Part shown: in pieces, positions 1 through 64,000 of the stretch
Layout: each line of letters opens with the position of its first letter
How positions within the stretch are numbered: the first letter of the stretch is position 1
Source of the DNA: Elusimicrobiota bacterium
GTDB taxonomy: Bacteria; Elusimicrobiota; Elusimicrobia; UBA1565; JACRDR01
Assembly: GCA_041694815.1 (NCBI GenBank)
Contig: JBGFSC010000007.1
Span: forward strand, 32,001-96,000
Direction of reading: 5' to 3'
DNA length: 64,000 nucleotides
The notes under the pieces: model-generated
Databases searched by the model: none
What the model saw: the letters and a program-made list of their open reading frames with translations, nothing else
What the model was told of the DNA's origin: nothing
Program-made: the position numbers and the translations under genes

Positions 1-521
1 GCAAGCACCCTATCGAAATCGCCGCCGACGCGGTAGCGCTTGTAGGATTCAGGCGTGGCACCGTCGATGGAAACGCTCAAGATGTCCAAGCCAGAGCCGA
101 TGAGGCCGTCTGCCATCGCTTCGGTGAGGTCGTTGAGGTTGGCGTCGAGTTTGACCTCGATGCCGTAGCGCTTGGCGCAGGAGATCATCCGCGGCAGGTC
201 CTTGTTGAGCAGCGATTCACCCCAGTTCATGAGGTCCATGTGGATCACGTAGGGGCCGACGCGCTCCAACAGACGCTCGAAATGATCCAGACGCAGCATC
301 GCCTTGTCGCGCACGCCGCGGCCCGCGCCCGTCGGACAGAAGGGGCATTGGAGCTGGCAGAAATTGGTCGGATCGACCGTCAGCCAATAGGGTTTGCCCA
401 GGAGCCAGGAATGCCCGCGGGCCAGTTGCGCCTCAACGAGCAGGTAATTGGCCCATTTGCGGTAGGCTCGCGCCCGCCAAAGGCGCTGGGCTACCGGCCA
501 TTCACCATATGGGCAGAACAC
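1..521 (-). CDS. Radical SAM protein (3' end runs off the window; start uncertain)
   Basis: Not in the ORF track; translated by hand: ...GKPYWLTVDPTNFCQLQCPFCPTG...MNWGESLLNKDL...SVSIDGATPESYKRYRVGGDF. CxxxCxxC motif present; candidate GTG start at 521. Confidence 0.9.
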   Translation of the reverse strand, partial: MFCPYGEWPVAQRLWRARAYRKWANYLLVEAQLARGHSWLLGKPYWLTVDPTNFCQLQCPFCPTGAGRGVRDKAMLRLDHFERLLERVGPYVIHMDLMNWGESLLNKDLPRMISCAKRYGIEVKLDANLNDLTEAMADGLIGSGLDILSVSIDGATPESYKRYRVGGDFDRVL

Positions 522-546
522 GTCAAAAAGGCTTCGAAGCGATGGC

Positions 547-1266
547 TTAATGAGTCTCCTCCACGAAAGACCTGACGCAGGCGGCGTAGGAGCAGCCGGA
601 CGCCTTCAGGCGCGAATGGTCGTAGGCCCCCGCGCCGAAATTGGAGCAATCCAGGAAACGGCAGTCCGCCGCCCGCGCGAGCGACCACTGCTGCGTCCAG
701 AGACCCTCGCTCATCCGTGCGAAGGAGGCTCCCGTAATCTCCGCCCGGGCACCCTCCCGCAACAGAAAACCCGTCTCCAAGTCCTCAAGCCTGCTGCCGT
801 CGCAAGCGATCCTAGATAAGCCCCAAGCGAGCAGGCCTCGCTTGGCATAGGAAAATTGGACATCAGCCAAGAAAGCTCGAGCATCGTCAAAGCACTGGAT
901 CAAATGCTCCTCGGCCCCCTCCAACGCCGCATGCTCGATCTCAAGGCGTCCGGCGCCAAGCGCCGTGATGCCACCCCAGGGCTGGCCCCGGCGCCCGAAA
1001 CGTATCGGCTTGGCAGGGCTTCCGCGAGCGACCAAGCGGCCTAAAACAACCATATCGCAGCGCGAGCGCAGCGAGGCCTCGATGGGGTAGCCCTCCGGGG
1101 CGCTGCGGAAGATGGAGCAGGACCATCGTGGGGACGGAGCAAAACCCAGCTCGGTTCCAGGAGCCAAGGTCAAGATCACTCCCCTCGGAACGACGAGATC
1201 TCCTGTGATGGCGACCTGGCCCGCAAAGGTCGTATCCAGTCCAAGCTCGCCGCTATACTCCGTCAT
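547..1266 (-). CDS. Right-handed parallel beta-helix (pectin lyase-like) repeat protein
   Basis: N-terminal 'ITGDLVVPRGVILTLAPGT...LVARGSPAKPIRF...WGGI' followed by ~22-aa beta-helix-like repeats. Confidence 0.75.
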   Translation of the reverse strand: MTEYSGELGLDTTFAGQVAITGDLVVPRGVILTLAPGTELGFAPSPRWSCSIFRSAPEGYPIEASLRSRCDMVVLGRLVARGSPAKPIRFGRRGQPWGGITALGAGRLEIEHAALEGAEEHLIQCFDDARAFLADVQFSYAKRGLLAWGLSRIACDGSRLEDLETGFLLREGARAEITGASFARMSEGLWTQQWSLARAADCRFLDCSNFGAGAYDHSRLKASGCSYAACVRSFVEETH

Positions 1267-2216
1267 AGGGCCCGCTCCTCAGCGCCGTCCATAGGCATGA
1301 ATAGGTCCACACGCCGCGGGTGCACCTTCTGGTAGTGATCCCAGAGATAAGACGCCTCGCCGCAGAAGCATCGGTTTTTGGGGCAGGCCGTGGGGCCCTC
1401 GAGCAGCTCGAACTCCGAATCAAAAAGATTGCCTAGAGGCGCGACATGCCGAACGCTGCTGCCGCAACGGTAAACGTCCCCGTTGGACAGTACCTTGGCA
1501 TACGCGTATCCCGAAGCGCAAGGCTTGCCCAGCGGAGATTCCGGTAGTTCATAGTGGTCCGTCAAGTCGTGGACGTGCCGGGCCAATGATCGCCGCTCGG
1601 AATCCGTATAAGATGCGGGGTAGAGACGATTTTCGAAATGCCCGAAGAACACTTGTATCCAAAGTGGAAATCCGTTACGCCCGAAAAGGGATTGCAAACT
1701 ATCCAATCGGTCCATAAAAGGCGGCCATGCAACAACCGATGCCGAGCACTCAAAGCCCCGTCTCTTGAGCAATCTCAGCTTCTCCAAGAAGGGTTCGGCT
1801 TCCGTATACTGGGGATGGAAGGACGCGCTGAAGCGCAACCGCTCCGCGGGGACGGCGTCAGCCAAGGTTTCGATGCGGGGCCATGGCAAGGACAAATTAG
1901 TAACGACCGTCACGAAGTGCTTGCGCGTTATTCCGGCGAGGAGCTCGTCGACCTTTCGATACAGCAACGGCTCTCCCCCAAGAATAGTCAAATGCACGCT
2001 GCCGTATTGTTGGTACACGCGGTCCCAGCAGGCCCGCCATGCGGAGGGCTCGATCCACTCCTGGAAATCCTCCATTTGCTCCCACGATCCGGTCATTTCC
2101 CAGGGGCAGTATGAGCATCGATAATTACAGGAATACCATAGCTCCCAGACGATCTGGAGGCCGTGCCACTCGTCCCGGACACGCCACTTTGCGGCAAACG
2201 GCTCCTTGATTTCCAT
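1263..2216 (-). CDS. Radical SAM protein with C-terminal twitch/SPASM-like Cys cluster
   Basis: CNYRCSYC, GGEPL, C-terminal CASG...GDVYRC...CPKNRCFC. Confidence 0.9.
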   Translation of the reverse strand: MEIKEPFAAKWRVRDEWHGLQIVWELWYSCNYRCSYCPWEMTGSWEQMEDFQEWIEPSAWRACWDRVYQQYGSVHLTILGGEPLLYRKVDELLAGITRKHFVTVVTNLSLPWPRIETLADAVPAERLRFSASFHPQYTEAEPFLEKLRLLKRRGFECSASVVAWPPFMDRLDSLQSLFGRNGFPLWIQVFFGHFENRLYPASYTDSERRSLARHVHDLTDHYELPESPLGKPCASGYAYAKVLSNGDVYRCGSSVRHVAPLGNLFDSEFELLEGPTACPKNRCFCGEASYLWDHYQKVHPRRVDLFMPMDGAEERAL

Positions 2217-2221
2217 GACGA

Positions 2222-3427
2222 TTATAAGGCTCCAGCCGCCAGCCTCTCGACGTCGCCCGCCTTGAAATAAGGGCCGGGATCGAGACCTCGCCGGAGGATC
2301 TCCTCAAGCAATGCCGCCTGTTGCCGCGGGCGATTCGTCAGGTGACAATAGATATTGTCGACGTTGAAGCCTTTATAGCGAATGCAGCTCCGGCACCAGG
2401 GATGCGGCTCTCCCTGCGCCATGCCGCGGCGCAGCTCGCGATAAAAAGAGTTATTCCAAATGGAATCGAGCTCGTCGCCCTTCTTCAAGTCGCCGACGTG
2501 CTCACCCCAGAAGCAGCACGGGATTACCGATCCTTGCAGCTCGACATAGAGGTGCTGCCACGGGTCGTAGCAGAGCTCGTTCGCGGCGGCGGCCGGGGCG
2601 GCTTGGGCGTTGAAAAGCGGCGGCAGCTGGACCTGGAAAGCCTCCGGCTTGGGCAGACTCGAGGCTCCGCGCTCGAGCGCCTCCGCCGTCTGTTTGGCCT
2701 CCAGGATGCTACGGTTGGCCCGCTCCTGGTCGAAGAAGCAGGACATGCCGATATGCTCCGGGGCGAACATCGTCATGTGGAAGGCCCGCACCTCTTGCAC
2801 CTTCAGGCGCCAGGCCAATTTTAGTAGCTCCGAGAGGTCATCGATATTGCGAGTGGTCAGGACGTCGACGAGCACCAAGTGGAGCTGCCTCCCCAAATCA
2901 TGCCTGTCCCTCAGCTCGGCCAAGTTCTGGATGTTCGCGATCACCTCATTGAAGCCGCCTTCGAGCTGTGTAAGCTCCTCATGTAGCTTCGCATGCGAGG
3001 CATGGACCGATAACTGAATCGCGTATTTCCCCTTCAATATCCGTTCGACGACCGAGGGTCGCAGCGGCGTGGCGTTCGTGGTGAAAATCTTCCAAGTCTC
3101 CGGAATAGTTTCGTTGATGTAATCCAGGAACTCTTCGATGCCGGGCACCCAGAGAATTTCACCGAAACCCGTGAACGTCACCTTCTCGGCGTTCTTGATG
3201 TAACGGCCCATCCGGGCCTCGAAGAAATCCTTGTAAATCTGCAGGCTGAAGCGCGAATAACTGCCCTCGAGGCAGAAAACGCACTTGGCGTTGCAGGCAT
3301 TGTGCGTGCCCAGCGTCACCAGGCGCGGCGTCGAGGCCAGTTCCAGGCGGCGAGCCTGAAACTCTTCGTTATTTAAGCGTACGTTGGCTTCGCGCCCGAT
3401 AGGCTTGGTCTCGATCGAAACGTCCAA
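2222..3427 (-). CDS. Radical SAM/SPASM(twitch) protein
   Basis: CNAKCVFC, GFGEIL, C-terminal CYDPW...GSVIPCC...WCRSC; TTG start preceded by GGAGGGGAGGG. Confidence 0.9.
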   Translation of the reverse strand: MDVSIETKPIGREANVRLNNEEFQARRLELASTPRLVTLGTHNACNAKCVFCLEGSYSRFSLQIYKDFFEARMGRYIKNAEKVTFTGFGEILWVPGIEEFLDYINETIPETWKIFTTNATPLRPSVVERILKGKYAIQLSVHASHAKLHEELTQLEGGFNEVIANIQNLAELRDRHDLGRQLHLVLVDVLTTRNIDDLSELLKLAWRLKVQEVRAFHMTMFAPEHIGMSCFFDQERANRSILEAKQTAEALERGASSLPKPEAFQVQLPPLFNAQAAPAAAANELCYDPWQHLYVELQGSVIPCCFWGEHVGDLKKGDELDSIWNNSFYRELRRGMAQGEPHPWCRSCIRYKGFNVDNIYCHLTNRPRQQAALLEEILRRGLDPGPYFKAGDVERLAAGAL

Positions 3428-5025
3428 CGCGTTCCCTCCCCTCCAAGGATTGCCTCGGCCCTATCCGGCCGACCGAGTGCCCGATAACAGGATGCCAGCG
3501 CCTCTAGCGTAGTCCGATTGACGGACTCCAAACGAAGCGAGCGCCTAAAGCAGAGTATGGCGCGCCGGTAATTCCTTTTGTAGAGATGGTATTCGCCGAG
3601 CAAATACCATTTATCCGGCTTCCGCGCGAGGATACCCGAAGTCTCGGGGATGCGCAGCTGCAACGCCAGCTGGCAGAACTCCTCATAGCGCTTGAAGCGC
3701 TCCGGATAGTCGTTTTCGCCTCCGTTCGATTCCCAATAGAGATGGTGATCCTGACCCGAGATGCCGAACTCCTCAGGCTGGCTGTGGAGCGCCGTATTCT
3801 TGTCGATCACGCAGAAGGACTGACTCGCTAGAATCGTATCGATATAAGGGCGGTTCTTGACCAGGAAACGCATGGTATCCTGAAAATCCTCCCGGCTTTC
3901 CGTCGGCATGCCGAACATGATGTTGACCTGCGTCCCGATGCCCGCCTCGTGGGTCGCCTTGAGCGTCTCATGCGCGTTGCGGTTGGTGAACTTCTTATTG
4001 ATGCGCCATCGCAGTGCCTCGGAACCGCTCTCGATGCCGTAACCCAGCCACACACAGCCGGCCTTGGCCATCTTTTCCATGAGGCCCTTGTTCATGCCGG
4101 GATTGACGATGGCCTGCCCCGCCCAGCGGATTTTGATCCCGTCTTGGATGACGAGCTCGCAGAACTCATTTAAGGCCTTGAGGCTGCCGTTGAGCAGCGA
4201 TCCGATGAAATAAAAGTAATCGACCTGAGGGTAGCGCGCGATCTGAAATTTGACCTCGTCGAACATGCGGCGTCCCGACATCGTGCGGAAGCGACGCCAG
4301 AACTGCCATTCGCTGCAGAAATGACAGGTGCGCACGCAACCCCGACTGTCGAAGATCTCGAGCCGGTGGGGGCTATTGTAGCGCCGGCCGACGATATCCT
4401 CGGAGAAGTCCGAATAGTCCGGGAACGGCAGGGCGTTAATATCCTCGATCAGCGGACGGTCGCCGCAGTCGAGGATGCGGCCGTCCTGGCGCAGGATCAG
4501 GCCGGGAATGGGCCGGATTGCTCCGTGACGCTCGACCTCGTCGAGCAGCGCGCGGAATGTCTCCTCGCCCTCCCCTACCGCCACGGCGTCGACGGCGGGG
4601 TCGGCGGCGAAACGAAGCCCCGCTTGCTCACGCGAGCACTGGGGGCCGCCGAAGACGACTAGCCGCCCGGGATCCTCCCGCTTGATGCGGCGGGCGATCT
4701 CAAGACTGAAGAGGAAGGAGGTAGTGTGCGTCGTAAACCCCACGACCCGCGCGCCGCTGTCGAGGATACGCCGGACGGACCGCGACACCGCAGCCTCATT
4801 TTCGCACGCGAGTTGGCCGACGCGGCTCGGATTCTCCCAGAAGGAATAATAATCCTTATCGAGCCACATGCGCTCGTAGCCCGGCGAGCGGTGGTAGAGG
4901 TCATTATTAAGATCAAAGCAGGCGGCCTCATGCCCAGTCCGACGCAGATAGGCGGCCAGGCAGGCCAAGGAAAACGGAGGGCACTCCCGACCCCAGCCGG
5001 GACATTGGACCAAAGCGGACTTCAT
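3373..5025 (-). CDS. B12-binding radical SAM protein with C-terminal TPR
   Basis: N-terminal B12-binding domain (PPFSLACLAAYL...VFGGPQ...VGEGEET), SRGCVRTCHFC, GIESGS, TPR-like 'WYLLGEYHLYKRNYRRAILCFRRSLRL'. Confidence 0.92.
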   Translation of the reverse strand: MKSALVQCPGWGRECPPFSLACLAAYLRRTGHEAACFDLNNDLYHRSPGYERMWLDKDYYSFWENPSRVGQLACENEAAVSRSVRRILDSGARVVGFTTHTTSFLFSLEIARRIKREDPGRLVVFGGPQCSREQAGLRFAADPAVDAVAVGEGEETFRALLDEVERHGAIRPIPGLILRQDGRILDCGDRPLIEDINALPFPDYSDFSEDIVGRRYNSPHRLEIFDSRGCVRTCHFCSEWQFWRRFRTMSGRRMFDEVKFQIARYPQVDYFYFIGSLLNGSLKALNEFCELVIQDGIKIRWAGQAIVNPGMNKGLMEKMAKAGCVWLGYGIESGSEALRWRINKKFTNRNAHETLKATHEAGIGTQVNIMFGMPTESREDFQDTMRFLVKNRPYIDTILASQSFCVIDKNTALHSQPEEFGISGQDHHLYWESNGGENDYPERFKRYEEFCQLALQLRIPETSGILARKPDKWYLLGEYHLYKRNYRRAILCFRRSLRLESVNRTTLEALASCYRALGRPDRAEAILGGEGTRWTFRSRPSLSGAKPTYA

Positions 5026-5087
5026 ATATCCGGACCGTTTATATCAGGCATTTCTTGTTTAAGCAATACATTCTCAAAGAGAATTTT

Positions 5088-5933
5088 TTATTGAATTGCG
5101 CCGAAATCACAAATATCCTGACCGTGTATGGCCGCCTTCTCTTGCAAATCGACATCCATGGCTTCGTTGGCTAAGAAATTGTTGGAAAATAAGTTGATTT
5201 CGCTAGCCCCGGTTCCATATACGCCTATACGATTGTGCCATATCCTACAAGTCCGCACGTCCGCCTTGGCATCCGCGCTAGCACTGATCGCGGTATGATT
5301 TCGCTCCATGTGGGAGCCAACGACGGAAAAAACCGAAGCCTCCATCGCGTTGACCCCGCACTGCGCGCTATCAAAGACCCGACAGGCACCCAAGGAGGCC
5401 CGGGCTAAACCCTTAGCGGCCACCCCCGTGGCGTTATGCTGCAGCAGGCAATCCTCAAGCGAAACCTGCGCCCCCGCTTCGGCCAGGATACCAACGAATC
5501 GCTGCTCTCGTACGGAGCAACGTCGAAGCACAACGGTCGCCCGACCGCAGCAGTGGATCGCGTTTCCTCCACGGTAGAACGAACAGTCTGCAAGGCTCGC
5601 GGACGCCTCCTCATCGATCGTCAATAGATCACCATCTAGCCCCTCGAAGCGAGCATAAGATAGTACCCCTTGCGCGCGTTTGACGAAGCGTACACCCGAC
5701 CATTCGCCCTCGGGGAAGAAAAGGACCTCCTTCCCGGGCAATCCATCGACTCGAAGCACCCCCCTGACTTCGATCCCGGGCAGGCCGCGCTCGCCTCCGC
5801 GAAAAATCGCCTTGGTGCCCCTTGCGACCGTCAAAGTGCTGCCCGCTGGGACGACCACGGGGCCCAGAACTCGGACGATGCCTTCCCATCTCGATCCCAC
5901 CTCGCCGCTGGAGACAACGGTTTCACGAAGCAT
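5088..5933 (-). CDS. Right-handed parallel beta-helix repeat protein
   Basis: 'VLGPVVVPAGSTLTVARGT...VRGVLRVDG...WSGVRF' followed by repeats ending N-x-x-G-V. Confidence 0.8.
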   Translation of the reverse strand: MLRETVVSSGEVGSRWEGIVRVLGPVVVPAGSTLTVARGTKAIFRGGERGLPGIEVRGVLRVDGLPGKEVLFFPEGEWSGVRFVKRAQGVLSYARFEGLDGDLLTIDEEASASLADCSFYRGGNAIHCCGRATVVLRRCSVREQRFVGILAEAGAQVSLEDCLLQHNATGVAAKGLARASLGACRVFDSAQCGVNAMEASVFSVVGSHMERNHTAISASADAKADVRTCRIWHNRIGVYGTGASEINLFSNNFLANEAMDVDLQEKAAIHGQDICDFGAIQ

Positions 5934-5940
5934 GGTCCTC

Positions 5941-7134
5941 TCAGCCGACGTCCCGATAGGCCTTGCCCCAGGACTTGCCGAAACCGAGCGCCATGCCTCG
6001 GTCCAGGATGGGATTGGCGATGCAGTTTAGCCAGCAATCGCAGCTGCAGGAATCAACATAGCGACGCTCGCGCTCCGCCTCGGCGGAGGTCCAAACGGCA
6101 TCAAAGGACCGCTTCGCCACGCTACCGATGGTCCTATGCTTGTTGACGGGGCAATAGAAAAGATTACCCTCGGGATCGAGCATCGCGTAGCGCTGTCCAG
6201 CCATGCAGTCCTTGAAGAAGCGCTCCTGCTTCCGGGCGTACTTCTTAAGATAGGCCCAATAGAGCAGGCGTGTCCAGAGCCACAGGGACTCGGCGGCCCG
6301 CCCCTCGCGCAAGCGTTCCCAGGCCCGCTCCTTGAGGCATAGGTCCATCAAGATAAGGTCGATCTGCGCCTCCACGGCCTCGAGCTCTTTCTTCTTCCAA
6401 TTGAAGGTTTCGGGCGCCTCAAGACCGCGGTGATTGACCACCAACTGGGCTCCGAACCACAGCCCCATACCGCTGACGAATCGGTAAGCGGGCCAAAGCT
6501 CTTTGTAATTCTTCGGCGTCACGGTCAGGCTGAAGGAGAAATCGACGCCGGGAAATTCCTTGCGCAGCATCTCCACCGAACGGACCAGACCACGAAAGGC
6601 TCCCTTTCGTCCGCGGATCTCATCGTGTTTTTTTTCCAGCCCGTCCAAGGAGGAGCCAAGCCAAACCCGCGCGGCGCCCGCCTCCCGGAAAGCGAGAAGC
6701 CGGCGACGGACGAGCTCGTGGTTCCAGAGATTGGTCAGTACGCCGATGGACGACTTGGGAAAATGGCCCGCAAGGAACCCGACCACATCGACGATTTCGG
6801 GCTTCATCATGGGTTCGCCACCGGTGATGACGACGATCTCGACATCCTTTAACAGCTTGGAGCCCGTGACGAAGCCACGGATCTGATCCAGGCCCATCTC
6901 GCGCGAGACGGAGCCCGGATCCTTGAAGGGCATCTCCCAATGATGGCACATGATGCACTTGAGGTTGCAGCGGTGCGTTAGCTCGATGTGGAGTTCTCGG
7001 ATCGGCTCGCCGTCCTTTCGTCCTCCCAATCGGGCCAAGCCACGTTCGAGCGGCTTCTCAAGCGCGGTGAGCACCTCTTCGAGTCGCCGCTCGGGCGAAG
7101 CCGGAGGCGTGATTTTTTCGTCGGTCACCTGCAT
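5941..7134 (-). CDS. Radical SAM/SPASM protein
   Basis: CNLKCIMC, TGGEP, SLDG, CMAG...PEGNLFYCP...CSCDCWLNC. Confidence 0.92.
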   Translation of the reverse strand: MQVTDEKITPPASPERRLEEVLTALEKPLERGLARLGGRKDGEPIRELHIELTHRCNLKCIMCHHWEMPFKDPGSVSREMGLDQIRGFVTGSKLLKDVEIVVITGGEPMMKPEIVDVVGFLAGHFPKSSIGVLTNLWNHELVRRRLLAFREAGAARVWLGSSLDGLEKKHDEIRGRKGAFRGLVRSVEMLRKEFPGVDFSFSLTVTPKNYKELWPAYRFVSGMGLWFGAQLVVNHRGLEAPETFNWKKKELEAVEAQIDLILMDLCLKERAWERLREGRAAESLWLWTRLLYWAYLKKYARKQERFFKDCMAGQRYAMLDPEGNLFYCPVNKHRTIGSVAKRSFDAVWTSAEAERERRYVDSCSCDCWLNCIANPILDRGMALGFGKSWGKAYRDVG

Positions 7135-7209
7135 GGAGGCCTACAGTGTATCGGGGGTGCATCATGCTGTCAAGCAGAATACAATCGCGCCGCTGCGATG
7201 AATGCCGGG

Positions 7210-8481
7210 TCAGCGCGCCAAGACACTGCGGTAAACGGCGTCGAGTTGATTCGCCCTGCGCGTCCAGGAGTGGGAGGACTCGACGAAGGCCCTGCCGCCG
7301 GACGACAGCCGTTCCCAGAGTGCCTCATCTTCTAGAACTCGAAGCGTCTGCGCCGCGAACGCCCGAGGGGAATCGGCCAGCAGCAACTCCCTGTCGGCAA
7401 CCCCTTGGATCCCCTCGTTGGCGCAGGAGGTCGCCACGACAGGGGTCCCAGCGGCGAAGGCCTCCAAGAGTTTTCCCTTTATCCCCTGGCCGAGTCGGAT
7501 GGGAGCCACCAGCGCCATCGCTCCGGTCTCGTACGGCTTGACGTCCTCCACGGTCCCGGTGACGGCGATGCGCCGGTCCCACTCGGCCAAACGGCGGATC
7601 GGCTCGGTCGGGTAGGAGCCGACGATGGTGAAGCGGACGCTAGGCCGCCGCCTCCATATTAAAGGCAATATCTCCGTGGCGAACCAAAGCACTGCGTCCT
7701 CGTTCGGGTAGTGGGGATAATGGCCCACGTAAACGAGGTTATCAGGCTCGCGGTTTTGCCGGGGCGGCAGCTCCGCGAAATGTTCCAAGTCGACTCCGGT
7801 TGGAACAACGTGGATTTTTTTGGAGTCCGCGTGCCGGCCCAGCCGGCGGGCGTCCGCTTCCGTCAATACGATCATCCCATCCGGGTCGCAGCACACCTTC
7901 CGCGTGAAAAGAATGCGCCGCCACCAGGGGACTAGGCGCCGGAAGCGCCGCCAGCCGCTCATCTCTCGAAAATACGACCTAAACAGCGAAATCGAGCCCA
8001 TGTCATGATGTGTGAAAAGGCAAGGAATCTTGGGGAACTCTGCCTTGATCCAGCGGATATACGGGGCCATCAAGTCGAACTCAACGTGCACCAATTCGAC
8101 GTGCCTGTCCCGGATCAGTTCATAAATTTTCTCGCGCATCGATGACGCGTAAAAGCGCCGCACGTCCTCGGGAACGGCGGTACCATCGAGGCGCTCCATG
8201 CCGGGCTCAGGCTCGTAACTGTGCGCTACCGTATGGATGTCATCGAAAATACCGCGGAGATGGACGTGTTCGAGCCTAATGAACTGCGCCGTGTTGCGGG
8301 CGGCGTCCGCTTCGGGGTCCGAGATACCCGAATACGAGCGCCATGGATTAAAGAAGGTTAGCAGTTCGAACCGATAACGGTCCTTTAGGTATTTGCAGGC
8401 CGTCCACACTCGGCGGGAGCCGGCGTCTACTGGAAAAGGTGCCCAAGGCGTTACCATCAGCACGCGAGGCGATGGACTCAT
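7210..8481 (-). CDS. Glycosyltransferase family 4 (GT-B)
   Basis: VVPTGVD, YVGHYPHYPNEDA, APIRLGQGIKGKLLEAFAAGTPVV. Confidence 0.9.
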   Translation of the reverse strand: MSPSPRVLMVTPWAPFPVDAGSRRVWTACKYLKDRYRFELLTFFNPWRSYSGISDPEADAARNTAQFIRLEHVHLRGIFDDIHTVAHSYEPEPGMERLDGTAVPEDVRRFYASSMREKIYELIRDRHVELVHVEFDLMAPYIRWIKAEFPKIPCLFTHHDMGSISLFRSYFREMSGWRRFRRLVPWWRRILFTRKVCCDPDGMIVLTEADARRLGRHADSKKIHVVPTGVDLEHFAELPPRQNREPDNLVYVGHYPHYPNEDAVLWFATEILPLIWRRRPSVRFTIVGSYPTEPIRRLAEWDRRIAVTGTVEDVKPYETGAMALVAPIRLGQGIKGKLLEAFAAGTPVVATSCANEGIQGVADRELLLADSPRAFAAQTLRVLEDEALWERLSSGGRAFVESSHSWTRRANQLDAVYRSVLAR

Positions 8482-9836
8482 GTGCCCTGGTGCTGAAGAT
8501 AAAGCTCCCGCGCGATGGACGCTAAATTCCTTTCTTGAAAGTTAGCTGCGCGCAACCACTCGATCGGACTGAGATTCCATTTGTTTAAGAAAGCGCGATG
8601 GAAGTCTTTTCGACCGCCAACGGCGGCCGCGCGCAGCGGTCGAGAGTCCAACATGGCCGCCTCGGCCTGGAAAACATAAAAACCGTTTTGGCGAGCCTTG
8701 ATACATAGATCGATAACTCCGAAAGACCAGCCCAAGGCCGGATCGAACCCGCCCAAGGCATCTGACACGGCCCGCTGTAGCAAGAAACAGTCGTCGTGGA
8801 CCTGGGCGACGGCCCTTGTGGCGCCGCGATGGCGCAGCGCCCAGGCCTCGCCGTGGAAAAGCCAGTCCTTCCAGCGGGCCGGGGCGTTCTTGGCGCGCGA
8901 GGCGCCGACCAAGCCGGCCAAGGGCAGCTGTCGCGCTGATTCGGCGAGCTCGACGAAGGTTCCTGGATGAAGGCGCGCCGAAGGGGTCAGGAACAGCATG
9001 TGGCCGGCACTGCTGCGGCGAAGTTCCGCGTTGATCTGCCGGATAGCCGCCTCCTCGCCGTGGTAACGCAGCCAGCGAATCCCGGGCCAACGCTGGCCCC
9101 ACCGGCCAATTTGAAAGGCCCTTACGCTGTTTGGGACCAAAAAAGAGTTCCTTCGCAGCGGCGGTAGGCAGCGCCTCCATTCCGCGAGGCGGTATTCGGC
9201 CAACCCTGCCGGCGCGAACGCGATAAGTTCGATATCACGGTAAAAGTCCGGGCGCTGTACCCCCAAAAAGAGCGATTGGATCCGCTCCGAAAACGGTGAC
9301 GGCCCGGGCAGAAGCTCGATGGGAACCGCTAGACGGCCGGCGAACGTCTCCAGAGATCGGATGCCCCCTTTATCGGTGGCGAGTATCCAATCGGCAAGGC
9401 TGAGCAGGAATTCGGTCTTGGTGCGCTCACCCTCATTAAGCGGTGCCGGCAGCCATGGCCGATCTAGAACGATCACGTATGGGACATGGCGAGCATAGCT
9501 GTGCAGGGCCTCCAAGCATTGGGCGGCGGTCCGAGCCCCAATCAACACCACGCCCGAGATGAGCTCCTCGCTGATGAGGCGCTTGATCAAGGGGAGCGTA
9601 TCGACCTCCACCGCCTCGATGCCGGTGGACCCCGTGGGGATCCTCGCCCCGCCCGGTGCGGGCGCCCAGAAAATGCGCCATTCGGACGCCACCGCCCGCC
9701 AAAACCGCCCCCCAGGAGCAACAGCCGGATGGGACGAAGGCGGAGAGACGACCAGCAACTCCTTGCGGCGATCCCAAGTGGGCGGACCGCCGTTAAATGG
9801 GTTTGGAGGCATGATCTTGAACGAACTGCTGAACAA
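8478..9836 (-). CDS. Putative glycosyltransferase (degenerate GT2-like C-terminal half)
   Basis: C-terminal 'CFLLQRAVSDALGGFDPALGWSFGVIDLCIKARQNGF' resembles a GT2 C-terminus; no clear DxD; operonic with wzt and the GT4. Confidence 0.55.
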   Translation of the reverse strand: MFSSSFKIMPPNPFNGGPPTWDRRKELLVVSPPSSHPAVAPGGRFWRAVASEWRIFWAPAPGGARIPTGSTGIEAVEVDTLPLIKRLISEELISGVVLIGARTAAQCLEALHSYARHVPYVIVLDRPWLPAPLNEGERTKTEFLLSLADWILATDKGGIRSLETFAGRLAVPIELLPGPSPFSERIQSLFLGVQRPDFYRDIELIAFAPAGLAEYRLAEWRRCLPPLRRNSFLVPNSVRAFQIGRWGQRWPGIRWLRYHGEEAAIRQINAELRRSSAGHMLFLTPSARLHPGTFVELAESARQLPLAGLVGASRAKNAPARWKDWLFHGEAWALRHRGATRAVAQVHDDCFLLQRAVSDALGGFDPALGWSFGVIDLCIKARQNGFYVFQAEAAMLDSRPLRAAAVGGRKDFHRAFLNKWNLSPIEWLRAANFQERNLASIARELYLQHQGT

Positions 9837-10545
9837 TCTCCGCAGCCGGTCCGACGCCCTTTAATCTCCCCCCCGAAAGATAGACGCAACGATCGCAGGT
9901 CGACTTTACCTTGTCCATGTCGTGGCTCACCAGAATGATCGTTTTTCCATCGGCCTTGAGCCGTTCGAAAGCCTTCTGGCATTTCAACATGAATCGCATA
10001 TCCCCAACGGCCAGGGTCTCATCGACGAGGATGATGTCCGAATCCGAGTGGAGCGCCGTGGAGAAGAAGACCCGCGCCTGGAAGCCGCTGGAGAGCTCCA
10101 TGAATTCTGCGTAACGATACGGCTCAAGCTCGCCGAACTCGATAATCCGCTCCAGTCGGCGGTCCATCTCGCGCGAGGCGAGTCCCAGCAGCGCGCCGCA
10201 AAAACGAATGTTGTCTTCGACGCTTAGGGCCGCCAAGGAGGCGCTGCTAAGGCTCAAGATGGGCGTCCGCAGCTCGCCGCGGACCTCGACGCTGCCCGTG
10301 GTCGGCGCCATGATCTCGGCCAGGATCATCAGGAGAGTCGTCTTTCCGGAACCGTTCGGACCGATCACGCCCAGGCTCTCGCCGCGATAGACGTCGAAGG
10401 AGACGTCTCGAAGCGCCCAAAGCTCCTTTTGATTACGCATCACTCCGTTGCGGAGGCTTTTGAACAAGGTCTGCTCCGACCGCGAAGTGATATAAAAACG
10501 TTTGCCGACCGACGAGACCTTGACAACGGCTTCTTTCAAGGTCAT
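9793..10545 (-). CDS. wzt: Polysaccharide ABC exporter ATP-binding subunit (Wzt-like, no C-terminal carbohydrate-binding domain)
   Basis: Likely start MTLKEAVV at 10545 (ATGA overlap with the permease stop); WALRDVSF, GPNGSGKTT, LSSG, IILVDE, VSHD. Confidence 0.9.
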   Translation of the reverse strand: MTLKEAVVKVSSVGKRFYITSRSEQTLFKSLRNGVMRNQKELWALRDVSFDVYRGESLGVIGPNGSGKTTLLMILAEIMAPTTGSVEVRGELRTPILSLSSASLAALSVEDNIRFCGALLGLASREMDRRLERIIEFGELEPYRYAEFMELSSGFQARVFFSTALHSDSDIILVDETLAVGDMRFMLKCQKAFERLKADGKTIILVSHDMDKVKSTCDRCVYLSGGRLKGVGPAAEIVQQFVQDHASKPI

Positions 10546-11315
10546 AGGTGGTCGACGATCGTGCCTTCCTGCGCCCGGAACCAGCGCAGGCCCGCGGCGC
10601 TCATCAAGACGCCTCCCAGGATGAGCCCGGTCACGATCCACGGCGGCGGCACTTGAGAACGCAATAGGCACGCCCGCATGCCGTCCATGATATGGACGAT
10701 CGGATTGAGCATCAGCCAGAACCGCTTGTTCTCGGCGATCAATTGCAGGGGATAGAAGACCGGTACCGCGAAGAAGCCAACCTGCATCACGATGGCCCAA
10801 ATGCGCTCCATGTCGCGGTATTTCAAGGCTAGGCGCGCCAAGAAGAACGACACGCCCGCGACCCACAAAAGCTCGATGACGATCAGCACCGGCAGATAGA
10901 CCCAAGTCCACGCGGCGCCGATGAAGAAAAGGAGAAAGCCGAGCAGGATCAGCAACTCCAACAGATGTGACCAAAGGATGACGGCGATCGCGGAGAGCAC
11001 GACGATTTCCTTGGGAAACTTAAAATTCTTAAGGATACCCCCTTTCGACTGCAGGCTGCGCAAGGCGTTGGAGGTCGCGTTCGCTACGAAGCCCCATTGC
11101 ACCAGCCCGATGATCAGATAGAAGGCGTAGTTAGGTACGTGTTGCCCCATCCACTTGGTAAACAATTGGTACATTACCGTAAATACCAGGGCGGGATTGA
11201 GCAGGGTCCAGAAGAATCCCAAAAGCGTACCCTGATCGCGCAGCTTGAACTCGCACCGAGTCATTTCCCAGAGTAAGTTGCCGTACGTCGACCCCTTGAA
11301 GTGCGCCGGAATCAT
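10542..11315 (-). CDS. wzm: Polysaccharide ABC-2 exporter permease (Wzm-like)
   Basis: EFKLRDQGTLLGFFWTLLNP, YRDMERIW...PVFYP, LNPIVHIMDGMR; about 6 TM segments. Confidence 0.9.
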   Translation of the reverse strand: MIPAHFKGSTYGNLLWEMTRCEFKLRDQGTLLGFFWTLLNPALVFTVMYQLFTKWMGQHVPNYAFYLIIGLVQWGFVANATSNALRSLQSKGGILKNFKFPKEIVVLSAIAVILWSHLLELLILLGFLLFFIGAAWTWVYLPVLIVIELLWVAGVSFFLARLALKYRDMERIWAIVMQVGFFAVPVFYPLQLIAENKRFWLMLNPIVHIMDGMRACLLRSQVPPPWIVTGLILGGVLMSAAGLRWFRAQEGTIVDHL

Positions 11316-11364
11316 GACGTTCCAATGATAGTAAGTATTTTAGGGCCGCGACCATCGCGTTGCG

Positions 11365-14300
11365 GTGGCAGACGGGCATAAGTTAGACTTTTTCGCAAAA
11401 GTGCTTCTTCATAGAGTGGAAGGCACCTCGATGAGTTTCCTCCTCGAGGGCGGTGATCTGATCCTAGCGAAACCCGTGTCCGCCAAAAGCCTTCGTTTCG
11501 GGGATTTGGTCGTCGTCAAGGGGCGGCAAGGGCGTGAATTCCCTCGAAAGATCGTCCACCGCTACTTGGGGAAATTCCGCAAAAACGGGCGACTGTTCCT
11601 GATCACACGCGGCGACGCGCAGGTTTTCTTCGACGAGCCCGTCCCGCAAGAACGCCTGCTCGGCAAGGTCTTTATGGTGCGCCGGAGCCATGGGTGGATC
11701 TCCTTGGAAGCCTGGTGGTCCCGTGCGATCCACGTCCCCATCGGGGCTTATTCCTCATTGATCCACGCCGCCGCCGCGGTGGCCGCCGCCGTCTTCCGCG
11801 CCGCGGCGTTGTTCGCCTATCCGCGAGCGTCGGCGGCTGGTTCCGGGCCGCTTTCCTTACTTTTCTCGACGATCGATGCCTGGTTCCGAGGCGCCGAGCT
11901 CATTCTCCGCGGTATCCTCTCCATCCCAGCCGGCCTGCCGCTGCGCCTGCTCGGCGCCGCCGCGCTGCCGCGCCTGGCGCCTCCGGCGGGCCTGAGCGGC
12001 CGCCTCGAAAACGTAACCCTCCGCGGAACGGTTAAGATATCGGGCGATATCGTAATTCCGGCGGGTTCGACGGTCGTCGTCGAGCCCGGTACTCGGCTGA
12101 TCCATGAGGGAGGACTCGGCGTGCCGGAGATCCTGCGACCCACCAAGACCGGCTGGCGGCCCGCGACTCATCGATCCCATCGCAATTGGATCGTTTACGG
12201 CGCGCTGGACCTCCGAGGCGACCCGTCCAAGCCGGTCGAGCTCTCCGGCAAACGACCGGCCCATTTCCTGTTCCTGGGCCGGTCTCGAGGGAGGCTAGAG
12301 AGTATCCAATCCGCTCCAGGGGCTTCGGCATCCGTCAGTTGCTGGGATTGGTCGAAGGTCGTCGTCGCCGGCTCCGAACTTCGCTTGAGCGCCGCCGTCA
12401 GCGCGTTCGAATCGGCCCGACTCACGGTGCGGGACTCGAGTTTCTCCGGTCCTGATACGGCGTTGTGCGCCGATGACCGCGCGGCGCTATTGTTGCTCCG
12501 AACCTCGTTGAGAGGCTTCCATACCCCGCTCTCGATGAGCCTTCGTTCCCGGACGACTCTGACGGAATGCGTGATCTCCGGCGGCGCCTTCGGCCCGCTC
12601 GTCTCCGGCGCAGCCCGGATCGCGCTGCTTCGCTGCCGGCTGACGGCCGTCCAGGGGGCCCCGCTGCGCCTGCTACACCACTCGGAAACCCGCAGCCGAT
12701 CGACGATCTTCGAATCCTGCGGGGCGGGTGTGCAACTACGTGGACAGGCCGCCTGGCGATCGTCGAAGGACCGGCTTACCGGCTTCGATGGCGCAGCCGT
12801 CCAGGCGTCAGACAAGGCGCACTATTTCGCATACCAATCCCTGCTCGAGCAAAACGGCGTTGGACTCGTGGCGGATGGCGCCGCGACGATCGAGGCCGAA
12901 GGCTTGCGGATCTCGCGCTGCGATCAGGGAATTCGAATAGCCGAACTAGCGCACGCGACTCTTAAGGAGACCCGGATTTCCAACTGCGGACACGGCATCT
13001 TGCAGCTTGACCGCTCCACCGTCAAGGTCGCCCACGCCGCCTGCGATGATTGCGGAAGCGGGTGGTCCGCCGAGGGCAGCGCCTCGATCAGCGCCAAAGG
13101 GCTTTCGATATCGAGAGCAAAAGGCCATGGCATGTCGCTCAAGGGGAACGCGGCCTTCCGAGGCGACCTCACCGCGGAGTCCTGCGGGGAGGCGGGCCTC
13201 TTCCTGGCCGGCAACGCCGCTGCCGAGCTCGTCGACGGCCGCCTGGACGGCAACCGCACTGGTTTGCTGGCAATCTCGGGTCGCTCCATCCTCGCTTCAA
13301 CCTCCGCTTTTAACAACCACGAAGTGGGCTGCGATTTTCAAAACGGAGAACACGTCCAGAAGGCGGTCCGGATCGTCGGTTCGCCGATCGGGATAGGCGC
13401 CTACAAGCAGGCGCGGGTCAATCTGGAAGGATGCGAAATCACCGGTTGCGGCACCGGCGCGTTCTTGCAGGATGCCTCCAGCTTGGACGGCCGCGCGCTC
13501 TCATTGACAGGCTGCGGCATTGGCTGCATCGCGGAAGGCGCCGCGCGGTTCGAGGCGGCGGACCTCGAAATCTTCGGAGCCGGATCGCATGGGATTTGGC
13601 TCAAGGATAAGTCCGTCGTCACCGGCAATCTGACGATCGCCTCCTGCGGGGGCCCTGGAATATATCTCACAGGCGAGGAGGCTTCTCTTTTCTTGTCGAA
13701 AGGCATCTTACGGGAGAATCGAGCCGGCTTGATGGCCCTATCAGGCCATTCAAGGCTCTGCGCCGTTCTGCTCGAAAAAAATAGGGAGATCGGCATAAGC
13801 CTACAAGGCGGGCGACACGTGGGTAAGGAGCTTCACATAAATGATTCTCCGATAGGGCTTGGGACCTATCGGCAAGCGCGGACCGACCTTGAGGGATGCG
13901 AGATCGCCAACTGCGCCACCGGCTTCTTCCTGCAAGACGCCTCGATCATGAGCTCCAGCGGACTGTTGATCAAGAACTGCGAGGTCGGCTGCATCGCGGA
14001 AGGCGCCGCGCGGTTCGAGGCGAAACAGGCTGAAATACTCTGTAGCGTGTCGCATGGGATTTGGCTCAAGGATAATTCGCTCTTGACCGGCTTTCTCACG
14101 GTCCGGGATTCGGGAGGCCCGGGCCTCTACCTAACGGGTGACTCCCGGGCCGAACTCTCCGGCGGAGGCTTTTTTAACAACCGAACGGGCATGCTCGCCC
14201 TGGCGGGAAGCTCTAGATTGGCGAACATGGATTTCATCGGCAATCGCGAAATCGCCTTGAGCGTTCACGGAGGCAGGCATTCTCTGCAAAGCGGCTCCCT

Positions 14301-16671
14301 GAGGGATTCTCCATCGGGCTTGGAGACATATGGCGACGGCAGGCTGGAATTCGAACATTGCCGCGTTTCGCGATGCCGGCAGGGCGCGCATTTGCAGGAC
14401 CGGTCCATCCTAAGCACCCTCGAGAGCGCGATCGAAGACTGCGGCATCGGCTGCATTGCGGAAGCCAATTCCTCCATCGAGGCGAACGGCCTAGGCGTGA
14501 CGCGTTCCGCCTCCCATGGCGTTTGGCTGAAAGGATGCGCGCGCTTGGCCGGCATCCTCTCCGCCGCACGTTGCGGCGGTCCTGGCATCTACATCACCGA
14601 CGAAGCGCGCGCAGAGCTGTGCGGGGGCCGACTGCAAGAAAATCGCGCGGGACTGCTAGCAATGTCGGGGACTGCCGTATTGCGCGACGTCTCGCTGGAG
14701 GCGAACCTGGACATCGGCATCAGCCTTCAGGGCGGCCGCCATCGCTTGGAGGCCACGGTGTTGGGGGGGTCTCCGGCCGGCATCGGGATTTATGGCGAGA
14801 CCACCGCCGATCTTACCAATTGCCGCTTGGAGTTGTGCCAACAAGCCATCTCACTTTTCGACCGCGCCGTCATGACTGGACGTAAAATCGTCATCGCCGG
14901 CTGCAATATCGGCTGCGTCTTGGAAAATGAGGCTCGCTGCGAGGCAGAAAGACTGGAAATTTCCGGAGCCCGCCTGCACGGGTTTTGGCTCAAGGGGAAA
15001 TCGCTGCTAACCGGTTCCTTGATCGTCCGAGGTTGCGGCGGGCCGGGCGTTTACCTGACAGAGGAGGCGCGCGCCGAGCTCACCGGAGGCGAATTGACTG
15101 GCAACCGAGTGGGCTTACTGGCCCTCTCGGGAACCTCGCTTCTAAGGAAAGTGAACCTCATAGAAAATCGCGAGATCGCCTTTAGCGCGCAGACAGGCAC
15201 GCACCGCCTCCTAGAGAGTTTACTGAGAGACTCCCCTATCGGGGTGGGGGCGCACGGTCGGGGGCGGGTCGAGCTTGAGGGAACTTCGATCGGCGCCTGC
15301 CACCAAGGAGTGTTGTTGCAGGAGGAGGCCGCACTGAGCGCCAAGAGCGCCACTATAACGGATTGCGAGCTTACCTGCATCGCGGAAGGGAGTACCTCCA
15401 TCGACGCCGAGGGGCTGACCATTACACGCTCGGCTTCTCACGGCGTTTGGCTCAAGGAGCGGGCTTTTCTTTTAGGCCGGATCTCCGTCAGCAGCTGCGG
15501 CGGGCCGGGCGTTTACCTGACAGAGGAGGCGCGCGCCGAGCTCACCGGAGGCGAATTGACTGGCAACCGAGTGGGGCTGGCGGCGCTCTCCTCCGAGTCG
15601 GAGATCCAAGGCGTTGCGATCGTAGGAAACAGAGAGACTGGATGCGGAATAGAAGGCGGCAGCCATCGCCTAACTGGAGTCCGCATTGAAGGCTCGCCCA
15701 CGGCTCTGTCGGTCCATAACCAGGCGCGCGTCGAGCTCGTCGACTGTCGGTTTTCGTCAAGCCGCTACGGCGTGCTCGCGCGGGACAGGGCGTTTTTGAC
15801 GGCTCGCGGCGTCGAGAGCAACGCCTGCGAAGTCGGCTGGTTCCTCGAGGGCGCATCCTCGGTCGCCGCAAGAAGCGCGAAAGCTAGCGACTGTTCGCTC
15901 CACGGCATCTGGCTCACGGATTTCTCCTACTTAAGCGGGACGGCCGAGGTCTCATCCTGCGCAGGAACCGGAATTTATCTTGACAGCGATGCCGTACTGG
16001 AATTGACCGCCGGCCGCGTCCACGGCAATCGCGCGGGAATCGTGGCATTATCGGGAACATCCAAATTAGAGAATCTGGAAGTCTTTAACAACCGAAAGAT
16101 CGGCCTAAGCCTCCAAAACGGCTTCCACCGGCTAGTCTCGGTCTCCGTCCTAGGATCGTCGCTTGGCGTCGGCGTTTATGCGACAACGGAGGCGGAACTG
16201 CTCGATTGCCGCATCGCCGCTGCGGAGGTTGGCATCGCATGCATGGGACGCTCCCATACGCTCTTGGCGCGATGCGCCTTCACCGGGGGCCGGATCGGGC
16301 TCTGGCTGCAGGAGCACGCACACGCCAAGGCATTCCTGTGCAGATTCAGCGGACACGCACCTTACGGGGCACGGATCAGCCATCGTGCGCAGGGAATGAT
16401 CCACGCCAGTTCTTTCATCGATAACCGTGGAATCGCCTTGCTAGCGGAAGAAGGCGGCTGCGCGCGCGTGGACGCCAGCATATTCATCGGCAACCCGACC
16501 GGAATTAAGCTGGCCGACGACAGCCGCGCCTGGATCCGATCGAATCGCATCTTCGATGCGGCCGTCGATAGCGTCTGGTGTCTCCGCGGAAACGCGCGAA
16601 CCTTCACCGGTAACCGAGTGGAAAACTCGCGCCGGATTCATGAGCCGCTATTCTCGAGCTTGCGGAAATAA
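11365..16671 (+). CDS. S24/S26-family peptidase domain fused to a giant parallel beta-helix repeat region (1768 aa)
   Basis: N-terminal VEGTSM...GDLVVV...IVHRY...ITRGDA (Ser-His signal-peptidase type), a hydrophobic segment, then >1400 aa of beta-helix repeats. Confidence 0.8.
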   Translation: MADGHKLDFFAKVLLHRVEGTSMSFLLEGGDLILAKPVSAKSLRFGDLVVVKGRQGREFPRKIVHRYLGKFRKNGRLFLITRGDAQVFFDEPVPQERLLGKVFMVRRSHGWISLEAWWSRAIHVPIGAYSSLIHAAAAVAAAVFRAAALFAYPRASAAGSGPLSLLFSTIDAWFRGAELILRGILSIPAGLPLRLLGAAALPRLAPPAGLSGRLENVTLRGTVKISGDIVIPAGSTVVVEPGTRLIHEGGLGVPEILRPTKTGWRPATHRSHRNWIVYGALDLRGDPSKPVELSGKRPAHFLFLGRSRGRLESIQSAPGASASVSCWDWSKVVVAGSELRLSAAVSAFESARLTVRDSSFSGPDTALCADDRAALLLLRTSLRGFHTPLSMSLRSRTTLTECVISGGAFGPLVSGAARIALLRCRLTAVQGAPLRLLHHSETRSRSTIFESCGAGVQLRGQAAWRSSKDRLTGFDGAAVQASDKAHYFAYQSLLEQNGVGLVADGAATIEAEGLRISRCDQGIRIAELAHATLKETRISNCGHGILQLDRSTVKVAHAACDDCGSGWSAEGSASISAKGLSISRAKGHGMSLKGNAAFRGDLTAESCGEAGLFLAGNAAAELVDGRLDGNRTGLLAISGRSILASTSAFNNHEVGCDFQNGEHVQKAVRIVGSPIGIGAYKQARVNLEGCEITGCGTGAFLQDASSLDGRALSLTGCGIGCIAEGAARFEAADLEIFGAGSHGIWLKDKSVVTGNLTIASCGGPGIYLTGEEASLFLSKGILRENRAGLMALSGHSRLCAVLLEKNREIGISLQGGRHVGKELHINDSPIGLGTYRQARTDLEGCEIANCATGFFLQDASIMSSSGLLIKNCEVGCIAEGAARFEAKQAEILCSVSHGIWLKDNSLLTGFLTVRDSGGPGLYLTGDSRAELSGGGFFNNRTGMLALAGSSRLANMDFIGNREIALSVHGGRHSLQSGSLRDSPSGLETYGDGRLEFEHCRVSRCRQGAHLQDRSILSTLESAIEDCGIGCIAEANSSIEANGLGVTRSASHGVWLKGCARLAGILSAARCGGPGIYITDEARAELCGGRLQENRAGLLAMSGTAVLRDVSLEANLDIGISLQGGRHRLEATVLGGSPAGIGIYGETTADLTNCRLELCQQAISLFDRAVMTGRKIVIAGCNIGCVLENEARCEAERLEISGARLHGFWLKGKSLLTGSLIVRGCGGPGVYLTEEARAELTGGELTGNRVGLLALSGTSLLRKVNLIENREIAFSAQTGTHRLLESLLRDSPIGVGAHGRGRVELEGTSIGACHQGVLLQEEAALSAKSATITDCELTCIAEGSTSIDAEGLTITRSASHGVWLKERAFLLGRISVSSCGGPGVYLTEEARAELTGGELTGNRVGLAALSSESEIQGVAIVGNRETGCGIEGGSHRLTGVRIEGSPTALSVHNQARVELVDCRFSSSRYGVLARDRAFLTARGVESNACEVGWFLEGASSVAARSAKASDCSLHGIWLTDFSYLSGTAEVSSCAGTGIYLDSDAVLELTAGRVHGNRAGIVALSGTSKLENLEVFNNRKIGLSLQNGFHRLVSVSVLGSSLGVGVYATTEAELLDCRIAAAEVGIACMGRSHTLLARCAFTGGRIGLWLQEHAHAKAFLCRFSGHAPYGARISHRAQGMIHASSFIDNRGIALLAEEGGCARVDASIFIGNPTGIKLADDSRAWIRSNRIFDAAVDSVWCLRGNARTFTGNRVENSRRIHEPLFSSLRK
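13126..16362 (+). repeat. Seven intragenic ~154-aa (462-nt) tandem repeats
   Basis: HG(I/V/F/M)(W/S)L(K/T) motif starts at 13126, 13588, 14053, 14515, 14977, 15439 and 15901; 15034-15113 is identical to 15496-15575 (80 bp). Confidence 0.9.
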
Positions 16672-16674
16672 TTA

Positions 16675-17886
16675 TTGGTATCATCCACAATAATGGCTAC
16701 GCCCTCAAACGCACTTCCGCTGAAGCACAATGTACGGACCATGATCCGTTTGGGCGCCGATCCCATTGGAACGCTGGAGCGCGCCTACGTCCAAGATGTA
16801 CTCGACGGCCAGCGTCTTTCTTACGGCCCCTTCGTGGGCCGCTTTGAACGGCTTTTCGCGGAGGTGCACGCCTGCCGGTTCGCCGTATTCTGCAATAGCG
16901 GAACCAGCGCGCTGGAGGCCTCGATCCAAGCGCTTCGGGAGCTACATGGATGGCGCGATGGCGACGAGGTCGTCCTTCCGGCAGTGACCTTCGCAGCGAC
17001 CTTGCATGCGGTACTTAACAATCGCCTGCAGCCCGCATTCGTGGATGTCGATCCGCAGACCTTCCACATCGACGCGGCGAGAATCGAAGCAGCGATCGGG
17101 ATGCGTACCCGCGCGATCGTCCCGGTGCATCTCGCGGGCCTACCCTGCGACATGGACCCGATCCTTGAGATCGCGCGACGCCGCGGTCTGCTCATCCTAG
17201 AGGACTCCTGCCAAACGATGTATGCCCGATACCACGACCGGCCCGTTGGCTCATTGGGAGATGTGGGCTGCTTCTCAATGAATGTCGCCCACCATATCGA
17301 TGCCGGCATCGGCGGGATCGCGACCTCCAACCGTCCGGAGCTGGCCGATCTGATCCGCAGCCTGGTCAATTACGGACGCGACTCGAGAGAACTCGCAACC
17401 AACTCGCGACGATCCCGAACGCGCGCCGCCTCCATAGCGCGGCCGGCTCATAATTTTAGGCCCTCGGAACTCGAGGCGGCGATCGCCCTTGCCCAATTAG
17501 AACGTCGGGACGATATCGTGGCCGGTCGGAGACGTTCCGCGGAAACATATGCCGTCGGCCTAGCAGACCTACAAGATCGGCTTCAATTGCCCTCGATTCC
17601 GCCTGATCGCGAACATGCCTTCATGTTCTTTCCTCTGGTACTCAAACAGGGATTGAAGCATCCTCTCTTAAGGTTTCTGCAATCCAAAGGCATCGAAACG
17701 CGTGAGCTAGTCCCTTTGTTAAATCAGCCGATCTGCAAACGCCTCTTTGGCAATCTCGCTAAAGAGTACCCAGTAGCGCGCCGGCTCAACGCCCAGGCCT
17801 TTTGCATCGGCTGCCACCAGGACCTTTTGCGGGAAGACCAGCTCTACGTAGTAGAGCAGCTTCACCTCTATTTTGCGGACCACTAA
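16675..17886 (+). CDS. DegT/DnrJ/EryC1/StrS-fold PLP enzyme, His-type (probable NDP-sugar 3-dehydratase)
   Basis: CNSGTSAL, VPVHLAGLPCDM, ILEDSCQ; active-site segment FSMNVAHHIDAGIGG has His where aminotransferases have Lys. Confidence 0.85.
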   Translation: MVSSTIMATPSNALPLKHNVRTMIRLGADPIGTLERAYVQDVLDGQRLSYGPFVGRFERLFAEVHACRFAVFCNSGTSALEASIQALRELHGWRDGDEVVLPAVTFAATLHAVLNNRLQPAFVDVDPQTFHIDAARIEAAIGMRTRAIVPVHLAGLPCDMDPILEIARRRGLLILEDSCQTMYARYHDRPVGSLGDVGCFSMNVAHHIDAGIGGIATSNRPELADLIRSLVNYGRDSRELATNSRRSRTRAASIARPAHNFRPSELEAAIALAQLERRDDIVAGRRRSAETYAVGLADLQDRLQLPSIPPDREHAFMFFPLVLKQGLKHPLLRFLQSKGIETRELVPLLNQPICKRLFGNLAKEYPVARRLNAQAFCIGCHQDLLREDQLYVVEQLHLYFADH

Positions 17887-17892
17887 CGCCTT

Positions 17893-18882
17893 ATGCGGAT
17901 GTTGATCCTGGGTGGCACCGGATTCCTAGGGAGGCACCTCGTTGAGGCCGCGTCGGCACGCGGTCACCGCATCGTCCTCTTCAACCGCGGAATCACCGCT
18001 CCAAGACTCTTTCCGGAACTCGAGACCTTACGCGGGGACCGCCGGGGACCGCTTTCGCCGCTCGAGCACCGAACGTGGGACGCAGTCGTCGATACCTGCG
18101 GGTATTACCCGTGGGAAGTGGACCGTTGCGTCCGCGCCCTTGCCGCCAAGGTTGGCCACTACCTATTCGTGTCCAGCATAGCGGTCTACGCTGATTTCGG
18201 GAAACATCGAATCACCGAGAACGAACCGACGATCGAGCCGGTGTCTGGAATCGGGGGGTTCTGCGGCGAAGTGACCTTAGACAATTACGGATCCTTGAAG
18301 TCGGAATGTGAACGATCACTGTCGAGCCTACTGCCAGAACGGGCCCTCACCATCCGTCCCGGGGTCATCGTGGGTCCCTGGGATCCCCTGGACCGGCTGG
18401 GTTACTGGGTCCGCAAAGCGCGGGAACCGGAGGGAGCCGCACCGGGCAGGCCGGAACGCGCCATCCAACTCATCGATGTCCGCGATCTCGCGCTATGGAT
18501 GGTCCGGATGCTCGAAGCAGGTCAGACCGGAGTTTTCAACGCGTCGGGCCCCGGGGAACCCCTCACCATGAACCGCATCCTTGAGGCCTGCGCCCGGCGG
18601 CACGCGCAGCGCACTCGGTGGACATGGGTTGCTGATTCCATTTTGGTTGCCAACGGGATCAGACGCCTGCCGCTGTGGATGCCTGAAGACAAGAACAACG
18701 CCGGTTTTTTTAACGTAGATTCGAGCAAGGCCGTCCAAGAAGGCCTTGCCTTTCGCCCTTTCGCGGAAACCGTCGATGCCGTCGCCCGTTGGGCGGAGGG
18801 GTGCCAGGTACCGACGCCTTTCGGCTTGACGCCAGACCAAGAACGGAGCCTCATCGCGACCACGGCTCGCAATGTCGGCTAA
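17893..18882 (+). CDS. NAD-dependent epimerase/dehydratase (extended/atypical SDR)
   Basis: LILGGTGFLG, FNRG, YGSLKSECE (YxxxK), IRPGVIVGP, IDVRDLA. Confidence 0.88.
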   Translation: MRMLILGGTGFLGRHLVEAASARGHRIVLFNRGITAPRLFPELETLRGDRRGPLSPLEHRTWDAVVDTCGYYPWEVDRCVRALAAKVGHYLFVSSIAVYADFGKHRITENEPTIEPVSGIGGFCGEVTLDNYGSLKSECERSLSSLLPERALTIRPGVIVGPWDPLDRLGYWVRKAREPEGAAPGRPERAIQLIDVRDLALWMVRMLEAGQTGVFNASGPGEPLTMNRILEACARRHAQRTRWTWVADSILVANGIRRLPLWMPEDKNNAGFFNVDSSKAVQEGLAFRPFAETVDAVARWAEGCQVPTPFGLTPDQERSLIATTARNVG

Positions 18883-18908
18883 CTACTAGTGGGGCGGCAA
18901 AAAAACTA

Positions 18909-18937
18909 TTGACAGGATAAATTCAGTCTATTAGCAT
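18909..18937 (+). promoter_or_regulatory. Sigma70-type promoter for the peptide/RRE operon
   Basis: TTGACA (18909-14), 17 nt spacer, TAGCAT (18932-37), with an A-rich tract upstream; 10 nt before ATG 18948. Confidence 0.75.
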
Positions 18938-18947
18938 ATGGTGTCCC

Positions 18948-19058
18948 ATGAAAAAGCCGCGTAATAAGGGCAAGAACAAGAAGAGGAAGTGGACCCCGCC
19001 GACCCTGACTCGACACGATCAAATCTACTCCTCTCCCGTCGCGGCGTATCCTAGCTAA
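18948..19058 (+). CDS. Putative RiPP precursor peptide, 36 aa
   Basis: Hand translation MKKPRNKGKNKKRKWTPPTLTRHDQIYSSPVAAYPS*; Lys-rich N-terminus plus WxxPxL motif; 14 nt upstream of a PqqD gene. Confidence 0.8.
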   Translation: MKKPRNKGKNKKRKWTPPTLTRHDQIYSSPVAAYPS

Positions 19059-19072
19059 CAGCCCGACAGCTC

Positions 19073-19357
19073 ATGCCGCCGAAGGATTTCAAGAATAAAT
19101 CCATCCGTCGCAATCCACGCGTGGCATGGAGGATGGTCGGGGAAGAAGCGGTGCTCGTTCACCTGGAAAGGAATTTCTATTTTACCCTCGATGCAGTGGG
19201 CTCCCGGATTTGGCAGAATCTTGACTCCGAAACCTCCTGGGATGGTCTGGCCGCCTGGGCGAAAAAAGAATACGATGGGCCTGAAAAAGCCATCGAATCT
19301 GATTTGAGCCGTTTCATTGATCAAATGGCCAAGGAAAACATCATTCTTGTCGGCTGA
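19073..19357 (+). CDS. PqqD-family RiPP recognition element (stand-alone RRE)
   Basis: 94 aa; RRNPRVAWRMVGEEAVLV...YFTLDAVGSRIWQNL...EYD...IESDLSRFIDQMAKENII is the typical PqqD pattern. Confidence 0.92.
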   Translation: MPPKDFKNKSIRRNPRVAWRMVGEEAVLVHLERNFYFTLDAVGSRIWQNLDSETSWDGLAAWAKKEYDGPEKAIESDLSRFIDQMAKENIILVG

Positions 19358-19361
19358 AACG

Positions 19362-20546
19362 TTGGTCAATCCGCCGACCGTCAGCATCGTGATTCCCTGC
19401 TGGCGGCAATCGGCGAGCCTGTGGCCCAGCCTTAATGCCTGCCTGAAACAAGACTACCCCGCGTTGCGCGAGATCATCGTCGTTCATCGCGACTTCACAA
19501 GCGAAGAAAAGGCGCGGCTGGCCGATTGGCCGGTGGTGTCCCAAGAGGTCCGTAGGCCCGGCCCTGCGGCCGCCCGAAATCTCGGCGTCCGAGCCGCACA
19601 CGGCGAATATATCGCCTTCATCGACAGCGATTGCGTGCCGGAACGCCCTTGGTTGAAGCGGCTCATCCAATCCCTCAACCATCCCTCCATCGTCGGTGCA
19701 GGAGGCAGGGTGCGCTCGGCCGTTCCCAGAACTCCCACACAACATTATTTGAATCGAATGCAGGACGCCGGAGTCTTCTTGAATCAAGAATATTCATTCT
19801 ATGACGAGTTCCCTTTGCCGTTTCTTACCACACAGAATTGCCTCTACTTGCGCCGGGCGCTTCTTGCGGCCGGCCTGCTCGATGAAACCCTCCATTCTGG
19901 AGACGACCAAGACCTGCCGTGGCGGTTGATTTTGGAAGGCTGGCAAATCCGCTATGTGCCGGATGCCGTCGTCTATCATGAGCACCCCCGCAATCTTCGT
20001 AGTCTTCTGCGCCAGCACTTCCGGGCCGGACGAGCGGCGACGGATTTGATGGTCAAGTACGCGGACTTCCCGTTTCATCTCGCCGGAACCTGTCATCGCT
20101 TCTCCGCATACGCCTGGTATCTCCGCAAGGTGTGGTCCGGCTTTGCTCACGATTCCAGGCGCGACAAGGTCTTGACGACATTAAGAGTAACCGCAACCAT
20201 GGCGGGCCGCCTCTATCAGCGCTTGCGCCGGCTCCTGTGGGAACAGTTGCCGCGCCTGCCCCTTCCTGCGGAGGATTACGCATGGGTCCTTCATCGCGGC
20301 GGCAAGATTGTGTTGCAGGGGCTCAGGCGCTCCGAACGGATAGAGCTCAACGAATCCGCCTCCTTTATCTGGCTGGAGCACCTCAGGGGCGCTGATGACA
20401 GGACCGTCGCGCACCGCGTCGCGCAAGAGTTCGATGTCGGGACCGACGCAGCCGAGCAGGCGGTGTCGTCCTTGTTGAGTACGGTGCGCCGATTAAAAGT
20501 GAGAACACCCAAGCGGTCTGGAGAGCCGGCATGCCTCATCCAGTAA
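19362..20546 (+). CDS. GT2 glycosyltransferase fused to a C-terminal PqqD/RRE domain
   Basis: VSIVIPC, GPAAARNLG, FIDSDC, GDDQDLPWRL; C-terminal IELNESASFIWLEHLRG...VAHRVAQEFDVGTDAAEQAVSSLL. Probable TTG start at 19362 (ORF open from 19317). Confidence 0.85.
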   Translation: MVNPPTVSIVIPCWRQSASLWPSLNACLKQDYPALREIIVVHRDFTSEEKARLADWPVVSQEVRRPGPAAARNLGVRAAHGEYIAFIDSDCVPERPWLKRLIQSLNHPSIVGAGGRVRSAVPRTPTQHYLNRMQDAGVFLNQEYSFYDEFPLPFLTTQNCLYLRRALLAAGLLDETLHSGDDQDLPWRLILEGWQIRYVPDAVVYHEHPRNLRSLLRQHFRAGRAATDLMVKYADFPFHLAGTCHRFSAYAWYLRKVWSGFAHDSRRDKVLTTLRVTATMAGRLYQRLRRLLWEQLPRLPLPAEDYAWVLHRGGKIVLQGLRRSERIELNESASFIWLEHLRGADDRTVAHRVAQEFDVGTDAAEQAVSSLLSTVRRLKVRTPKRSGEPACLIQ

Positions 20547-21865
20547 GGCTCGAAAATTCGGCTGTGCTGCGACGCCACCTTCTGCGCCTGGGAGAAGGCG
20601 ACCCAAAAGTCGCCGCCCAAGCGCTTCGCTCCCTGAAAGCCGACCCCGCCATCGCCTGGGAACGTTTTTCCCACACGCCTTCTGAACGACGCGCCACCGA
20701 ACGAAGGCTAGGGGCAGGCTTTCCGGTGACCGTCCGTCGGCTCCTTGAGGACGCCACCCGAGGGTCCGCGGCCCTCCTTTACGACTTGGCGTCCTTGCAC
20801 GGCATACGCCCATGGATCGAACGGGGTATTGAGCGGACGCTCGGGAAGGCGGCACGCGAACGGTTCCGCGCCATCTGCTTCGCTTCCGATCACGCGGCCT
20901 ATCCGTATCAGCTGACTGTTTATCTGACGCATCAATGCAACAGCCGCTGTTCTTATTGCTTCGCGCTGGAAGACATGAAGAACGACCGCAGCTACATCTC
21001 GATGGAAAATTTCCAAAAGATTCTCGATTGGGCAAGGGGCCAGCCTATCTCCTGCCTGAACTTGCTAGGAGGCGAGCCGACCGTGCACCCTCGCTTTTCG
21101 GACTTCATGCGCATGGCCGGACGGCAAAAGCTTCTCGTATACTTCTCGACAAACAACCTATATCCGGAACGAGTGCTGCGGGCCATAGAGTCAGCGCGGG
21201 TCTTCAACATCCAGGTACACGCCATGGAACCGGAACAGTATCATCCCCAGCAGTGGAAAACCTTCCAACGCAATTTGGGGGCCATCTCGACGCGCGGCAT
21301 CCAGGTTTGGCTGCGCTACAATCTATACAGCCTTGATCAAGAGAAGAGATGGCACTTCTTGTTCGAGCTCTGCGAGCGATATCGACTACCCCGGATTAAC
21401 TTTGCCCTGACGTTTCCGGTGGGTGGAGGCGTCAACCGGCATGTCGCCCTCGCCGATTTTAGCCGTTTCGCAAAAATGACGGTGCGCTTCTTGAAGGAGT
21501 GCTCGAGTCGCGATATCGAGCCGGTGATCACAAAGTCCTTCCCTATCTGCTATTTTGAGCCGGAAGACCAAGCCTTCGTCATGGAGCGATGCCGCTTCCA
21601 GAATATCTGTACGGTCCAGCGCGCCGATTACACGTACAACATCATCGTCCGCCCCGATCTCAGCCTCGATCCATGCATAGCACTGAAATGGAAGCAAGGG
21701 AATCTGCTGGACTTTCGCGACCTGACGGCATTGGGTACGTTATTCAGGGATCGGATAGACTCCCTCCAAAAGGCGCCGTTGTTCGACGAATGCGAAACAT
21801 GCCCCATTTATCCACTCAACGTCTGCCAGGGCACGTGTCTCGCCTATAAGGACCTACCCGCCTAA
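20531..21865 (+). CDS. Radical SAM/SPASM protein, candidate peptide maturase
   Basis: CNSRCSYC, LLGGEPTVHP, C-terminal C...PC...CETCPIYPLNVCQGTC. Confidence 0.9.
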   Translation: MPHPVRLENSAVLRRHLLRLGEGDPKVAAQALRSLKADPAIAWERFSHTPSERRATERRLGAGFPVTVRRLLEDATRGSAALLYDLASLHGIRPWIERGIERTLGKAARERFRAICFASDHAAYPYQLTVYLTHQCNSRCSYCFALEDMKNDRSYISMENFQKILDWARGQPISCLNLLGGEPTVHPRFSDFMRMAGRQKLLVYFSTNNLYPERVLRAIESARVFNIQVHAMEPEQYHPQQWKTFQRNLGAISTRGIQVWLRYNLYSLDQEKRWHFLFELCERYRLPRINFALTFPVGGGVNRHVALADFSRFAKMTVRFLKECSSRDIEPVITKSFPICYFEPEDQAFVMERCRFQNICTVQRADYTYNIIVRPDLSLDPCIALKWKQGNLLDFRDLTALGTLFRDRIDSLQKAPLFDECETCPIYPLNVCQGTCLAYKDLPA

Positions 21866-23419
21866 TCAGGCCACCCTGGTCCGCGCCCCATGCTTTGATC
21901 TTTCGAATAGTTCCAACAATCGAATCAACTCTTGGTCCTGCTCCAACCAATGCGGATGCTCAGCCGAACGATCAGTGATCGTGGGCCGCGGTTCGAATGA
22001 GTATCCTCTTGCGCTCAAAAAAGAGAAAAATTCCTCGTAAATGTCGATAGGCTTGCAATCAACCCTAACCCTAAGACCATCCAATCGTTTCCTCACGCCA
22101 GTGGGGTGGCCGTATAAATACTGCACATACATGCCGAACTTTTTGGCTAGTCCTAACTCCTCCTCGCTCCAACTGGCCGTCCGAATCACCTCGTAGGGCG
22201 GCTTGGGATCATGCTCAATCCCGTACTTTCCCGGAGAGATCGCGAATTCAGACCCAGGCACCACGACAAAAGGATGAATGACCAGGGCATCGGGCTCCAG
22301 GCGCAGCGCATAATCGATGGACTCCCTGAAGCCTTCATAATGATCGCCTGGCAAACCGCAAATGAGCTCCAATATCGCCCGTCCACTCAACGTGCTCCGA
22401 AATCTCCTGAACCGTTCCGCGTATCTCTCCTTATGCAGGACCCTGCCAGAAGCCTCAAGAGCTCCCGCATACACCGTCTGAAGGCCGGCGACGTATACAT
22501 TGGAAGAGAAACAAGAGTCCCGTAGCAATTCCAGCAGCTCCTCATCGAGGTGTTCGGGATTCATGGAGAATGCAATTCCCACCGGGGCCATGCCCGACTC
22601 CTCTCTTGCTCCATTTTCTTCTATGAGGATACGCAACAGCCCTTTCGCGTGAGCCGGGGGCAGCAGGATATCCGCATCGCAGAACGTGACGATTTGGAGT
22701 TGGGGCAACCGAAAAAATATTCCAAAATCCTCCCGCACTTGGTCCAAGCTCCGCAGGCGCAGCCTACGCCCAATCCCGCTGACGTCCCAAGAACAATATC
22801 GGCACACGAATGGACAACCTCGGGACGCCTCATAACGCATTTGGCCCGCCGCAGCAAACCCTCGCAGCTCTTCTCGAAACATGCTCCAACTGAAGCGCAT
22901 TTGCTCCAGATCGGCAACGGGCGGGCGAGGAATGTTCATCACAACCTCGCCATTCGCACGCCAGGCGATTCCCTGCACGGAATGCAACGGCATCCCCTGC
23001 TCGAGGGTTCGAAGCAGGTCGACAAGAGTTATCTCCCCTTCGCCTATGCAGACGAAATCCAAGGCGGGATGACGCCGGAGGATATCGGTCGGTGTGGTCG
23101 TCACTTCCGGACCTCCAACGATGATCCGAACCTCTGGACGCAGCTCCTTGATGGCTTGGCAGAGCGAAAATACCCTCGAAGAATTCCATGCGTAGACCGA
23201 AAAGCCTATAAGATTTGGCTCCTGCGAGAGGATCCATTCGATGATCAATGAATCCTCATCGGTGGAATAAAATCCCTTATAACTGATCTCCTTCTGATCA
23301 AAGCCCGCGCGCTGGACAGCATACCCGACCAGATGCAGTATGGACAGCGGTAGAGGAAAACCTACGTCGTTTCCAACTAGGTTAGATTTGGGTGAAATGC
23401 CGACTAGGCAGGCGCGCAT
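21866..23419 (-). CDS. B12-binding radical SAM protein
   Basis: IGFSVYAWN, IVGGPE, IGEGEIT, EASRGCPFVCRYC. Confidence 0.92.
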   Translation of the reverse strand: MRACLVGISPKSNLVGNDVGFPLPLSILHLVGYAVQRAGFDQKEISYKGFYSTDEDSLIIEWILSQEPNLIGFSVYAWNSSRVFSLCQAIKELRPEVRIIVGGPEVTTTPTDILRRHPALDFVCIGEGEITLVDLLRTLEQGMPLHSVQGIAWRANGEVVMNIPRPPVADLEQMRFSWSMFREELRGFAAAGQMRYEASRGCPFVCRYCSWDVSGIGRRLRLRSLDQVREDFGIFFRLPQLQIVTFCDADILLPPAHAKGLLRILIEENGAREESGMAPVGIAFSMNPEHLDEELLELLRDSCFSSNVYVAGLQTVYAGALEASGRVLHKERYAERFRRFRSTLSGRAILELICGLPGDHYEGFRESIDYALRLEPDALVIHPFVVVPGSEFAISPGKYGIEHDPKPPYEVIRTASWSEEELGLAKKFGMYVQYLYGHPTGVRKRLDGLRVRVDCKPIDIYEEFFSFLSARGYSFEPRPTITDRSAEHPHWLEQDQELIRLLELFERSKHGARTRVA

Positions 23420-23421
23420 GG

Positions 23422-24372
23422 TTAATCGCGTATACGCCTAGCGAATAAGCAGCGCTGCCCTGCGTAGTAAGGGACAACCGCCTGGGATAATCCACCAAGT
23501 CTTACGGCAAGCCCGGCCAAGGCCCCAAACATCGCCGAGATGGATTTCGCGCGGATCGCAAGGTAACCCAGAGGCAAGTATTGGACGTGTCGTTTGACGG
23601 CGAAAACTTCGAAACCTCGTCGCGCAATGAGCGCAGTCAAGGTTTGAGGAGTAAAGTAAAACAGATGCGCTGAGAGAAGAAACCACCACCGTCGGCCAAA
23701 CAGTTTGGCCAACGGGTCCGAAATGTCGGGCCAATTCACAACTAGGAGACCCCCAGGTTTCAACAACCTTGCCGCCTCTTTTACAGCGGAAGCCGGATCC
23801 GAAAGGTGTTCCAGGACGTCCCAAAACGTCACCAAGTCGAAATAAGCGTCCGACCAAGGGGCTGCCTGCAACGTCGCCGCTTCGATGGATACGCCGGTCC
23901 GTTCGCGGGCAAACCGCCGCAACCAAGCGTTCGGCTCGACGCCGCTCGCCTTCCAGCCGTGCTCTTCCGCAATCCTCATAAAAAAGCCGGCCGCCGCGCC
24001 GACATCGAGTGCCCTCCCGGTTGAGGGCAGGTGCGGTTGCATGCTTCTCCAGTATCCGCGAAAGGTCCTCATCCGGCTTGCCATCTGCTCAACGTAGCGA
24101 GCGTCCTCACCTTCCGAATACGCATCAAGAACGGCTCTCGGATGGGGCTGAGGATTAAGATAAACCAGATCGCAGCGGCGACACCGCACTAGGCGTTCGC
24201 TCCCAAGACGGTCGCTAGTAGCCGTAAAGTTAGAATCAGAATTCCCCGAGACCCGAGGCGACGTTTCAAAGACGAACACGGCATCATCGGCGCCGCATAG
24301 ATTGCACGCGACGTGGACGCGATCGGCGCCAGGCCGATTGCTGGCAAATGATTCAACCCGTGCGCAGCTCAT
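23422..24372 (-). CDS. Class I SAM-dependent methyltransferase with N-terminal Cys-pair (Zn ribbon) region
   Basis: CNLC...CRRC, LDVGAAAG, DVLEHLSDP, LLKPGG. Confidence 0.9.
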   Translation of the reverse strand: MSCARVESFASNRPGADRVHVACNLCGADDAVFVFETSPRVSGNSDSNFTATSDRLGSERLVRCRRCDLVYLNPQPHPRAVLDAYSEGEDARYVEQMASRMRTFRGYWRSMQPHLPSTGRALDVGAAAGFFMRIAEEHGWKASGVEPNAWLRRFARERTGVSIEAATLQAAPWSDAYFDLVTFWDVLEHLSDPASAVKEAARLLKPGGLLVVNWPDISDPLAKLFGRRWWFLLSAHLFYFTPQTLTALIARRGFEVFAVKRHVQYLPLGYLAIRAKSISAMFGALAGLAVRLGGLSQAVVPYYAGQRCLFARRIRD

Positions 24373-25957
24373 CGATGGGATTCGAATAAAAGAGCCTTGG
24401 GAAGAAAACCCTGGCAGCCGTCGACGCCTTCCACCCTAGGGAACCGTCCCGGAAGCTATTGCGAAACTGCCTAGCAAGGTACCTCGGCCGGGAATAGAAT
24501 TCCCAATAAAAGCGGTTATACCAGCTTTTGAGCACTTGCGGCGTCAGCTCAGGATTAGGATGCGTATAGACGTCGGCGGCACGGTGGACGTTGTAGAGGT
24601 CCCAACGCTCCGGCTTTTTTATCAGGCCCTTACGCTCATACTCCGCGAAGAGCGGCGTGTCCGGAAAGGGCATGCAAACGGTAACTTTTGCGTAATCAGG
24701 CATCAGACGCTTCGCGAATTCAAAAGTGGCGCGCATCGACCGGAATGTCTCCCCTGGCGTGCCGATCATAAAGAAACCGACCACCTCGATGCCGACCGCG
24801 CGAAACATTTCCATAGCCTCGATACTTTGCTCGACATCAAGGTCCTTTTTTATGGAGTCCAGCGCGCCCTGATCGCCGGACTCAAAACCGCACGCAACCT
24901 GATACAAGCCTGCGCGCTTAAAATGCTCCAGGAACCGACGTGAACAACGGTCGGCACGGATGCCGGCGGCAAGATTAAAGTCAAACTTGAGGCCGGCCGC
25001 AAGGACTTTTTCGGCAATTTCCTCCGCGCGTTTAACGCTTGCCAAAAACTGATCATCGACAATGCGCACTTCCTTGATGCCGAAGGCTTTATAATGTACG
25101 AGTTCCGCCAACACGCGATCGGCGCTAAAAACACGGTACTGATCGTACGATGCCGAGCAGAAACTACACTCGGAGGGGCAGCCCCTGCTGGTCTCCAACT
25201 GAATCAGTGGGTGGCTGCGAGCGATCAGGCGCGGATTGCGGTAGCGCCAGAATTCATAGAGCTCCAGATCCTGGAATGGAAGCGCATCAAGCTCATCGCG
25301 GCGCATTTTAGGCCGTGGCGGCGTGAATTCGATCTCAGGCTCGTCCGAAAGGACCGCATCCTTTTGAACGGCATAAGCGCCCTCACCGTTGGCAAGGCGT
25401 GTAATAATCCCATCGACGTCGATCATCATCCGCCGCCGATCATCCTTCCGGTAAGCGATCCCTTTGATCTCGGCTCGTGCCTTCTGCTGGCAGATTTCAC
25501 CGAACGTTTTTTCTCCTTCTCCGATAACGACCACATCGCACATCGAATCGACCAGGCTTTCCACGGGCAGACGCCGGTTGAGGCCACCCGAAGCATGCAC
25601 TCCTCCGTGGATCACGATCGACTCGGGTCCCAACACCCACTTGGCAATGATACCCGCCAACTTGGCCTCATAATAGACCGGTGTCGTAACGGTTAGGCAG
25701 ACGAATTTCGGCTTTTCCTCAATGAGAAATCGGACCAGCCCCTTCCAAGCCATGGCTTGGCGGTTATCACGTATGCCCATATCGAAGATCGCAGTCTTAA
25801 ATCCAGGGATCAGCCTTTTGACGTACGCTGATAGCCAAAGAAAGGCTCCAACCATCTGCACCTGCGTGGCAACGTCAATCTTCGTTCCCGTATAAGCGGT
25901 GAACATGCTGGGTTGCACGATGAATGCCGCCTTCGCTTCGTCTAGCTTAGGGTGCAT
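24353..25957 (-). CDS. B12-binding radical SAM protein
   Basis: HGGVHAS, IGEGEKT, ETSRGCPSECSFC, GFESG, FFMIGTPGET, PFPDTPLF. Confidence 0.92.
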   Translation of the reverse strand: MHPKLDEAKAAFIVQPSMFTAYTGTKIDVATQVQMVGAFLWLSAYVKRLIPGFKTAIFDMGIRDNRQAMAWKGLVRFLIEEKPKFVCLTVTTPVYYEAKLAGIIAKWVLGPESIVIHGGVHASGGLNRRLPVESLVDSMCDVVVIGEGEKTFGEICQQKARAEIKGIAYRKDDRRRMMIDVDGIITRLANGEGAYAVQKDAVLSDEPEIEFTPPRPKMRRDELDALPFQDLELYEFWRYRNPRLIARSHPLIQLETSRGCPSECSFCSASYDQYRVFSADRVLAELVHYKAFGIKEVRIVDDQFLASVKRAEEIAEKVLAAGLKFDFNLAAGIRADRCSRRFLEHFKRAGLYQVACGFESGDQGALDSIKKDLDVEQSIEAMEMFRAVGIEVVGFFMIGTPGETFRSMRATFEFAKRLMPDYAKVTVCMPFPDTPLFAEYERKGLIKKPERWDLYNVHRAADVYTHPNPELTPQVLKSWYNRFYWEFYSRPRYLARQFRNSFRDGSLGWKASTAARVFFPRLFYSNPIDELRTG

Positions 25958-26006
25958 TGCTAATTATCACTCACGCGATTAAATATGGTAAAAGGCGTCA
26001 GCGCAG

Positions 26007-27539
26007 ATGAGCGGCAAACAAAAATCAGGCCTAGTCCGAGGCGCGACGACAGTCTTCTTCCTCGCAACCGCGGCGCTTCTTTGGCGCGAATTAGGCCGCA
26101 CAGGGCTCATATCGGATGAAGGGCGCTTGGGAGCCTACGCCTCCTACATGCTCTGGGGTGAGCCGGCGCTGGAGCTCCTACAGAATCCTTTCCAGCAGTT
26201 CGCGGGCCGCATACTACTTCAGTATAGCTTTTATGTCGGCCCATGGAACTGTTACGCCGTAGCGCTTATGCTCTGGCTAACCCAGGACAAAGTGCTGGCC
26301 ATCAAGCTGGTCGCGCTCACATGGGGGCTTTTAGGGGTTTGGGCTTGCTACCGACTCTCTTCTGTCTGCTCCTGTAGCAGGAGAACGGGCCTTTTGAGCG
26401 CAGCCGTACTGGTAACAAGTCCTTTTTTCCTTTCCATGTTGAGGGCCGATTTCTTCCTGCCTGCGATTTTCTTCACCGCTTTCGCTTTCGCAATGCTGTT
26501 TAAGGTCGTGCGAACCGGACGTGACAAACACTGGCTTTTATCGCTGGCGCTAGTGGGCATGGGCATTGGCTTCTCCCACCCATTCTTAGCGGCGGCGGCC
26601 TCTTTTCTTTTACTCGCTTGGCGGCATCGCCGGCGTCTACCGATCCTCCGTCCGGGAAAGACGCCGACCTCCCGGCTTGCCTTATCGACGGCGCTGCTCT
26701 CCGTGGGCATATTCCCGCTCGTGCTGGCAAACATGCTCAACGGATGGCAAGCGCTGACATGGGCCTTCGAATTCCTGTTCGTTTCGCTCAACGGAGTCCA
26801 TAACGACGATTATCTGCGGAACCTGGCGCATCGACTGGGCGATCTCGTCAAGGTGTTCGGCTTACCCGGCCTATCTCTTTCTGGATTGGCACTGGCTCTC
26901 TATGCCATCGGCCGACAACGCTCGTCGCCGAATGCCAACACCGCAGGATCGCTTTGGGTCGCGACAGCCCCCATCGTGCTGCTATCTCCGCTCACCTTCT
27001 GTTCCTTAGTCCCCCCTCACTTGGCGTCCCTTTTTCCGATCGTTCTCGCCGCCATCGCCGCGACGCCTTGCGCCATTTCTGCCGCGCACGGCAGGTGGAG
27101 AGCGACCGCTCCCTTGGTCCTTGGGCTTTGGCTCGGCGTCAATGTTTTGAGCCGGGCACGAGGTCGCGGGACAGCGGTTCCAGAAGCACCCCGGCAGATC
27201 CTCGATGTGGCGCGCTGGGCCGATAACCGAACTGGAACCTACTCTACGTTCTCTTTCTCAACCTACTGGCCTTTGATCTACCTTATGAAGAATAGCCAAA
27301 ACATCGATTGTTTTATCGGCAGGCGGTCTGACCCCGTAGCCTTGGAGCGCCACGTCGGCGCTATGATCGACCAATCACACCGACACGGAGCCGTGCTTAT
27401 GACCGGTGATCCCCTTGAAAAGCCGGCTCTCACCGCGATGGCATCGGCGGCGCGGCGGCGCGGAAAAAAGATTGTTCTTGCCGAGCAATTCAGGGCAGGC
27501 GATGGCTCGGTGGTGTATAGGGTCTATGAATTCCGGTGA
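26007..27539 (+). CDS. Polytopic membrane protein, probable GT-C (ArnT/PMT-like) glycosyltransferase
   Basis: 'ISDEG' acidic pair after the first TM, 'YVGP', about 10-12 hydrophobic segments, soluble C-terminus; glycosylation context. Confidence 0.6.
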   Translation: MSGKQKSGLVRGATTVFFLATAALLWRELGRTGLISDEGRLGAYASYMLWGEPALELLQNPFQQFAGRILLQYSFYVGPWNCYAVALMLWLTQDKVLAIKLVALTWGLLGVWACYRLSSVCSCSRRTGLLSAAVLVTSPFFLSMLRADFFLPAIFFTAFAFAMLFKVVRTGRDKHWLLSLALVGMGIGFSHPFLAAAASFLLLAWRHRRRLPILRPGKTPTSRLALSTALLSVGIFPLVLANMLNGWQALTWAFEFLFVSLNGVHNDDYLRNLAHRLGDLVKVFGLPGLSLSGLALALYAIGRQRSSPNANTAGSLWVATAPIVLLSPLTFCSLVPPHLASLFPIVLAAIAATPCAISAAHGRWRATAPLVLGLWLGVNVLSRARGRGTAVPEAPRQILDVARWADNRTGTYSTFSFSTYWPLIYLMKNSQNIDCFIGRRSDPVALERHVGAMIDQSHRHGAVLMTGDPLEKPALTAMASAARRRGKKIVLAEQFRAGDGSVVYRVYEFR

Positions 27540-27544
27540 TACCT

Positions 27545-28267
27545 TCAGACGAACCGGTATTTCAGAAGACTCCAAAGCCCAATAAAAAAATCCGCGGCTT
27601 TAATTTTTTTCCCTTCAGCCCTTGACCTAGGATGGTATCCGACCTCCACCTCGATAATCGGCAATCCCCGAAGAATCAGCTTGGCGGTGATCTCATGGTC
27701 TGCCTCGAATCCTAAGGATTGAACGCCCATGCCCCGCACCTGGTCGATCGGATAAAGCTTGTATCCAGTCAACGGGTCGGCGATTCGACGCTGATATAAA
27801 AGCGCGATCCAGGCCGATAGCAGACGGTTGGCCAGCCAGGCACCAATCTCTTGATTAGGGTGCTTTTTCCCCCGTGCAACCCCGCGACTTCCGTAAACTG
27901 CTGCCTCAGGATGGCGCGCCAAGGCCTCCAGCATTCTTGGATAGTCGCAAGGATCGTATTCGAGATCCGCGTCTTGGATCAGAACATAATCGCCGGAGGC
28001 TGCCTCGATGCCACGTTGGACCGCCGCCCCCTTACCTCGGTTGGGCTGCCGTACGCACATTACCCTGCGGTCCGAAGCGGCGATTTGACCCGTCCGGTCC
28101 GTAGAACCGTCGTCTACGACGATGATTTCTGTCGCGATCCCCTTCAAGGCAGCACAGGCCGCGTGGACGCGGTCGATAAGAACGCCGAGCGTCCTTTCTT
28201 CGTTATATGCCGGAATCACGATCGAAAGCGATCCGATCCCGCGACTTACCTTAGCGTCCGTCCGCAC
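27545..28267 (-). CDS. GT2, polyprenol-phosphate glycosyltransferase (DPM1/ArnC-like); start uncertain
   Basis: LSIVIPAYNEE, VVDDGSTDRT, NRGKGAA, IQDADLEYDP, YHPRSRAEGKKI. Nearest in-frame GTG at 28267; ORF open to 28381. Confidence 0.88.
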   Translation of the reverse strand: MRTDAKVSRGIGSLSIVIPAYNEERTLGVLIDRVHAACAALKGIATEIIVVDDGSTDRTGQIAASDRRVMCVRQPNRGKGAAVQRGIEAASGDYVLIQDADLEYDPCDYPRMLEALARHPEAAVYGSRGVARGKKHPNQEIGAWLANRLLSAWIALLYQRRIADPLTGYKLYPIDQVRGMGVQSLGFEADHEITAKLILRGLPIIEVEVGYHPRSRAEGKKIKAADFFIGLWSLLKYRFV

Positions 28268-29516
28268 GTACCGTCCGCAATGCTTCGCTGACCACATGGC
28301 CTCCCGAATGGAAGTCGGTCCCTCGAGACCAATCCCGCACGATAAAGCCGCCCGCCGGCAACATGTGCCGGAGTCTTCCAAGAGGTATTGCCAACGGATC
28401 GTCTGAGCCTTTCGGAGAGTTGACGAAAAAGGAGTCTACGAGATCAGGAAGAGGTAAGTTCAACGCTCCCTTCCGGTTCATGTAAAAGAGGAATTTATCA
28501 ATTAGGCTCGCGACGGTCTCCCCGGTCAAGTCAGCATCCCTATGGAGGTTTACGATGAAAATCTTTTTAGCCTTCCGGTTCGCAGCAATAGCCTCGGCTA
28601 TACCTTCCGTCAGGTAGGAAGGGAACAAAGAGGAGTGTTGCGTGCCAGGGCCATATAAAATCAGATCGGCGGTCTTTAACGCACGTTCGGCACCCGGATT
28701 CGGGCGAGGTGATCGCTGGCTGGCGGCAAGCACGCGCCGCATACGTTCGCCAGAGAGCCGCTTGATCCCGCACGCGTCGAAGCCTGGTTCCAGCAAGAAA
28801 ATCTCTCGGATCGGCACCTGCGCATGTTCGGATGCGATCGCCGCTTCGTTTACCATGAACGAGCCGCCCTGAGAAAGTCCCACGAGGATGAGATTGGCTC
28901 CATCCGTCACATTGACTACCTTGCCTCGAAGCCCACAATGCTTTCCAAAATCATCAATTGCCGCGTTAAAATTGCGATTACACGCCAGATAACAACCCGC
29001 AAAGATAATGTTTCCCACGGCGCAGTCTCCGAACCGAAAACGCCGGCCCCCTCGCCTTTGCGCTTCGACATAGTTCCAAAAAAATTCACACCAGCGGCTA
29101 AAAATGATCGCGTGCGTAGGTTGCAAAAGAGCTAGCGCAGTTCGAATCCACTCGTGGGCAAGGCGTTCGTCACATCGGCGAGGCAGCCGTGCCCGCAATA
29201 GCTCCCGAAGGACTGCCTCATCGGCCGGCACGAGGCGCGCGACGTTCTTGCGAATATCCGAAGGGCCCAGCATTCCTGGCAAAAATGCCCGCATCCGGCC
29301 AGTGGATCGGCCGTCGTCATAAGCGTTCACCAACAAGGTCAAGGAAACTTGAGGACGCTCCAGCAAGGCGTTAGTAATCGAGTCCGTTCCAGTTCCTCCG
29401 CTGAACATGGCGACCGAGACCCGTCTGGACGGCTTGCTTGGTTCGACGTCGTAAGGCGCGAGCGACCGATTCGGCGTCCTGCGCGGTATTGATACCAACG
29501 GTTTCGATTGGATCAT
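28251..29516 (-). CDS. YvcK/CofD-family protein (UPF0052); start uncertain
   Basis: FSGGTG, VNAYDDGRSTGRMR, GPSDIRKN, ADLILYGPGTQHSSLFPSY. Confidence 0.85.
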   Translation of the reverse strand: MIQSKPLVSIPRRTPNRSLAPYDVEPSKPSRRVSVAMFSGGTGTDSITNALLERPQVSLTLLVNAYDDGRSTGRMRAFLPGMLGPSDIRKNVARLVPADEAVLRELLRARLPRRCDERLAHEWIRTALALLQPTHAIIFSRWCEFFWNYVEAQRRGGRRFRFGDCAVGNIIFAGCYLACNRNFNAAIDDFGKHCGLRGKVVNVTDGANLILVGLSQGGSFMVNEAAIASEHAQVPIREIFLLEPGFDACGIKRLSGERMRRVLAASQRSPRPNPGAERALKTADLILYGPGTQHSSLFPSYLTEGIAEAIAANRKAKKIFIVNLHRDADLTGETVASLIDKFLFYMNRKGALNLPLPDLVDSFFVNSPKGSDDPLAIPLGRLRHMLPAGGFIVRDWSRGTDFHSGGHVVSEALRTVRADGR

Positions 29517-30237
29517 AGACCCGGACCGTGATCAAGGAGCCTGCACCGTCGTCGAAATCGGGAAGATGGGCCAACAGGTTGTGCTCCCTGGTCGTCTTTC
29601 CTTGGGGCGGGCTTTCCAGACTTCCTTGCAGTACTCGAAATAATGCACTGGTCCTGAACAAGAAAAGTCCGCAGTCGTTTTCGCCACGTTCCGGAATCTG
29701 CTCCGATTCCCGCGTTTGCAATACGCGAATGATTCTCCGGGAGGAATCGCGTACGAGATGCACATAGGGGCGATCGCGTAAGACCGCGGGGATCGCCGCA
29801 TTCGCCGAAGCGTTTGCCTCCAGCAGGGTCATGCATGCCGCCACCGTCCGCGGACGAGGAGTGATCTGGTCTCCCCAAAGCACGAGTGTATAGGGAGTCC
29901 GCACCACCTCTCTGCAGAGCGTCACCGCTGGCGCGGTACCGGAGGGGTGATCCTGCACCAATATCCGTGTTCGCCCCCGCATCTCTGCGCTTAACGCGGC
30001 CCTCAAAGGAGAGGTCGCCTCCGGAGAAACTACGAAAACCAAGCGGCTGCAGATGGGCTCCAGGAGATCGATGATCCAGTGTAGAATCGGCCTCCCTAAT
30101 ACCGGATATAGAATCTTGGGACCGCGCGTCCCTAGGCGGGTCCCATTTCCTGCCGCCGGTACAATAGCGGTCCATTGAAGTGCTAATTCGGGTCCGCGCG
30201 CTTGGGGCACGCCATCAATATCATAGACTCGGCGCAT
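29371..30237 (-). CDS. Sugar-phosphate nucleotidyltransferase (GlmU N-terminal-like)
   Basis: VPAAGNGTRLG...PKILYPV, Q..PSGTA, LWGDQ, GENDCGLFLF, GINT. Confidence 0.85.
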   Translation of the reverse strand: MRRVYDIDGVPQARGPELALQWTAIVPAAGNGTRLGTRGPKILYPVLGRPILHWIIDLLEPICSRLVFVVSPEATSPLRAALSAEMRGRTRILVQDHPSGTAPAVTLCREVVRTPYTLVLWGDQITPRPRTVAACMTLLEANASANAAIPAVLRDRPYVHLVRDSSRRIIRVLQTRESEQIPERGENDCGLFLFRTSALFRVLQGSLESPPQGKTTREHNLLAHLPDFDDGAGSLITVRVYDPIETVGINTAQDAESVARALRRRTKQAVQTGLGRHVQRRNWNGLDY

Positions 30238-30297
30238 GCGGCACGTCTTCCACCATCATCCGTTACAAAGTATAGCATACGGGGCTGCCGACGCCTC

Positions 30298-31263
30298 TCA
30301 CCGATCGACACCCGCCGCCTTCAGGCGGCGGATAATGAGGGTTCCCGCGAAGCGGTTGCCAGCGCTGTTCCAGTGGTCGTCGTTAGCGATATAGAATTCC
30401 CTCGCGCTCGATTTCCGGAACTCTGGCAGAAGATCGTAGCAATCCAGTCCGTTTGTCCGACAGAATTTTAAGAAAAGATCCTGGGCGATGCTTTCCTTCA
30501 ATATCTTCGGCCCAAGATGATAGCCTAGACCCGACAAGAAGGGATGGTGCGAACGGTTGACCTGCGCAGTCGCGGGGAAGATATGGACCAGCAGTCGGAC
30601 GTTTCTTTCTTTACACCAGTCGCTGATCCGCAGGATGATCTTCTGGTTTTTTTCCCATGCCGCACGCGACTCATGATCGTTTAGGGCGACATTATTCATG
30701 ATCCATTCCGGCCTGGCGCCGCCCAGCCCCAAAAAGGGATTGGCCGCATGACGGACTTCTGGATGCTCCCTTAATACTCGCTCTTTCGCGTCGGCCAACC
30801 ACCTTCTCTCGCGCCACGCGCGATAGCGCTCCCGAAAGACGCCGGTGATAAAAAGCCTCGTCCCGCCCTCCTCACCCATGGCCGCCTCGAATTCGGCCGG
30901 CATCGTCCGATAACGAGTATCGGTCAAATCGGTGGCAACGGCATAATTCAACAAGACCGTCTGCGGAGCGAAAAGATCTCCGTAGAGGCGCAGCACTTTC
31001 AAATAGTCGACCGGCCGCATGCCACCTTTGGCCAGGTTCAACATAGCGACACCTTGCGCCGAAAAATAGTCTTCCAATAAACGATTGAGCTCGCCCTGGT
31101 CGTTGATGAAGGAGTCGCCCAAAACGAGCACCCGCCTCGGTTGCTTCCGCAAAATGGACGCCCGATAAAAACCACTGGAAACCAGACCCAAACGGCAGCA
31201 CAATTCGGTGATACCGATCGCTACGGCTAATGAAATAAAAACTAGGAGGACTACTTTTTTCAC
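30298..31263 (-). CDS. SGNH/GDSL hydrolase-fold protein (AlgX/AlgJ-like), N-terminal membrane anchor
   Basis: Likely GTG start VKKVVLLVFISLAVAIGITE; VLGDSF block I; DDHWNSAGN (DxH). Confidence 0.8.
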   Translation of the reverse strand: MKKVVLLVFISLAVAIGITELCCRLGLVSSGFYRASILRKQPRRVLVLGDSFINDQGELNRLLEDYFSAQGVAMLNLAKGGMRPVDYLKVLRLYGDLFAPQTVLLNYAVATDLTDTRYRTMPAEFEAAMGEEGGTRLFITGVFRERYRAWRERRWLADAKERVLREHPEVRHAANPFLGLGGARPEWIMNNVALNDHESRAAWEKNQKIILRISDWCKERNVRLLVHIFPATAQVNRSHHPFLSGLGYHLGPKILKESIAQDLFLKFCRTNGLDCYDLLPEFRKSSAREFYIANDDHWNSAGNRFAGTLIIRRLKAAGVDR

Positions 31264-31300
31264 GAAGGAACCTCGGCGCACCGCGAAAACGCTAGGGTCA

Positions 31301-31333
31301 GGCAGTCCTTGAACCTGCGACCACCCAGTTACG
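31301..31333 (-). repeat. Degenerate copy of the 3' half of the tRNA(CAU) (att-like or pseudo-tRNA remnant)
   Basis: ggcagtccttgaacctgcgaccacccagttacg vs 32791-32823 ggcaggacttgaacctgcgaccaccccgttatg; 29/33 identical, direct orientation. Confidence 0.8.
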
Positions 31334-31360
31334 ACCGAGCCTGGCCCGATTAGACTGATT

Positions 31361-31876
31361 TTACAAATAAATATTAGGCATATCGTCAACGGCCCGCCGC
31401 GCTCGCAGCTGGTTATGCCCGCGGCAGAGAAGGCGGATGTTGCCGGCGTGCCGGGAGGTGCCGCCGAGGGCCCAGGGGATGATGTGGTCGAATTCAAGGC
31501 CTTCGCGCTCGGGGCAGCGGCTGCCGTCGGCCAAGACCTGGACGCATCTGGCGCCGTCACGCAGCCACACCTCGTCCTTGACCCTCTGCGGGATGCGGCG
31601 GCTCGGCTCGGCGAGGGCCCGCTCGACGGGAATGCGCTCCAGGGCTTTTTCCTGCATCGCCCGGCGTTCGGGGTCCCTCTTGGCGAGGAAGAGCTCGAGC
31701 AGCTCGTCCATGAGATCCTCGAAGCCTAGGCGGTAAAATTTGTGCCCGAGAAGCTCTTGGACCCTTCTTAGCTTTTGCAGTAGCCGGGCGTCCGCCGTGA
31801 AACCGAAGCATACGCGCTCGGGCCACAGGGGGCCGACCTCATTTCGTTGGAGGGCCGTTCTTCCGGGCATCCCCAT
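31361..31876 (-). CDS. HNH endonuclease domain protein (possibly N-terminally truncated)
   Basis: RRIPQRVKDEVWLRDGARC...C...EFDHIIPWALGG...NIRLLCRGHN. Confidence 0.85.
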   Translation of the reverse strand: MGMPGRTALQRNEVGPLWPERVCFGFTADARLLQKLRRVQELLGHKFYRLGFEDLMDELLELFLAKRDPERRAMQEKALERIPVERALAEPSRRIPQRVKDEVWLRDGARCVQVLADGSRCPEREGLEFDHIIPWALGGTSRHAGNIRLLCRGHNQLRARRAVDDMPNIYL

Positions 31877-31905
31877 TAATACGAATGAACGCCGAAAAAG
31901 TTCCG
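31814..31905 (+). repeat. ~92-bp imperfect direct repeat, copy 1
   Basis: gggccacagggggcc..atttcgttggagggccgttcttccgggca..attaatacgaa..aaaaagttccg; recurs at 32679-32770. Confidence 0.9.
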
Positions 31906-31906
31906 C

Positions 31907-32464
31907 TCATCGGTCGGGTATCGGGTCGTCCAGGACATAAATTGCCCCTGGAAAGGCATGCCGGCTATGATTGCAGACCTGCGCGATCTGCTTGTCCTTC
32001 GTTACGATCAGGACATTGTCTTTTCCGTGAATGTTCGCTAAATCCCGGCCCATGGCGATGACGAGCGCGTCGAGGCCGCTCAGGAAACCGTGCTTCTCAT
32101 TGCCGAAGCGAGCATACTCTAGTTCGAAGACGTCCTCGACGTCGACCAAATGAGGGCGCGTGAGTTCATAGGAGCGGATCAAGCCTTTGTTGGCCCTGGA
32201 GACTACGTTAAGCAGCGCGCCGACATAGCTCCTGTAGATCGAGGTCGCTCTTACATGATCCTTGGTCCCTCGGTAGGCGACCTTAGCGAAGACCTTGGAA
32301 CACTCAGCCATGCAGAAGTTCGGCACGTAGAGATTGGCCCGCCTTTGGCCTCCAAGTTCGAGCAACTTGAGCACGGCCAGTCGCACCCGCAAGGTGAGAC
32401 CAGGGTCTTTTACAGGAATAAAGGCCGGCACCAATGCCGACGCGTCAATCAAGAAATGACGCAC
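31907..32464 (-). CDS. PIN-domain protein (VapC-like toxin)
   Basis: FLIDASALV (Asp1), CMAEC, LSGLDALVIA, IVTKDKQ. Confidence 0.8.
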   Translation of the reverse strand: MRHFLIDASALVPAFIPVKDPGLTLRVRLAVLKLLELGGQRRANLYVPNFCMAECSKVFAKVAYRGTKDHVRATSIYRSYVGALLNVVSRANKGLIRSYELTRPHLVDVEDVFELEYARFGNEKHGFLSGLDALVIAMGRDLANIHGKDNVLIVTKDKQIAQVCNHSRHAFPGAIYVLDDPIPDR

Positions 32465-32470
32465 CGCGAC

Positions 32471-32626
32471 CTACTTCAGGGCTTCTTTCAGTTCGCGGGA
32501 GGTAAGAGGTTTCTCGCTGAGAGGCGGAAGGGAATCGATAGTCTCGACCACCTTTTTAACACGGGGGCTGAGTTTCTTCCAGCCCTTCTCCCCGTGCTCT
32601 TCTTTGTAGATTTGCTTTAGGGTCAT
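32471..32626 (-). CDS. Small 51-aa protein, putative antitoxin of the PIN toxin
   Basis: Hand translation MTLKQIYKEEHGEKGWKKLSPRVKKVVETIDSLPPLSEKPLTSRELKEALK*; GGAGG RBS; 6 nt upstream of the PIN gene. Confidence 0.65.
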   Translation of the reverse strand: MTLKQIYKEEHGEKGWKKLSPRVKKVVETIDSLPPLSEKPLTSRELKEALK

Positions 32627-32678
32627 CCCGCCTCCCCTCAAGTATGAGCTATTTTACCAAAAATGCAAGAGGGCCCTG

Positions 32679-32770
32679 GCGCTTGGGCCACAGGGGGCCA
32701 ACATCATTTCGTTGGAGGGCCGTTCTTCCGGGCACCCCTATTAATACGAACTAGGGCGAAAAAAGTTCCG
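32679..32770 (+). repeat. ~92-bp imperfect direct repeat, copy 2
   Basis: Matches 31814-31905; ends 13 nt from the tRNA 3' end. Confidence 0.9.
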
Positions 32771-32783
32771 TGAAAAAACGAGC

Positions 32784-33113
32784 TGCGCCGGGCAGGACTT
32801 GAACCTGCGACCACCCCGTTATGCCTCTCACTCCGGGCTTTCCCCGGCCGCAGCGCGTTGTGAGCTGGACTATGTCATGTCCCGCGAGGGGACCCGGGCG
32901 TATAGTCTCTGAACCTTTCCGCTGTGTCAGCGGACTTGGCTGCCGATCGTCCAATCCCAGGATTTTTTGGCCGTCGCGCCTGCCGTCGCCGGCTACGCTG
33001 TGGCGTCCTGGGCTCTCAGGAGATCCCGGCAATTTGCCCGGTTATCCACTGCCGATTGCTCGGCAAGGAGCCCAACTTGAGCGGGGCGCTCTAACCCACT
33101 GAGCTACCGGCGC
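32784..33113 (-). tRNA. tRNA with CAU anticodon (probably Ile2), intron-containing; exons 33080-33113 and 32784-32823
   Basis: Spliced sequence GCGCCGG TA GCTC AGTGGGTTA GAGC G CCCCG CT^CATAA CGGGG TGGTC GCAGG TTCAAGT CCTGC CCGGCGC A folds as a full cloverleaf; C4-G69/C5-G68 pairs; CCA not encoded. Confidence 0.92.
32824..33079 (-). ncRNA. Group I self-splicing intron, 256 nt, no ORF
   Basis: Core motifs P (AAATTGCCGGGA), Q (GATCGGCAGC), R (GTTCAGAGACTATA), S (ATGACATAGTCC); 5' exon ends in U able to form a U.G pair in P1 (GCUCA/UGGGC); terminal omega-G. Confidence 0.92.
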
Positions 33114-33290
33114 ATCAAAAGTATTCTACTACTTCCAGCCTTTTAAATGGCAAAGACGGCAACCACGACCTTTGCTTCGATTACTGATATTCGCATAAGT
33201 AATAGATCATTTAAGGCAGGCCTCGGAAGCTTGGTGCCCATGATAGATACCCACTCTGCCGTGACGCTCATGCTGGCGACCGGATAAGCT

Positions 33291-33701
33291 CTAAATAGGA
33301 TAGCTGCAATTTAAACTTGAGCGAAACAGCTGCTTTGAAAATCGCTTCGCCAACGATCGGACAAATTCGGCTTCCCGTCCCTGTGGAACGCCCACGATAA
33401 CCATAACATGAAAGACTTCTTTGGTGCCAGGGTTCCGGAGCTGCGCGGCATGATTGAAGTCGATAATGCCCTTAAAGGATATTTCAGGAACAGAAGCGAC
33501 AAGAGATATGGCATTAGCTTTAGTCGCCTCGGTATCTGCTGGGGTACTGCCAACCAGCGAGGGACCTTTAAAAGTCAAAACTACGATGCCAGGAGTGAAC
33601 TCTTTGCATCCCAGGTCCAAGGTCGGCCCCTGTTCCTGTGAAAAAGCAGCCGAAGCAAACAACGCGACCACTAAGAATGCGCCGTAATTTATCTGAACCA
33701 T
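33291..33701 (-). CDS. Hypothetical secreted protein
   Basis: Signal peptide-like N-terminus (AFLVVALFASAAFS-Q), GGAGAGG RBS. Confidence 0.6.
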   Translation of the reverse strand: MVQINYGAFLVVALFASAAFSQEQGPTLDLGCKEFTPGIVVLTFKGPSLVGSTPADTEATKANAISLVASVPEISFKGIIDFNHAAQLRNPGTKEVFHVMVIVGVPQGREAEFVRSLAKRFSKQLFRSSLNCSYPI

Positions 33702-34268
33702 TTCCTCTCCGTGTAAGTCTCACAGCCTGCAGGAGTAGTATTAACTCTATTAGGCAATTACCACATGGGCCGCAAGGCCTAATTCTTGCAAGTCTTTGGG
33801 CCCAGATGCACGGACCCAGAGGGCCTAGTGATCCGCCCAGATTTAACTTGGAAGTGCAACCGGCGAGAGCGGATGCCGCGATGACGTCGGCCGCGCTGGA
33901 GCGCAGGAATATCCATCGATCACTGCGCCTGCTTGGCGAGAAAGTCGGAATTGCCTCTAATTGACCTGCTCGAGCGCTCTCCTAATAATAGGATACCGAG
34001 CAGGTAGGCTTGGACTGGGTCAGCGACCCTCGAAACGGCGAGCCGCTTCCAGGAAAGCGGCGAAGCTCGCCTGGAACAGCTCCTCGCCGTCGGCCTTGGA
34101 CAGACCCGGCCCGAGATCGTCTCCGTTCGTTTTCCTTGAAGATTTCTTACAATATAGGTATCGATCGACATGAAGGCTAGATTCTGGATTGTAACACTTG
34201 CAGGCCGCGGCCGGCAGTGTAATGTTCGGCGCCTCCCGCGCACTCATCCGCGAGGGAGGAAAAAGACC

Positions 34269-35285
34269 ATGCCGAGAACAATACGCTGGGGGATGGCATT
34301 GGCGCTAGTATTCACGGCCGTTCTGCTAGGGGTTCATTGGATGGAGGCTTCGATGAAGACAGAAAAGACGAGCAAGGAAGAGCTGCGTAATCGCCTCACT
34401 CCCGAGCAGTACCGAGTCACGCAGGAAGACGGCACGGAGCCGCCGTTTAAGAACGCCTACTGGGACAATCACGAGGAAGGCCTCTACGTTGACGTAGTCT
34501 CGGGGGAGCCGTTGTTTAGCTCCAAGGACAAGTTCGACTCCGGCACCGGCTGGCCGAGCTTCACGCGCCCCGTTGAAGAGGGCGGCACGGTGCTCAAGAC
34601 CGACCGCACGCTCTGGATGACGCGCACCGAGGTCCGCTCGAGGAAGGCCGACTCGCATCTGGGCCATGTCTTCGATGACGGCCCGGCCCCTACCGGCAAG
34701 CGCTACTGCATCAATTCTGCGGCGTTGCGCTTTATCCCCGCCTCTAGGCTCGAGGCCGAGGGCTACGGGCGCTACTCCAAGCTCTTCGAGCGCAAGGCCG
34801 CCTCCGCCCAGACCCAGAAGGCGGTCTTCGCCGCCGGCTGCTTCTGGGGCGTGGAGGACGCCTTCAGCAAGGTGCCCGGGGTGCTGCGCACCCGCGTGGG
34901 CTACACCGGCGGGACGGTGAAGGACCCAAGCTATGAGATGGTCTGCTCGGGCAAGACCGGGCACGCGGAGGCCGTCGAGGTGGAGTTCGACCCCGCCCAG
35001 GTTTCCTATAACCGCCTCGTCGAGGTGTTTTGGAAGATCCACGATCCCACCACGCCCAACCGCCAGGGCCCCGACGTGGGCCACCAGTACCGCTCGGCCA
35101 TCTTCACGCGCGGCCCCGAGCAGCACAAGGAGGCCCTGGCCTCCCGCGAGCTCTTGGCCCGCTCGGGCAAGCTGCGCCGCGAGATCGTCACCGAGATCGC
35201 CCCGGCCTCGGAGTTCTATCCGGCCGAGGACTATCACCAGCAGTACTACAAGAAGCGCGGCGGCAAGTCCTGCCGTATATTCTAA
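34269..35285 (+). CDS. msrAB: Bifunctional methionine sulfoxide reductase, MsrB-MsrA order, with N-terminal signal/anchor
   Basis: Msr[34 protein letters not shown]. Msr[29 protein letters not shown]. Start after GAGGGAGG. Confidence 0.95.
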
Positions 35286-35306
35286 GCTGACGCCGCTAAT
35301 TCTCAC

Positions 35307-35354
35307 GGTGCCAGGGATTGACTTTCGCCTAGGCGAAAGTCAATCCCTGGCACC
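35307..35354. repeat. Perfect 48-bp palindrome (REP-like or terminator hairpin)
   Basis: ggtgccagggattgactttcgcct|aggcgaaagtcaatccctggcacc is its own reverse complement. Confidence 0.9.
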
Positions 35355-35380
35355 ATCATTACGGGAGTGATGACATCGCA

Positions 35381-35410
35381 TTGACAATTCCGTGCATATA
35401 GTGCTACGTT
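35381..35410 (+). promoter_or_regulatory. Possible sigma70 promoter
   Basis: TTGACA, 18 nt spacer, TACGTT with a TG extension, upstream of ATG 35429. Confidence 0.45.
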
Positions 35411-35428
35411 TCTTAAATCCATTTTGTC

Positions 35429-36679
35429 ATGCGCCAGTTCGCTCTACTACTTCTGTTGCTGCTCCTGGCCCCCGACGCGCGGGCGACCTGGAGCTTTTTA
35501 GGCGACGCCAACCTCTTCCTCGGCCAATATTATTTCGACCGCAGCGCCGGCTCGCTCAACGGCTTTACCGACCTGAATTTCCAGCAGTCCAAGAGCTTCT
35601 CGCCCTCCTCGGGATTCTTCATCAGCGAGCGCTCGATCTACTCGGGGTTCAAGCAGGTCAACGAGCTGGCCGGAGGCGGCACGCTGTTCCAGCAGAGCCT
35701 CGACAACTCCATCGGCGTCAAGTATATCCATCGCTTCGAGGGCGGCTATAGCCTAAAGCCCCGCATCGGGGTGCGCAACCAGCTTTTCCGAGAAACCGTT
35801 GACGAGGATTGGACCAAGGGACTCTACGATTTCTGGCGCTACGAGACCGGCATCACCTGGGAACGAAAGACCCGGCTAGGCTTGTCGATCCCTTGGACCT
35901 ACCAGCTCTCCTACGACGCCTACTACACCAATTACACGCACTTTAAATCCCTCGCCGCGCAGGCCGCCCAGCTGGGCGCCGCCCTCGGTGTGGCTCCCAA
36001 TCCGGGCAAGAAGACGCTCGACACCGTAACCAACCAAATCACCTACCGCAGCGATTTCGACCTTCCCGGATTCACGACGCTCTACGGCATGTACTCGCTG
36101 GCCTGGGTCACCTTCGTCGACCAGAACATCGTCAACCGTCAGGGGCAGTATCTCGATTCCAAGCGCGCCGATACCTTCCAGACCCTGGCCATGGGCGTAT
36201 CCAAGCGCCTGTCGGACTTCAACGGGATATGGCGCTGGGACCTGGGCGGCATACGCCCCGTGCCGAGCCTGGGCGTGTCGGTTTCCAACCTGGACTCCAA
36301 CCAGAACAATTTCGACACCGACCCGACCCGCCTGAAATATATCGGCGGGTTCTTCAACTACTGGGAGACCCACTTCACCCCAGGCATCGACCTGACCTCG
36401 CTCAAGACCCAGTTCAATCTGCGCATGGTCTACGATCTCGGCTATCGAACGTTCTCAGGCCGCCTGTCGCAGGAGGCCAGCGGCGCCTACCGCAGCGACA
36501 AGCTCTACCAGTTGACCCACAGCGTGTTCATCGAGGCCACCTATCCGATTTGGGGAGGCCTGGCCTTCAAACTCCGCGGCCTGTGGGCCGACTCCAACGC
36601 CAACACCGACTTCGAGCGGACGTACCGCTACAATTTCGTAAGCTACAACTATTTCGCGGGGGTGGCATGGAGAATATAA
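35429..36679 (+). CDS. Probable outer-membrane beta-barrel protein
   Basis: Signal peptide; alternating aromatic beta-strands; C-terminal YNYFAGVAWRI beta-signal-like. Confidence 0.7.
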   Translation: MRQFALLLLLLLLAPDARATWSFLGDANLFLGQYYFDRSAGSLNGFTDLNFQQSKSFSPSSGFFISERSIYSGFKQVNELAGGGTLFQQSLDNSIGVKYIHRFEGGYSLKPRIGVRNQLFRETVDEDWTKGLYDFWRYETGITWERKTRLGLSIPWTYQLSYDAYYTNYTHFKSLAAQAAQLGAALGVAPNPGKKTLDTVTNQITYRSDFDLPGFTTLYGMYSLAWVTFVDQNIVNRQGQYLDSKRADTFQTLAMGVSKRLSDFNGIWRWDLGGIRPVPSLGVSVSNLDSNQNNFDTDPTRLKYIGGFFNYWETHFTPGIDLTSLKTQFNLRMVYDLGYRTFSGRLSQEASGAYRSDKLYQLTHSVFIEATYPIWGGLAFKLRGLWADSNANTDFERTYRYNFVSYNYFAGVAWRI

Positions 36680-38238
36680 TTCGCGCCGTCGTCCTATCCG
36701 TCGTGCTGGTTTCTTCCGCGCGGGCCATACCGGCACCAGTGCAGATACAGCTCGTTCCTCAGGGACAAGTCGAGATACGCGGCGCAGGCGGAGAATGGAC
36801 TCGAGTCTCCGGGCGCATCAATCTAGAACCCGGGCAGGAGGTGCGCACCAAGGACGCCTCGGCGGCGCTCATCACCTTCTCCGACGGCTCCAAGCTCGCC
36901 CTTTCTCCCAACGCGCAGTTCGCCGTGGAGAAATCGGATCGCCAGGAGACGACGCTCAAGCTCGGCCTCGGCAAGCTCCGCGCCTTCTTCGCGGGATACA
37001 TGAGCAGCCGCCTGAGCGTGCGCACCCCGACGGCGGTCGCCGCCGTGCGCGGCACCGAGTTCGAGCTCTCCGCCGACTCGCAAGGGCAGAGCGAGGTCAA
37101 CGTCCGCGAGGGGCATCTGGAGGTCTCTGATAATCAGGGTCGGCAGGCGGTGGTCACCTCCGAGGAGACGCTGCGCGTCACCGAACGGGGCATGGAAAGG
37201 CCGCAGCTCGTCTCGCTCACCGACGAGCGCGCCCAGCAGGCCGCTCGGCCCCTCGTGGTGATGGCCGAGACGGGCAAGGACCAAACCCGCACGATGGTCG
37301 AGGAGCTACGCAACCGGGAGCTCAAGGCCAACGAGGCGCAGCTCGGCAAGAATATCATCGACGCCTTCGGCAGACGCGTGCGCTTAGAGGAATACCTGCT
37401 GCGCCCGGCCCCGAACCAATTCAAGCTGCTCTTCTTGAGCTTCCGCGAGAACCGCTTTGACTGGGGCCATCTCATCGAGACCTTCAAGAACCCGATCCCC
37501 AACGACTTAAGCCAGCTCTCCTCCATTTTCGCCGGCTCCTTCTTCTCGAAGACGGCGCCCTCGAACTGGATCACCTACATGGAGTTCTTCGCCACCAACA
37601 CCGTCGACTCGATCAAGGAGACCATCACCTTCGGCGACCCGACGGCGATCGATTTCAGCGGCTTCGGTCCGAGCGTGGGCACGCGGTATTACCCGGCCAC
37701 CATGGATTACAAGCAGATATTCAGCGGCCCCGGGGTGCCGGGGGGCACGCGCACCCAGTTCCGCTTGCAGCACTCCTGGAATAACCCGAATCCGGGGCGC
37801 ATCACCTGGCAGCAGGACGTGGTCAACAACCTCGGCGTCCTGACGCCGATATTCCAGGCCGCGATGAACCCCGCCAACGCCGCCGAGGTGGCGGCCGACG
37901 GCATCGAGACGATCAACCTCTACGGGAATCCGACGATCGACTTCAACACCGTGACCTCCTTCCCCAGCGGCAAGGGCAAGGCCGATTTCATGAGCAAGAC
38001 GACCTACGCGGACAATTCCTGGGTATCGACACGCAAGATCTTGGTTAGCAACGAGGGTAATATCTTCGATTTTGCCAACCCCAACGCCGACGCTTTCACG
38101 AAGGTGGGCAACTACAACGTGGAGATCGTGGTCGGCTCGAGCATGTTCCAGGGGCGCGACATCGACGTGATAATCGCCCCAGAGATCCTGTCGCAGAAGA
38201 AGACCGGCACGACCCAGCCGGACGCGTTCAGCCCCTAA
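36667..38238 (+). CDS. Secreted FecR-domain protein
   Basis: Likely start MENIIRAVV at 36667; signal peptide; EVRTKDASAALITFSDGS...VRTPTAVAAVRGTEF...VREGHLEV. Confidence 0.8.
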   Translation: MENIIRAVVLSVVLVSSARAIPAPVQIQLVPQGQVEIRGAGGEWTRVSGRINLEPGQEVRTKDASAALITFSDGSKLALSPNAQFAVEKSDRQETTLKLGLGKLRAFFAGYMSSRLSVRTPTAVAAVRGTEFELSADSQGQSEVNVREGHLEVSDNQGRQAVVTSEETLRVTERGMERPQLVSLTDERAQQAARPLVVMAETGKDQTRTMVEELRNRELKANEAQLGKNIIDAFGRRVRLEEYLLRPAPNQFKLLFLSFRENRFDWGHLIETFKNPIPNDLSQLSSIFAGSFFSKTAPSNWITYMEFFATNTVDSIKETITFGDPTAIDFSGFGPSVGTRYYPATMDYKQIFSGPGVPGGTRTQFRLQHSWNNPNPGRITWQQDVVNNLGVLTPIFQAAMNPANAAEVAADGIETINLYGNPTIDFNTVTSFPSGKGKADFMSKTTYADNSWVSTRKILVSNEGNIFDFANPNADAFTKVGNYNVEIVVGSSMFQGRDIDVIIAPEILSQKKTGTTQPDAFSP

Positions 38239-38247
38239 GTCGCGCTC

Positions 38248-38532
38248 TCAAGCGGTTGGAGGCCATCGTCGAGCGGCATGCAGGATGGCTAATATTTCTA
38301 TTCGATCGTCCTTGACCCGGTAAGGAATAACGAAAGGTATTCCGGCAACTACGAGCTCTCTCGTTCCCTCGATCCGTCCGCTTCGGCCTAAATGAGGATG
38401 CTCCAGCAGGACTTGCGCCGCATTCCGGAGGCGCCTGACGACGGCCTCGGCTGCAACTTGTTTTTCCGCGGCGATATAATCATAGACTTGAGCCAGGTCC
38501 TGCACCGCCAATCGGGTCCAGAATAGCCTCAC
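38248..38532 (-). CDS. RelE/ParE-family toxin
   Basis: GTG start overlapping the antitoxin stop (GTGA); WTRLAVQDLAQVYDYIA...HPHLGRSGRIEGTRELV...ILHAARRWP. Confidence 0.9.
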   Translation of the reverse strand: MRLFWTRLAVQDLAQVYDYIAAEKQVAAEAVVRRLRNAAQVLLEHPHLGRSGRIEGTRELVVAGIPFVIPYRVKDDRIEILAILHAARRWPPTA

Positions 38533-38771
38533 CTGCGTTTGCGCCGTCGCGAGAAAGCGTGCTTCACATCGGAGTCTGCGACAAGCTCTCCCGCTTCCGC
38601 CTGCCGAAGGCCTTCTTGTATATGCTCCATTTGCCACCGGTAAACCTCAAGATAGGACCGAACGGCTTCGTTTAAAACATAGCTGCGATCGCGATCAAGG
38701 CCGGCAGCGATCGCGTCCAGGGCCCTCTTTTGATTGGCATCTAAGCGGAAAGTAATTGTTTCCCGGCGCAT
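38529..38771 (-). CDS. Ribbon-helix-helix (CopG-like) antitoxin
   Basis: TITFRLD...LDAIAAGLDRDRSYVLNEAVRSYLE...WQMEHIQEGLRQAEAG; AGGAGG RBS. Confidence 0.9.
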   Translation of the reverse strand: MRRETITFRLDANQKRALDAIAAGLDRDRSYVLNEAVRSYLEVYRWQMEHIQEGLRQAEAGELVADSDVKHAFSRRRKRR

Positions 38772-38943
38772 AAATCCTCCTTAATACATTGACATACATT
38801 AGCTTACACTAGAATATATCCGATTGCAAGTGGGTTCTCCAAACCTAATCCGGTTGCAGTATTTGCAACTGGCTGACATTCTGGCTGACAAATTTGTGTC
38901 CCCGGGGACACTAAGATTGTCAGAAGCCCCTTAACCAAGGCCC

Positions 38944-39300
38944 TTACTTTTTCTTTTCGGCGCCGGTTGCGGGGGTGGCTCCGGCAGTCGGAGTGGAAAG
39001 CTCCACCTCACTAGCAGTGCTCGTGGACTTCGAAAGGCTCCGCTTCGCTTTCGCGGCGGCCGCTGCGTCGCGCCGGGCCTGGGCGAGCTCACCAAAAGCC
39101 TTGCGGCAAGCGGGCAGGGCGACATCCTGGCGGTTCCTCAAGCAGCGCATCAGCTTGGATCCCTTAAGGCCGGAACAGAACAATCCGATCTCGTTGTCGC
39201 AGATATCCTCGATATTCGCCTCGCCGGTGTGAGCGGCTGGAAGGCATAAAGCCGTCAGCAGGCCGGCCGCGAGGGCTCGTCGTAAAAATTTGAAAGGCAC
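38944..39300 (-). CDS. Small secreted cysteine-rich protein
   Basis: Signal peptide; C..EI..FC...MRCL...ACR pattern. Confidence 0.6.
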   Translation of the reverse strand: MPFKFLRRALAAGLLTALCLPAAHTGEANIEDICDNEIGLFCSGLKGSKLMRCLRNRQDVALPACRKAFGELAQARRDAAAAAKAKRSLSKSTSTASEVELSTPTAGATPATGAEKKK

Positions 39301-39418
39301 TGCTATTTATATAGGAATTAAACCCCGCCGGGTCAAGAAGCAATCGCGACAGAAGTAATCGCGCGGCACAACCAGTCGCAAGGAACTCGAAGCGGCGCTG
39401 GAATTCGTCAAAAAAAGA

Positions 39419-42400
39419 TTAGAAGGCGTGCACGGCCGCGGTGGCGCGCACCGACGCGTCGGGGTCGCCCCGCAGCCTCGAAACCTCTTCCTTGAAATTC
39501 TTGAAGCGCGGGCGGATCGGCTCCTGGGCGGCCGCCCCCATGGCGGCGATCGCCGTGCGCCGGACGAAGGGGTCCGGGTCGGAAAGCCCGCGCGCGGCCA
39601 GGTCGTAGACGGCGCCCTCGTAGGACTGCGCGGCCGCCAGAGCGGCCAAGGAGCGCGTGCGCGGCTCCGGCGACTCCCCGGCGCGGCGTATCGCCGACTC
39701 GGCGGCGAGCCCCATTTTCCCCAATGCCAGCGCGGCGGCCTCGCGCAGCACGGCCTTAGGATGCTCCAGTCCCAGGGCCACGCGGGAGGCGTCCCGCGCG
39801 TCGCCGATCTTTCCCAAAGCGAGCAGGGCCGACTCCTCGATGTCCGGCTCCGGGTCCCGGATGAGCTCGTGCAGCAGGGCTCTAGCCTCCTCGATCAAGC
39901 CCTCGGATTCCTTGATCTCGGCGGCAATGGCCGTGCAGGCCTGCGGCTTGCCGTTGAGTATCTTGCCCAATTCGAGAAAGGCGTCCGGAGTGGCCGGGTC
40001 GAAGGGATTGGCGATGCGGTTCATGATAGCCCGACGATCGTCGGCGTTGGGGACCCCCGCCACCGAGAGCGCCCCATAGAGGTCGGCCAGGTACTTGCGG
40101 CCAAAGCGCCGGAAGGCGTCCTCGCGCCAAGGCTTGCCGCAAGCGGCTAAAAGCTGCTTAAGGAAGCTCAGGCGGCCCGGCTCCTCCCCGCCCGCGCGAT
40201 CAAATAGCGCGCCCAACAGGGCGGCGGCCGCGCGCCGCACCCTGGGCTCGGGATCCTTGCGGGCTAGGGTTGCGATCTTGAGCCCTTCGCGCGCCGGGGC
40301 ATAGGCGAATTGACCGGTCACCAACGCCCGGCGCAATCCCGCCGAGCCCTCCCATTGGCGGTAGAGCGCCGCGCTCGAATCGTAGGCGGCCAGCAGTATG
40401 CGCCACCAGATGAACTCGTCGAAGCCCTCGGGCGAAAGAAGGCTCGCGAGCTCGAAAACCCCGGGCTCGCCCAGGCCCAGGAGCCTGAGCACGGCCTGGC
40501 GAGGTATATGCCCGTCGAGATCGCCCCCCGAGGCCAAGGCGAGCCAGCCGCGGACCTTGTCTCCTCCCGCCTCGGCCTCGGCGAGCTTGCGCCAGGACTT
40601 CATGCGCTCGCGCAGCGCGGCCTCCTCGCGTTCCGCGTCCAAGGAGCGCCAGGAAGGCGCCGGGAAGCTTGCTCCGGCGTCGGCGGACCAGCCCCCGTCG
40701 GAGACGAGAGCTCCCCAGGGAGTGCTTTGGAATACGGGAGCGCTCGAGAATTCGGCCGAATGGCCCAGGCGATTGTCGCGCCCCTGTATCTCCGCCAAAC
40801 CCCAGCTCGGCTCTCCCCGCTTCATCACGCCCGAGGCGAACTCGGGCAGGATCAGCAGATTGCCGTCGCCGCGGATGCGGGTGAGCGCGACGCCGTTTAC
40901 ATCCCCGCGCCCAGAGCTCCATTGGGCGTAAAAGGTGTTCCCGGAACCCAACGCGTCGAGAACGCCCACTCCGTTATCCCATCCATAGGCCGGACCCACG
41001 CCCCAGTTCAAGACCGCATTGCCATCCCCCTCTAGCCGAAGAGCCCCCACGGCCGTGTGCACCCCCGCGCCCTGCGCGTAGCGCCGGGCCTGCAACCGGT
41101 TTCCATTGCCAACAATCCATAAGGCGCCCAGGCCATGCCAGTACCCGCTGCCCTGCGCGAAATAGCCGCTCGAAAGCCGCGCGCCTTCGCCTTCGACCCT
41201 CGCCAAGCCGAAACCTCCGGCGGCGAAGGCGCGCGGCCCGCGTCCCGTCCCCTGACAAAAGCCGATCGAAGCCGCCGACTCGTGCGGGTCTGGATACTCG
41301 AGCCCGCAGTCGAGCCGAGCGCCGCCCCCGCGGTGATGGAAGATGCCCGCGCCGCGGCTGGAGCCGTGCCCTTGGGCCGCGTAGCTGGCGCTGAAAGTCG
41401 AGCGGCTCGCCTCGGCGTCCAAGACCCCGGCCCCGAAGGCCCCGGCCCCCTGCGAGAAATCGCCGCTGGAAAACTCCAGGCGCTCGCCGCGCGCCAGCGC
41501 GCCTCCCGCCCCGAAGAGGCCGGCGCCGAGGGAGAACGGCCCCGCGGCGAGCCGCTTTTCTCCCTCGGGGTTCGGCAGGTAGAGCAGCCCGATGCCGAAC
41601 AGTCCCGAGGCCGCAGAGGCGCTGCTTTCGACGACGACATCCGAGCCGAAATCGAGAATCACGCGCACTTCGCCGGGCCCCGCGGCGGCGGCCGGGCCCG
41701 CATGGCGATTTTTCCCCCCGAGATCGACGATCAACGCGGCTTTCCGTAAATCCTCGGCCTCGTAGGCGTCGTCTCCGGCGCCGCGGACGAGCACGTCCCC
41801 GGCCGGGCTCTGCCAACGCAGGCGCAGTCCCGCGGGGGCCTTCGCCTTCCGGAAAACCTCGAAATGTTTTTCGATGCTCCTAGAGAGCACCTGCGCCGCC
41901 AACACCGCGGAGGCCGGGTCCCAGCGCTCGGCCAAGGCGAACGCCTCGGGCGCGGGGCGCTCGAAGCCTGCATGCATCAGCGAAGCGCGGAAGGACTGCT
42001 CCAGGCGCAGCCGATCGGGCGCTGGCAGGTTCTCCAGCGCGCGCGACAGCACGGCGCCGGCCTGCGCGACGGCCGAAAGAATCTCCGCCATCGGCCCGCG
42101 CAATCCGAGCGGCAATTCCTTAGGCAGCGAGCCGGGGGGTATGGAGCCTCCGGGCTCCAAGGTCTGCTTTCCCGCGCCGATCAAGGAGCCGGCCAGCTCC
42201 AGCTGGGAAGAAAGGCTCCGCGCCGCGGCGAGCGAAGATCCCCAGGACTCGATCGAGCCCGGAACCGACAAGGGGTCCTCCATCGCATTCTCGATCTCGG
42301 GCATTGTCCAGCGCGTGGGCCAGCGGCCCGGATGGGTGCTCAAATCCTCGCGCGAGGCCCGTAACGCGGCGGCGGCCTTCTCCAGCGGTGACTCCTCGGC

Positions 42401-42442
42401 CCGCAGCGGCGATAAGATCAGCATCAACCAGATGATATTCAT
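39419..42442 (-). CDS. Large secreted protein with Gly-rich repeats and C-terminal HEAT repeats
   Basis: Signal peptide; repeated (S/A/C)QGxG...GxG motifs; HEAT-like 'LREAAALALGKMG', 'DPDPFVRRTAIAAMG'. Confidence 0.75.
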   Translation of the reverse strand: MNIIWLMLILSPLRAEESPLEKAAAALRASREDLSTHPGRWPTRWTMPEIENAMEDPLSVPGSIESWGSSLAAARSLSSQLELAGSLIGAGKQTLEPGGSIPPGSLPKELPLGLRGPMAEILSAVAQAGAVLSRALENLPAPDRLRLEQSFRASLMHAGFERPAPEAFALAERWDPASAVLAAQVLSRSIEKHFEVFRKAKAPAGLRLRWQSPAGDVLVRGAGDDAYEAEDLRKAALIVDLGGKNRHAGPAAAAGPGEVRVILDFGSDVVVESSASAASGLFGIGLLYLPNPEGEKRLAAGPFSLGAGLFGAGGALARGERLEFSSGDFSQGAGAFGAGVLDAEASRSTFSASYAAQGHGSSRGAGIFHHRGGGARLDCGLEYPDPHESAASIGFCQGTGRGPRAFAAGGFGLARVEGEGARLSSGYFAQGSGYWHGLGALWIVGNGNRLQARRYAQGAGVHTAVGALRLEGDGNAVLNWGVGPAYGWDNGVGVLDALGSGNTFYAQWSSGRGDVNGVALTRIRGDGNLLILPEFASGVMKRGEPSWGLAEIQGRDNRLGHSAEFSSAPVFQSTPWGALVSDGGWSADAGASFPAPSWRSLDAEREEAALRERMKSWRKLAEAEAGGDKVRGWLALASGGDLDGHIPRQAVLRLLGLGEPGVFELASLLSPEGFDEFIWWRILLAAYDSSAALYRQWEGSAGLRRALVTGQFAYAPAREGLKIATLARKDPEPRVRRAAAALLGALFDRAGGEEPGRLSFLKQLLAACGKPWREDAFRRFGRKYLADLYGALSVAGVPNADDRRAIMNRIANPFDPATPDAFLELGKILNGKPQACTAIAAEIKESEGLIEEARALLHELIRDPEPDIEESALLALGKIGDARDASRVALGLEHPKAVLREAAALALGKMGLAAESAIRRAGESPEPRTRSLAALAAAQSYEGAVYDLAARGLSDPDPFVRRTAIAAMGAAAQEPIRPRFKNFKEEVSRLRGDPDASVRATAAVHAF

Positions 42443-42520
42443 AAGTAGCGGCGGGCCCTGTCGGGCACTCCGTGATCACGGCATTGTAGCACCCTGAGAA
42501 CTATCCTAAAATCCCCCCGC

Positions 42521-43264
42521 ATGCTCGTCGACGAATTGCTTAAGGAATGGAAGGCCAACGGCAGGCGTTGGCAGGAAGCCTCCCGGCATTGGACTATGCC
42601 GCATATCGAGGCCTTCCACCCGGCGGTCTACGCCGCCGACCTCTACGAGCAGTTCCTCAGGCGCTTCCCACCGGAGCGCGGCGCGATACTTGCCACGAGC
42701 CTCAATCCCGGCCCCTTCGGCATGGCGCAGACGGGAATCCCCTTTACCGACTGCCGCACGGCCAGAAGCGAGCTCGGCCTTCCCGTCGACATTCCCGGAC
42801 GCGCTCCCCCGCGCCTGGTCCGCCTTCTCAAGAAAGAGTCGGGCGCCTGGCGCAGTAGCTACGAGCGCTCCTGCATCGGCGTCTACCGCTTCCTGCGCCT
42901 GGCCTGGCCGGACCTTCGCTCGGCCGCGCGCAACTGGATCGTGCTCAATACCTGCCCCGCCCTTTTCTTGCGCTCGGATATCTGGAAAAACATCACGCCG
43001 GCCGACGCGGCCCTGCGAAACCTGCCGGGGCTGCAGGATTTGCGACGCCAGGCGATCAAGCGATTCGCGCGCGTGCTGCGGCCGCGGGCCGTCGTGTGCA
43101 TCGGCAAGGACGTCGAAAAGATCGTCGGCCCCGTCGCCGAGGCCGAGCTGGGGCGCGGCCGCGTGCTCTACTACCCGCACCCGGCGCGCGCGGTCCCGGA
43201 GCTCTGGGCCCGCGGGCTTCATGAGGAACTCAGGCGCCGCGGCCTGCTACAAGCTAGGCCTTAG
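42521..43264 (+). CDS. Uracil-DNA glycosylase, SMUG1-like (family 3)
   Basis: LNPGPFGMAQTGIPF and a C-terminal HPA motif. Confidence 0.8.
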   Translation: MLVDELLKEWKANGRRWQEASRHWTMPHIEAFHPAVYAADLYEQFLRRFPPERGAILATSLNPGPFGMAQTGIPFTDCRTARSELGLPVDIPGRAPPRLVRLLKKESGAWRSSYERSCIGVYRFLRLAWPDLRSAARNWIVLNTCPALFLRSDIWKNITPADAALRNLPGLQDLRRQAIKRFARVLRPRAVVCIGKDVEKIVGPVAEAELGRGRVLYYPHPARAVPELWARGLHEELRRRGLLQARP

Positions 43265-43371
43265 GGCTTATTTTTCGAGTTCCCTTTTCGCCCAGGCGCT
43301 AAAGCACCAACTGAAACTACAATTAGGAAGGAGATCGGGTCCTGCCGGGCACGGGACTCGAAGGGGTTTTC

Positions 43372-43995
43372 ATGAAAAAAATCATTTTAGCCGCGTTGTC
43401 CGCCTCTTTCCTGGCGCCGGCGTTCGCGCGCGCGAGCTGCAGCATCTCGGTAAGCGTCCATACGAACATCGACAGGTTGAGTCTCGATCAGCAGGTCGGA
43501 GCCGAACGGCTCGACTGCCGCAGAAGCCCCGGCCGCGGCTTCCAGGTGCACGTCATCCGCCGGGTCAAGACCTCGGCCTCGGCCTCCGCCTCGACGCGGG
43601 CGAGCGCCAGCGGCAGCGCCTCGGGCAGCACCTGGGGTTCCTGCACGGCCTCCTGCTCCAACGGCGGCAGCGGCAGCTGCAGCGCGTACGGCAGCTACCA
43701 CGACTACTGTTCCGATTCCGGCTCCGCCAGCGACGGCGCCTCGGCCCAGGAGGAGAGCGTGTTCACCGTCGCCTGGGCCGAGGCGGCCGCCATCGAGGCC
43801 AAGGGATACGCCGTCTCCGGCGAGGGCGAGAAATGCGAGCTTCAAGACAAGGATGGCGCCGCGCTCGACGCGCTTAAGGCCATCGCGCTGGTCACCTGGG
43901 TCTACGGCGAGGCCTTGATGACGGAAAACGGCGCGGATTTAAAGATCTACGACAAGCTCTCCAAGAAACCCTCGAAGAAGGACGCCTCCAAATGA
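43372..43995 (+). CDS. Hypothetical secreted Ser/Cys-rich protein
   Basis: MKKIILAALSASFLAPAFA signal peptide; ATGA-type coupling to the next gene. Confidence 0.7.
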   Translation: MKKIILAALSASFLAPAFARASCSISVSVHTNIDRLSLDQQVGAERLDCRRSPGRGFQVHVIRRVKTSASASASTRASASGSASGSTWGSCTASCSNGGSGSCSAYGSYHDYCSDSGSASDGASAQEESVFTVAWAEAAAIEAKGYAVSGEGEKCELQDKDGAALDALKAIALVTWVYGEALMTENGADLKIYDKLSKKPSKKDASK

Positions 43996-45116
43996 GACCT
44001 TTTCTACTGGCCCTCTGCCTCGTTTCTCCCGCCGCCGCCCAGTTCGAGGAGGCCGAGTCGGCCTTCGAGTCCCTGCGTCGGATGAGCCTCTCCGATCTCA
44101 AGGACGCCGCCGCCGGCATGCCCGCGCCGATAGCCAGGCCCGTCTCCCGACGGGCTCAGGATGGACTGCGTGTCAGCGACGCTACGGTGGCCGAGAGCGA
44201 GCGCTCCCAATGCCCGCGGAAATCGGAGGCCTTAAGCGGTTCGCCCGACACCGACCTGTTCACCTACATCGGCTTCCGCTGGGTGCGCTCCGACGAGTCG
44301 ACCTGCTCGGCCTCGCCCTCGGACAAGGTTCTCTACATCGAGGAGCAGCGCGACCGCCTCGTCTTCTCGGCGCCGCCCGATCTCGAGGATCCCTCCAAGG
44401 CCCGGGCGGAGTACGACTACGCCCTGACAGCTCCCGAATACAAGATCCGCCGCAATTATTATTTCCGCACGGAGCTCGACGGGACCCGGCGCTTCTACCA
44501 TCACGACGCGAGGCTCTATACCGGCCGCAAGATCCCGGAGACGGTGCAAGTGGCCTTCCCGAACCGCGCCGCCTTCCCGCTGTTGCCCTGGGAGGAGCCG
44601 GAATCCTTCACGCTGCGCTACGGCCGGCTGGAGGGGGCCCTTTTGGCGCCGGAGCGCAAGGTCTATGACTACCTCCCGCGCGCGACGAACGGGACGAACG
44701 CCGCTGGCGATCGCATGACTCGGATCGAGTTGACGGCCCAGCGGAAGATGGCACTGACCGGGCCGGACCCGGCAGGGGTACGCCTAAGCCTGGAGACGGA
44801 GGGAAGCGACCTCATGCTGCGGCTCGAGGATCGCTGGGCAGCCTATTACGCGGGAGAGAAGATACAGCTTAAGATCAAGCTAATGAAGAGCGTCTTCTGG
44901 TTCGTCAACAAGACCGCCTACGAGTTCGACGTCGCCTTGGACGTCGATCGCGAGATCCGCATCATCCCGACATCCTCCCTCTGGGACGCCTTCCGCAAGG
45001 ACGGCATCTCCCGGGGCCATGAATACCAGGCCGAGTGGAGCTTCCGGCGGGCCGACAGCAAGATCTCCGGCGGGGACTGGGTCCCGAAGGGCAAGACCAA
45101 CAAGCTTAAACTTTAG
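43992..45116 (+). CDS. Hypothetical secreted protein
   Basis: MRPFLLALCLVSPAAA-Q signal peptide; long ORF with native codon bias. Confidence 0.7.
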   Translation: MRPFLLALCLVSPAAAQFEEAESAFESLRRMSLSDLKDAAAGMPAPIARPVSRRAQDGLRVSDATVAESERSQCPRKSEALSGSPDTDLFTYIGFRWVRSDESTCSASPSDKVLYIEEQRDRLVFSAPPDLEDPSKARAEYDYALTAPEYKIRRNYYFRTELDGTRRFYHHDARLYTGRKIPETVQVAFPNRAAFPLLPWEEPESFTLRYGRLEGALLAPERKVYDYLPRATNGTNAAGDRMTRIELTAQRKMALTGPDPAGVRLSLETEGSDLMLRLEDRWAAYYAGEKIQLKIKLMKSVFWFVNKTAYEFDVALDVDREIRIIPTSSLWDAFRKDGISRGHEYQAEWSFRRADSKISGGDWVPKGKTNKLKL

Positions 45117-46113
45117 ACGGCTCGGCGGGGCAGCTGGGGTAGATGGCGTAGCCGCCATACAGCGGGTCGCCATAGCGCCCGCGCTCTCTATATCCGGGAT
45201 TAAAAACCTTGACCCCACCGACTTTCCGGTAGATGAATGGGCTCAATGCCAGGCGTTCGGCATGCCAGCGTCCCTCCCGACCCGAAGGAATTTCGATCCC
45301 CGGCCCGTAGAGCATAAGATCAGGGGCATCATCTCTGGGCGGCCTAGCTACGGGACAGACGCCCACTCCCTCGTGGGACACATTGATGAGCTTGTGGCCC
45401 ATTTCATGGGCCAGGACCTTGGGCTGGCCAAAGCCCCCGGCTCGGGGGCTCAACGTAATGACGCCCTTGAAACGATCAGGCACCCGGTTCTCCAAAATAT
45501 AGGGCGGAAACGATAGGCCCGAGGTCAAGGTCTCCTCGATTCTCCAGCGATCGGCCTCTTTCGGATCGCGCATGTGCATCGGAAAGCTCACTTCTCTTAA
45601 GCAAACGACTTGGAGGGACTCTCCCCTCTCGGTGATACCCCTCAAAACTCCCTCGAAAACCTGGAGAGCCCGCTCGCTCAATGCGTACCGAATCATCTCT
45701 AGATAGGCGTAGAGATCCCTTTCGCTCAATTCCGGCTGACTCGTATCCCCGGTCATAACGGTCGCCGAAAGTCTCAACCAGTCCTCGGGCGCGCGTATTT
45801 TTCGAGCCCCGAGGAGGCGCACTTGCAACCCATGAGCTCCAAAGGCCTTTTTCGCGGCCAGGATCTGCGGACGCATCGCCTCCCAGGTAACGAAACTGCC
45901 GGAAACGATATGAACGGCGATATCGACGGTAGGAGCGCCGTCCTTTAAATCCCGATTGAATTCCTCGATGGGGTAGGTCTCGAGGATCTCCGTCCGATTG
46001 GAACAGTCCAGCGAATGAATCATCTCCGACGCCATCCTTCCGGCTTCCTCGAAGCCTTGTGAATACGCCAGCGTCGAAAACGCCGCGCCCATGAGGAAAA
46101 GAAGGTTTCGCAC
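45106..46113 (-). CDS. Secreted zincin-like metalloprotease
   Basis: Signal peptide; LAHEMGHKLINVSH (HExxH...H) followed by 'DLM' Met-turn-like motif. Confidence 0.65.
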   Translation of the reverse strand: MRNLLFLMGAAFSTLAYSQGFEEAGRMASEMIHSLDCSNRTEILETYPIEEFNRDLKDGAPTVDIAVHIVSGSFVTWEAMRPQILAAKKAFGAHGLQVRLLGARKIRAPEDWLRLSATVMTGDTSQPELSERDLYAYLEMIRYALSERALQVFEGVLRGITERGESLQVVCLREVSFPMHMRDPKEADRWRIEETLTSGLSFPPYILENRVPDRFKGVITLSPRAGGFGQPKVLAHEMGHKLINVSHEGVGVCPVARPPRDDAPDLMLYGPGIEIPSGREGRWHAERLALSPFIYRKVGGVKVFNPGYRERGRYGDPLYGGYAIYPSCPAEPSKV

Positions 46114-46165
46114 GGCTCGAGTATAACTTGTTGGTTGAGGAAAAATCTAGTAAAATTCGATCTTC

Positions 46166-48739
46166 ATGCCGTCGGCGGCCGAAGCAAGACTCGATACCCC
46201 CCTGATGCGGCAGTACCAGGCCTTGAAGGCCTCCTACCCCCACGCGCTGCTGTTTTTTAGGCTCGGCGATTTCTACGAGATGTTCCATGACGACGCCAAG
46301 AACGCCAGCGCCGCCATCGGCCTGACGCTCACCGCCCGCCAGGGCGTGCCCATGTGCGGGGTGCCCGCGCATTCCTGCTCCGGCTACATCGCGCGTCTGC
46401 TGAAGGCCGGCTACAAGGTGGCCATCGCCGACCAGATGGAGGAGGCCGGCAAGGGCCTGGTGCGCCGCGAGGTGACCCGGCTGATCACCCCCGGCACCGT
46501 CGTCGAGGACGAATTGCTGGAGGCCGCCGCGTCCAATTACCTAGCCGCCCTCGAGTTCGACAGCGTCGGCTGGGGCCTGGCCTGCGTCGATGTCTCCACC
46601 GGCGAGTTCTGGGCCACCCAGGCGATCAACGACGCCGGGGCGCGGGCGCTGCTCGGGCTCTTGTCCAAGACCGGGCCGGCCGAGCTGCTCGTGGCCCCGC
46701 CGGCCGCCAAGGCCTTGGACCTTCGCTCCGCCTTAAGCGAGAAGACGGCCGTCACCCTCTACGAGCCGCCGAGCGGCCCCGCCCCCGACTGGCAGGAGGA
46801 GCCCCTCTGGCGCAACCGGCACCTGGCCCGCCGCGCCGCCGCCACGGCCCACGCCTACGTCCGGGACACCCAATCGCATCTGGCCTCGATGCTTACCCCT
46901 TCCTACCGGGAGGCTCAGGCCGAGATGCAGCTCGATGAGAACGCCATCCGCACCCTGGAGCTCGTCTCCTCGCCGCACGGGCGGCGCAACACGCTCTGGG
47001 GCACGCTCGACCGCTGCCGCACCCCGATGGGCAGCCGCTTATTGCGGCGCTGGGTCCTGCACCCCTCCACCGATATCCGCGAAATCGAGCGCCGGCAGAA
47101 CTCCGTCGAGGAATTGATCGAAAAAAGCGCGGCCCGCGGGAACCTCGGCAACGTGCTCGCCGACGTCGCCGACATCGAACGCCTGGTCTCCCGCCTGGCC
47201 ACCCGCTCGGGCGCGCCGCGCGATTTGGCCGCCCTGCGCGACTCGCTGGGTCAATGGCCCCGGCTACGCGCCTGGCTGGCCGACTCGGAGTTCTGTTCGG
47301 GGCTTAAGACCCTCGCCTCGGCCCTTCAGGAGGCTTCCCGGCCCGTCTTGCCCCTGCACGCGGAGCTCATGAGGGCCTTAAGCGACCGACCCCCGGCGCG
47401 GGCCTCCGACGGGGGGGTCATCCGCCCGGGCTACGACGCCGAGCTCGATGAGATCCGCGCCATCAAGGCCGACAGCCAGAAATTCCTGGGCGCGCTCGAG
47501 GCGCGCGAGCGCGCCTCGACCGGGATCGGGTCGCTTAAGGTCGGCTACAACTCGGTGTTCGGCTACTACATCGAGGTGACCCGGCCTCATCTCTCCAAGG
47601 TTCCCCCCTCCTACACGCGCAAGCAGACCTTGGCCAACGCCGAGCGCTTCATCACCGGCGAGCTCAAGGAGATGGAGTCCAAGATACTCGGCGCCGAGGA
47701 GCGCATGCTGCGCCTGGAGTCGAGGCTCTTCGAGGAGCTGCGCCTGCGGGTCGTATCGCGGCACGCCGCCCTCTCCGCCCTGGCCGGGCTGCTCGCCGAG
47801 CTCGACGCTCTCAACGCCTTGGCCGACATAGCCGCCGCCAACGATTACGTCAAGCCGCGCGTCGAGCTCTCGCATGTCCTGAGGATCGAGGACGGCCGCC
47901 ACCCCGTGGTTGAAAACAGCGTGCCCGCCGGCTCCTTCGTGCCCAACTCGATAGCGCTCGATGGGGACGAGGCGCAGATACTCGTGCTCACCGGCCCCAA
48001 CATGGGGGGCAAGAGCACCTTCCTGCGACAGAACGCCCTCATCGCCCTCATGGCTCAGATGGGCGGCTTCGTGCCGGCCAAGTCGGCCACGATCGGCATC
48101 GTCGACAAGATCCTCACGCGCATCGGCTCGCAGGACGCGCTACCCAAGGGCGAGTCGACCTTCATGGTCGAGATGAACGAGACCTCCCAGATACTCAAGT
48201 CCGCCACGCCGCGCAGCCTCGTGGTGCTCGACGAGGTGGGCCGTGGCACCTCGACCTTCGACGGCATCTCCATCGCCTGGGCCGTGCTCGAGCACCTGCA
48301 GGCAGCCTACCGGCCGCCGGAGCCGGCCCCGGGGTCCCCCCGCGGGCCGCGCACCCTGTTCGCCACCCACTACTTCGAGCTCACTCGCCTAGCCGAGCTG
48401 CTGCCGGGCGTGCGCAACGCCAACGTCCAGGCCCGCGAGTGGCTCAACGCCTCGGGGCACACCGACGTCGTCTTCCTGCACAAGATCGCCGACGGCCCGG
48501 CCGACCGCTCCTTCGGCATCCACGTGGCCAAGCTCGCGGGGCTGCCCGAGCCCTGCCTCCGTCGCGCCCGCGAGATACTCGCCGGGCTCGAGGGCCAATC
48601 GAAGGCCCCCGCCCAGGAGCCGCGGCTGCCCCTCTTCGAGGACCACGCGGTGCTGCAGGAGATGCGCCTCCTCGACTGCGACGAGATCACGCCGGTCGAG
48701 GCCCTGCGGAAGCTAGCGGAATGGAAAAAGAAGCTCTAG
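46166..48739 (+). CDS. mutS: DNA mismatch repair protein MutS
   Basis: TPLMRQY, FRLGDFYEMF, TGPNMGGKST, GESTFMVEM, DEVGRGTST, FATHYFELT. Confidence 0.98.
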   Translation: MPSAAEARLDTPLMRQYQALKASYPHALLFFRLGDFYEMFHDDAKNASAAIGLTLTARQGVPMCGVPAHSCSGYIARLLKAGYKVAIADQMEEAGKGLVRREVTRLITPGTVVEDELLEAAASNYLAALEFDSVGWGLACVDVSTGEFWATQAINDAGARALLGLLSKTGPAELLVAPPAAKALDLRSALSEKTAVTLYEPPSGPAPDWQEEPLWRNRHLARRAAATAHAYVRDTQSHLASMLTPSYREAQAEMQLDENAIRTLELVSSPHGRRNTLWGTLDRCRTPMGSRLLRRWVLHPSTDIREIERRQNSVEELIEKSAARGNLGNVLADVADIERLVSRLATRSGAPRDLAALRDSLGQWPRLRAWLADSEFCSGLKTLASALQEASRPVLPLHAELMRALSDRPPARASDGGVIRPGYDAELDEIRAIKADSQKFLGALEARERASTGIGSLKVGYNSVFGYYIEVTRPHLSKVPPSYTRKQTLANAERFITGELKEMESKILGAEERMLRLESRLFEELRLRVVSRHAALSALAGLLAELDALNALADIAAANDYVKPRVELSHVLRIEDGRHPVVENSVPAGSFVPNSIALDGDEAQILVLTGPNMGGKSTFLRQNALIALMAQMGGFVPAKSATIGIVDKILTRIGSQDALPKGESTFMVEMNETSQILKSATPRSLVVLDEVGRGTSTFDGISIAWAVLEHLQAAYRPPEPAPGSPRGPRTLFATHYFELTRLAELLPGVRNANVQAREWLNASGHTDVVFLHKIADGPADRSFGIHVAKLAGLPEPCLRRAREILAGLEGQSKAPAQEPRLPLFEDHAVLQEMRLLDCDEITPVEALRKLAEWKKKL

Positions 48740-50496
48740 CCGCGTCACGAATCCGCCGCCTCCCCCCCGCGGTCGCCAGCCTCATCGCCGCCGGGGAGGT
48801 GATCGAGCGCCCCGCCTCCGTCTTAAAGGAGCTCCTCGAGAACTCCCTCGACGCCGGGGCTTCCCGCATCCGCGTCGAGGCCCAGGCCGCGGGCCGGAAG
48901 CTGCTTCGGGTCTCCGACGACGGCTCCGGCATGGGCCCCGAGGATTGCCGCCTGGCCTTCGAGCGCCACGCCACCAGCAAGATCCGGAGCCTGGAGGATT
49001 TGGGTCGCTTGAGCAGCTTCGGCTTCCGCGGCGAGGCGCTATTTGCCATCGCGGCGGTCAGCCGCTGCTCCATCACGAGCACGCCCCGCTCAGGCTCCGT
49101 GGGCTGGACCGTGCAGGTCGAGGGGGGCAAGACCCGGGCCGACCGCGAGGCCCCTCCCGCCCCCGGCACCGTCGTCGAGGTCAAGGACCTTTTCTTCAAT
49201 ACCCCCGCGCGGGCTAAGTTCCTCAAGTCCGACCCGTCAGAGAAAAGCCACCTGACCCGAGTCGTCGAGGAGGCCGCCCTAGCCAACCCCCAGACGGCCT
49301 TCCAGTACAAGTCGGACAAGCGAGGCGTACTGGATCTGGCCGCCTGCGGCGGTCCCGTCCAGTCCCGCGCGCTGGGTCGCGTGCGCGACGTGCTGGGCGC
49401 AGGCCTTTGCGACGGGCTGCTCAGCGTGGCCGAGTCGAGGCCCGGCTTGTCGCTGCGCGCCTACGCGTCCGCGCCCGACCGGCTGAACCCGACGCGCCAT
49501 TTCCAATTCTGGTTTCTCAATCGCCGGCCCATTTCCAGCCGCCTGCTGCAGCAGGCGCTATATCGCGCCTACGAGCCTTTCCGGTCGGGGGAACGGCATC
49601 CCGCCGGCGTGTTCTTCCTCGAAATGCCTGCCGACCGCTTCGACGTGAACGTGCACCCGGCCAAGCGCGAGGTGCGCTTCCGCCATGAGCGCGAGCTCTA
49701 CGAGGCGATCGCCGGGGCCCTATCGGCCGTGCTGCTCAAGTCCAAGGGAATTCCCGCCCTGGCCCGCGCGCCGCGCGCGGCCCCGGCCGAGACGCGCGAG
49801 GTCGTCGCCGCGTACCAGATATCGGGAGCCGGCGCCTCCGCGGTGGGCGAAGCCCCCCTGGAACTCGGCCTGGAGGCCCCAACGCCGGCCGAGGCCCCCC
49901 GCTGGTACACGCCCCCTTTCCGCTTCCTCGGCCAGATCGAGCAGGCCTACCTGGTGTTTGAGGCCGCCGGCGGCATATTGCTCGTCGACCAGCACGCCGC
50001 GCAGGAACGCATATTATTTGAGCGCTACCAGGCCGAGCTTGAGTCCGGCGCGCCCGGCCAGCGCCTGATGCTGCCCGTTTCCATCGAGCTACCCGCCTCG
50101 CAGGTCCAGAGCATACTCGCGCGCTCCGAAAGGCTGCGCCGGGCCGGCTTCGAGCTGGAGCCTTTCGGCAAGACCACGCTCCAGGTGACCGCCGCTCCGG
50201 CCGCCTTCGCCAAGGCGGCGGATCTAAGGGAGATGGTCCACCGCCTGCTCGACCACCTGCAATCGGTGCCCGAGGCCGCCTCGAGCGTTCGGCAGGAGGC
50301 CTTGGCCACCATCGCCTGCAAGGCGGCGGTCAAGGCGCATGACCGGCTCGGCGCGGCCGAGGCGGCGGCCCTGCTCGAGGATCTGCGGGACTGCCGCGAT
50401 GGCAGCGCCTGCCCCCACGGCCGCCCGTCCATGATCTCGCTGTCGCGCGACGAGTTGGCCCGCCGCTTCAAGCGCCCCGGCCCCCCGCCGTTGTGA
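48721..50496 (+). CDS. mutL: DNA mismatch repair endonuclease MutL
   Basis: Likely start ATG 48721; IAAGEVIERPASVLKELLENSLDAG, GFRGEAL, DVNVHPAKREV, DQHAAQER, CPHGRP. Confidence 0.97.
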   Translation: MEKEALAASRIRRLPPAVASLIAAGEVIERPASVLKELLENSLDAGASRIRVEAQAAGRKLLRVSDDGSGMGPEDCRLAFERHATSKIRSLEDLGRLSSFGFRGEALFAIAAVSRCSITSTPRSGSVGWTVQVEGGKTRADREAPPAPGTVVEVKDLFFNTPARAKFLKSDPSEKSHLTRVVEEAALANPQTAFQYKSDKRGVLDLAACGGPVQSRALGRVRDVLGAGLCDGLLSVAESRPGLSLRAYASAPDRLNPTRHFQFWFLNRRPISSRLLQQALYRAYEPFRSGERHPAGVFFLEMPADRFDVNVHPAKREVRFRHERELYEAIAGALSAVLLKSKGIPALARAPRAAPAETREVVAAYQISGAGASAVGEAPLELGLEAPTPAEAPRWYTPPFRFLGQIEQAYLVFEAAGGILLVDQHAAQERILFERYQAELESGAPGQRLMLPVSIELPASQVQSILARSERLRRAGFELEPFGKTTLQVTAAPAAFAKAADLREMVHRLLDHLQSVPEAASSVRQEALATIACKAAVKAHDRLGAAEAAALLEDLRDCRDGSACPHGRPSMISLSRDELARRFKRPGPPPL

Positions 50497-50532
50497 CGAT
50501 CGCTTGACGGCAATTAGTACTATAATGGGAAA

Positions 50533-51606
50533 GTGCAAGCGATCGAGTTCGATCCGCTCTTCAACATCAGCCTTTACGTCAGCGTCCTGCTCGCCTGGCT
50601 GGTGCTGCTCATCACGGCGGCGCTGGTCGTCTCCAAGATAACCCGCCGCCTCTGGCAAAGATACTCCGAGCGCCGCCAGGCCTTCTACCTTCCTTTGATA
50701 CTGAAGGCCGTCGCCGAGGAAGGTTCGGTCGAGTTGATGCCGCGCTCCACTTACCGCTGGGGCGATCGCGGCATCGTGGAGGCGGCGCTCTTGCAGTGGA
50801 CGCAGACCTTAAGCGGCTTCGGCCTGGAGCGCATTAGCCGCATCTTCGAGGAGGCGGGCTTCGCCGACGAGGAGATTCGCCGGCTCAAGGATTGGCGCTG
50901 GTGGGCGCGGGCGCGGGCGGCCAAGCGGCTCGGCACCATGAATTGCGCCAAGGCCTCCGAGGCCCTGATCCGGGCCCTGAAGGACCCCGTCATCGAGGTG
51001 CGCCTCGTCTGCGCCTGGGCCCTGGGACGGCTGGGAAGGCTGGAGGCGGTCGAGCCCATGATGCAGGCCCTGGCCCCCCATTCGCGGCTGGGAGCGCTGA
51101 GCCTGACCCATGTCATCTTGCAGATGGGACCGCGCACGGCGCCGGTACTCGAGCGCATGCTGGGCCAGGGCGACCCCGCGGCCCAGGCCCTGGCCATACG
51201 CCTGCTGGGGGATCTCAAGGACCAGGCGGCGCTGCCCTTGCTGCTCCCCTTCGTCGGCTCCGACAGCCTGGAGCTGCGCATCGCCGCCTGCCGGGCTATC
51301 GGCGTGCTCGGCCAGGAGCAGGGTTGGGAGGCCATGCTCGGCGCCCTCGAGGACACGGCCTGGGAGGTGCGCGCACGCGCGGCATGGTCCTTGGGCATGC
51401 TCAAGGTCCCGGCGAGCGCCGCGGCGTTGGCGGCGGCCTTGGGCGACCGCTCCTGGTGGGTGCGGGTCAACGCCGGCGAGGCCTTGGCCCGGATGGGAGA
51501 GCGGGGTCGCGAGGCTCTCGAGCGGGCCCTCTCGCATCAGGACCGATTCGCGCGGGACATGGCCGCCCAATGGCTCGAGGAGTTGGCCTTGGGGAAGGTC
51601 CATTGA
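50533..51606 (+). CDS. Membrane-anchored HEAT repeat protein
   Basis: N-terminal TM; repeats such as 'WEVRARAAWSLG', 'WWVRVNAGEALA'. Confidence 0.85.
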   Translation: MQAIEFDPLFNISLYVSVLLAWLVLLITAALVVSKITRRLWQRYSERRQAFYLPLILKAVAEEGSVELMPRSTYRWGDRGIVEAALLQWTQTLSGFGLERISRIFEEAGFADEEIRRLKDWRWWARARAAKRLGTMNCAKASEALIRALKDPVIEVRLVCAWALGRLGRLEAVEPMMQALAPHSRLGALSLTHVILQMGPRTAPVLERMLGQGDPAAQALAIRLLGDLKDQAALPLLLPFVGSDSLELRIAACRAIGVLGQEQGWEAMLGALEDTAWEVRARAAWSLGMLKVPASAAALAAALGDRSWWVRVNAGEALARMGERGREALERALSHQDRFARDMAAQWLEELALGKVH

Positions 51607-53024
51607 ACTGGCTGCGCCTGGCCTTAGGCGAGATCCAGCGCGGGATCCTGATCTATTTCCTGGGCCTCAACGCCCTCTACTTCGTGCTGGTGCTCATCTC
51701 CATCTTCGCCATACTGCGCTACATGCGCGCGATGAGCTACCGCAACCTGCAGGAGGTGCTCAAGTCCAAGCTGGCTCCGCCCATCTCCGTGATCATCCCG
51801 GCCCATAACGAGTCGGCCGGCATCGTCTCGGCCGTCAAATCCATCTTCCAGCTCAACTACCCGGAGTTCGAGATCATCGTCGTCAACGACGGCTCCACCG
51901 ACGACACGCTCGAAAAGCTCGTCCGAGCCTTCCGGCTGCGAAAGACCAAGCGCGTCTACCACAAGAGCCTGCCCACCCGGGACGTGCGCGGCATCTACGC
52001 CTCGCGGATGGCCGCGCCATGGGCCGAGCTCGTCGTCGTCGATAAGGAAAACGGGGGCAAGGCCGACGCGCTCAACGCGGGGGTCAACGTCTCCCGCTAC
52101 CCGCTCTTCTGCTCGGTCGACGCCGACTCAATGCTCGAGCGCGACTCGCTCCTGCGCGTGGCCATGCCCTTCATGGAGCGCGGCGACATCGTCGGGGTGG
52201 GAGGCATCGTGCGCGTGGCCAACGGCTGCTTCATCTCCCAGGGGGTCGTGCGCTCCATCGGCCTGCCCAATCAATGGCTGCCCTGCTTCCAGGCCGTCGA
52301 GTACCTGCGGGCCTTCCTCTCGGGGCGCATCGCCTGGGCCAGCCTAAGAAGCCTGCTGGTGATCTCGGGGGCCTTTAGCCTGTTCAAGAAATCCGCCGTG
52401 GTGGAGGTCGGCGGCTACGATCGGGACACCGTCGGCGAGGACATGGAGCTCGTCGTTCGCCTGCGGCACGCGCTCAAGCCCCTGGGCAAGCCCAGCGAGG
52501 TCGACTTCGTCCCCGACCCGGTCTGCTGGACCGAGGTCCCCGAGAATCTGCGGACGCTATGGCGCCAGCGCAACCGCTGGCATCGCGGGCTGGCCCAATG
52601 CCTCTACCGGCACCGGGGCATGACGTTCAACCCCCGCTACGGCGTCATCGGGCTCGTGGCGGCCCCCTATTTCTGGATCGCGGAGCTGCTGAGCCCCGTC
52701 ATCGAAATCGCCGGCTATTTCGTCTTCTTCCTCTCGCTGCTCTTGGGCTCGTTGCAATGGAAGGCCTTCGCGGCGTTTTTGCTGCTCTCGGTAATGATGG
52801 GTATCAACCTCTCGCTGTTCGCGGTGGTGCTCGAGGAGTTCACCCTGCACCGCTACCCGCGGGTACGCGACTTCCTGCGCCTGCTCGCCGGGGCGGTATT
52901 CGAGAACATCGGATACCGCCAGATCACCACACTGGCGAGGCTCGACGGCATCCTGGACAATTTCCGCCAGCAGTACGCCGAATGGGGGACGATTGAACGC
53001 AAGGGCCTGGATACTGCCGCTTAG
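51603..53024 (+). CDS. Processive GT2 synthase (PgaC/IcaA-like)
   Basis: Probable TTG start at 51603; VNDGSTD, GGKADALN, VDADS, GEDMEL, QRNRW (QxxRW). Confidence 0.9.
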   Translation: MNWLRLALGEIQRGILIYFLGLNALYFVLVLISIFAILRYMRAMSYRNLQEVLKSKLAPPISVIIPAHNESAGIVSAVKSIFQLNYPEFEIIVVNDGSTDDTLEKLVRAFRLRKTKRVYHKSLPTRDVRGIYASRMAAPWAELVVVDKENGGKADALNAGVNVSRYPLFCSVDADSMLERDSLLRVAMPFMERGDIVGVGGIVRVANGCFISQGVVRSIGLPNQWLPCFQAVEYLRAFLSGRIAWASLRSLLVISGAFSLFKKSAVVEVGGYDRDTVGEDMELVVRLRHALKPLGKPSEVDFVPDPVCWTEVPENLRTLWRQRNRWHRGLAQCLYRHRGMTFNPRYGVIGLVAAPYFWIAELLSPVIEIAGYFVFFLSLLLGSLQWKAFAAFLLLSVMMGINLSLFAVVLEEFTLHRYPRVRDFLRLLAGAVFENIGYRQITTLARLDGILDNFRQQYAEWGTIERKGLDTAA

Positions 53025-53769
53025 TCTGCTCTCGGCCGCGCCGGCGGCGGCGCAGTCGCGCATCGACGCGGGAGCCGCCGTCGAGGATTACAGCTTCTTT
53101 AAGGCCGCCGGCGTCAATACCTGGACCCAGGGCCTCTTCCGCGGGCGCGACGGGCGTTTCGGGATACTGGCGGGGCAATCGACGCTTAGGCGCTTCGGCT
53201 TCACCGACTCGCAAGGGAGCCTAGGCGGCGTCGCCCGATTATCGGCGCGCGGCAGCGTCGAGGCGAAGCTGAGCATCGCCCCCGAGGCGCAGATCCTGCC
53301 GCAATGGGCCGTCGACGCGCTGGCCTACCAGGGCTTACCTAGGGCCATGACGCTGACGCCGGGCTATCGCTTTTCGCGCTACGCCATCGCGGATGTGCAT
53401 ACCTGGAGCCTCGGCTGGGAATGGGAGAACCGCCGCCTCTCCGTCACGCTGCGGCCGTACCTGAGCTTGAATTATTTCCGGCAAGGGCCCGTCGGCGGCA
53501 GGGCCTATCCGGCCTTTTTCGCGGAGCTGCGCGTCCCCCTGTCCTCGGGCATACTCCTCGCGCCTTCCTACGCCTGGCGCGAGGAGGCCTTCCAGGCGGG
53601 AGCCCCGGGACGCTTCTCCATGGGAAGCTTCAAGGCTCACACGGGACGTATCGAGGCGCGATTGCCCTTCGGCGAGCCGTTTTTGCTGCGCCTGGCCTGG
53701 TCGTACGAGGGGCGCATCCCGATGGCCTACCTGCGCCAATACGAGGCCGGGCTCACCCTATTCTTCTAG
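52993..53769 (+). CDS. Outer-membrane beta-barrel protein (YaiO-like)
   Basis: Signal peptide; 'RRFGFTDSQ', 'ILPQW'; C-terminal YEAGLTLFF. Confidence 0.65.
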   Translation: MNARAWILPLSLLSAAPAAAQSRIDAGAAVEDYSFFKAAGVNTWTQGLFRGRDGRFGILAGQSTLRRFGFTDSQGSLGGVARLSARGSVEAKLSIAPEAQILPQWAVDALAYQGLPRAMTLTPGYRFSRYAIADVHTWSLGWEWENRRLSVTLRPYLSLNYFRQGPVGGRAYPAFFAELRVPLSSGILLAPSYAWREEAFQAGAPGRFSMGSFKAHTGRIEARLPFGEPFLLRLAWSYEGRIPMAYLRQYEAGLTLFF

Positions 53770-53796
53770 ACTGATCTCGTAGGTCGTTTTTGGGCC

Positions 53797-53824
53797 TTGA
53801 CTTTAACCGGCCCGGAGGTATACT
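53797..53824 (+). promoter_or_regulatory. Orphan sigma70-like promoter
   Basis: TTGACT, 16 nt spacer, TATACT; no + strand CDS follows. Confidence 0.5.
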
Positions 53825-53852
53825 AGCGGATGTCGCCGTAGTAGAAGTGAGC

Positions 53853-53915
53853 ACGAGTTTCGGGGCCCAAAAACGCTCGATTGATCGAGGCCAGTTTTCG
53901 GGCCCCCCTCGTTTT
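53853..53915 (+). terminator. Long hairpin with short T-tract between convergent genes
   Basis: acgag..ggggccc.aaaac.ctcgat / atcgag..gtttt.gggcccc.ctcgt followed by ttt. Confidence 0.55.
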
Positions 53916-54865
53916 CAGCGCAAAAGTTTCTTAAGCCAGAGCGGGGCGAGCAGGGTCGTGAAGGCGATCATACCAAGCAACGCGGCGTAGAGCGACGCGC
54001 CCAAGCTTTGCGCGGCAAGCCCCGCCTGGGCGAAGATAAGCCCCACCTCGCCGCGCGGCACCATGCCCACGCCGATGGCCCAGCGGTTGAGCCCCTGGCC
54101 CCGCGCCGCCCAGCCGCTGGCCAGCTTGCCGAACACCGCGGCGGCCGTAAGCAGCAGGCATAGGAGCAGGGTCCGGGCCAGGCCGTCTCCCGGGGGGAGG
54201 GTGCCCATCTGAGCGCCGGCCATGACGAAAAAGAAAGGGGCCAAGCGCTTCTCGAGCGGCAGCATCAGCCAGGCGATCGGCTTCCCCCAGCCCCTGGCGG
54301 AAAGCCAGAGTCCTAGCGCGAAGGCCGCGACGATGCCGAAGCCGCCAAAGGAGGCTCCGGGCAAAAACAGCAGGAGCAGCAGGGCCAGCACGTCGTCGAT
54401 GACGGCCGCGCCCAGGATGATCTCCGACTCGGGCAGGTGCAGACAATCAAGGTCAAGCAGCACCCGGACGGTCACGCCCACGCTGGTCGCCGTCAACGCC
54501 GCGCCGGTAAACAGCGCGGCCGCGCCGCCGTAGCCCCAGGCCAGAACGAGGGCCGATCCCAACAGGAAGGGCAAGAGCATCCCGCAGAGCGCCACGGCCA
54601 TGGCCGCCGGCCCGGCCTGCTTGAGCCCCTTCCAGTCGCTCTCCATTCCGGCCCGAAAGAGCAAGAGCAGCACGCCCCAGTGGGCCAGCGTGCTCAGCAC
54701 CGGGTCGTCGGGCTTAAAAACCCCGCGCAGGCCCAGGGCGAGCAGAACCCCGCCCAGCAACTCGCCGACGACGGCCGGCTGCCCCATCTTTTCGGCCAAG
54801 GCGCCCATCGCCCAAGCGGCGGCCAGGACCAGCGCCAGGTCGAGCAGTATCTGGAATAGGCTCAT
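53915..54865 (-). CDS. Cation:proton antiporter (CPA2 family), unusually short
   Basis: QPAVVGELLGG, LLLFRAGMESD, ATSVGVT, GAAVIDDV, GMVPRGEVGLIFA. Confidence 0.85.
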   Translation of the reverse strand: MSLFQILLDLALVLAAAWAMGALAEKMGQPAVVGELLGGVLLALGLRGVFKPDDPVLSTLAHWGVLLLLFRAGMESDWKGLKQAGPAAMAVALCGMLLPFLLGSALVLAWGYGGAAALFTGAALTATSVGVTVRVLLDLDCLHLPESEIILGAAVIDDVLALLLLLFLPGASFGGFGIVAAFALGLWLSARGWGKPIAWLMLPLEKRLAPFFFVMAGAQMGTLPPGDGLARTLLLCLLLTAAAVFGKLASGWAARGQGLNRWAIGVGMVPRGEVGLIFAQAGLAAQSLGASLYAALLGMIAFTTLLAPLWLKKLLR

Positions 54866-54889
54866 GGCACCGATGATATTAAATCTCGG

Positions 54890-55228
54890 CTACTTGCGGC
54901 GAAACTTGAGTATCTGTTCGACGAGGCTTAAGATATCGGCGACGTTCTTGCGCGATTCGCCGCGGATGAGTCGGGCGAAGCTGCGCATGGCGACGGCGTC
55001 GTCAAGTTTCTTTTGCCCGTCGCGTGCGTCGACCTTGACAAGGTCGGAGACGGGCAATTCCAGGGCGACGGCGAGCTTATCGAGCGTCTCCAGGGTGGGC
55101 CTGCGGTTTCCGCTTTCGATGTAGGCGAGGTAGCTGGTGCTGATGCCGGCCTTCTCGGCCAGCTGTTCGATGGAAAGATGGGCGGCCTTGCGCTTTTGAC
55201 GAATCCGCTGCGCGATCAGCCGTATCAT
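54890..55228 (-). CDS. XRE-family HTH regulator
   Basis: IRQKRKAAHLSIEQLAEKAGISTSYLAYIESGNRRPTLETLDKLA. Confidence 0.9.
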   Translation of the reverse strand: MIRLIAQRIRQKRKAAHLSIEQLAEKAGISTSYLAYIESGNRRPTLETLDKLAVALELPVSDLVKVDARDGQKKLDDAVAMRSFARLIRGESRKNVADILSLVEQILKFRRK

Positions 55229-55344
55229 GACAGCCAGATTCTAGCTATTCTTTTTAGACTTCTAACATGGACTCGCGGTGATTCCTTTTTATGACTCACA
55301 GTTAATGCCGGCCGATTAATTTGCTATAAATAGGCGCTCTTACG

Positions 55345-55689
55345 ATGCCTAAGAAAAAAGACGAGGAGAAGGCGGAGTTCTCCTATTCCGTCGACGAGTT
55401 GATCGAGAGCTGGAACCCCGGGGCCCAGCGGCTCTACGGCTATTCCTCCGAGGAGATGATCGGACGCGCCGTCACGCGCCTGATCCCGGACGACAAGCTC
55501 CGGGAATTCGCCGAGCTGCACGGCCGCCTGCTGCGGGGGGACTCCGTCGGCCGTATCGAGACCGTGCACCAGCGCAAGGACGGGACTGCGGTGCCCGTCT
55601 CGCTGGTCGTTTCCGCCGTGCGGGGCGCCAGCGGGCGCCTGGCCGCCGTCGGCATCATCGCCTCCAAGCTCGAGTCCAAGAAAAACTAG
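55345..55689 (+). CDS. Stand-alone PAS domain protein
   Basis: SWNPGAQRLYGYSSEEMIGR...RKDGTAVPVSLVVS. Confidence 0.85.
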   Translation: MPKKKDEEKAEFSYSVDELIESWNPGAQRLYGYSSEEMIGRAVTRLIPDDKLREFAELHGRLLRGDSVGRIETVHQRKDGTAVPVSLVVSAVRGASGRLAAVGIIASKLESKKN

Positions 55690-55709
55690 TGCTGCGACCG
55701 TGGCACTAG

Positions 55710-56294
55710 CTATTTCTTGGCTATGCCCTCGATCTCGAGGGTCACGTCCACCTCGTCGCCGACCATCACGCCGCCGGTCTCCAAGGGCTTGTTCCAGGTC
55801 AGCCCAAAATCCTTGCGGTTGAGCTTAGTCGTGGCCGTGGCGCCGAGCCGCTGGTTGCCCCATGGGTCCTTCACCGTGCCCCCGATCTCGAGGTCTAGCG
55901 TCACGGGCTTGGTCACCCCGTGCAGGGTCAAATCCCCGACCAGCTTGGCCTTGTTACCGTCAGCCTTGAGCACGCGGTTGCTCTTGAACGCGATCGTCGG
56001 GAACTTGTCGACGTCCAGGAAGTCGGCCGAACGCAGGTGCTGGTCGCGCTTCTCGACTCCAGTATTAATGCTCGCAGCGTCGATGAGGGCCTCCACCTTC
56101 CATTCCTTGGGCTTGTCCTTGACGTAGGTGACCGTGCCGCTGAACTTGCCGAAATTGCCGTTGACCCGGCTGACCATCAGGTGCCTCACGCGGAAATTCA
56201 CACCGCTATGGGTGGGGTCTATCTCATAGACCTCCGCGGCCGCCGGGGCCGCCAGAACCGCCGCGCACAACGCCGCCCGCATCCACTGTCTCAT
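55710..56294 (-). CDS. yceI: YceI-family polyisoprenoid-binding protein
   Basis: YEIDPTHSGVNFRVRH, RDQHLRSADFLD, GDLTLHGVTKPV, NRKDFGLTWN. Confidence 0.93.
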   Translation of the reverse strand: MRQWMRAALCAAVLAAPAAAEVYEIDPTHSGVNFRVRHLMVSRVNGNFGKFSGTVTYVKDKPKEWKVEALIDAASINTGVEKRDQHLRSADFLDVDKFPTIAFKSNRVLKADGNKAKLVGDLTLHGVTKPVTLDLEIGGTVKDPWGNQRLGATATTKLNRKDFGLTWNKPLETGGVMVGDEVDVTLEIEGIAKK

Positions 56295-56340
56295 GTTTTC
56301 CTCCAGGAGCCATCCAACATAATATTCCGCTCGCCCCTTG

Positions 56341-57135
56341 TCAATCCCTGGCGCCGTCTATAGCTTGGCATCTCCCGCAGTAATAGGAGCTTCGCCCGCC
56401 GAAAGGCCGCCGCGTGAGCTTGCGGCCGCAGCGCGGGCACCCCGCCTTCCATTTGCCGCGCACCCCGGTAAGCCAGTCGGGCCGGGGCGGGACCATCCCG
56501 GCCTCGACGGACTTCTTGAGCACCGTCTCCATCTTCTCGAAGAGCCTCTTGAGCTCCCCGCCCTTAAGCTCCGAGACGCGACGCTGAGGGGCGAGCTTGG
56601 CCTGCCAAAGTATCTCGTCGACGAGCACGTTGCCTAGGCCGGCGAGGATCGTCTGGTCCATGAGCGCGGCCTTAAGCTGCGCGCGGCGCCCCCGCAGGCG
56701 CTTTGAGAACCGCTCCCAGCCCAAACCCCAGGCGTCCGGACCCAGGGGGCCGAGCAGCCTTTGGAGCTCCTCGGCGCGCGTGGCCAGCCACAGCCCGCCC
56801 AGCTTGCGCACGTTGCGGTAGCGCAGTTCGCCGCCCTCCAGGACGAAGGTCGCCCGATCGTAGACCGTGCGCCCCCACTCGTCGTCACCCCACAGAAGAT
56901 CGCCCGTCATGCCGAAATGAATGAGCAGCGTCGGGCTGTCGGTGGGGGCGATTAGCCATTTGCCGAGCCGCCGCGGCTTGCCGAAACGCCGGCCTTCGAG
57001 GGCGCCTACGAGCTCCTTGGGCTCGACGTTGCGCACGATGCCGGGGTCGCTTAAGACCACACGGTGGATGGTTTTCCACGAGGCGCGCCTCTCGAAAAAG
57101 CGGCGCATTCTCTCCACATCGGGCAATTCGGGCAT
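56341..57135 (-). CDS. Fpg/Nei-family DNA glycosylase
   Basis: Likely start MPELPDVE at 57135; RLGKWL, HFGMTG, AGLGNVLVDEIL, Zn finger CPRC...CGRCQ. Confidence 0.93.
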   Translation of the reverse strand: MPELPDVERMRRFFERRASWKTIHRVVLSDPGIVRNVEPKELVGALEGRRFGKPRRLGKWLIAPTDSPTLLIHFGMTGDLLWGDDEWGRTVYDRATFVLEGGELRYRNVRKLGGLWLATRAEELQRLLGPLGPDAWGLGWERFSKRLRGRRAQLKAALMDQTILAGLGNVLVDEILWQAKLAPQRRVSELKGGELKRLFEKMETVLKKSVEAGMVPPRPDWLTGVRGKWKAGCPRCGRKLTRRPFGGRSSYYCGRCQAIDGARD

Positions 57136-57857
57136 CAAAGGCTCGCGAGCAGCCCGGCCGAGGCCAGGATTAGCGCTCCGGCGTGAACGGCCAGCCGCAA
57201 TCTGGGCGAGGGCCAGCGCCACGAGCAGGCGCCTTGGCGCTCCAGCGGCCTTAAAATCCGCCGGAAGGCCCCTTCGGCCAATACGAATCCGGCGATGCCG
57301 TCGGCCACCCAATGTATCTTGATGGCGGCGGTGGAGGCAAACATCAGCCAGAACCAGCCTTGAAAGGCCAAGGCGGCCCTGGGCGCCAATGGCTTGAGCG
57401 CCCGGCAGAGGAACCAGCCGCCGGCCACGTGCAGCGATGGCCAGGCGTTCCACGGCGGCGACAGCCCGTAGAAGAAGCGCACCAGCGAGGGCAACGCGCC
57501 GCGCAGCTCCGAGTCTGGCATGAAGAGAGGCCCCGCGCTGGTGGGAACGAGCAGGTACAGCAGGAAATGCGCCGCGACCAGGGCGAAATAGGCGAAAAAG
57601 GCCCGGCGCACGGCGAATAGCCCGCCGTAGCGGGCGATCAACAGGCCCGCCAGCACCGGGGCCGCGAAGGCCAGGGCGTAGGGGATCACGAACACGGGCA
57701 TGAACGGTATGGCGTCGTCTAGCCGCGTGCGCAGCCAGGGCGTGAGGTCGACGCCCCGCCAGGAGGCCAGGCGCCCGATGACGATGTAGAAAGAAAAACA
57801 GACGTAGCCGGTGGCGCCCAGCAGCACGCCTTCTATGACGTCGCCCGTTTTTCGCAC
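57135..57857 (-). CDS. PAP2-superfamily membrane protein
   Basis: LDDAIPF, NAWPSLHVA, KIHWVADGIAG. Confidence 0.8.
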   Translation of the reverse strand: MRKTGDVIEGVLLGATGYVCFSFYIVIGRLASWRGVDLTPWLRTRLDDAIPFMPVFVIPYALAFAAPVLAGLLIARYGGLFAVRRAFFAYFALVAAHFLLYLLVPTSAGPLFMPDSELRGALPSLVRFFYGLSPPWNAWPSLHVAGGWFLCRALKPLAPRAALAFQGWFWLMFASTAAIKIHWVADGIAGFVLAEGAFRRILRPLERQGACSWRWPSPRLRLAVHAGALILASAGLLASL

Positions 57858-57926
57858 GGGCGCATCCTAGGAATTCTGGAGAAAGCCTAAAACGACAAGC
57901 GGGTAACGGTTTTGTATCATCGGCTC

Positions 57927-59192
57927 ATGGAACACCCGCGCGGGCTTTACGTGCTCTTCTTCACCGAGATGTGGGAGCGCTTCTCGTATTACGGGATGCG
58001 GGCCCTTCTGGTCTATTACATGACCAAGCAGCTCCTTTTTTCCCAGAGCCAGTCCTCGCATATCTACGGGCTCTACACCGGCTTCGTCTATTTCACCCCG
58101 TTCTTCGGGGGGCTTCTGGCCGACCGCCGCCTGGGCCAGCGCAAGGCCGTCATCCTGGGCGGGGTGCTCATGGCCATCGGTCATTTCCTGATGGCCTTCG
58201 AGAGCCTGTTCTTCGCCGCGCTCGTGTTCTTGGTCCTGGGCAACGGCTTCTTTAAGCCCAATCTGTCGACGCAGGTGGGCAGCCTCTATCCGGCCGGAGA
58301 CCACAGGCGCGACCGGGCCTTCAGCATCTACTACGTCGGGGTGAACCTGGGGGCCTTCCTGTCGCCCTTGGTCTGCGGCACACTGGGCGAAAGGTACGGC
58401 TGGCATTACGGTTTCGCGACGGCCGGCATCGGGATGGTGATCGGCCTGCTGATCTACCTATGGGGCCAGAAGCATCTGGCGCCGGATAACATCACGAAAA
58501 GCGGCGGCGAGGCCGCGGCCCCACTCTCGCGCGACGACAAGAGCAAGATCGCGGCGCTGGTGGTGCTCTGCGCCTTCAACATACTCTTCTGGGCCATCTA
58601 TGAGCAGCAGGGAAACACCCTGGCGCTGTGGGCCGACGCCAACACCGACCGGAGGCTCTTCGGCTGGGAGATGCCGGCCTCCTGGGTGCAGTCCTTCAAC
58701 CCGGCGATGATATTCCTATTCACCCCGCTTCTGACCTCCTTCTGGGCCTGGCAGGCCAAGCGCGACAAGGAACCGAGCAGCATGGTGAAGATGGCCATCG
58801 GCTGCATACTGCTGGGCCTGTCCTTCCTCGTCATGATCCCCCCGGCCCGGGCCAGTGCGGCCGGCCAGGCGGCGGGGCTGGGCTGGCTGACGGCCTGCCT
58901 GGCGATCCTTACCCTGGGAGAGCTCTATCTCTCGCCCGTCGGCCTATCGCTAGTGACGAAGCTCGCTCCGGCGCACATGGTCTCGATGCTCATGGGCATG
59001 TGGTTCTTGTCGAGCTTCTTCGGCAATTATCTGGCCGGATACCTGGGCACGTTTTGGGAAACGATGAGCAAGGAAAGCTTCTTCCTAATGCTGGCGGGGC
59101 TCTCGGCCGCCGCCGGGGTCGGGATCCTCATCGTGCTCAAGCCGCTCAAGAAGGCCATCGGGCACGGCCGTGAGCAAGCGCTGGATGTTTGA
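57927..59192 (+). CDS. POT/PTR-family di/tripeptide MFS transporter
   Basis: HPRGLYVLFFTEMWERFSYYGMR, GNGFFKPN, GELYLSPVGLS. Confidence 0.95.
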   Translation: MEHPRGLYVLFFTEMWERFSYYGMRALLVYYMTKQLLFSQSQSSHIYGLYTGFVYFTPFFGGLLADRRLGQRKAVILGGVLMAIGHFLMAFESLFFAALVFLVLGNGFFKPNLSTQVGSLYPAGDHRRDRAFSIYYVGVNLGAFLSPLVCGTLGERYGWHYGFATAGIGMVIGLLIYLWGQKHLAPDNITKSGGEAAAPLSRDDKSKIAALVVLCAFNILFWAIYEQQGNTLALWADANTDRRLFGWEMPASWVQSFNPAMIFLFTPLLTSFWAWQAKRDKEPSSMVKMAIGCILLGLSFLVMIPPARASAAGQAAGLGWLTACLAILTLGELYLSPVGLSLVTKLAPAHMVSMLMGMWFLSSFFGNYLAGYLGTFWETMSKESFFLMLAGLSAAAGVGILIVLKPLKKAIGHGREQALDV

Positions 59193-59507
59193 TTAGGCTC
59201 CCGTAAATTCGACGTGATCCTTGCGCATGCCCTGCTCGATCCACTCTTCAAGCGACGCGAAAAATACCGTGGCCGGCCACTCGGGTGACGGCTCGGGCCG
59301 GCTACTCCAAGTCAGGTGTACGACAGCGAAACGACTGGAATGCCCGAATAAAGCGAATAGGACATCGTCGTTATCGGTCCGTCGCGCCACTGAAACGGCC
59401 TTGACCCCGTAGAGGGGATGGCCGGGGCGAAGCTCCCGAGCCAGTTCCTCCTCGAATCCAACGTCCGCCGGCAGCCAGGGGGGGAGCCAGTCGATATCGA
59501 TCATCAA
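59193..59507 (-). CDS. Hypothetical protein
   Basis: ATGA overlap with the upstream gene; ELARELRPGHPL...ARRTDNDDVLF...VVHLTW. Confidence 0.7.
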   Translation of the reverse strand: MMIDIDWLPPWLPADVGFEEELARELRPGHPLYGVKAVSVARRTDNDDVLFALFGHSSRFAVVHLTWSSRPEPSPEWPATVFFASLEEWIEQGMRKDHVEFTGA

Positions 59508-59896
59508 TCGATAAGGCGGCCAATAATGGAGCGCTCCCTCGGCCCGTTGAACTCCAAGAGCAGCACGCGCTGCCAGGTGCCGAGGGCCAGCCGCCCGTTT
59601 TCGATCGGCAGGCTGAGCGAAGGCCCGATGATGGAGGAGGCCATATGGTCCGGCGCGTGGGAGGGGTCGTGGCCGTGGCGGAAGCGGATCTTGGGGATCA
59701 TGGACTCGGCCACCTCGAGAAGGTCCTCGCCCGTTCCCTCGCCCGATTCGCCGACGGCCAAGGCGGCGGTGGTGTGCTGGACGAACAAAAGGCAGACCGC
59801 GGCCTTCGAGGAGCCGAGCTTGCTTTCGACGAGATCGGTGATGTCCAGCACGTCCTTGGGACGCCTGGACTTTATCCTCAGGCTGAAGCCGGCCAT
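59504..59896 (-). CDS. yjbQ: YjbQ (UPF0047) family protein
   Basis: DITD, FVQHTTAAL, LALGTWQ, EFNGPRER. Confidence 0.9.
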   Translation of the reverse strand: MAGFSLRIKSRRPKDVLDITDLVESKLGSSKAAVCLLFVQHTTAALAVGESGEGTGEDLLEVAESMIPKIRFRHGHDPSHAPDHMASSIIGPSLSLPIENGRLALGTWQRVLLLEFNGPRERSIIGRLID

Positions 59897-59934
59897 GGAG
59901 TTAGTCTAGCATCCGCTGCCCCGCGCGGCAACGC

Positions 59935-60048
59935 TTACGTGCAGCCGCGCAAGAGGAACAGGCCGAAGAGCACGGGCAGCGGCACCCCCAGCAGCCAGAG
60001 TATGGCCCAGCCGATTTTACCGTTTTGCGAACGCAGCGTTGTCTTCAT
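59935..60048 (-). CDS. Small 37-aa membrane peptide
   Basis: Hand translation MKTTLRSQNGKIGWAILWLLGVPLPVLFGLFLLRGCT*; GGAGG RBS. Confidence 0.7.
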   Translation of the reverse strand: MKTTLRSQNGKIGWAILWLLGVPLPVLFGLFLLRGCT

Positions 60049-60103
60049 GCCTCCAGTCTATACGCGGGAGTTGTCGGCGGCGTGGAGTCGCTGTAACTCT
60101 TAC

Positions 60104-61189
60104 TTATATTAAGGAAACGGCGTAGGGGCTGGGTTTGCCGCGGAACCATCTTTCGGGAGGGACATAGTCCATCTGCCTCAGGGACAGGCCTACCCAAAGC
60201 GCCGCCACCGCGGCGTGCGCCAGCACCGCTCGGCGCATATACTTTCGCGCCTGGGCCTCGTCCGTATCGGAAAGAAAAAAGACATCCCCCATCCCGGCGT
60301 CTGCCAAGCCCAGCGTGACGTTCGAAAGCAAGGAGTCGAAGAAGGGCAAGGCCTTCGGGGCACGCACGACCAGGCGCTCGGAGTCTACGGCTTCTGGCGC
60401 GTCCGCCCGCGTTTCGACGCGGCCCAGGACGTACACGGGGTCCCCATCGGCGATGAATTGGCGGCGCTCGCCCATCGAGAGCTCCTCCCTCCTTTTCGTG
60501 ACGGCGACCTCGCAGAAGCGGACCCCGAAAAACAGCGGCGACCAGCTGGTGCGTATTTTGGCTTCCTTGGGGTCCACCAAAATCCGTCCCGTCCCGTCCT
60601 CCAGATAAAACGGCGGCAGCCGCGATTCCTCACGCACCTCGTTGGCGTCGCTGGTTTTGACGGTGTAGACGCGGTGGCCGAGCACGGCCTCCGGCGGAAA
60701 GCCGTCGAGTGGCTTGCCGATGCGGCGGGCCCGGCCGCGCAATTCGCAGAGCCCTATGGCGGCCGATCTCGCGGCGGCCGTGGGTAAAAGCCGCGAATGC
60801 CAGGAGTGACGCCAGAACCATCGGGCCTCCAGGATCAGGGCGCAGACGCCGAACCAAACCCCGCTGGCGCCGGCGAAGGTTTCAAAGCCGGGCCCCGGCA
60901 GCAGCAGGCGGGCGACTTCGACCGCGGTAGGGCCTTCGGTGCGGGCGAGCAAGAAAAGGACGATATGCCGGAACGGGGCGAGATACCCGGCCAGGGCGAC
61001 GGGCATCAACGCGAGCATTCCGATCGCCCTGTATGGGCCGATCCACGGAGATTGGGAAGGATTTCTCAGCGCGAAGGCTGCGCCGAGGGCGAAGAGAATG
61101 GTGAAGAGGATGATGAAGGGTTTCAGTAGAAGGCCGCCCAGGAAAAGAAGGAAGCCGTAGGCGAGTGAGAGGAATAAAGTCGTTTTCAT
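60104..61189 (-). CDS. Membrane protein with GIDE-like domain
   Basis: Several TM segments, then PTAAARSAAIGLCELRG...PFYLEDGTGRILVDP...GDPVYVLG. Confidence 0.65.
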   Translation of the reverse strand: MKTTLFLSLAYGFLLFLGGLLLKPFIILFTILFALGAAFALRNPSQSPWIGPYRAIGMLALMPVALAGYLAPFRHIVLFLLARTEGPTAVEVARLLLPGPGFETFAGASGVWFGVCALILEARWFWRHSWHSRLLPTAAARSAAIGLCELRGRARRIGKPLDGFPPEAVLGHRVYTVKTSDANEVREESRLPPFYLEDGTGRILVDPKEAKIRTSWSPLFFGVRFCEVAVTKRREELSMGERRQFIADGDPVYVLGRVETRADAPEAVDSERLVVRAPKALPFFDSLLSNVTLGLADAGMGDVFFLSDTDEAQARKYMRRAVLAHAAVAALWVGLSLRQMDYVPPERWFRGKPSPYAVSLI

Positions 61190-61232
61190 CCCCTTACGAG
61201 GTCACGCTAGTTTTGACTACAGATGGACTGAT

Positions 61233-61709
61233 TCAGTTTACGTTCAGCGCCGTATTTAGTCTTCGCAAACTATTCTTCGGCCAAACCTTCTTCGTAACGT
61301 AATATTCGCGGAACGCAGGAGTCCCCTGGGGAAGCTTGACCCACGGCAGCTTCGCCCGAGTGTAGATGTGCATGTCGGGCTTAAGCGCGCTCGGGTCATC
61401 CAGCGTGCCGACGCGCACGAAGCGGATCTGCGGCCGCCGCCCGTAATCGCTCCACACAGCGACCTTGCACTTGCGGCAGCGGTAGATGTCATGCGGCGCG
61501 TGGGCGCGCGGCACCGCGACGGGCTCCGGCCTGCCGCGCAATCTCTTGATCAGCGACGTTTCGATGATGGCGTTGAGCACGAACGCGCTGCCCGTCTGCC
61601 TCTGGCAATTGCTGCAATGGCAGCAATGCACGCGCATCGGCTTGGCCAGCAGCTCGTAGCGCACGGCTCCGCAGGCGCAGCCGCCCTGAAGCCTTTTCGC
61701 CATCAGCAC
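61233..61709 (-). CDS. GFA-family protein
   Basis: GGCACGAVRY, CHCSNCQR, VGTLDDP, HIYT. Confidence 0.9.
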   Translation of the reverse strand: MLMAKRLQGGCACGAVRYELLAKPMRVHCCHCSNCQRQTGSAFVLNAIIETSLIKRLRGRPEPVAVPRAHAPHDIYRCRKCKVAVWSDYGRRPQIRFVRVGTLDDPSALKPDMHIYTRAKLPWVKLPQGTPAFREYYVTKKVWPKNSLRRLNTALNVN

Positions 61710-61713
61710 GTTC

Positions 61714-62049
61714 TCACTTCGCCAGCCCGTGCAAGAACCAATTGACCACCGACAAGACCGCCGCGAACGCCAGCGCCCACAGGAGGTTCGCCACCTCGAA
61801 GCCGGGCACGAGCAGCGTGACGAGCTGCACGCAGCCCCCGATGATGACGAAGGTAAACAGCCCCAGTGTAAGGATATTAATGGGAAGGGTGAGGATAAAC
61901 AGCAGCGGCCTCAAAAACGCGTTGACGATGCCCAACACCACCGCCGCGACCAGCGCGCTGCCGAAGCCCGCGACATGCACCCCGGGCAGCACATGGGCCG
62001 CCACGTAAACCGCGACGGCGCTCAGAAGCACATGGGCCAGGATCCGCAT
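61714..62049 (-). CDS. YvlD/'phage holin 4'-family membrane protein
   Basis: VNAFLRPLLFILTLPINILTLGLF. Confidence 0.88.
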   Translation of the reverse strand: MRILAHVLLSAVAVYVAAHVLPGVHVAGFGSALVAAVVLGIVNAFLRPLLFILTLPINILTLGLFTFVIIGGCVQLVTLLVPGFEVANLLWALAFAAVLSVVNWFLHGLAK

Positions 62050-62119
62050 GGAGTGACGATCCCGTGACGGGATGCCGCCATTCTAGCATACTCTTGTAAC
62101 TATTAGAGGTACGGCCCCT

Positions 62120-62524
62120 TCAACGCAACTTGCGGTCGAGGAAATCCAGAAGGGCGCCGCGCTCGTCGTCGATCTCCCGCGCCGTGCGCAAGCCCAGGCG
62201 CCGGAGCAACGGCATGGGCGGGCACCAGCCCTGCACGGAGTGCTGGAGCAAAAAAGCGGACACCACCCCCGAAAGCAGGTACCAACGCCGGTTGACGAAG
62301 GTTCCGAGTAAAATTCCCAACAAAGCGAAGCTGGCCGCGTTGGTCTCCAATACCCGCTCGATGTCCCATTCGACGTCGAGCTCGCCGAGGCGGCGCTCGA
62401 TCGCCTGCCGGTCGGCCATGGCGTAGCGCTCGATGTTGCGCGTCGTCCGCCATTGGATGAGGTCGTTGATATCCTCGCGCGTATTGTCGCGCACCCGCGT
62501 CGCGGTCTTGGCGAAAATGGTCAT
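62120..62524 (-). CDS. DUF2892/YgaP-like membrane protein
   Basis: EWDIERVLE...FLLQHSVQGWCPP...RRLGLRTAREI. Confidence 0.75.
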   Translation of the reverse strand: MTIFAKTATRVRDNTREDINDLIQWRTTRNIERYAMADRQAIERRLGELDVEWDIERVLETNAASFALLGILLGTFVNRRWYLLSGVVSAFLLQHSVQGWCPPMPLLRRLGLRTAREIDDERGALLDFLDRKLR

Positions 62525-62578
62525 AATGTCACCTCACTATTATGATACCACGAGGGTCGCGCCCGCCCTTTGACGCTT

Positions 62579-64000
62579 TTACGACGGTTTGAGGTCAATC
62601 CAATCCCAGGCGGAGCGGTGCGCGCCGGTTTTCTCGAAATGCTCCAGGAGATCGGCGAAAAGGGGTTGGGCGGCCACGGTGCCGCTGTCGCCGACCACGA
62701 TAAGGCCGCGCCGCGCGCGGGTGAGCGCCACGTTGAGCCGGCGCCCGTCCTCGAGGAAGCCGATCTCCCCCTGGTCATTGGAACGGACCAAGGAGAGCAG
62801 CACCGCCTCCTTCTCGCGGCCCTGGAACCCGTCGACGGTGCCCACCTCGACGGCGGCGGGCACGAGCGCCTTGAGCGCGCGGACCTGGGCGACGTAGGGC
62901 GTGAGCACGGCGGCCGAGGAGGGCGGCAGCCCGGCCTCCAATAACTCGCGCAGGAGCCGCGCCACGAGGGAGGCCTCTTCGTCGTTGCGGCGGCTCTGCA
63001 GCCACTCGTCCCAGCTTTCTTGGTAGCCCGTGCCGGCGGTGTCGACGAAGCTCACGGGCCGCTCGGTCAAGCGGGTTTGAGCCACGCCGGGCAGCTCGCA
63101 GAGAAGGTGCGCGCGCACGGACTCGTCGGCGATGAGCTTGCCCCCGTAGAAGCGCCGGGAAGGGAAGTCCATGATGGCCTCGTGCATCCGGTACTGCACG
63201 CGCAGCATCTTCTTGGCCTCTTCCGGCAAAATTGGCATGAGCCGCTCGAACATGGTCACCGCCAGGCCCTGCTTGGCCGCCGACTCGCTGTAGAGGGTCG
63301 GGGCCAGCTGCATGGGGTCTCCGGCGAAGACGGCCTTCTTGGCGCGCAGCACGGCGACCCAGGAGAGCGGCTCGGTGGCCTGGCTGGCCTCGTCTAGCAC
63401 GGCTAGATCGAAGCTCTGCCGGCTCAAGAGGCGGCCGATGGAGCCGTGCGTCGATAGGACCACCTGCGCGCCGCCTATGAGCTCGCGGACGATGGCCTCC
63501 TCGATGTCGCGCGCCTCGCGCCAGAGCCGCCCGATATCGCGCTGGCGCTCGTGCCGCTCCTCCCAGCCGAGCTGGACGCGATCGGCGCGGCGGGAGCGCT
63601 GCCTCATGAGCCTCTCGCGCTCGAGGTCCAAGTCCCGGATGCGCTTATACTCCGGGTGCTCGTGGATCTGGAAGGCCAGCGTGGCGTGGCGCAGGGCCTC
63701 GAGCGTGCGTGCGGGGTGGCCGGCGCGCACTAGGCGAAGGCCCAGCGGCAACAGCTTCTCGAGCATGTTGTCGACGGCGATGTTGGAAGGGGCGGTGGCC
63801 AGAACGCGCTTGCCGGCGCGGGCGGCCTGCGTGATGACCTCGACTAAGACCGTGGTCTTGCCGGTGCCGGGGGGGCCGTGGATCAAGGCCGCGTCGCGCG
63901 CGGCCAGGGCGGCCAGCACGGCCTCTTTTTGGAACTCGTTGAGCGCGGGGTTGCGGAAGGAGACCTCGCCGAGCTCCCCGATCTCGGCGGCGCGCTCGCC
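62579..64000 (-). CDS. SF1 helicase, IGHMBP2/DNA2/Upf1-like (5' end outside the window)
   Basis: IHGPPGTGKTT, APSNIAVDN, DEASQ, GDPMQLAP, QYRM, TVDGFQGREKE, RRLNVALTRAR. Confidence 0.93.
   Translation of the reverse strand, partial: GERAAEIGELGEVSFRNPALNEFQKEAVLAALAARDAALIHGPPGTGKTTVLVEVITQAARAGKRVLATAPSNIAVDNMLEKLLPLGLRLVRAGHPARTLEALRHATLAFQIHEHPEYKRIRDLDLERERLMRQRSRRADRVQLGWEERHERQRDIGRLWREARDIEEAIVRELIGGAQVVLSTHGSIGRLLSRQSFDLAVLDEASQATEPLSWVAVLRAKKAVFAGDPMQLAPTLYSESAAKQGLAVTMFERLMPILPEEAKKMLRVQYRMHEAIMDFPSRRFYGGKLIADESVRAHLLCELPGVAQTRLTERPVSFVDTAGTGYQESWDEWLQSRRNDEEASLVARLLRELLEAGLPPSSAAVLTPYVAQVRALKALVPAAVEVGTVDGFQGREKEAVLLSLVRSNDQGEIGFLEDGRRLNVALTRARRGLIVVGDSGTVAAQPLFADLLEHFEKTGAHRSAWDWIDLKPS

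Follow-up and report, generated by a model that had tools for sequence, protein, structure and literature searches.

A short unannotated gene as the probable precursor of an RRE-dependent glycosylated peptide in uncultured Elusimicrobiota

We propose that a 36-codon gene is the precursor of an RRE-dependent glycosylated ribosomal peptide, and we give this reading, together with the pathway set out below, a probability of about 0.65. The gene, which gene callers miss, lies in a 64,000-nt stretch of contig JBGFSC010000007.1 (assembly GCA_041694815.1, Elusimicrobiota), hereafter the window, and very probably specifies the peptide on which a glycosyltransferase with an RRE of its own acts. Since an equivalent small ORF accompanies this kind of enzyme in all five sampled genomes that carry it, and since the KWTPPTL region of the peptide is predicted to dock on the RRE, we consider it very probable that the ORF is a real precursor recognized by PqqD-type RREs.

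RESULTS

The 36-aa ORF that an earlier note had read from the letters of this DNA is present on the forward strand, with an ATG start and the sequence given there (Table 1). It contains no Cys, and its tail, YSSPVAAYPS, spans residues 27 to 36. Across the six frames of the whole genome (62.9% GC), 16 small ORFs show [YW]xxPxL after a start with at least 35% Lys/Arg; only this one is Lys-rich, and it lies 14 nt upstream of a discrete PqqD gene that is one of just two RRE-domain ORFs found genome-wide with the RRE profile, which argues that it is more than a chance ORF. The TTGACA-N17-TAGCAT promoter of the earlier note is there too, but promoter-like sites between 17800 and 27700 are no more numerous than in shuffled sequence (6 versus 4.1 ± 1.6). 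Between its -10 hexamer and the ATG lie 10 nt, so that a transcript from this putative promoter would be almost leaderless, and no strong Shine-Dalgarno site precedes the ATG, where we found GGTG only.

Table 1. Features of the peptide locus and its surroundings (window coordinates)
Feature	Position	Strand	Remarks
Radical SAM genes	1263-2216; 2222-3427 (SPASM); 5941-7134 (SPASM)	-	
B12-binding radical SAM enzyme with TPR tail, 550 aa	3373..5025	-	Nearest in the window to the B12 enzymes of the family
Small beta-helix protein	5088-5933	-	
GT1/GT4 glycosyltransferase	7210..8481	-	45% identity to GT1 of the G032 locus; related to those of G144 and G156
ABC-2 exporter pair	9793..11315	-	ATPase ORF 9793-10974 (ABC_tran) and permease ORF 10542-11315 (ABC2_membrane), overlapping as listed
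1768-aa protein with archaeal-type signal peptidase I domain, hydrophobic segments and long beta-helix region	11365..16671	+	Beta_helix/NosD
DegT/DnrJ/EryC1-type sugar aminotransferase	16675..17886	+	295 bits; PseC/WecE-like matches under cut-offs
NAD-binding epimerase/dehydratase-like protein	17893..18882	+	Match confined to the N-terminal Rossmann motif, 39 bits
Sigma-70-like promoter match TTGACA-17-TAGCAT	18909..18937	+	10/12 matches, best site within 17800-27700; function putative
Candidate precursor peptide, 36 aa	18948..19058	+	ATG start; Lys-rich start, W15-T-P-P-T-L20 RRE motif, Ser/Tyr/Pro-rich tail
Discrete PqqD-type RRE, 94 aa	19073..19357	+	Lasso-B1-like; PF05402, 57 bits
GT2 glycosyltransferase with C-terminal PqqD/RRE domain	19347..20546	+	GT2 at residues 19-238, PF05402 at 333-392
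Radical SAM enzyme, all-helical N-terminal extension, SPASM-like seven-Cys C-terminus	20531..21865	+	CxxxCxxC at C136/C140/C143
B12-binding radical SAM enzyme, 517 aa	21866..23419	-	21-27% identity (weak) to B12 radical SAM genes of loci L143/L144
SAM methyltransferase (Methyltransf_23)	23422..24372	-	Related to the methyltransferase at 4224-5000 of L145 (22% identity, E 1e-11)
B12-binding radical SAM enzyme, 534 aa	24353..25957	-	Domain matches and cross-locus comparison
PMT_2/GT-C-type glycosyltransferase, 510 aa	26007..27539	+	28.3 bits; putative pathway member

The stand-alone PqqD, the GT2 with a PqqD domain of its own and the tight coupling described for the operon were all borne out. 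After the peptide the genes overlap on one strand, PqqD and GT2 by 11 nt for the 399-aa gene call of the public collection (start TTG 19347) or by 41 nt for the longest ORF (19317-20546, start TTG 19317), and GT2 and radical SAM by 16 nt. The closest solved chain to the discrete PqqD is the lasso RRE TbiB1 (5V1U, E 2.7e-8), and the protein scores 40 bits against lasso_PqqD_Bac, under the cut-off of 80. In the fusion, PF05402 is matched at 27.7 bits (cut-off 23.4) and the DxD-type Asp103/Asp105 of the GT2 part are conserved. The system is not a lasso pathway, as had been claimed from the absence of lasso enzymes in the window, since PF13471 (B2 protease) has no match in the whole 2.77-Mb genome and all genome matches to Asn-synthase, the lasso cyclase type, fall outside the window.

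The fusion belongs to a family of GT2-PqqD proteins of about 390 aa. We aligned it end to end with 27 further full-length representatives (about 375-445 aa, chosen from the best 150 matches), to which this divergent member shows 22-29% identity; in the resulting profile the N-terminal part matches GT2 structures and positions 311-388 match TbiB1 (E 9e-15). A full-length fusion occurs in five of 401 sampled genomes of the phylum (G000, G032 with two copies, G185, G156 and G144). The earlier note had proposed looking for short motif ORFs at such loci, and in all five genomes, a small count from one phylum in which related genomes are not independent, an ORF of 27-37 aa lies 12-260 nt from a fusion gene. 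In each of them [Y/W]xxPxL comes after a Lys-rich start, and P18 and L20 are invariant. The same ORF filter applied to 112 fetched loci returned only these peptides and four unrelated ORFs (five rows), and the ORF of one G032 copy is preceded by a GAAGGAG Shine-Dalgarno site. The side of the fusion gene on which the ORF sits varies, which points to selection on the ORF rather than to inherited noise. Discrete PqqD genes are found at four of the five loci (the window and three of the other four).

The putative cores vary and, at about 5-10 residues, are very short; in the other four peptides the terminal tail is hydrophobic and contains Phe. A profile built from these four does not pick out the peptide of the window: among 23,392 small ORFs this peptide ranks 13th (E 44) if composition is left uncorrected and 8,464th after correction, and the best match is ribosomal protein L36. 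What ties it to the other peptides is its motif, its position and the predicted binding, and not a homology that can be demonstrated. Protein collections hold no close homologue of the window's fusion or of the adjacent radical SAM enzyme, and the exact operon is a singleton.

Modeling of the peptide with the fusion protein, a check that the earlier note had suggested, supports a contact between leader and fused RRE. The predicted complex reached an ipSAE of 0.70 in three of three runs, against 0.00 for the best of three controls, a mark attained by 116 of 157 solved complexes and by 2 of 215 mismatched pairs; given that RRE-leader complexes have already been solved, the model may owe this value to its resemblance to them and not to binding by this particular copy. 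At least 61% of the contacts are common to the runs, and the partner pLDDT is at least 59. Peptide residues 12-26 are predicted to touch fusion residues 333-389, which correspond to its PqqD domain, the interface using exactly the motif residues. In the model, residues 27-36, which form the tail, do not come close to the glycosyltransferase active site.

The cluster extends beyond the 3-kb frame of the earlier note: the genes for the 1768-aa protein, the DegT aminotransferase, the epimerase-like protein and the peptide follow in series with gaps of 3, 6 and 65 nt. The N-terminal domain of the 1768-aa protein (residues ~15-115; Ser22, His65, Asp84 and Asp90) matches TIGR02228 just below its cut-off (E 7.4e-13, 48.7 versus 51.85 bits), and its four domain homologues all match this model, with SEC11A structures at E 1.9e-8. 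In a four-sequence alignment the His and both Asp are invariant and the Ser nucleophile is present in three. A signal peptidase I-like domain is encoded at all five fusion loci, and by analogy with a known system discussed below we regard this domain as a candidate leader peptidase.

The radical SAM enzyme next to the fusion had been called a SPASM protein. It does carry the radical SAM motif, but the Pfam SPASM model does not match it; since seven C-terminal Cys are invariant in a five-sequence alignment and the best fold matches of its model are SPASM/twitch peptide maturases (SuiB, E 1.9e-13, then SkfB, anSME, CteB and PqqE), it is likely of the SPASM type. Its relatives are rare (three at 28-36% identity in 5.8 billion proteins), and it is no conserved partner of the fusion family, being absent from the other four loci. 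The recurrent radical enzymes of the fusion loci are of the B12 type, to which the 3373..5025 enzyme is related over nearly its full length (31-37% identity to all five L143/L144 genes, E 1e-86 to 1e-106). Other accessory genes common to the loci encode a GT1, a second GT2, a methyltransferase, a PMT_2 protein (also at the G144 locus) and an ABC-2 exporter, the pair in the window sharing 37-46% identity with that of G144. The locus of about 30 kb further holds two more GT2, an AlgX-like SGNH protein, a CofD-like transferase and a nucleotidyltransferase. These surroundings resemble a polysaccharide locus and many of the genes may not act on the peptide; judged from position only, the other three radical SAM genes and the small beta-helix gene of 1263..7134 may belong to the pathway.

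DISCUSSION

Based on these observations, we infer that the peptide is produced and modified as follows. The Lys-rich N-terminal part, with W15-x-x-P18-x-L20, would act as a leader that docks as a beta-strand on two PqqD-type RREs, the discrete one and that fused to the GT2 C-terminus. The fused RRE would hold the peptide while the GT-A domain transfers a nucleotide-activated sugar to the short C-terminal tail, most likely to Ser28/Ser29 before Pro30, with Tyr27, Tyr34 or Ser36 as possible acceptors; an amino sugar could come from the DegT aminotransferase and the epimerase-like gene. The discrete RRE probably serves enzymes that have none, namely the SPASM-like enzyme and the signal peptidase I-like domain. 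Radical SAM enzymes, including the B12-dependent ones, may modify the product further, for example by C-methylating the peptide or its sugar, the signal peptidase I domain of the 1768-aa protein would cut the leader as LppS does in LPP biosynthesis, and the product would leave through the ABC-2 exporter.

Three other readings were weighed against this one. The ORF might not be a gene, both RRE domains serving another, unseen substrate: it is short, has no strong ribosome-binding site and shows no significant profile similarity to the peptides of the other loci, yet a chance origin is highly improbable given the motif ORF at five of five loci, its singular character and place in this genome and an interface that falls on the motif residues. 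A scheme resembling mycofactocin (MftA-F) is about as improbable. A PqqD-guided SPASM-like enzyme would there modify the Tyr end of a sacrificial scaffold and an MftF-like GT2 would glycosylate the released small molecule; the short peptide, PqqD chaperone, SPASM-type enzyme and GT2 recall mftA/B/C/F, Tyr34 is close to the C-terminus, in NCBIfam the GT2 matches MftF best (E 2.8e-43) and several of its nearest database relatives are named "mycofactocin system glycosyltransferase" by their sources. However, the matches lie far under the family cut-offs (MftF, 148 bits versus 280; MftC, 40.7 versus 265), the Pfam matches of the scanned window ORFs include no MftD- or MftE-type enzyme, the C-terminus is AAYPS rather than GVY (or Phe-containing in the other peptides), and the other four loci lack the SPASM-like enzyme. 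In addition, it follows from the RRE on the GT2 that this transferase encounters the peptide with its leader still attached, which MftF does not.

A more serious contender, although we still consider it unlikely, is that the peptide is a ribosomal primer or anchor for a larger tailored glycan rather than a diffusible natural product. The GT2-RRE would prime, the GT1, the other GT2 and PMT_2 would extend, the aminotransferase, methyltransferase and B12 radical SAM enzymes would tailor the sugars, a Wzm/Wzt-like ABC-2 system would export to the cell surface, and the signal peptidase/beta-helix protein would process at the membrane. The setting within a locus typical of polysaccharide synthesis, the same accessory set at other loci and cores that are short and variable, as for a handle and not a pharmacophore, are in line with it, as are the sugar-modifying enzymes among the B12 radical SAM matches (KedN5, AprD4, HpnJ-like) and the occurrence of LPP clusters within capsule loci, with final products that could not be identified (PMC13381572). 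Against it, the literature searched yielded no such peptide-primed bacterial polysaccharide pathway, the co-location may be coincidence or reflect a shared sugar supply, chain extension has left no sign in the data, and an ordinary RiPP would account for the RRE logic just as well.

A glycosylated ribosomal peptide, the reading we prefer, finds partial parallels in known systems. Glycocin transferases act on Cys, Ser or Thr of disulfide-stapled helical peptides and, to our knowledge, carry no RRE. With the glycocins (sublancin SunA/SunS, glycocin F, thurandacin) the proposed pathway would share a GT2-family (GT-A) enzyme acting on a ribosomal peptide, and the first ~90 positions of the family profile match SunS structures (E 6e-13); here, however, the peptide is Cys-free, the GT2 bears a PqqD domain and recognition through a leader motif is predicted. 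Lasso biosynthesis (TbiA/TbiB1, PDB 5V1U/5V1V) has, among solved structures, the nearest relative of both PqqD domains (the fused one through the family profile), the same leader motif and binding on the same beta-strand/helix surface, as predicted here, but the genome has no B2 protease and the window no cyclase, and the peptide has no core that starts with Gly/Ala/Ser/Cys and carries Asp/Glu at positions 7-9.

Closer still are the linear polyphosphorylated peptides (LPP; LppA/LppB/LppS/LppK/LppN/LppD) of Paenibacillus alginolyticus (Popov et al., Nat Commun 2026, PMC13381572). The two have in common a linear, cyclase-free, RiPP-type organization, a discrete PqqD-type RRE, a polysaccharide-locus setting and a leader with [Y/W]xxPx[L/V/I/F/A], which experiments on lasso and LPP precursors have mapped as the motif bound by the RRE. 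The LPP leader is cut by an RRE-requiring SpI-like (archaeal-type, SipW/SEC11-like) peptidase, of which the window has a candidate; by eye, the leader WxxPxL..H..QI also recalls the LPP consensus YxxPxVLxHQxI. In contrast, the window has no HprK-like kinase (the sole match in the genome is on another contig), its exporter is ABC-2 rather than MsbA-like, its peptidase domain is fused to a beta-helix protein (to a methyltransferase elsewhere) and not a separate small protein, its precursor family is shorter (27-37 versus 35-200 aa), its host is an elusimicrobiote rather than a member of the Bacillota, and its signature enzyme is a GT2 with its own RRE, alongside B12 radical SAM enzymes.

RRE-glycosyltransferase (PF00535) fusions of the same kind were listed by RRE-Finder (PMC7470986, 2020) and in a 2025 RRE survey (PMC12710340) and flagged as signs of unknown RiPP classes, in passages that give no precursor, motif, peptidase or product. 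Beyond such genome mining, we found no paper characterizing an RRE-fused GT2 pathway. The earlier note had not recognized the combination as a characterized RiPP class; LPP peptides come closer than was supposed. The peptide operon belongs to a rare, uncharacterized RRE-dependent peptide-modification pathway of uncultured Elusimicrobiota.

The candidate peptide gene, its operon and its genome

The window probably encodes a rare, uncharacterised peptide modification system that depends on PqqD-type RiPP recognition elements (RREs) and is nearest in logic to the linear polyphosphorylated peptides (LPP). At its head stands the short candidate gene proposed in the earlier note, which a sequence check recovered exactly as described, an ATG-started reading frame on the plus strand, and the tight packing of the discrete PqqD gene, the GT2 gene with its own PqqD domain and the radical SAM gene behind it also holds, with one short gap and then overlaps (see the table). 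The promoter proposed for this operon stands in part: the TTGACA-17-TAGCAT match is the best of its region, its -10 box ending just 10 nt 5' of the peptide ATG, but the number of promoter-like matches there (6) does not exceed that in shuffled sequence (4.1 ± 1.6). The earlier finding is real but was framed too narrowly, since the cluster extends beyond the peptide operon. The operon lies on contig C48 of an assembly of 2.77 Mb in 54 contigs, 97.8% complete and with 62.9% G+C.

Features of the window and of related loci, with their coordinates
Feature	Sequence	Position	Strand	Length	Remarks
Promoter-like match	window	18909-18937			TTGACA-17-TAGCAT
Candidate precursor peptide	window	18948-19058	+	36 aa	MKKPRNKGKNKKRKWTPPTLTRHDQIYSSPVAAYPS
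Discrete PqqD	window	19073-19357	+	94 aa	starts 14 nt 3' of peptide ORF; PF05402, 57 bits
GT2-PqqD fusion	window	19347-20546	+		overlaps end of discrete PqqD gene; GT2 at residues 19-238; second PqqD at 333-392, 27.7 bits (cut-off 23.4)
Adjacent radical SAM enzyme	window	20531-21865	+	444 aa	16-nt overlap with fusion gene
N-terminal extension of this enzyme	window	20531-20900	+	~123 residues
Three further radical SAM genes and small beta-helix protein	window	1263-7134	-		Pfam SPASM in 2222-3427 and 5941-7134
B12-binding radical SAM enzyme	window	3373-5025
GT1	window	7210-8481
ABC-2 exporter pair	window	9793-11315
Beta-helix protein with peptidase domain	window	11365-16671		1768 aa
B12-binding radical SAM genes	window	21866-23419; 24353-25957
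CofD-like protein and nucleotidyltransferase	window	28251-30237	-		CofD-like match, 102 bits
NTP_transf_3 protein	window	29371-30237
MsrB-MsrA fusion	window	34170-35285	+		SelR + PMSR; ~75-residue N-terminal extension
Peptide	G185 locus				MEKKKAKKKVYKKPVLKKYQLPKKIGATAIFI
Discrete PqqD genes	G185 locus (L264; L143)	7541-7813; 7503-7769	-; -
Protein with peptidase domain	G185 locus			369 aa	about 10 kb away
Peptide	G032 locus				MKKKPEPKKIYKKPILKKFKLTTKLGVSTMFV
Beta-helix protein with peptidase domain	G032 locus			776 aa
Peptide	G156 locus				MEKKNNEKKKMYKKPLLKKYKLGNKLSVSPTMFLTAC
Protein with peptidase domain	G156 locus			365 aa
Peptide	G144 locus				MKKKLSYSKPKLIKYRRIKKAPVFLGS
Methyltransferase with peptidase domain	G144 locus (L145)	1400-2974	+	524 aa	GKCMGF
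HEPN protein	G144 locus (L145)	9934-10335	-
HprK_C-like protein	G144 locus (L145)	10336-11484	-	382 aa	26.6 bits (cut-off 33.3)
Discrete PqqD-like ORF	Smithella MAG (L073)	6642-6953	+	103 aa	E 6.9e-9 to RRE profile
ORF with YKKPQLKKY	metagenome fragment (L233), 627 bases	193-369	+	58 aa

A family of GT2-PqqD fusions

The fusion protein is a divergent member of a recognisable family. It matches the family profile from position 3 to 386 (E 2.5e-108) and shares the family architecture, a chain of about 390 residues with an N-terminal GT-A/GT2 domain and a C-terminal PqqD domain. A profile search of 1.84 billion representative sequences found many full-length matches in a single stretch, about 375-445 aa long. 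Our alignment combined 27 representatives picked from the best 150 of these matches with the window fusion and two from genome G032; its members share the GT-A motifs and the C-terminal PqqD domain, and the window protein aligns end to end with the 29 others, sharing 22-29% identity with them. Solved GT2 structures match the family profile, and the lasso RRE TbiB1 matches positions 311-388 of it (E 9e-15). A collection of 5.8 billion proteins contains no close homologue of the window fusion, the nearest other protein sharing 38% identity across 57% of its length. Two of ten representatives whose origin was looked up carry names, one an Elusimicrobia MAG and the other an Omnitrophica MAG.

Within the phylum, the full-length fusion is present in 5 of 401 sampled genomes (G000, G032, with two copies, G185, G156 and G144), and a second search of 122 genomes of the class around G185 found no additional one. 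A search of genome contigs with a three-sequence alignment returned 79 loci, nearly all of them ordinary GT2 proteins matched over residues 20-240, on which the RRE profile detected no fusion besides the full-length one of the G032 locus. A locus of a Smithella MAG, gathered for its ordinary GT2, also has a discrete PqqD-like ORF. Discrete PqqD genes occur at four of the five fusion loci, and the G185 locus has two of them beside the fused domain; multiple RREs per cluster seem usual in the family, G032 having two fusions instead.

Short reading frames at the fusion loci

The earlier note had proposed looking for short ORFs with the docking motif near homologues of the GT2-RRE protein, and such ORFs are found at all five loci, 12-260 nt from a fusion gene, upstream of it at two loci and downstream at three. 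All five peptides (sequences in the table) have a Lys-rich start and a [Y/W]xxPxL motif, that is, an aromatic residue, a Pro three positions on and a Leu two further on, and the G032 ORF is preceded by a GAAGGAG ribosome-binding site. Across 112 loci gathered for other purposes, this filter returned only these peptides and four unrelated ORFs (five rows). With a Lys/Arg version of the filter, 16 small ORFs of the window's genome pass, the window ORF being the only Lys-rich one, and the genome has just two RRE-domain ORFs, both of which this ORF adjoins. When the four other peptides were made into a profile, it failed to single out the window peptide among the 23,392 small ORFs of that genome: the peptide ranks 13th (E 44) without composition correction and 8,464th with it, and the top match is ribosomal protein L36. 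The window operon is a divergent singleton.

Metagenomes were scanned with a degenerate DNA pattern for YKKPxLKK[Y/F], which gave at least 118 stretches. Among the matches listed, 38 of 118 lie within ORFs of at most 70 aa and none of the 118 has an RRE-domain ORF nearby; the matches look like chance ones, add no members to the family and serve as a crude background only. One ORF on a short metagenome fragment is acidic in its N-terminal half, continues with YKKPQLKKY and ends in a short tail; from its sequence it looks like another RRE-type precursor.

Predicted docking of the leader on the fused RRE

The earlier note had also suggested predicting the complex of the peptide with the RREs. For the fused RRE, ESMFold2 was run three times on the fusion, with a 30-row alignment, and the 36-aa peptide, along with three controls. 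The best control scored 0.00 and the complex 0.70-0.71 in the three runs, a mark attained in 116 of 157 solved complexes and in 2 of 215 mismatched pairs; as RRE-leader complexes have already been solved, the score shows likeness to them and is not proof of binding. At least 61% of contacts are common to the runs, and the partner pLDDT is at least 59. In the model, peptide residues 12-26 (KRKWTPPTLTRHDQI), which include the motif, contact residues 333-389 of the fusion, its PqqD domain, and the peptide tail is not placed.

The adjacent radical SAM enzyme

That the adjacent enzyme is a SPASM protein is made likely by its cysteines and modelled fold, but Pfam's SPASM model (PF13186) has no match in it. 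An alignment with its four detectable relatives shows seven invariant C-terminal Cys, including CxxCx7CxxxC, and its AlphaFold model (mean pLDDT 68) is closest to SuiB, SkfB, anSME, CteB and PqqE, all SPASM/twitch maturases. Three relatives, 28-36% identical, were found in the 5.8-billion-protein collection, and none of the four other fusion loci has a counterpart. The N-terminal extension matches no family and is even longer in relatives P0223-P0225; no RRE fold was found in these first 123 residues, which are all-helical, at low confidence, in the model.

A signal peptidase I-like domain and the wider cluster

The most telling feature of the cluster is an N-terminal domain of about 110 residues common to four otherwise different proteins, from the window, G032, G144 and G156. 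The archaeal-type signal peptidase I model TIGR02228 matches all four (best E 1.8e-15), the window domain with E 7.4e-13 and 48.7 bits against a cut-off of 51.85. SipW matches three of the four, and the domain profile matches structures of human SEC11A (E 1.9e-8). A His and two Asp are invariant and the Ser is present in three of the four; at G144, Cys takes the place of the nucleophile Ser in the SM motif, with the His and both Asp kept. With the G185 protein, a signal peptidase I-like domain occurs in all five fusion loci.

BLAST comparison of the window ORFs with the four other loci, together with Pfam scans, revealed further shared genes. One B12-binding radical SAM enzyme of the window (3373-5025) aligns almost completely with each of the five such enzymes of G185 and G156, at 31-37% identity, the two others of the window being more distant from those enzymes. 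The GT1 is 45% identical to that of G032, the ABC-2 exporter pair shares 37-46% identity with one at the G144 locus, and a Methyltransf_23 enzyme and PMT_2 glycosyltransferases are likewise shared across loci. The peptidase gene, a DegT gene, an epimerase-like gene and the peptide operon follow one another on a single strand, separated by 3, 6 and 65 nt.

Other genes of the window deserve mention. Seven radical SAM genes in all lie within 26 kb, including three that lie upstream, on the minus strand, with a small beta-helix protein. In the glycan locus, a homologue of CofD, the 2-phospho-L-lactate transferase, adjoins a MobA/IspD-like nucleotidyltransferase; the pair is reminiscent of F420 side-chain enzymes and might place a phospho-linked group onto a sugar or the peptide. 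The MsrB-MsrA fusion is ordinary and unrelated to the peptide system.

Relation to known peptide systems

Several known classes were considered. The system is like a lasso system in its B1-type, TbiB1-like RRE and in the WTPPTL of its leader, and was rejected as one because the genome, at 97.8% completeness, has no match to the B2 transglutaminase-like protease (PF13471) and the window none to the Asn-synthetase-like cyclase (PF00733), all seven genome matches of which lie outside it, three strong ones on other contigs; the claim that the window lacks both lasso enzymes thus holds. Mycofactocin was rejected on curated cut-offs, the GT2 scoring 148.4 bits against MftF (cut-off 280) and the radical SAM enzyme 40.7 bits against MftC (cut-off 265), and on features of the substrate: the MftA precursor ends in GVY and the window peptide in AAYPS. 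Glycocins are made from Cys-containing, disulfide-stapled helical substrates by SunS-type transferases without an RRE; the window peptide has no Cys and its transferase carries a PqqD domain, so that this class was rejected as well.

The window lacks the HprK-like kinase that polyphosphorylates the core Ser in LPP: PF07475 has no match there, and the sole match in the genome (223 bits) is on contig C18, a protein that we take to be an ordinary HPr kinase. In place of the kinase, the hallmark of the window system is the GT2 with its fused RRE, accompanied by B12 radical SAM enzymes. As described in the accessible text of Popov et al. (PMC13381572), the LPP family of Bacillota comprises linear peptides. 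Their leaders share the consensus YxxPxVLxHQxIxFETxxS, which contains the [Y/W]xxPx[L/V/I/F/A] motif that lasso RREs bind, and LPP systems have a discrete RRE and a leader peptidase of the signal peptidase I-like type and lie within capsule loci. Compared by eye with the consensus as given there, W15, P18, L20, H23 and I26 of the window leader fit, whereas the L-10 and Q-7 positions and F-E-T do not. As far as that account goes, the window resembles LPP in its leader logic, its discrete RRE and its kind of peptidase, and in lying within a glycan locus. Its signal peptidase I-like domain is fused, not free-standing, and falls below the model's cut-off, and its exporter is of the ABC-2 type, unlike the MsbA-like one of LPP. 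LPP also has an NTP transferase; the NTP_transf_3 protein of the window may or may not belong to the pathway.

The G144 locus differs from the other fusion loci in having a protein with a weak HprK_C match, which lies with a HEPN protein just upstream of the PqqD, peptide and fusion genes. LPP and paeninodin-type peptides are defined by their HprK-like kinase, and so the G144 locus may stand midway between LPP and the fusion system.

A proposed pathway

From these parts and the model-supported leader contact, we infer a pathway in which the leader would dock onto the RREs, the fused GT2 would glycosylate the peptide tail, radical SAM and methyl-transfer reactions would follow, the signal-peptidase domain would remove the leader and the ABC-2 pump would export the product. 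The main alternative, which we consider unlikely, sees the peptide as the primer of a larger surface glycan and not as the source of a small glycopeptide. A ribosomal peptide of 27-37 aa would then take the place of the usual lipid carrier; the RRE-fused GT2 would add the first sugar to its tail, the neighbouring transferases and the B12 radical SAM enzymes would extend and methylate the chain, the membrane-anchored signal-peptidase/beta-helix protein would trim the leader and the ABC-2 exporter would release a glycoconjugate. Taken as a whole, we give this sequence of events about one chance in five. If true, Elusimicrobiota, and perhaps Omnitrophota as well, would make envelope polysaccharide by a peptide-primed route.

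Since 2020, genome mining has listed RRE-fused glycosyltransferases as signs of unknown classes of peptide natural products, and the accessible text of RRE-Finder (PMC7470986) and of a 2025 RRE survey (PMC12710340) mentions such fusions without substrates. A literature search, mostly outside subscription journals, turned up neither a characterised pathway with an RRE-fused GT2 nor a paper joining Elusimicrobia, RiPPs and radical SAM enzymes. To the RRE-fused GT2 we add a candidate substrate, a peptide whose docking motif can be recognised, together with a candidate for the leader peptidase, of the kind demonstrated in 2026 for LPP peptides, and a recurrent set of tailoring enzymes. What was a curiosity of annotation thereby becomes a pathway open to direct testing, for which three small genes and a mass spectrometer suffice. 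If leader-guided modification of the peptide is confirmed, the system would provide a peptide glycosyltransferase of use in engineering and would carry signal-peptidase-type removal of RiPP leaders beyond Bacillota into a distant phylum. A further question would then be whether these peptides serve uncultured groundwater bacteria as antibiotics, as signals or as anchors of surface glycans.

Follow-up and report, generated by a model that had tools for sequence, protein, structure and literature searches.

A GT2 glycosyltransferase fused to a RiPP recognition element, with a candidate peptide substrate and leader peptidase, in an Elusimicrobiota genome

The window analysed here, a stretch of 64,000 nucleotides from an Elusimicrobiota genome, carries at positions 19362-20546 a gene which sequence comparison and structure prediction confirmed to encode a GT2 glycosyltransferase whose catalytic motifs are intact and which carries a RiPP recognition element (RRE) at its C-terminus. 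The gene probably belongs to a leader-directed pathway for a glycosylated RiPP. In the scheme that we somewhat favor, on the grounds of sequence, structural models and analogy, the RRE-tethered GT2 glycosylates the tail of a neighboring 36-residue peptide, and an S26/SipW-like peptidase removes the leader. The fusion itself has been noted before; what is added here is its pairing with a candidate substrate family and a likely leader peptidase, which makes the proposal directly testable. If it is correct, the protein would be a leader-guided peptide glycosyltransferase. The genes for the peptide, a stand-alone RRE, the GT2-RRE fusion and an overlapping radical SAM enzyme follow one another in this order on the plus strand (Table 1).

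Table 1. Features of the window discussed in the text
Feature	Position	Strand	Remarks
GT4	7210..8481	-	homologues at 4/4 of the other loci of the Elusimicrobia type; may transfer a further sugar
Wzm/Wzt (TagGH-like) polysaccharide-type ABC exporter pair	9793..11315	-	tie to peptide system uncertain
1768-aa protein: N-terminal S26/SipW-like peptidase plus beta-helix repeats	11365..16671	+	SM/HR/GD intact
DegT sugar aminotransferase and NAD epimerase	16675..18882	+	no homologue in other loci compared
Sigma70-like promoter match, TTGACA-17-TAGCAT	18909..18937	+	10 nt upstream of peptide ATG; consensus match only
Candidate precursor, 36 aa	18948..19058	+	Lys-rich start, W15-x-x-P18-x-L20 recognition motif, tail ending VAAYPS
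Stand-alone RRE, PqqD family, 94 aa	19073..19357	+	PF05402 57.1 bits
GT2-RRE fusion, 394 aa	19362..20546	+	TTG start; no transmembrane helix predicted
GT-A/GT2 catalytic core, ~residues 4-236	19371..20069	+	DxD D88-S-D90, putative catalytic base D182, H206
Two-helix linker, ~60 aa, H237-259 and H266-292, poorly conserved	20070..20267	+	between GT-A core and RRE
Fused RRE, residues 303-378, ~76 aa, beta3-alpha3	20268..20495	+	N330 kept; A367 in place of Asp
Radical SAM enzyme, C-terminal Cys cluster	20531..21865	+	overlaps GT2-RRE stop by 16 nt; weak homologues elsewhere

Domain structure of the fusion protein

The preliminary description had read the gene as a complete GT2 domain followed by about 90 residues of PqqD pattern. 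The GT2 domain was recognized by Pfam (PF00535, E 7e-20), with D88 and D182 invariant in a 27-row alignment and H206 kept, and by sequence and model the protein has the features of the GT2 class (GT-A fold, DxD and catalytic Asp). The best NCBIfam match of the core was MftF, at 147 bits below the cut-off of 280; otherwise the core was nearest to generic polysaccharide GT2s, and the ESM Atlas gave generic GT2 clusters. The PqqD identity of the C-terminus stood as well, with PF05402 matched at E 3.5e-6 and 27.7 bits (31.3 bits in a search of the genome) against a cut-off of 23.4, and only its extent had to be refined to about 76 residues, 303-378. The strings quoted in that description were all found, both in the fusion (LNESASFIW at 329-337, VAHRVAQEFDV, AEQAVSSLL) and in the stand-alone protein (LDAVGSRIW, EYD, IESDLSRFI). 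The two genes are closely packed, the TTG of the fusion beginning 4 nt past the stop codon of the stand-alone RRE (19357), and their products gave the only two PF05402 matches above cut-off in the genome. The resemblance claimed between the two RREs was borne out by HHalign (probability 99.5%, E 3e-23 between the profile of the fusion family and that of the neighboring stand-alone RREs). Among solved RREs the family profile matched TbiB1 (4e-15), TfuB1 (6e-10), 9X8Z and 9X90; the RRE alone matched TfuB1 weakly by sequence (E 0.21).

A winged-helix fold of the C-terminal domain, the absence of which had been named beforehand as a possible refutation, was predicted by AlphaFold2, with strands at 306-310, 316-320 and 326-328 and helices at 331-341, 346-356 and 361-378. 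With the 27-row alignment the mean pLDDT of the whole model was 88, and ten-residue blocks across the strands and helices of the RRE reached 88-98, followed by a low-confidence tail of 16 residues; prediction from the single sequence was uninformative (pLDDT 37). Foldseek with the whole model returned GT-A folds only, among the matches listed, and so bears on the GT part.

Candidate precursor, stand-alone RRE and leader peptidase

The residue numbers given earlier for the leader motif of the 36-residue peptide, W15, P18 and L20, were correct. The peptide contains no Cys, and neither it nor its relatives matched a Pfam or NCBIfam family. The scan that gave the promoter match in Table 1 found 2 sites where 0.4 were expected. 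Shine-Dalgarno sequences were not evident ahead of the starts at 18948, 19073 and 19362; most of the related peptides have a GGAG-type site. The 1768-residue protein gave the sole match in the genome to TIGR02228, the archaeal-type signal peptidase family (E 7e-11, below cut-off), and its beta-helix repeat part covers about 1500 residues. Its S26/SipW-like domain is likely the leader peptidase, and the stand-alone RRE is likely the partner of this peptidase.

Recognition of the leader by the fused RRE

Structure prediction of the fusion together with the peptide gave a complex score of 0.75, compared with 0.01 for the best of 3 controls; of pairs with solved structures 116 of 157 attained the mark set for this score, as did 2 of 215 mismatched ones, counts that are a rough guide where custom alignments are used. 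The runs agreed in at least 64% of contacts, with a partner pLDDT of at least 59. In the model, RRE residues 318-374 contact peptide residues 12-27 in the classic mode, the leader lying along the beta3 and alpha3 cleft with N330 placed at the kink formed by the proline and W15 close to residues 357-359, and the interface resembles that of solved RRE-leader pairs; the pass may reflect this very likeness. The position of the peptide tail was uncertain, so that the model is neutral as to the active site. On this basis the WxxPxL leader of the 36-residue peptide is a predicted ligand of the fused RRE.

In LppB, N33 fixes the proline and D70 the tyrosine of the leader, and paeninodin RREs that prefer Trp are without these LppB-type N33/D70 contacts (PMC13381572). 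By alignment, N330 of the fused RRE occupies the site of LppB N33, and A367 occupies that of D70, a position held by Asp in 25 of 26 relatives. The window peptide is also the only one with Trp in the leader motif, the others having Tyr. The change from Tyr to Trp fits the lost Asp, as in the paeninodin RREs, and is consistent with co-adaptation, in one case only. The stand-alone RRE of the window, however, retains its Asp despite the Trp of the peptide.

Distribution of the family and its neighbors

Thirty-two homologues were chosen by length from the best 150 matches of an exhaustive search; of these, 26 had a C-terminal PF05402 domain, which scored above cut-off in 25. These RRE-bearing homologues aligned to the window protein at 23-29% identity. 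Full-length members occurred in 4 of 401 genomes of the same phylum, the window genome included, in 4 of 401 genomes of Omnitrophota (the phylum of genome G402), in G404 and in two more genomes among 168. Because the phylum-wide searches scored only some four candidates in each genome, these counts are lower bounds; the total came to at least 12 loci in 11 Elusimicrobiota/Omnitrophota genomes, ten besides that of the window. Order-level searches around three members yielded no new fusions in 5, 14 and 44 genomes. A pattern scan of genome contigs found at least two full-length relatives among 79 loci listed, and one of metagenomes found none among 80 loci listed. A word-index search with residues 200-394 matched the window protein alone, and such a search therefore under-reports the family. 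PF05402 as such was found in each of the 59 other genomes that were sampled from the order of the window genome (families 1/1, 10/10 and 48/48) and in 4 of 118 in family f4.

In all three trees the window glycosyltransferase branched apart from the main fused clade, on a divergent long branch, and it did not score against the family profile of the linker region. In a quick LG+G4 tree the main fused clade took in 11 of the 15 fused rows (SH-aLRT 97); long branches meet in this tree, and it neither rejected (p-AU 0.31) nor demonstrated one common origin of the fusion.

At 11 of the 12 loci the fusion had an intact Lys-rich [Y/W]xxPx[L/V] peptide of 32-57 residues no more than about 2 kb away, and a stand-alone RRE and an S26/SipW-like peptidase were likewise each present in 11. 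A fixed-rule search, the rule having been formulated after the peptides had been seen, was positive at 8 of 9 test loci and at none of 152 GT2 control loci without RRE; at the ninth test locus the peptide was present but masked by an antisense ORF. The controls came from the RRE-less loci of the pattern scans: 159 were entered, 7 without a GT match were removed, and 109 had at least 4 kb of flank. Four control loci had an RRE nearby and one had an S26 domain. A looser rule, allowing any start codon at any distance, found the peptide at 2 of 3 loci discovered later and not at one further control. The SM, HR and GD motifs were intact in all nine S26 domains aligned, one of them having AD for GD. 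No stand-alone RRE was found in about 25 kb around the G268 locus, which has two fusions, and no S26 domain was seen at L186, whose stretch starts at a contig end. Just behind the GT2-RRE gene of the latter (L186:1690-1857, genome G889) there is a leader-like stretch that lacks a start codon, and a tail-like one is read in a different frame; this is either a pseudogene or an assembly error.

Two subtypes could be distinguished. Six loci of the Omnitrophota group have an HprK-like kinase, and four of these also have a PF14907 nucleotidyltransferase. Five loci of the Elusimicrobia type share GT4 and radical SAM enzymes, and no kinase homologues were found in the stretches of these that were compared. 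The fusion partner of the S26 domain varies: beta-helix repeats in G268, a PF14907 nucleotidyltransferase in G775 and, together with a methyltransferase, in G729, and a domain without family assignment in G119, G151 and G404. An S-adenosylmethionine decarboxylase-like gene lies near three loci of the Omnitrophota group (L176:6730-7176, PF02675; L185:11031-11513; L187:16468-16944). The G775 locus (L177:7381-8335) has three tandem precursor copies with nearly identical tails. G268 has two GT2-RRE paralogues (L006:7297-8484 and L006:9977-11185) around a third GT2, with one peptide, an arrangement which suggests sequential leader-guided additions of sugar. RRE cassettes with radical SAM-RRE fusions and S26-like genes, but with no GT2-RRE seen, occur elsewhere in the Elusimicrobia phylum (L007:6689-6832 and L013:2771-2974); their YxxP precursors are longer and contain Cys.

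The leader half of the peptides is conserved and the tail is not, shrinking to as few as 2-3 residues. With the core boundary set by analogy to LppA, where the aromatic residue stands at -16, or one residue further on, the predicted cores have 2-16 residues and no conserved acceptor position. Counting one tail for each locus that has an intact peptide, all 11 contain Ser, Thr or Cys, for which the rough chance is 0.002-0.008, an estimate affected by the choice of register after seeing the data and by the relatedness of the loci. Four predicted cores of Elusimicrobia begin with Ser or Thr, and that of the window would be (V)AAYPS.

Proposed pathway and alternatives

In the proposed pathway the fused RRE would grip the WxxPxL leader and so tether the precursor to the GT-A site, where the GT2 would presumably move a sugar from an NDP-sugar onto a hydroxyl or thiol in the short tail. 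The stand-alone RRE would present the leader to the S26/SipW-like peptidase, as LppB does to LppS (PMC13381572), and the leader would be cut off about 16-17 residues past W15 if the analogy with LppA (aromatic at -16) holds; the order of these steps is our assumption. The core so released would have about 5 residues, V/AAYPS, with Tyr or the C-terminal Ser as the putative acceptor. The conserved GT4 and the neighboring radical SAM enzymes may then extend or tailor it, and the product would be a small glycopeptide. A leader-dependent peptide glycosyltransferase had already been suggested in the preliminary description, and the suggestion gained support, at the level of sequence and models, from the co-occurrence with the precursor (11/12 compared with 0/152), the intact GT motifs and the complex model; the RRE fold, the RRE and S26 genes each at 11 of 12 loci, the pairing of Trp with Ala367 and the presence of Ser, Thr or Cys in all 11 tails argue in the same direction. 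The further suggestion made there, that the enzyme may add the first sugar, is a conjecture: the predicted cores have no acceptor residue in common. Points on the other side are the very short cores lacking a conserved acceptor position, the divergence of the window glycosyltransferase from the main fused clade together with its failure to score against the linker profile, the nearness of its core to MftF and polysaccharide GT2s in an island with a polysaccharide-type ABC exporter, and the Asp kept by the stand-alone RRE.

The tails without a fixed acceptor could be explained if the leader-bound glycosyltransferase did not act first but added its sugar to a pre-installed group such as a phospho-Ser, a sugar supplied by a different GT or a nucleotidyltransferase, or a residue modified by a radical SAM enzyme, possibly in a processive manner like MftF, its best NCBIfam match, which oligoglycosylates a RiPP-derived core (PMC7491314). 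The kinase in six loci could make an acceptor before the GT acts; HprK-like kinases and, in four loci, the PF14907 nucleotidyltransferase also recall LPP and pseudomycoidin, and the two paralogues in G268 would fit such a sequence of additions. We nevertheless consider this order of events unlikely, as no HprK-related kinase is present in the window genome, whose one PF14907 match is weak and lies on another contig, and as conservation across loci is lacking for the adjacent radical SAM enzyme. Alternatively, the peptide could be a ligand or scaffold that switches on or assembles the RRE enzymes, the glycosyltransferase acting on a surface glycan exported by Wzm/Wzt. A conserved leader next to a tail of down to 2-3 residues would be expected in this case, the island is rich in radical SAM enzymes and glycosyltransferases (24 of 44 ORFs with CxxxCxxC), and capsule loci also house LPP clusters (PMC13381572). 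An intact S26 domain of the leader-peptidase type accompanies the fusion at 11 of 12 loci, however, which implies a released product, and no Wzm homologue was found in the other loci compared; a scaffold role is therefore quite improbable.

The lost Asp, near-invariant in the relatives, the Pfam score of 27.7 bits, lower than that of most of them, and the long branch could also mean that the fused RRE is decaying in the window genome and that the enzyme is an ordinary glycan GT2. This appears very unlikely given that N330, L329, I336, W337 and F357 are retained and the fold is confidently predicted, that the peptide's Trp in place of Tyr matches the loss of the Asp, and that the gene is packed tightly behind those of the peptide and the RRE. 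Leader-directed glycosylation of the peptide thus remains the reading that we prefer. A more far-reaching version of it, to which we assign little probability, would make the 2-16-residue tail, rather than a bioactive product, a ribosomally produced primer on which the RRE-fused GT2 starts a glycan, GT2 and GT4 enzymes extend it, radical SAM enzymes tailor it and S26 removes the leader before export. If this were true, uncultured Elusimicrobiota/Omnitrophota would use the machinery of RiPP leader recognition to start a glycan that is secreted or placed on the cell surface.

Relation to known systems

The closest known system is that of the linear polyphosphorylated peptides, LPP (LppA-K-B-S-D-N), of Paenibacillus alginolyticus, described in 2026 (PMC13381572), and the S26/SipW-like peptidase ties the window system to that class. 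Shared with LPP are a discrete RRE (19073-19357), a SpI/SipW-like S26 peptidase with Ser-His-Asp, whose motifs agree in residue type with LppS S29/H68/D93, the [Y/W]xxPx[L/V] leader, variable C-termini, the lack of a lasso cyclase or B2 protease and the polysaccharide-locus setting (PMC13381572); the HprK-like kinase of LPP is also found in the six related loci mentioned above. Of the LPP leader YxxPxVLxHQxIxFETxxS, the aromatic residue, Pro, His(-8) and Ile(-5) fit here, and the FETxxS end is absent. The system differs from LPP in its GT2 with an RRE of its own, in cores of 2-16 residues instead of 45, in the fusion of S26 to beta-helix repeats, in a Wzm/Wzt-type exporter instead of MsbA and in its occurrence in Elusimicrobiota/Omnitrophota rather than Bacillota (PMC13381572). 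No match to the HprK-related kinase (TIGR04352) was found in the window genome (97.8% complete), and its one match to PF14907, below cut-off, lies on another contig, with none linked to the cluster. Membership in LPP was accordingly rejected for want of the HprK kinase, a linked PF14907 protein, an MsbA-like exporter and the FETxxS end. The system would work like an RRE/SpI pathway of the LPP type in which a fused glycosyltransferase replaces or joins the kinase. The main text of the LPP paper makes no mention of Elusimicrobia, Omnitrophota or radical SAM (PMC13381572).

With mycofactocin (MftA/MftB/MftC/MftE/MftF) the system shares a short precursor, an RRE chaperone, a radical SAM enzyme, a peptidase and a GT2, as well as a tiny core that becomes glycosylated, as is proposed here (PMC7491314). 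It differs in the RRE at the C-terminus of the glycosyltransferase, in S26 rather than MftE and in a peptide ending in YPS instead of Val-Tyr; mycofactocin was rejected on this missing C-terminal Val-Tyr and on scores of 147/280 bits for MftF and 41/265 bits for MftC. Glycocin glycosyltransferases (SunS, ThuS, GccA, ThgS) are also GT2s, and they O- or S-glycosylate linear precursors early (PMC11912497, PMC12457901). The contrast drawn earlier with SunS-type enzymes held, the family profile aligning to SunS over positions 4-93 only, and a glycocin was rejected on this ground, on the predicted recognition by an RRE and on the lack of Cys, disulfides and a double-glycine leader; no C39 peptidase-transporter was found among the window genes scanned. 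The lasso RREs (fusilassin TfuB1, TbiB1 and paeninodin PbaB1) are the closest solved ones and recognize the same [Y/W]xxPxL motif. The lasso B2 protease PF13471 was absent from the window genome, and the asparagine-synthetase-like cyclase PF00733 gave no match at the locus, with strong matches on other contigs and a weak one outside the window. A lasso peptide was rejected for lack of a B2 protease and of a cyclase-like gene at the locus, and for a core too short and without ring acceptor.

The architecture is less new than had been implied, as RRE-glycosyltransferase fusions were already known bioinformatically (PMC7470986, PMC12710340). The same domain pairing, outside known classes, is found among the RRE-Finder fusions of 2020 and 2025: one of the two papers counts such fusions among those that no known class contains (PMC7470986), Fig S7 of that paper appears to include a cyanobacterial example, and PF00535 is listed among RRE fusions (PMC12710340). 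As far as they were available, the RRE-Finder accounts name no precursor family for the fusion and report neither a link to a peptidase nor an experiment (PMC7470986, PMC12710340), and the available text of a survey of RiPP glycosyltransferases describes none as RRE-guided (PMC11912497). In the literature available to us we found no characterized RRE-fused glycosyltransferase and no account of this precursor family, members of which may be listed in supplements to the RRE-Finder and LPP papers. A leader-tethered glycosyltransferase with variable substrates of 2-16 residues, if true, would offer portable site-directed glycosylation of peptides by means of chimeric leaders. It also bears on the question raised in the LPP paper of why RRE/SpI systems occur within polysaccharide loci and which glycosylated products they finally yield (PMC13381572).

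Other neighbors in the island

The DegT and epimerase genes possibly supply the NDP-sugar. These two, the radical SAM enzyme and Wzm of the window are without close counterparts elsewhere and may therefore fall outside the core system. The Wzm/Wzt pair and GT4 are divergent from the 1768-residue peptidase gene. The region is an island rich in radical SAM enzymes: across positions 1-66000 of the contig (C48), CxxxCxxC was present in 24 of 44 ORFs of at least 150 residues. An array of radical SAM and B12-radical SAM genes covers window positions 1-7134 and the contig upstream, with short beta-helix-like genes interleaved (547-1266 and 5088-5933), and a similar set of genes flanks the G268 locus. 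Between the Wzt and GT4 genes, an ORF of 452 residues on the minus strand (8478-9836) matched no Pfam or NCBIfam family and showed weak likeness to GT2-containing neighbors in G268.
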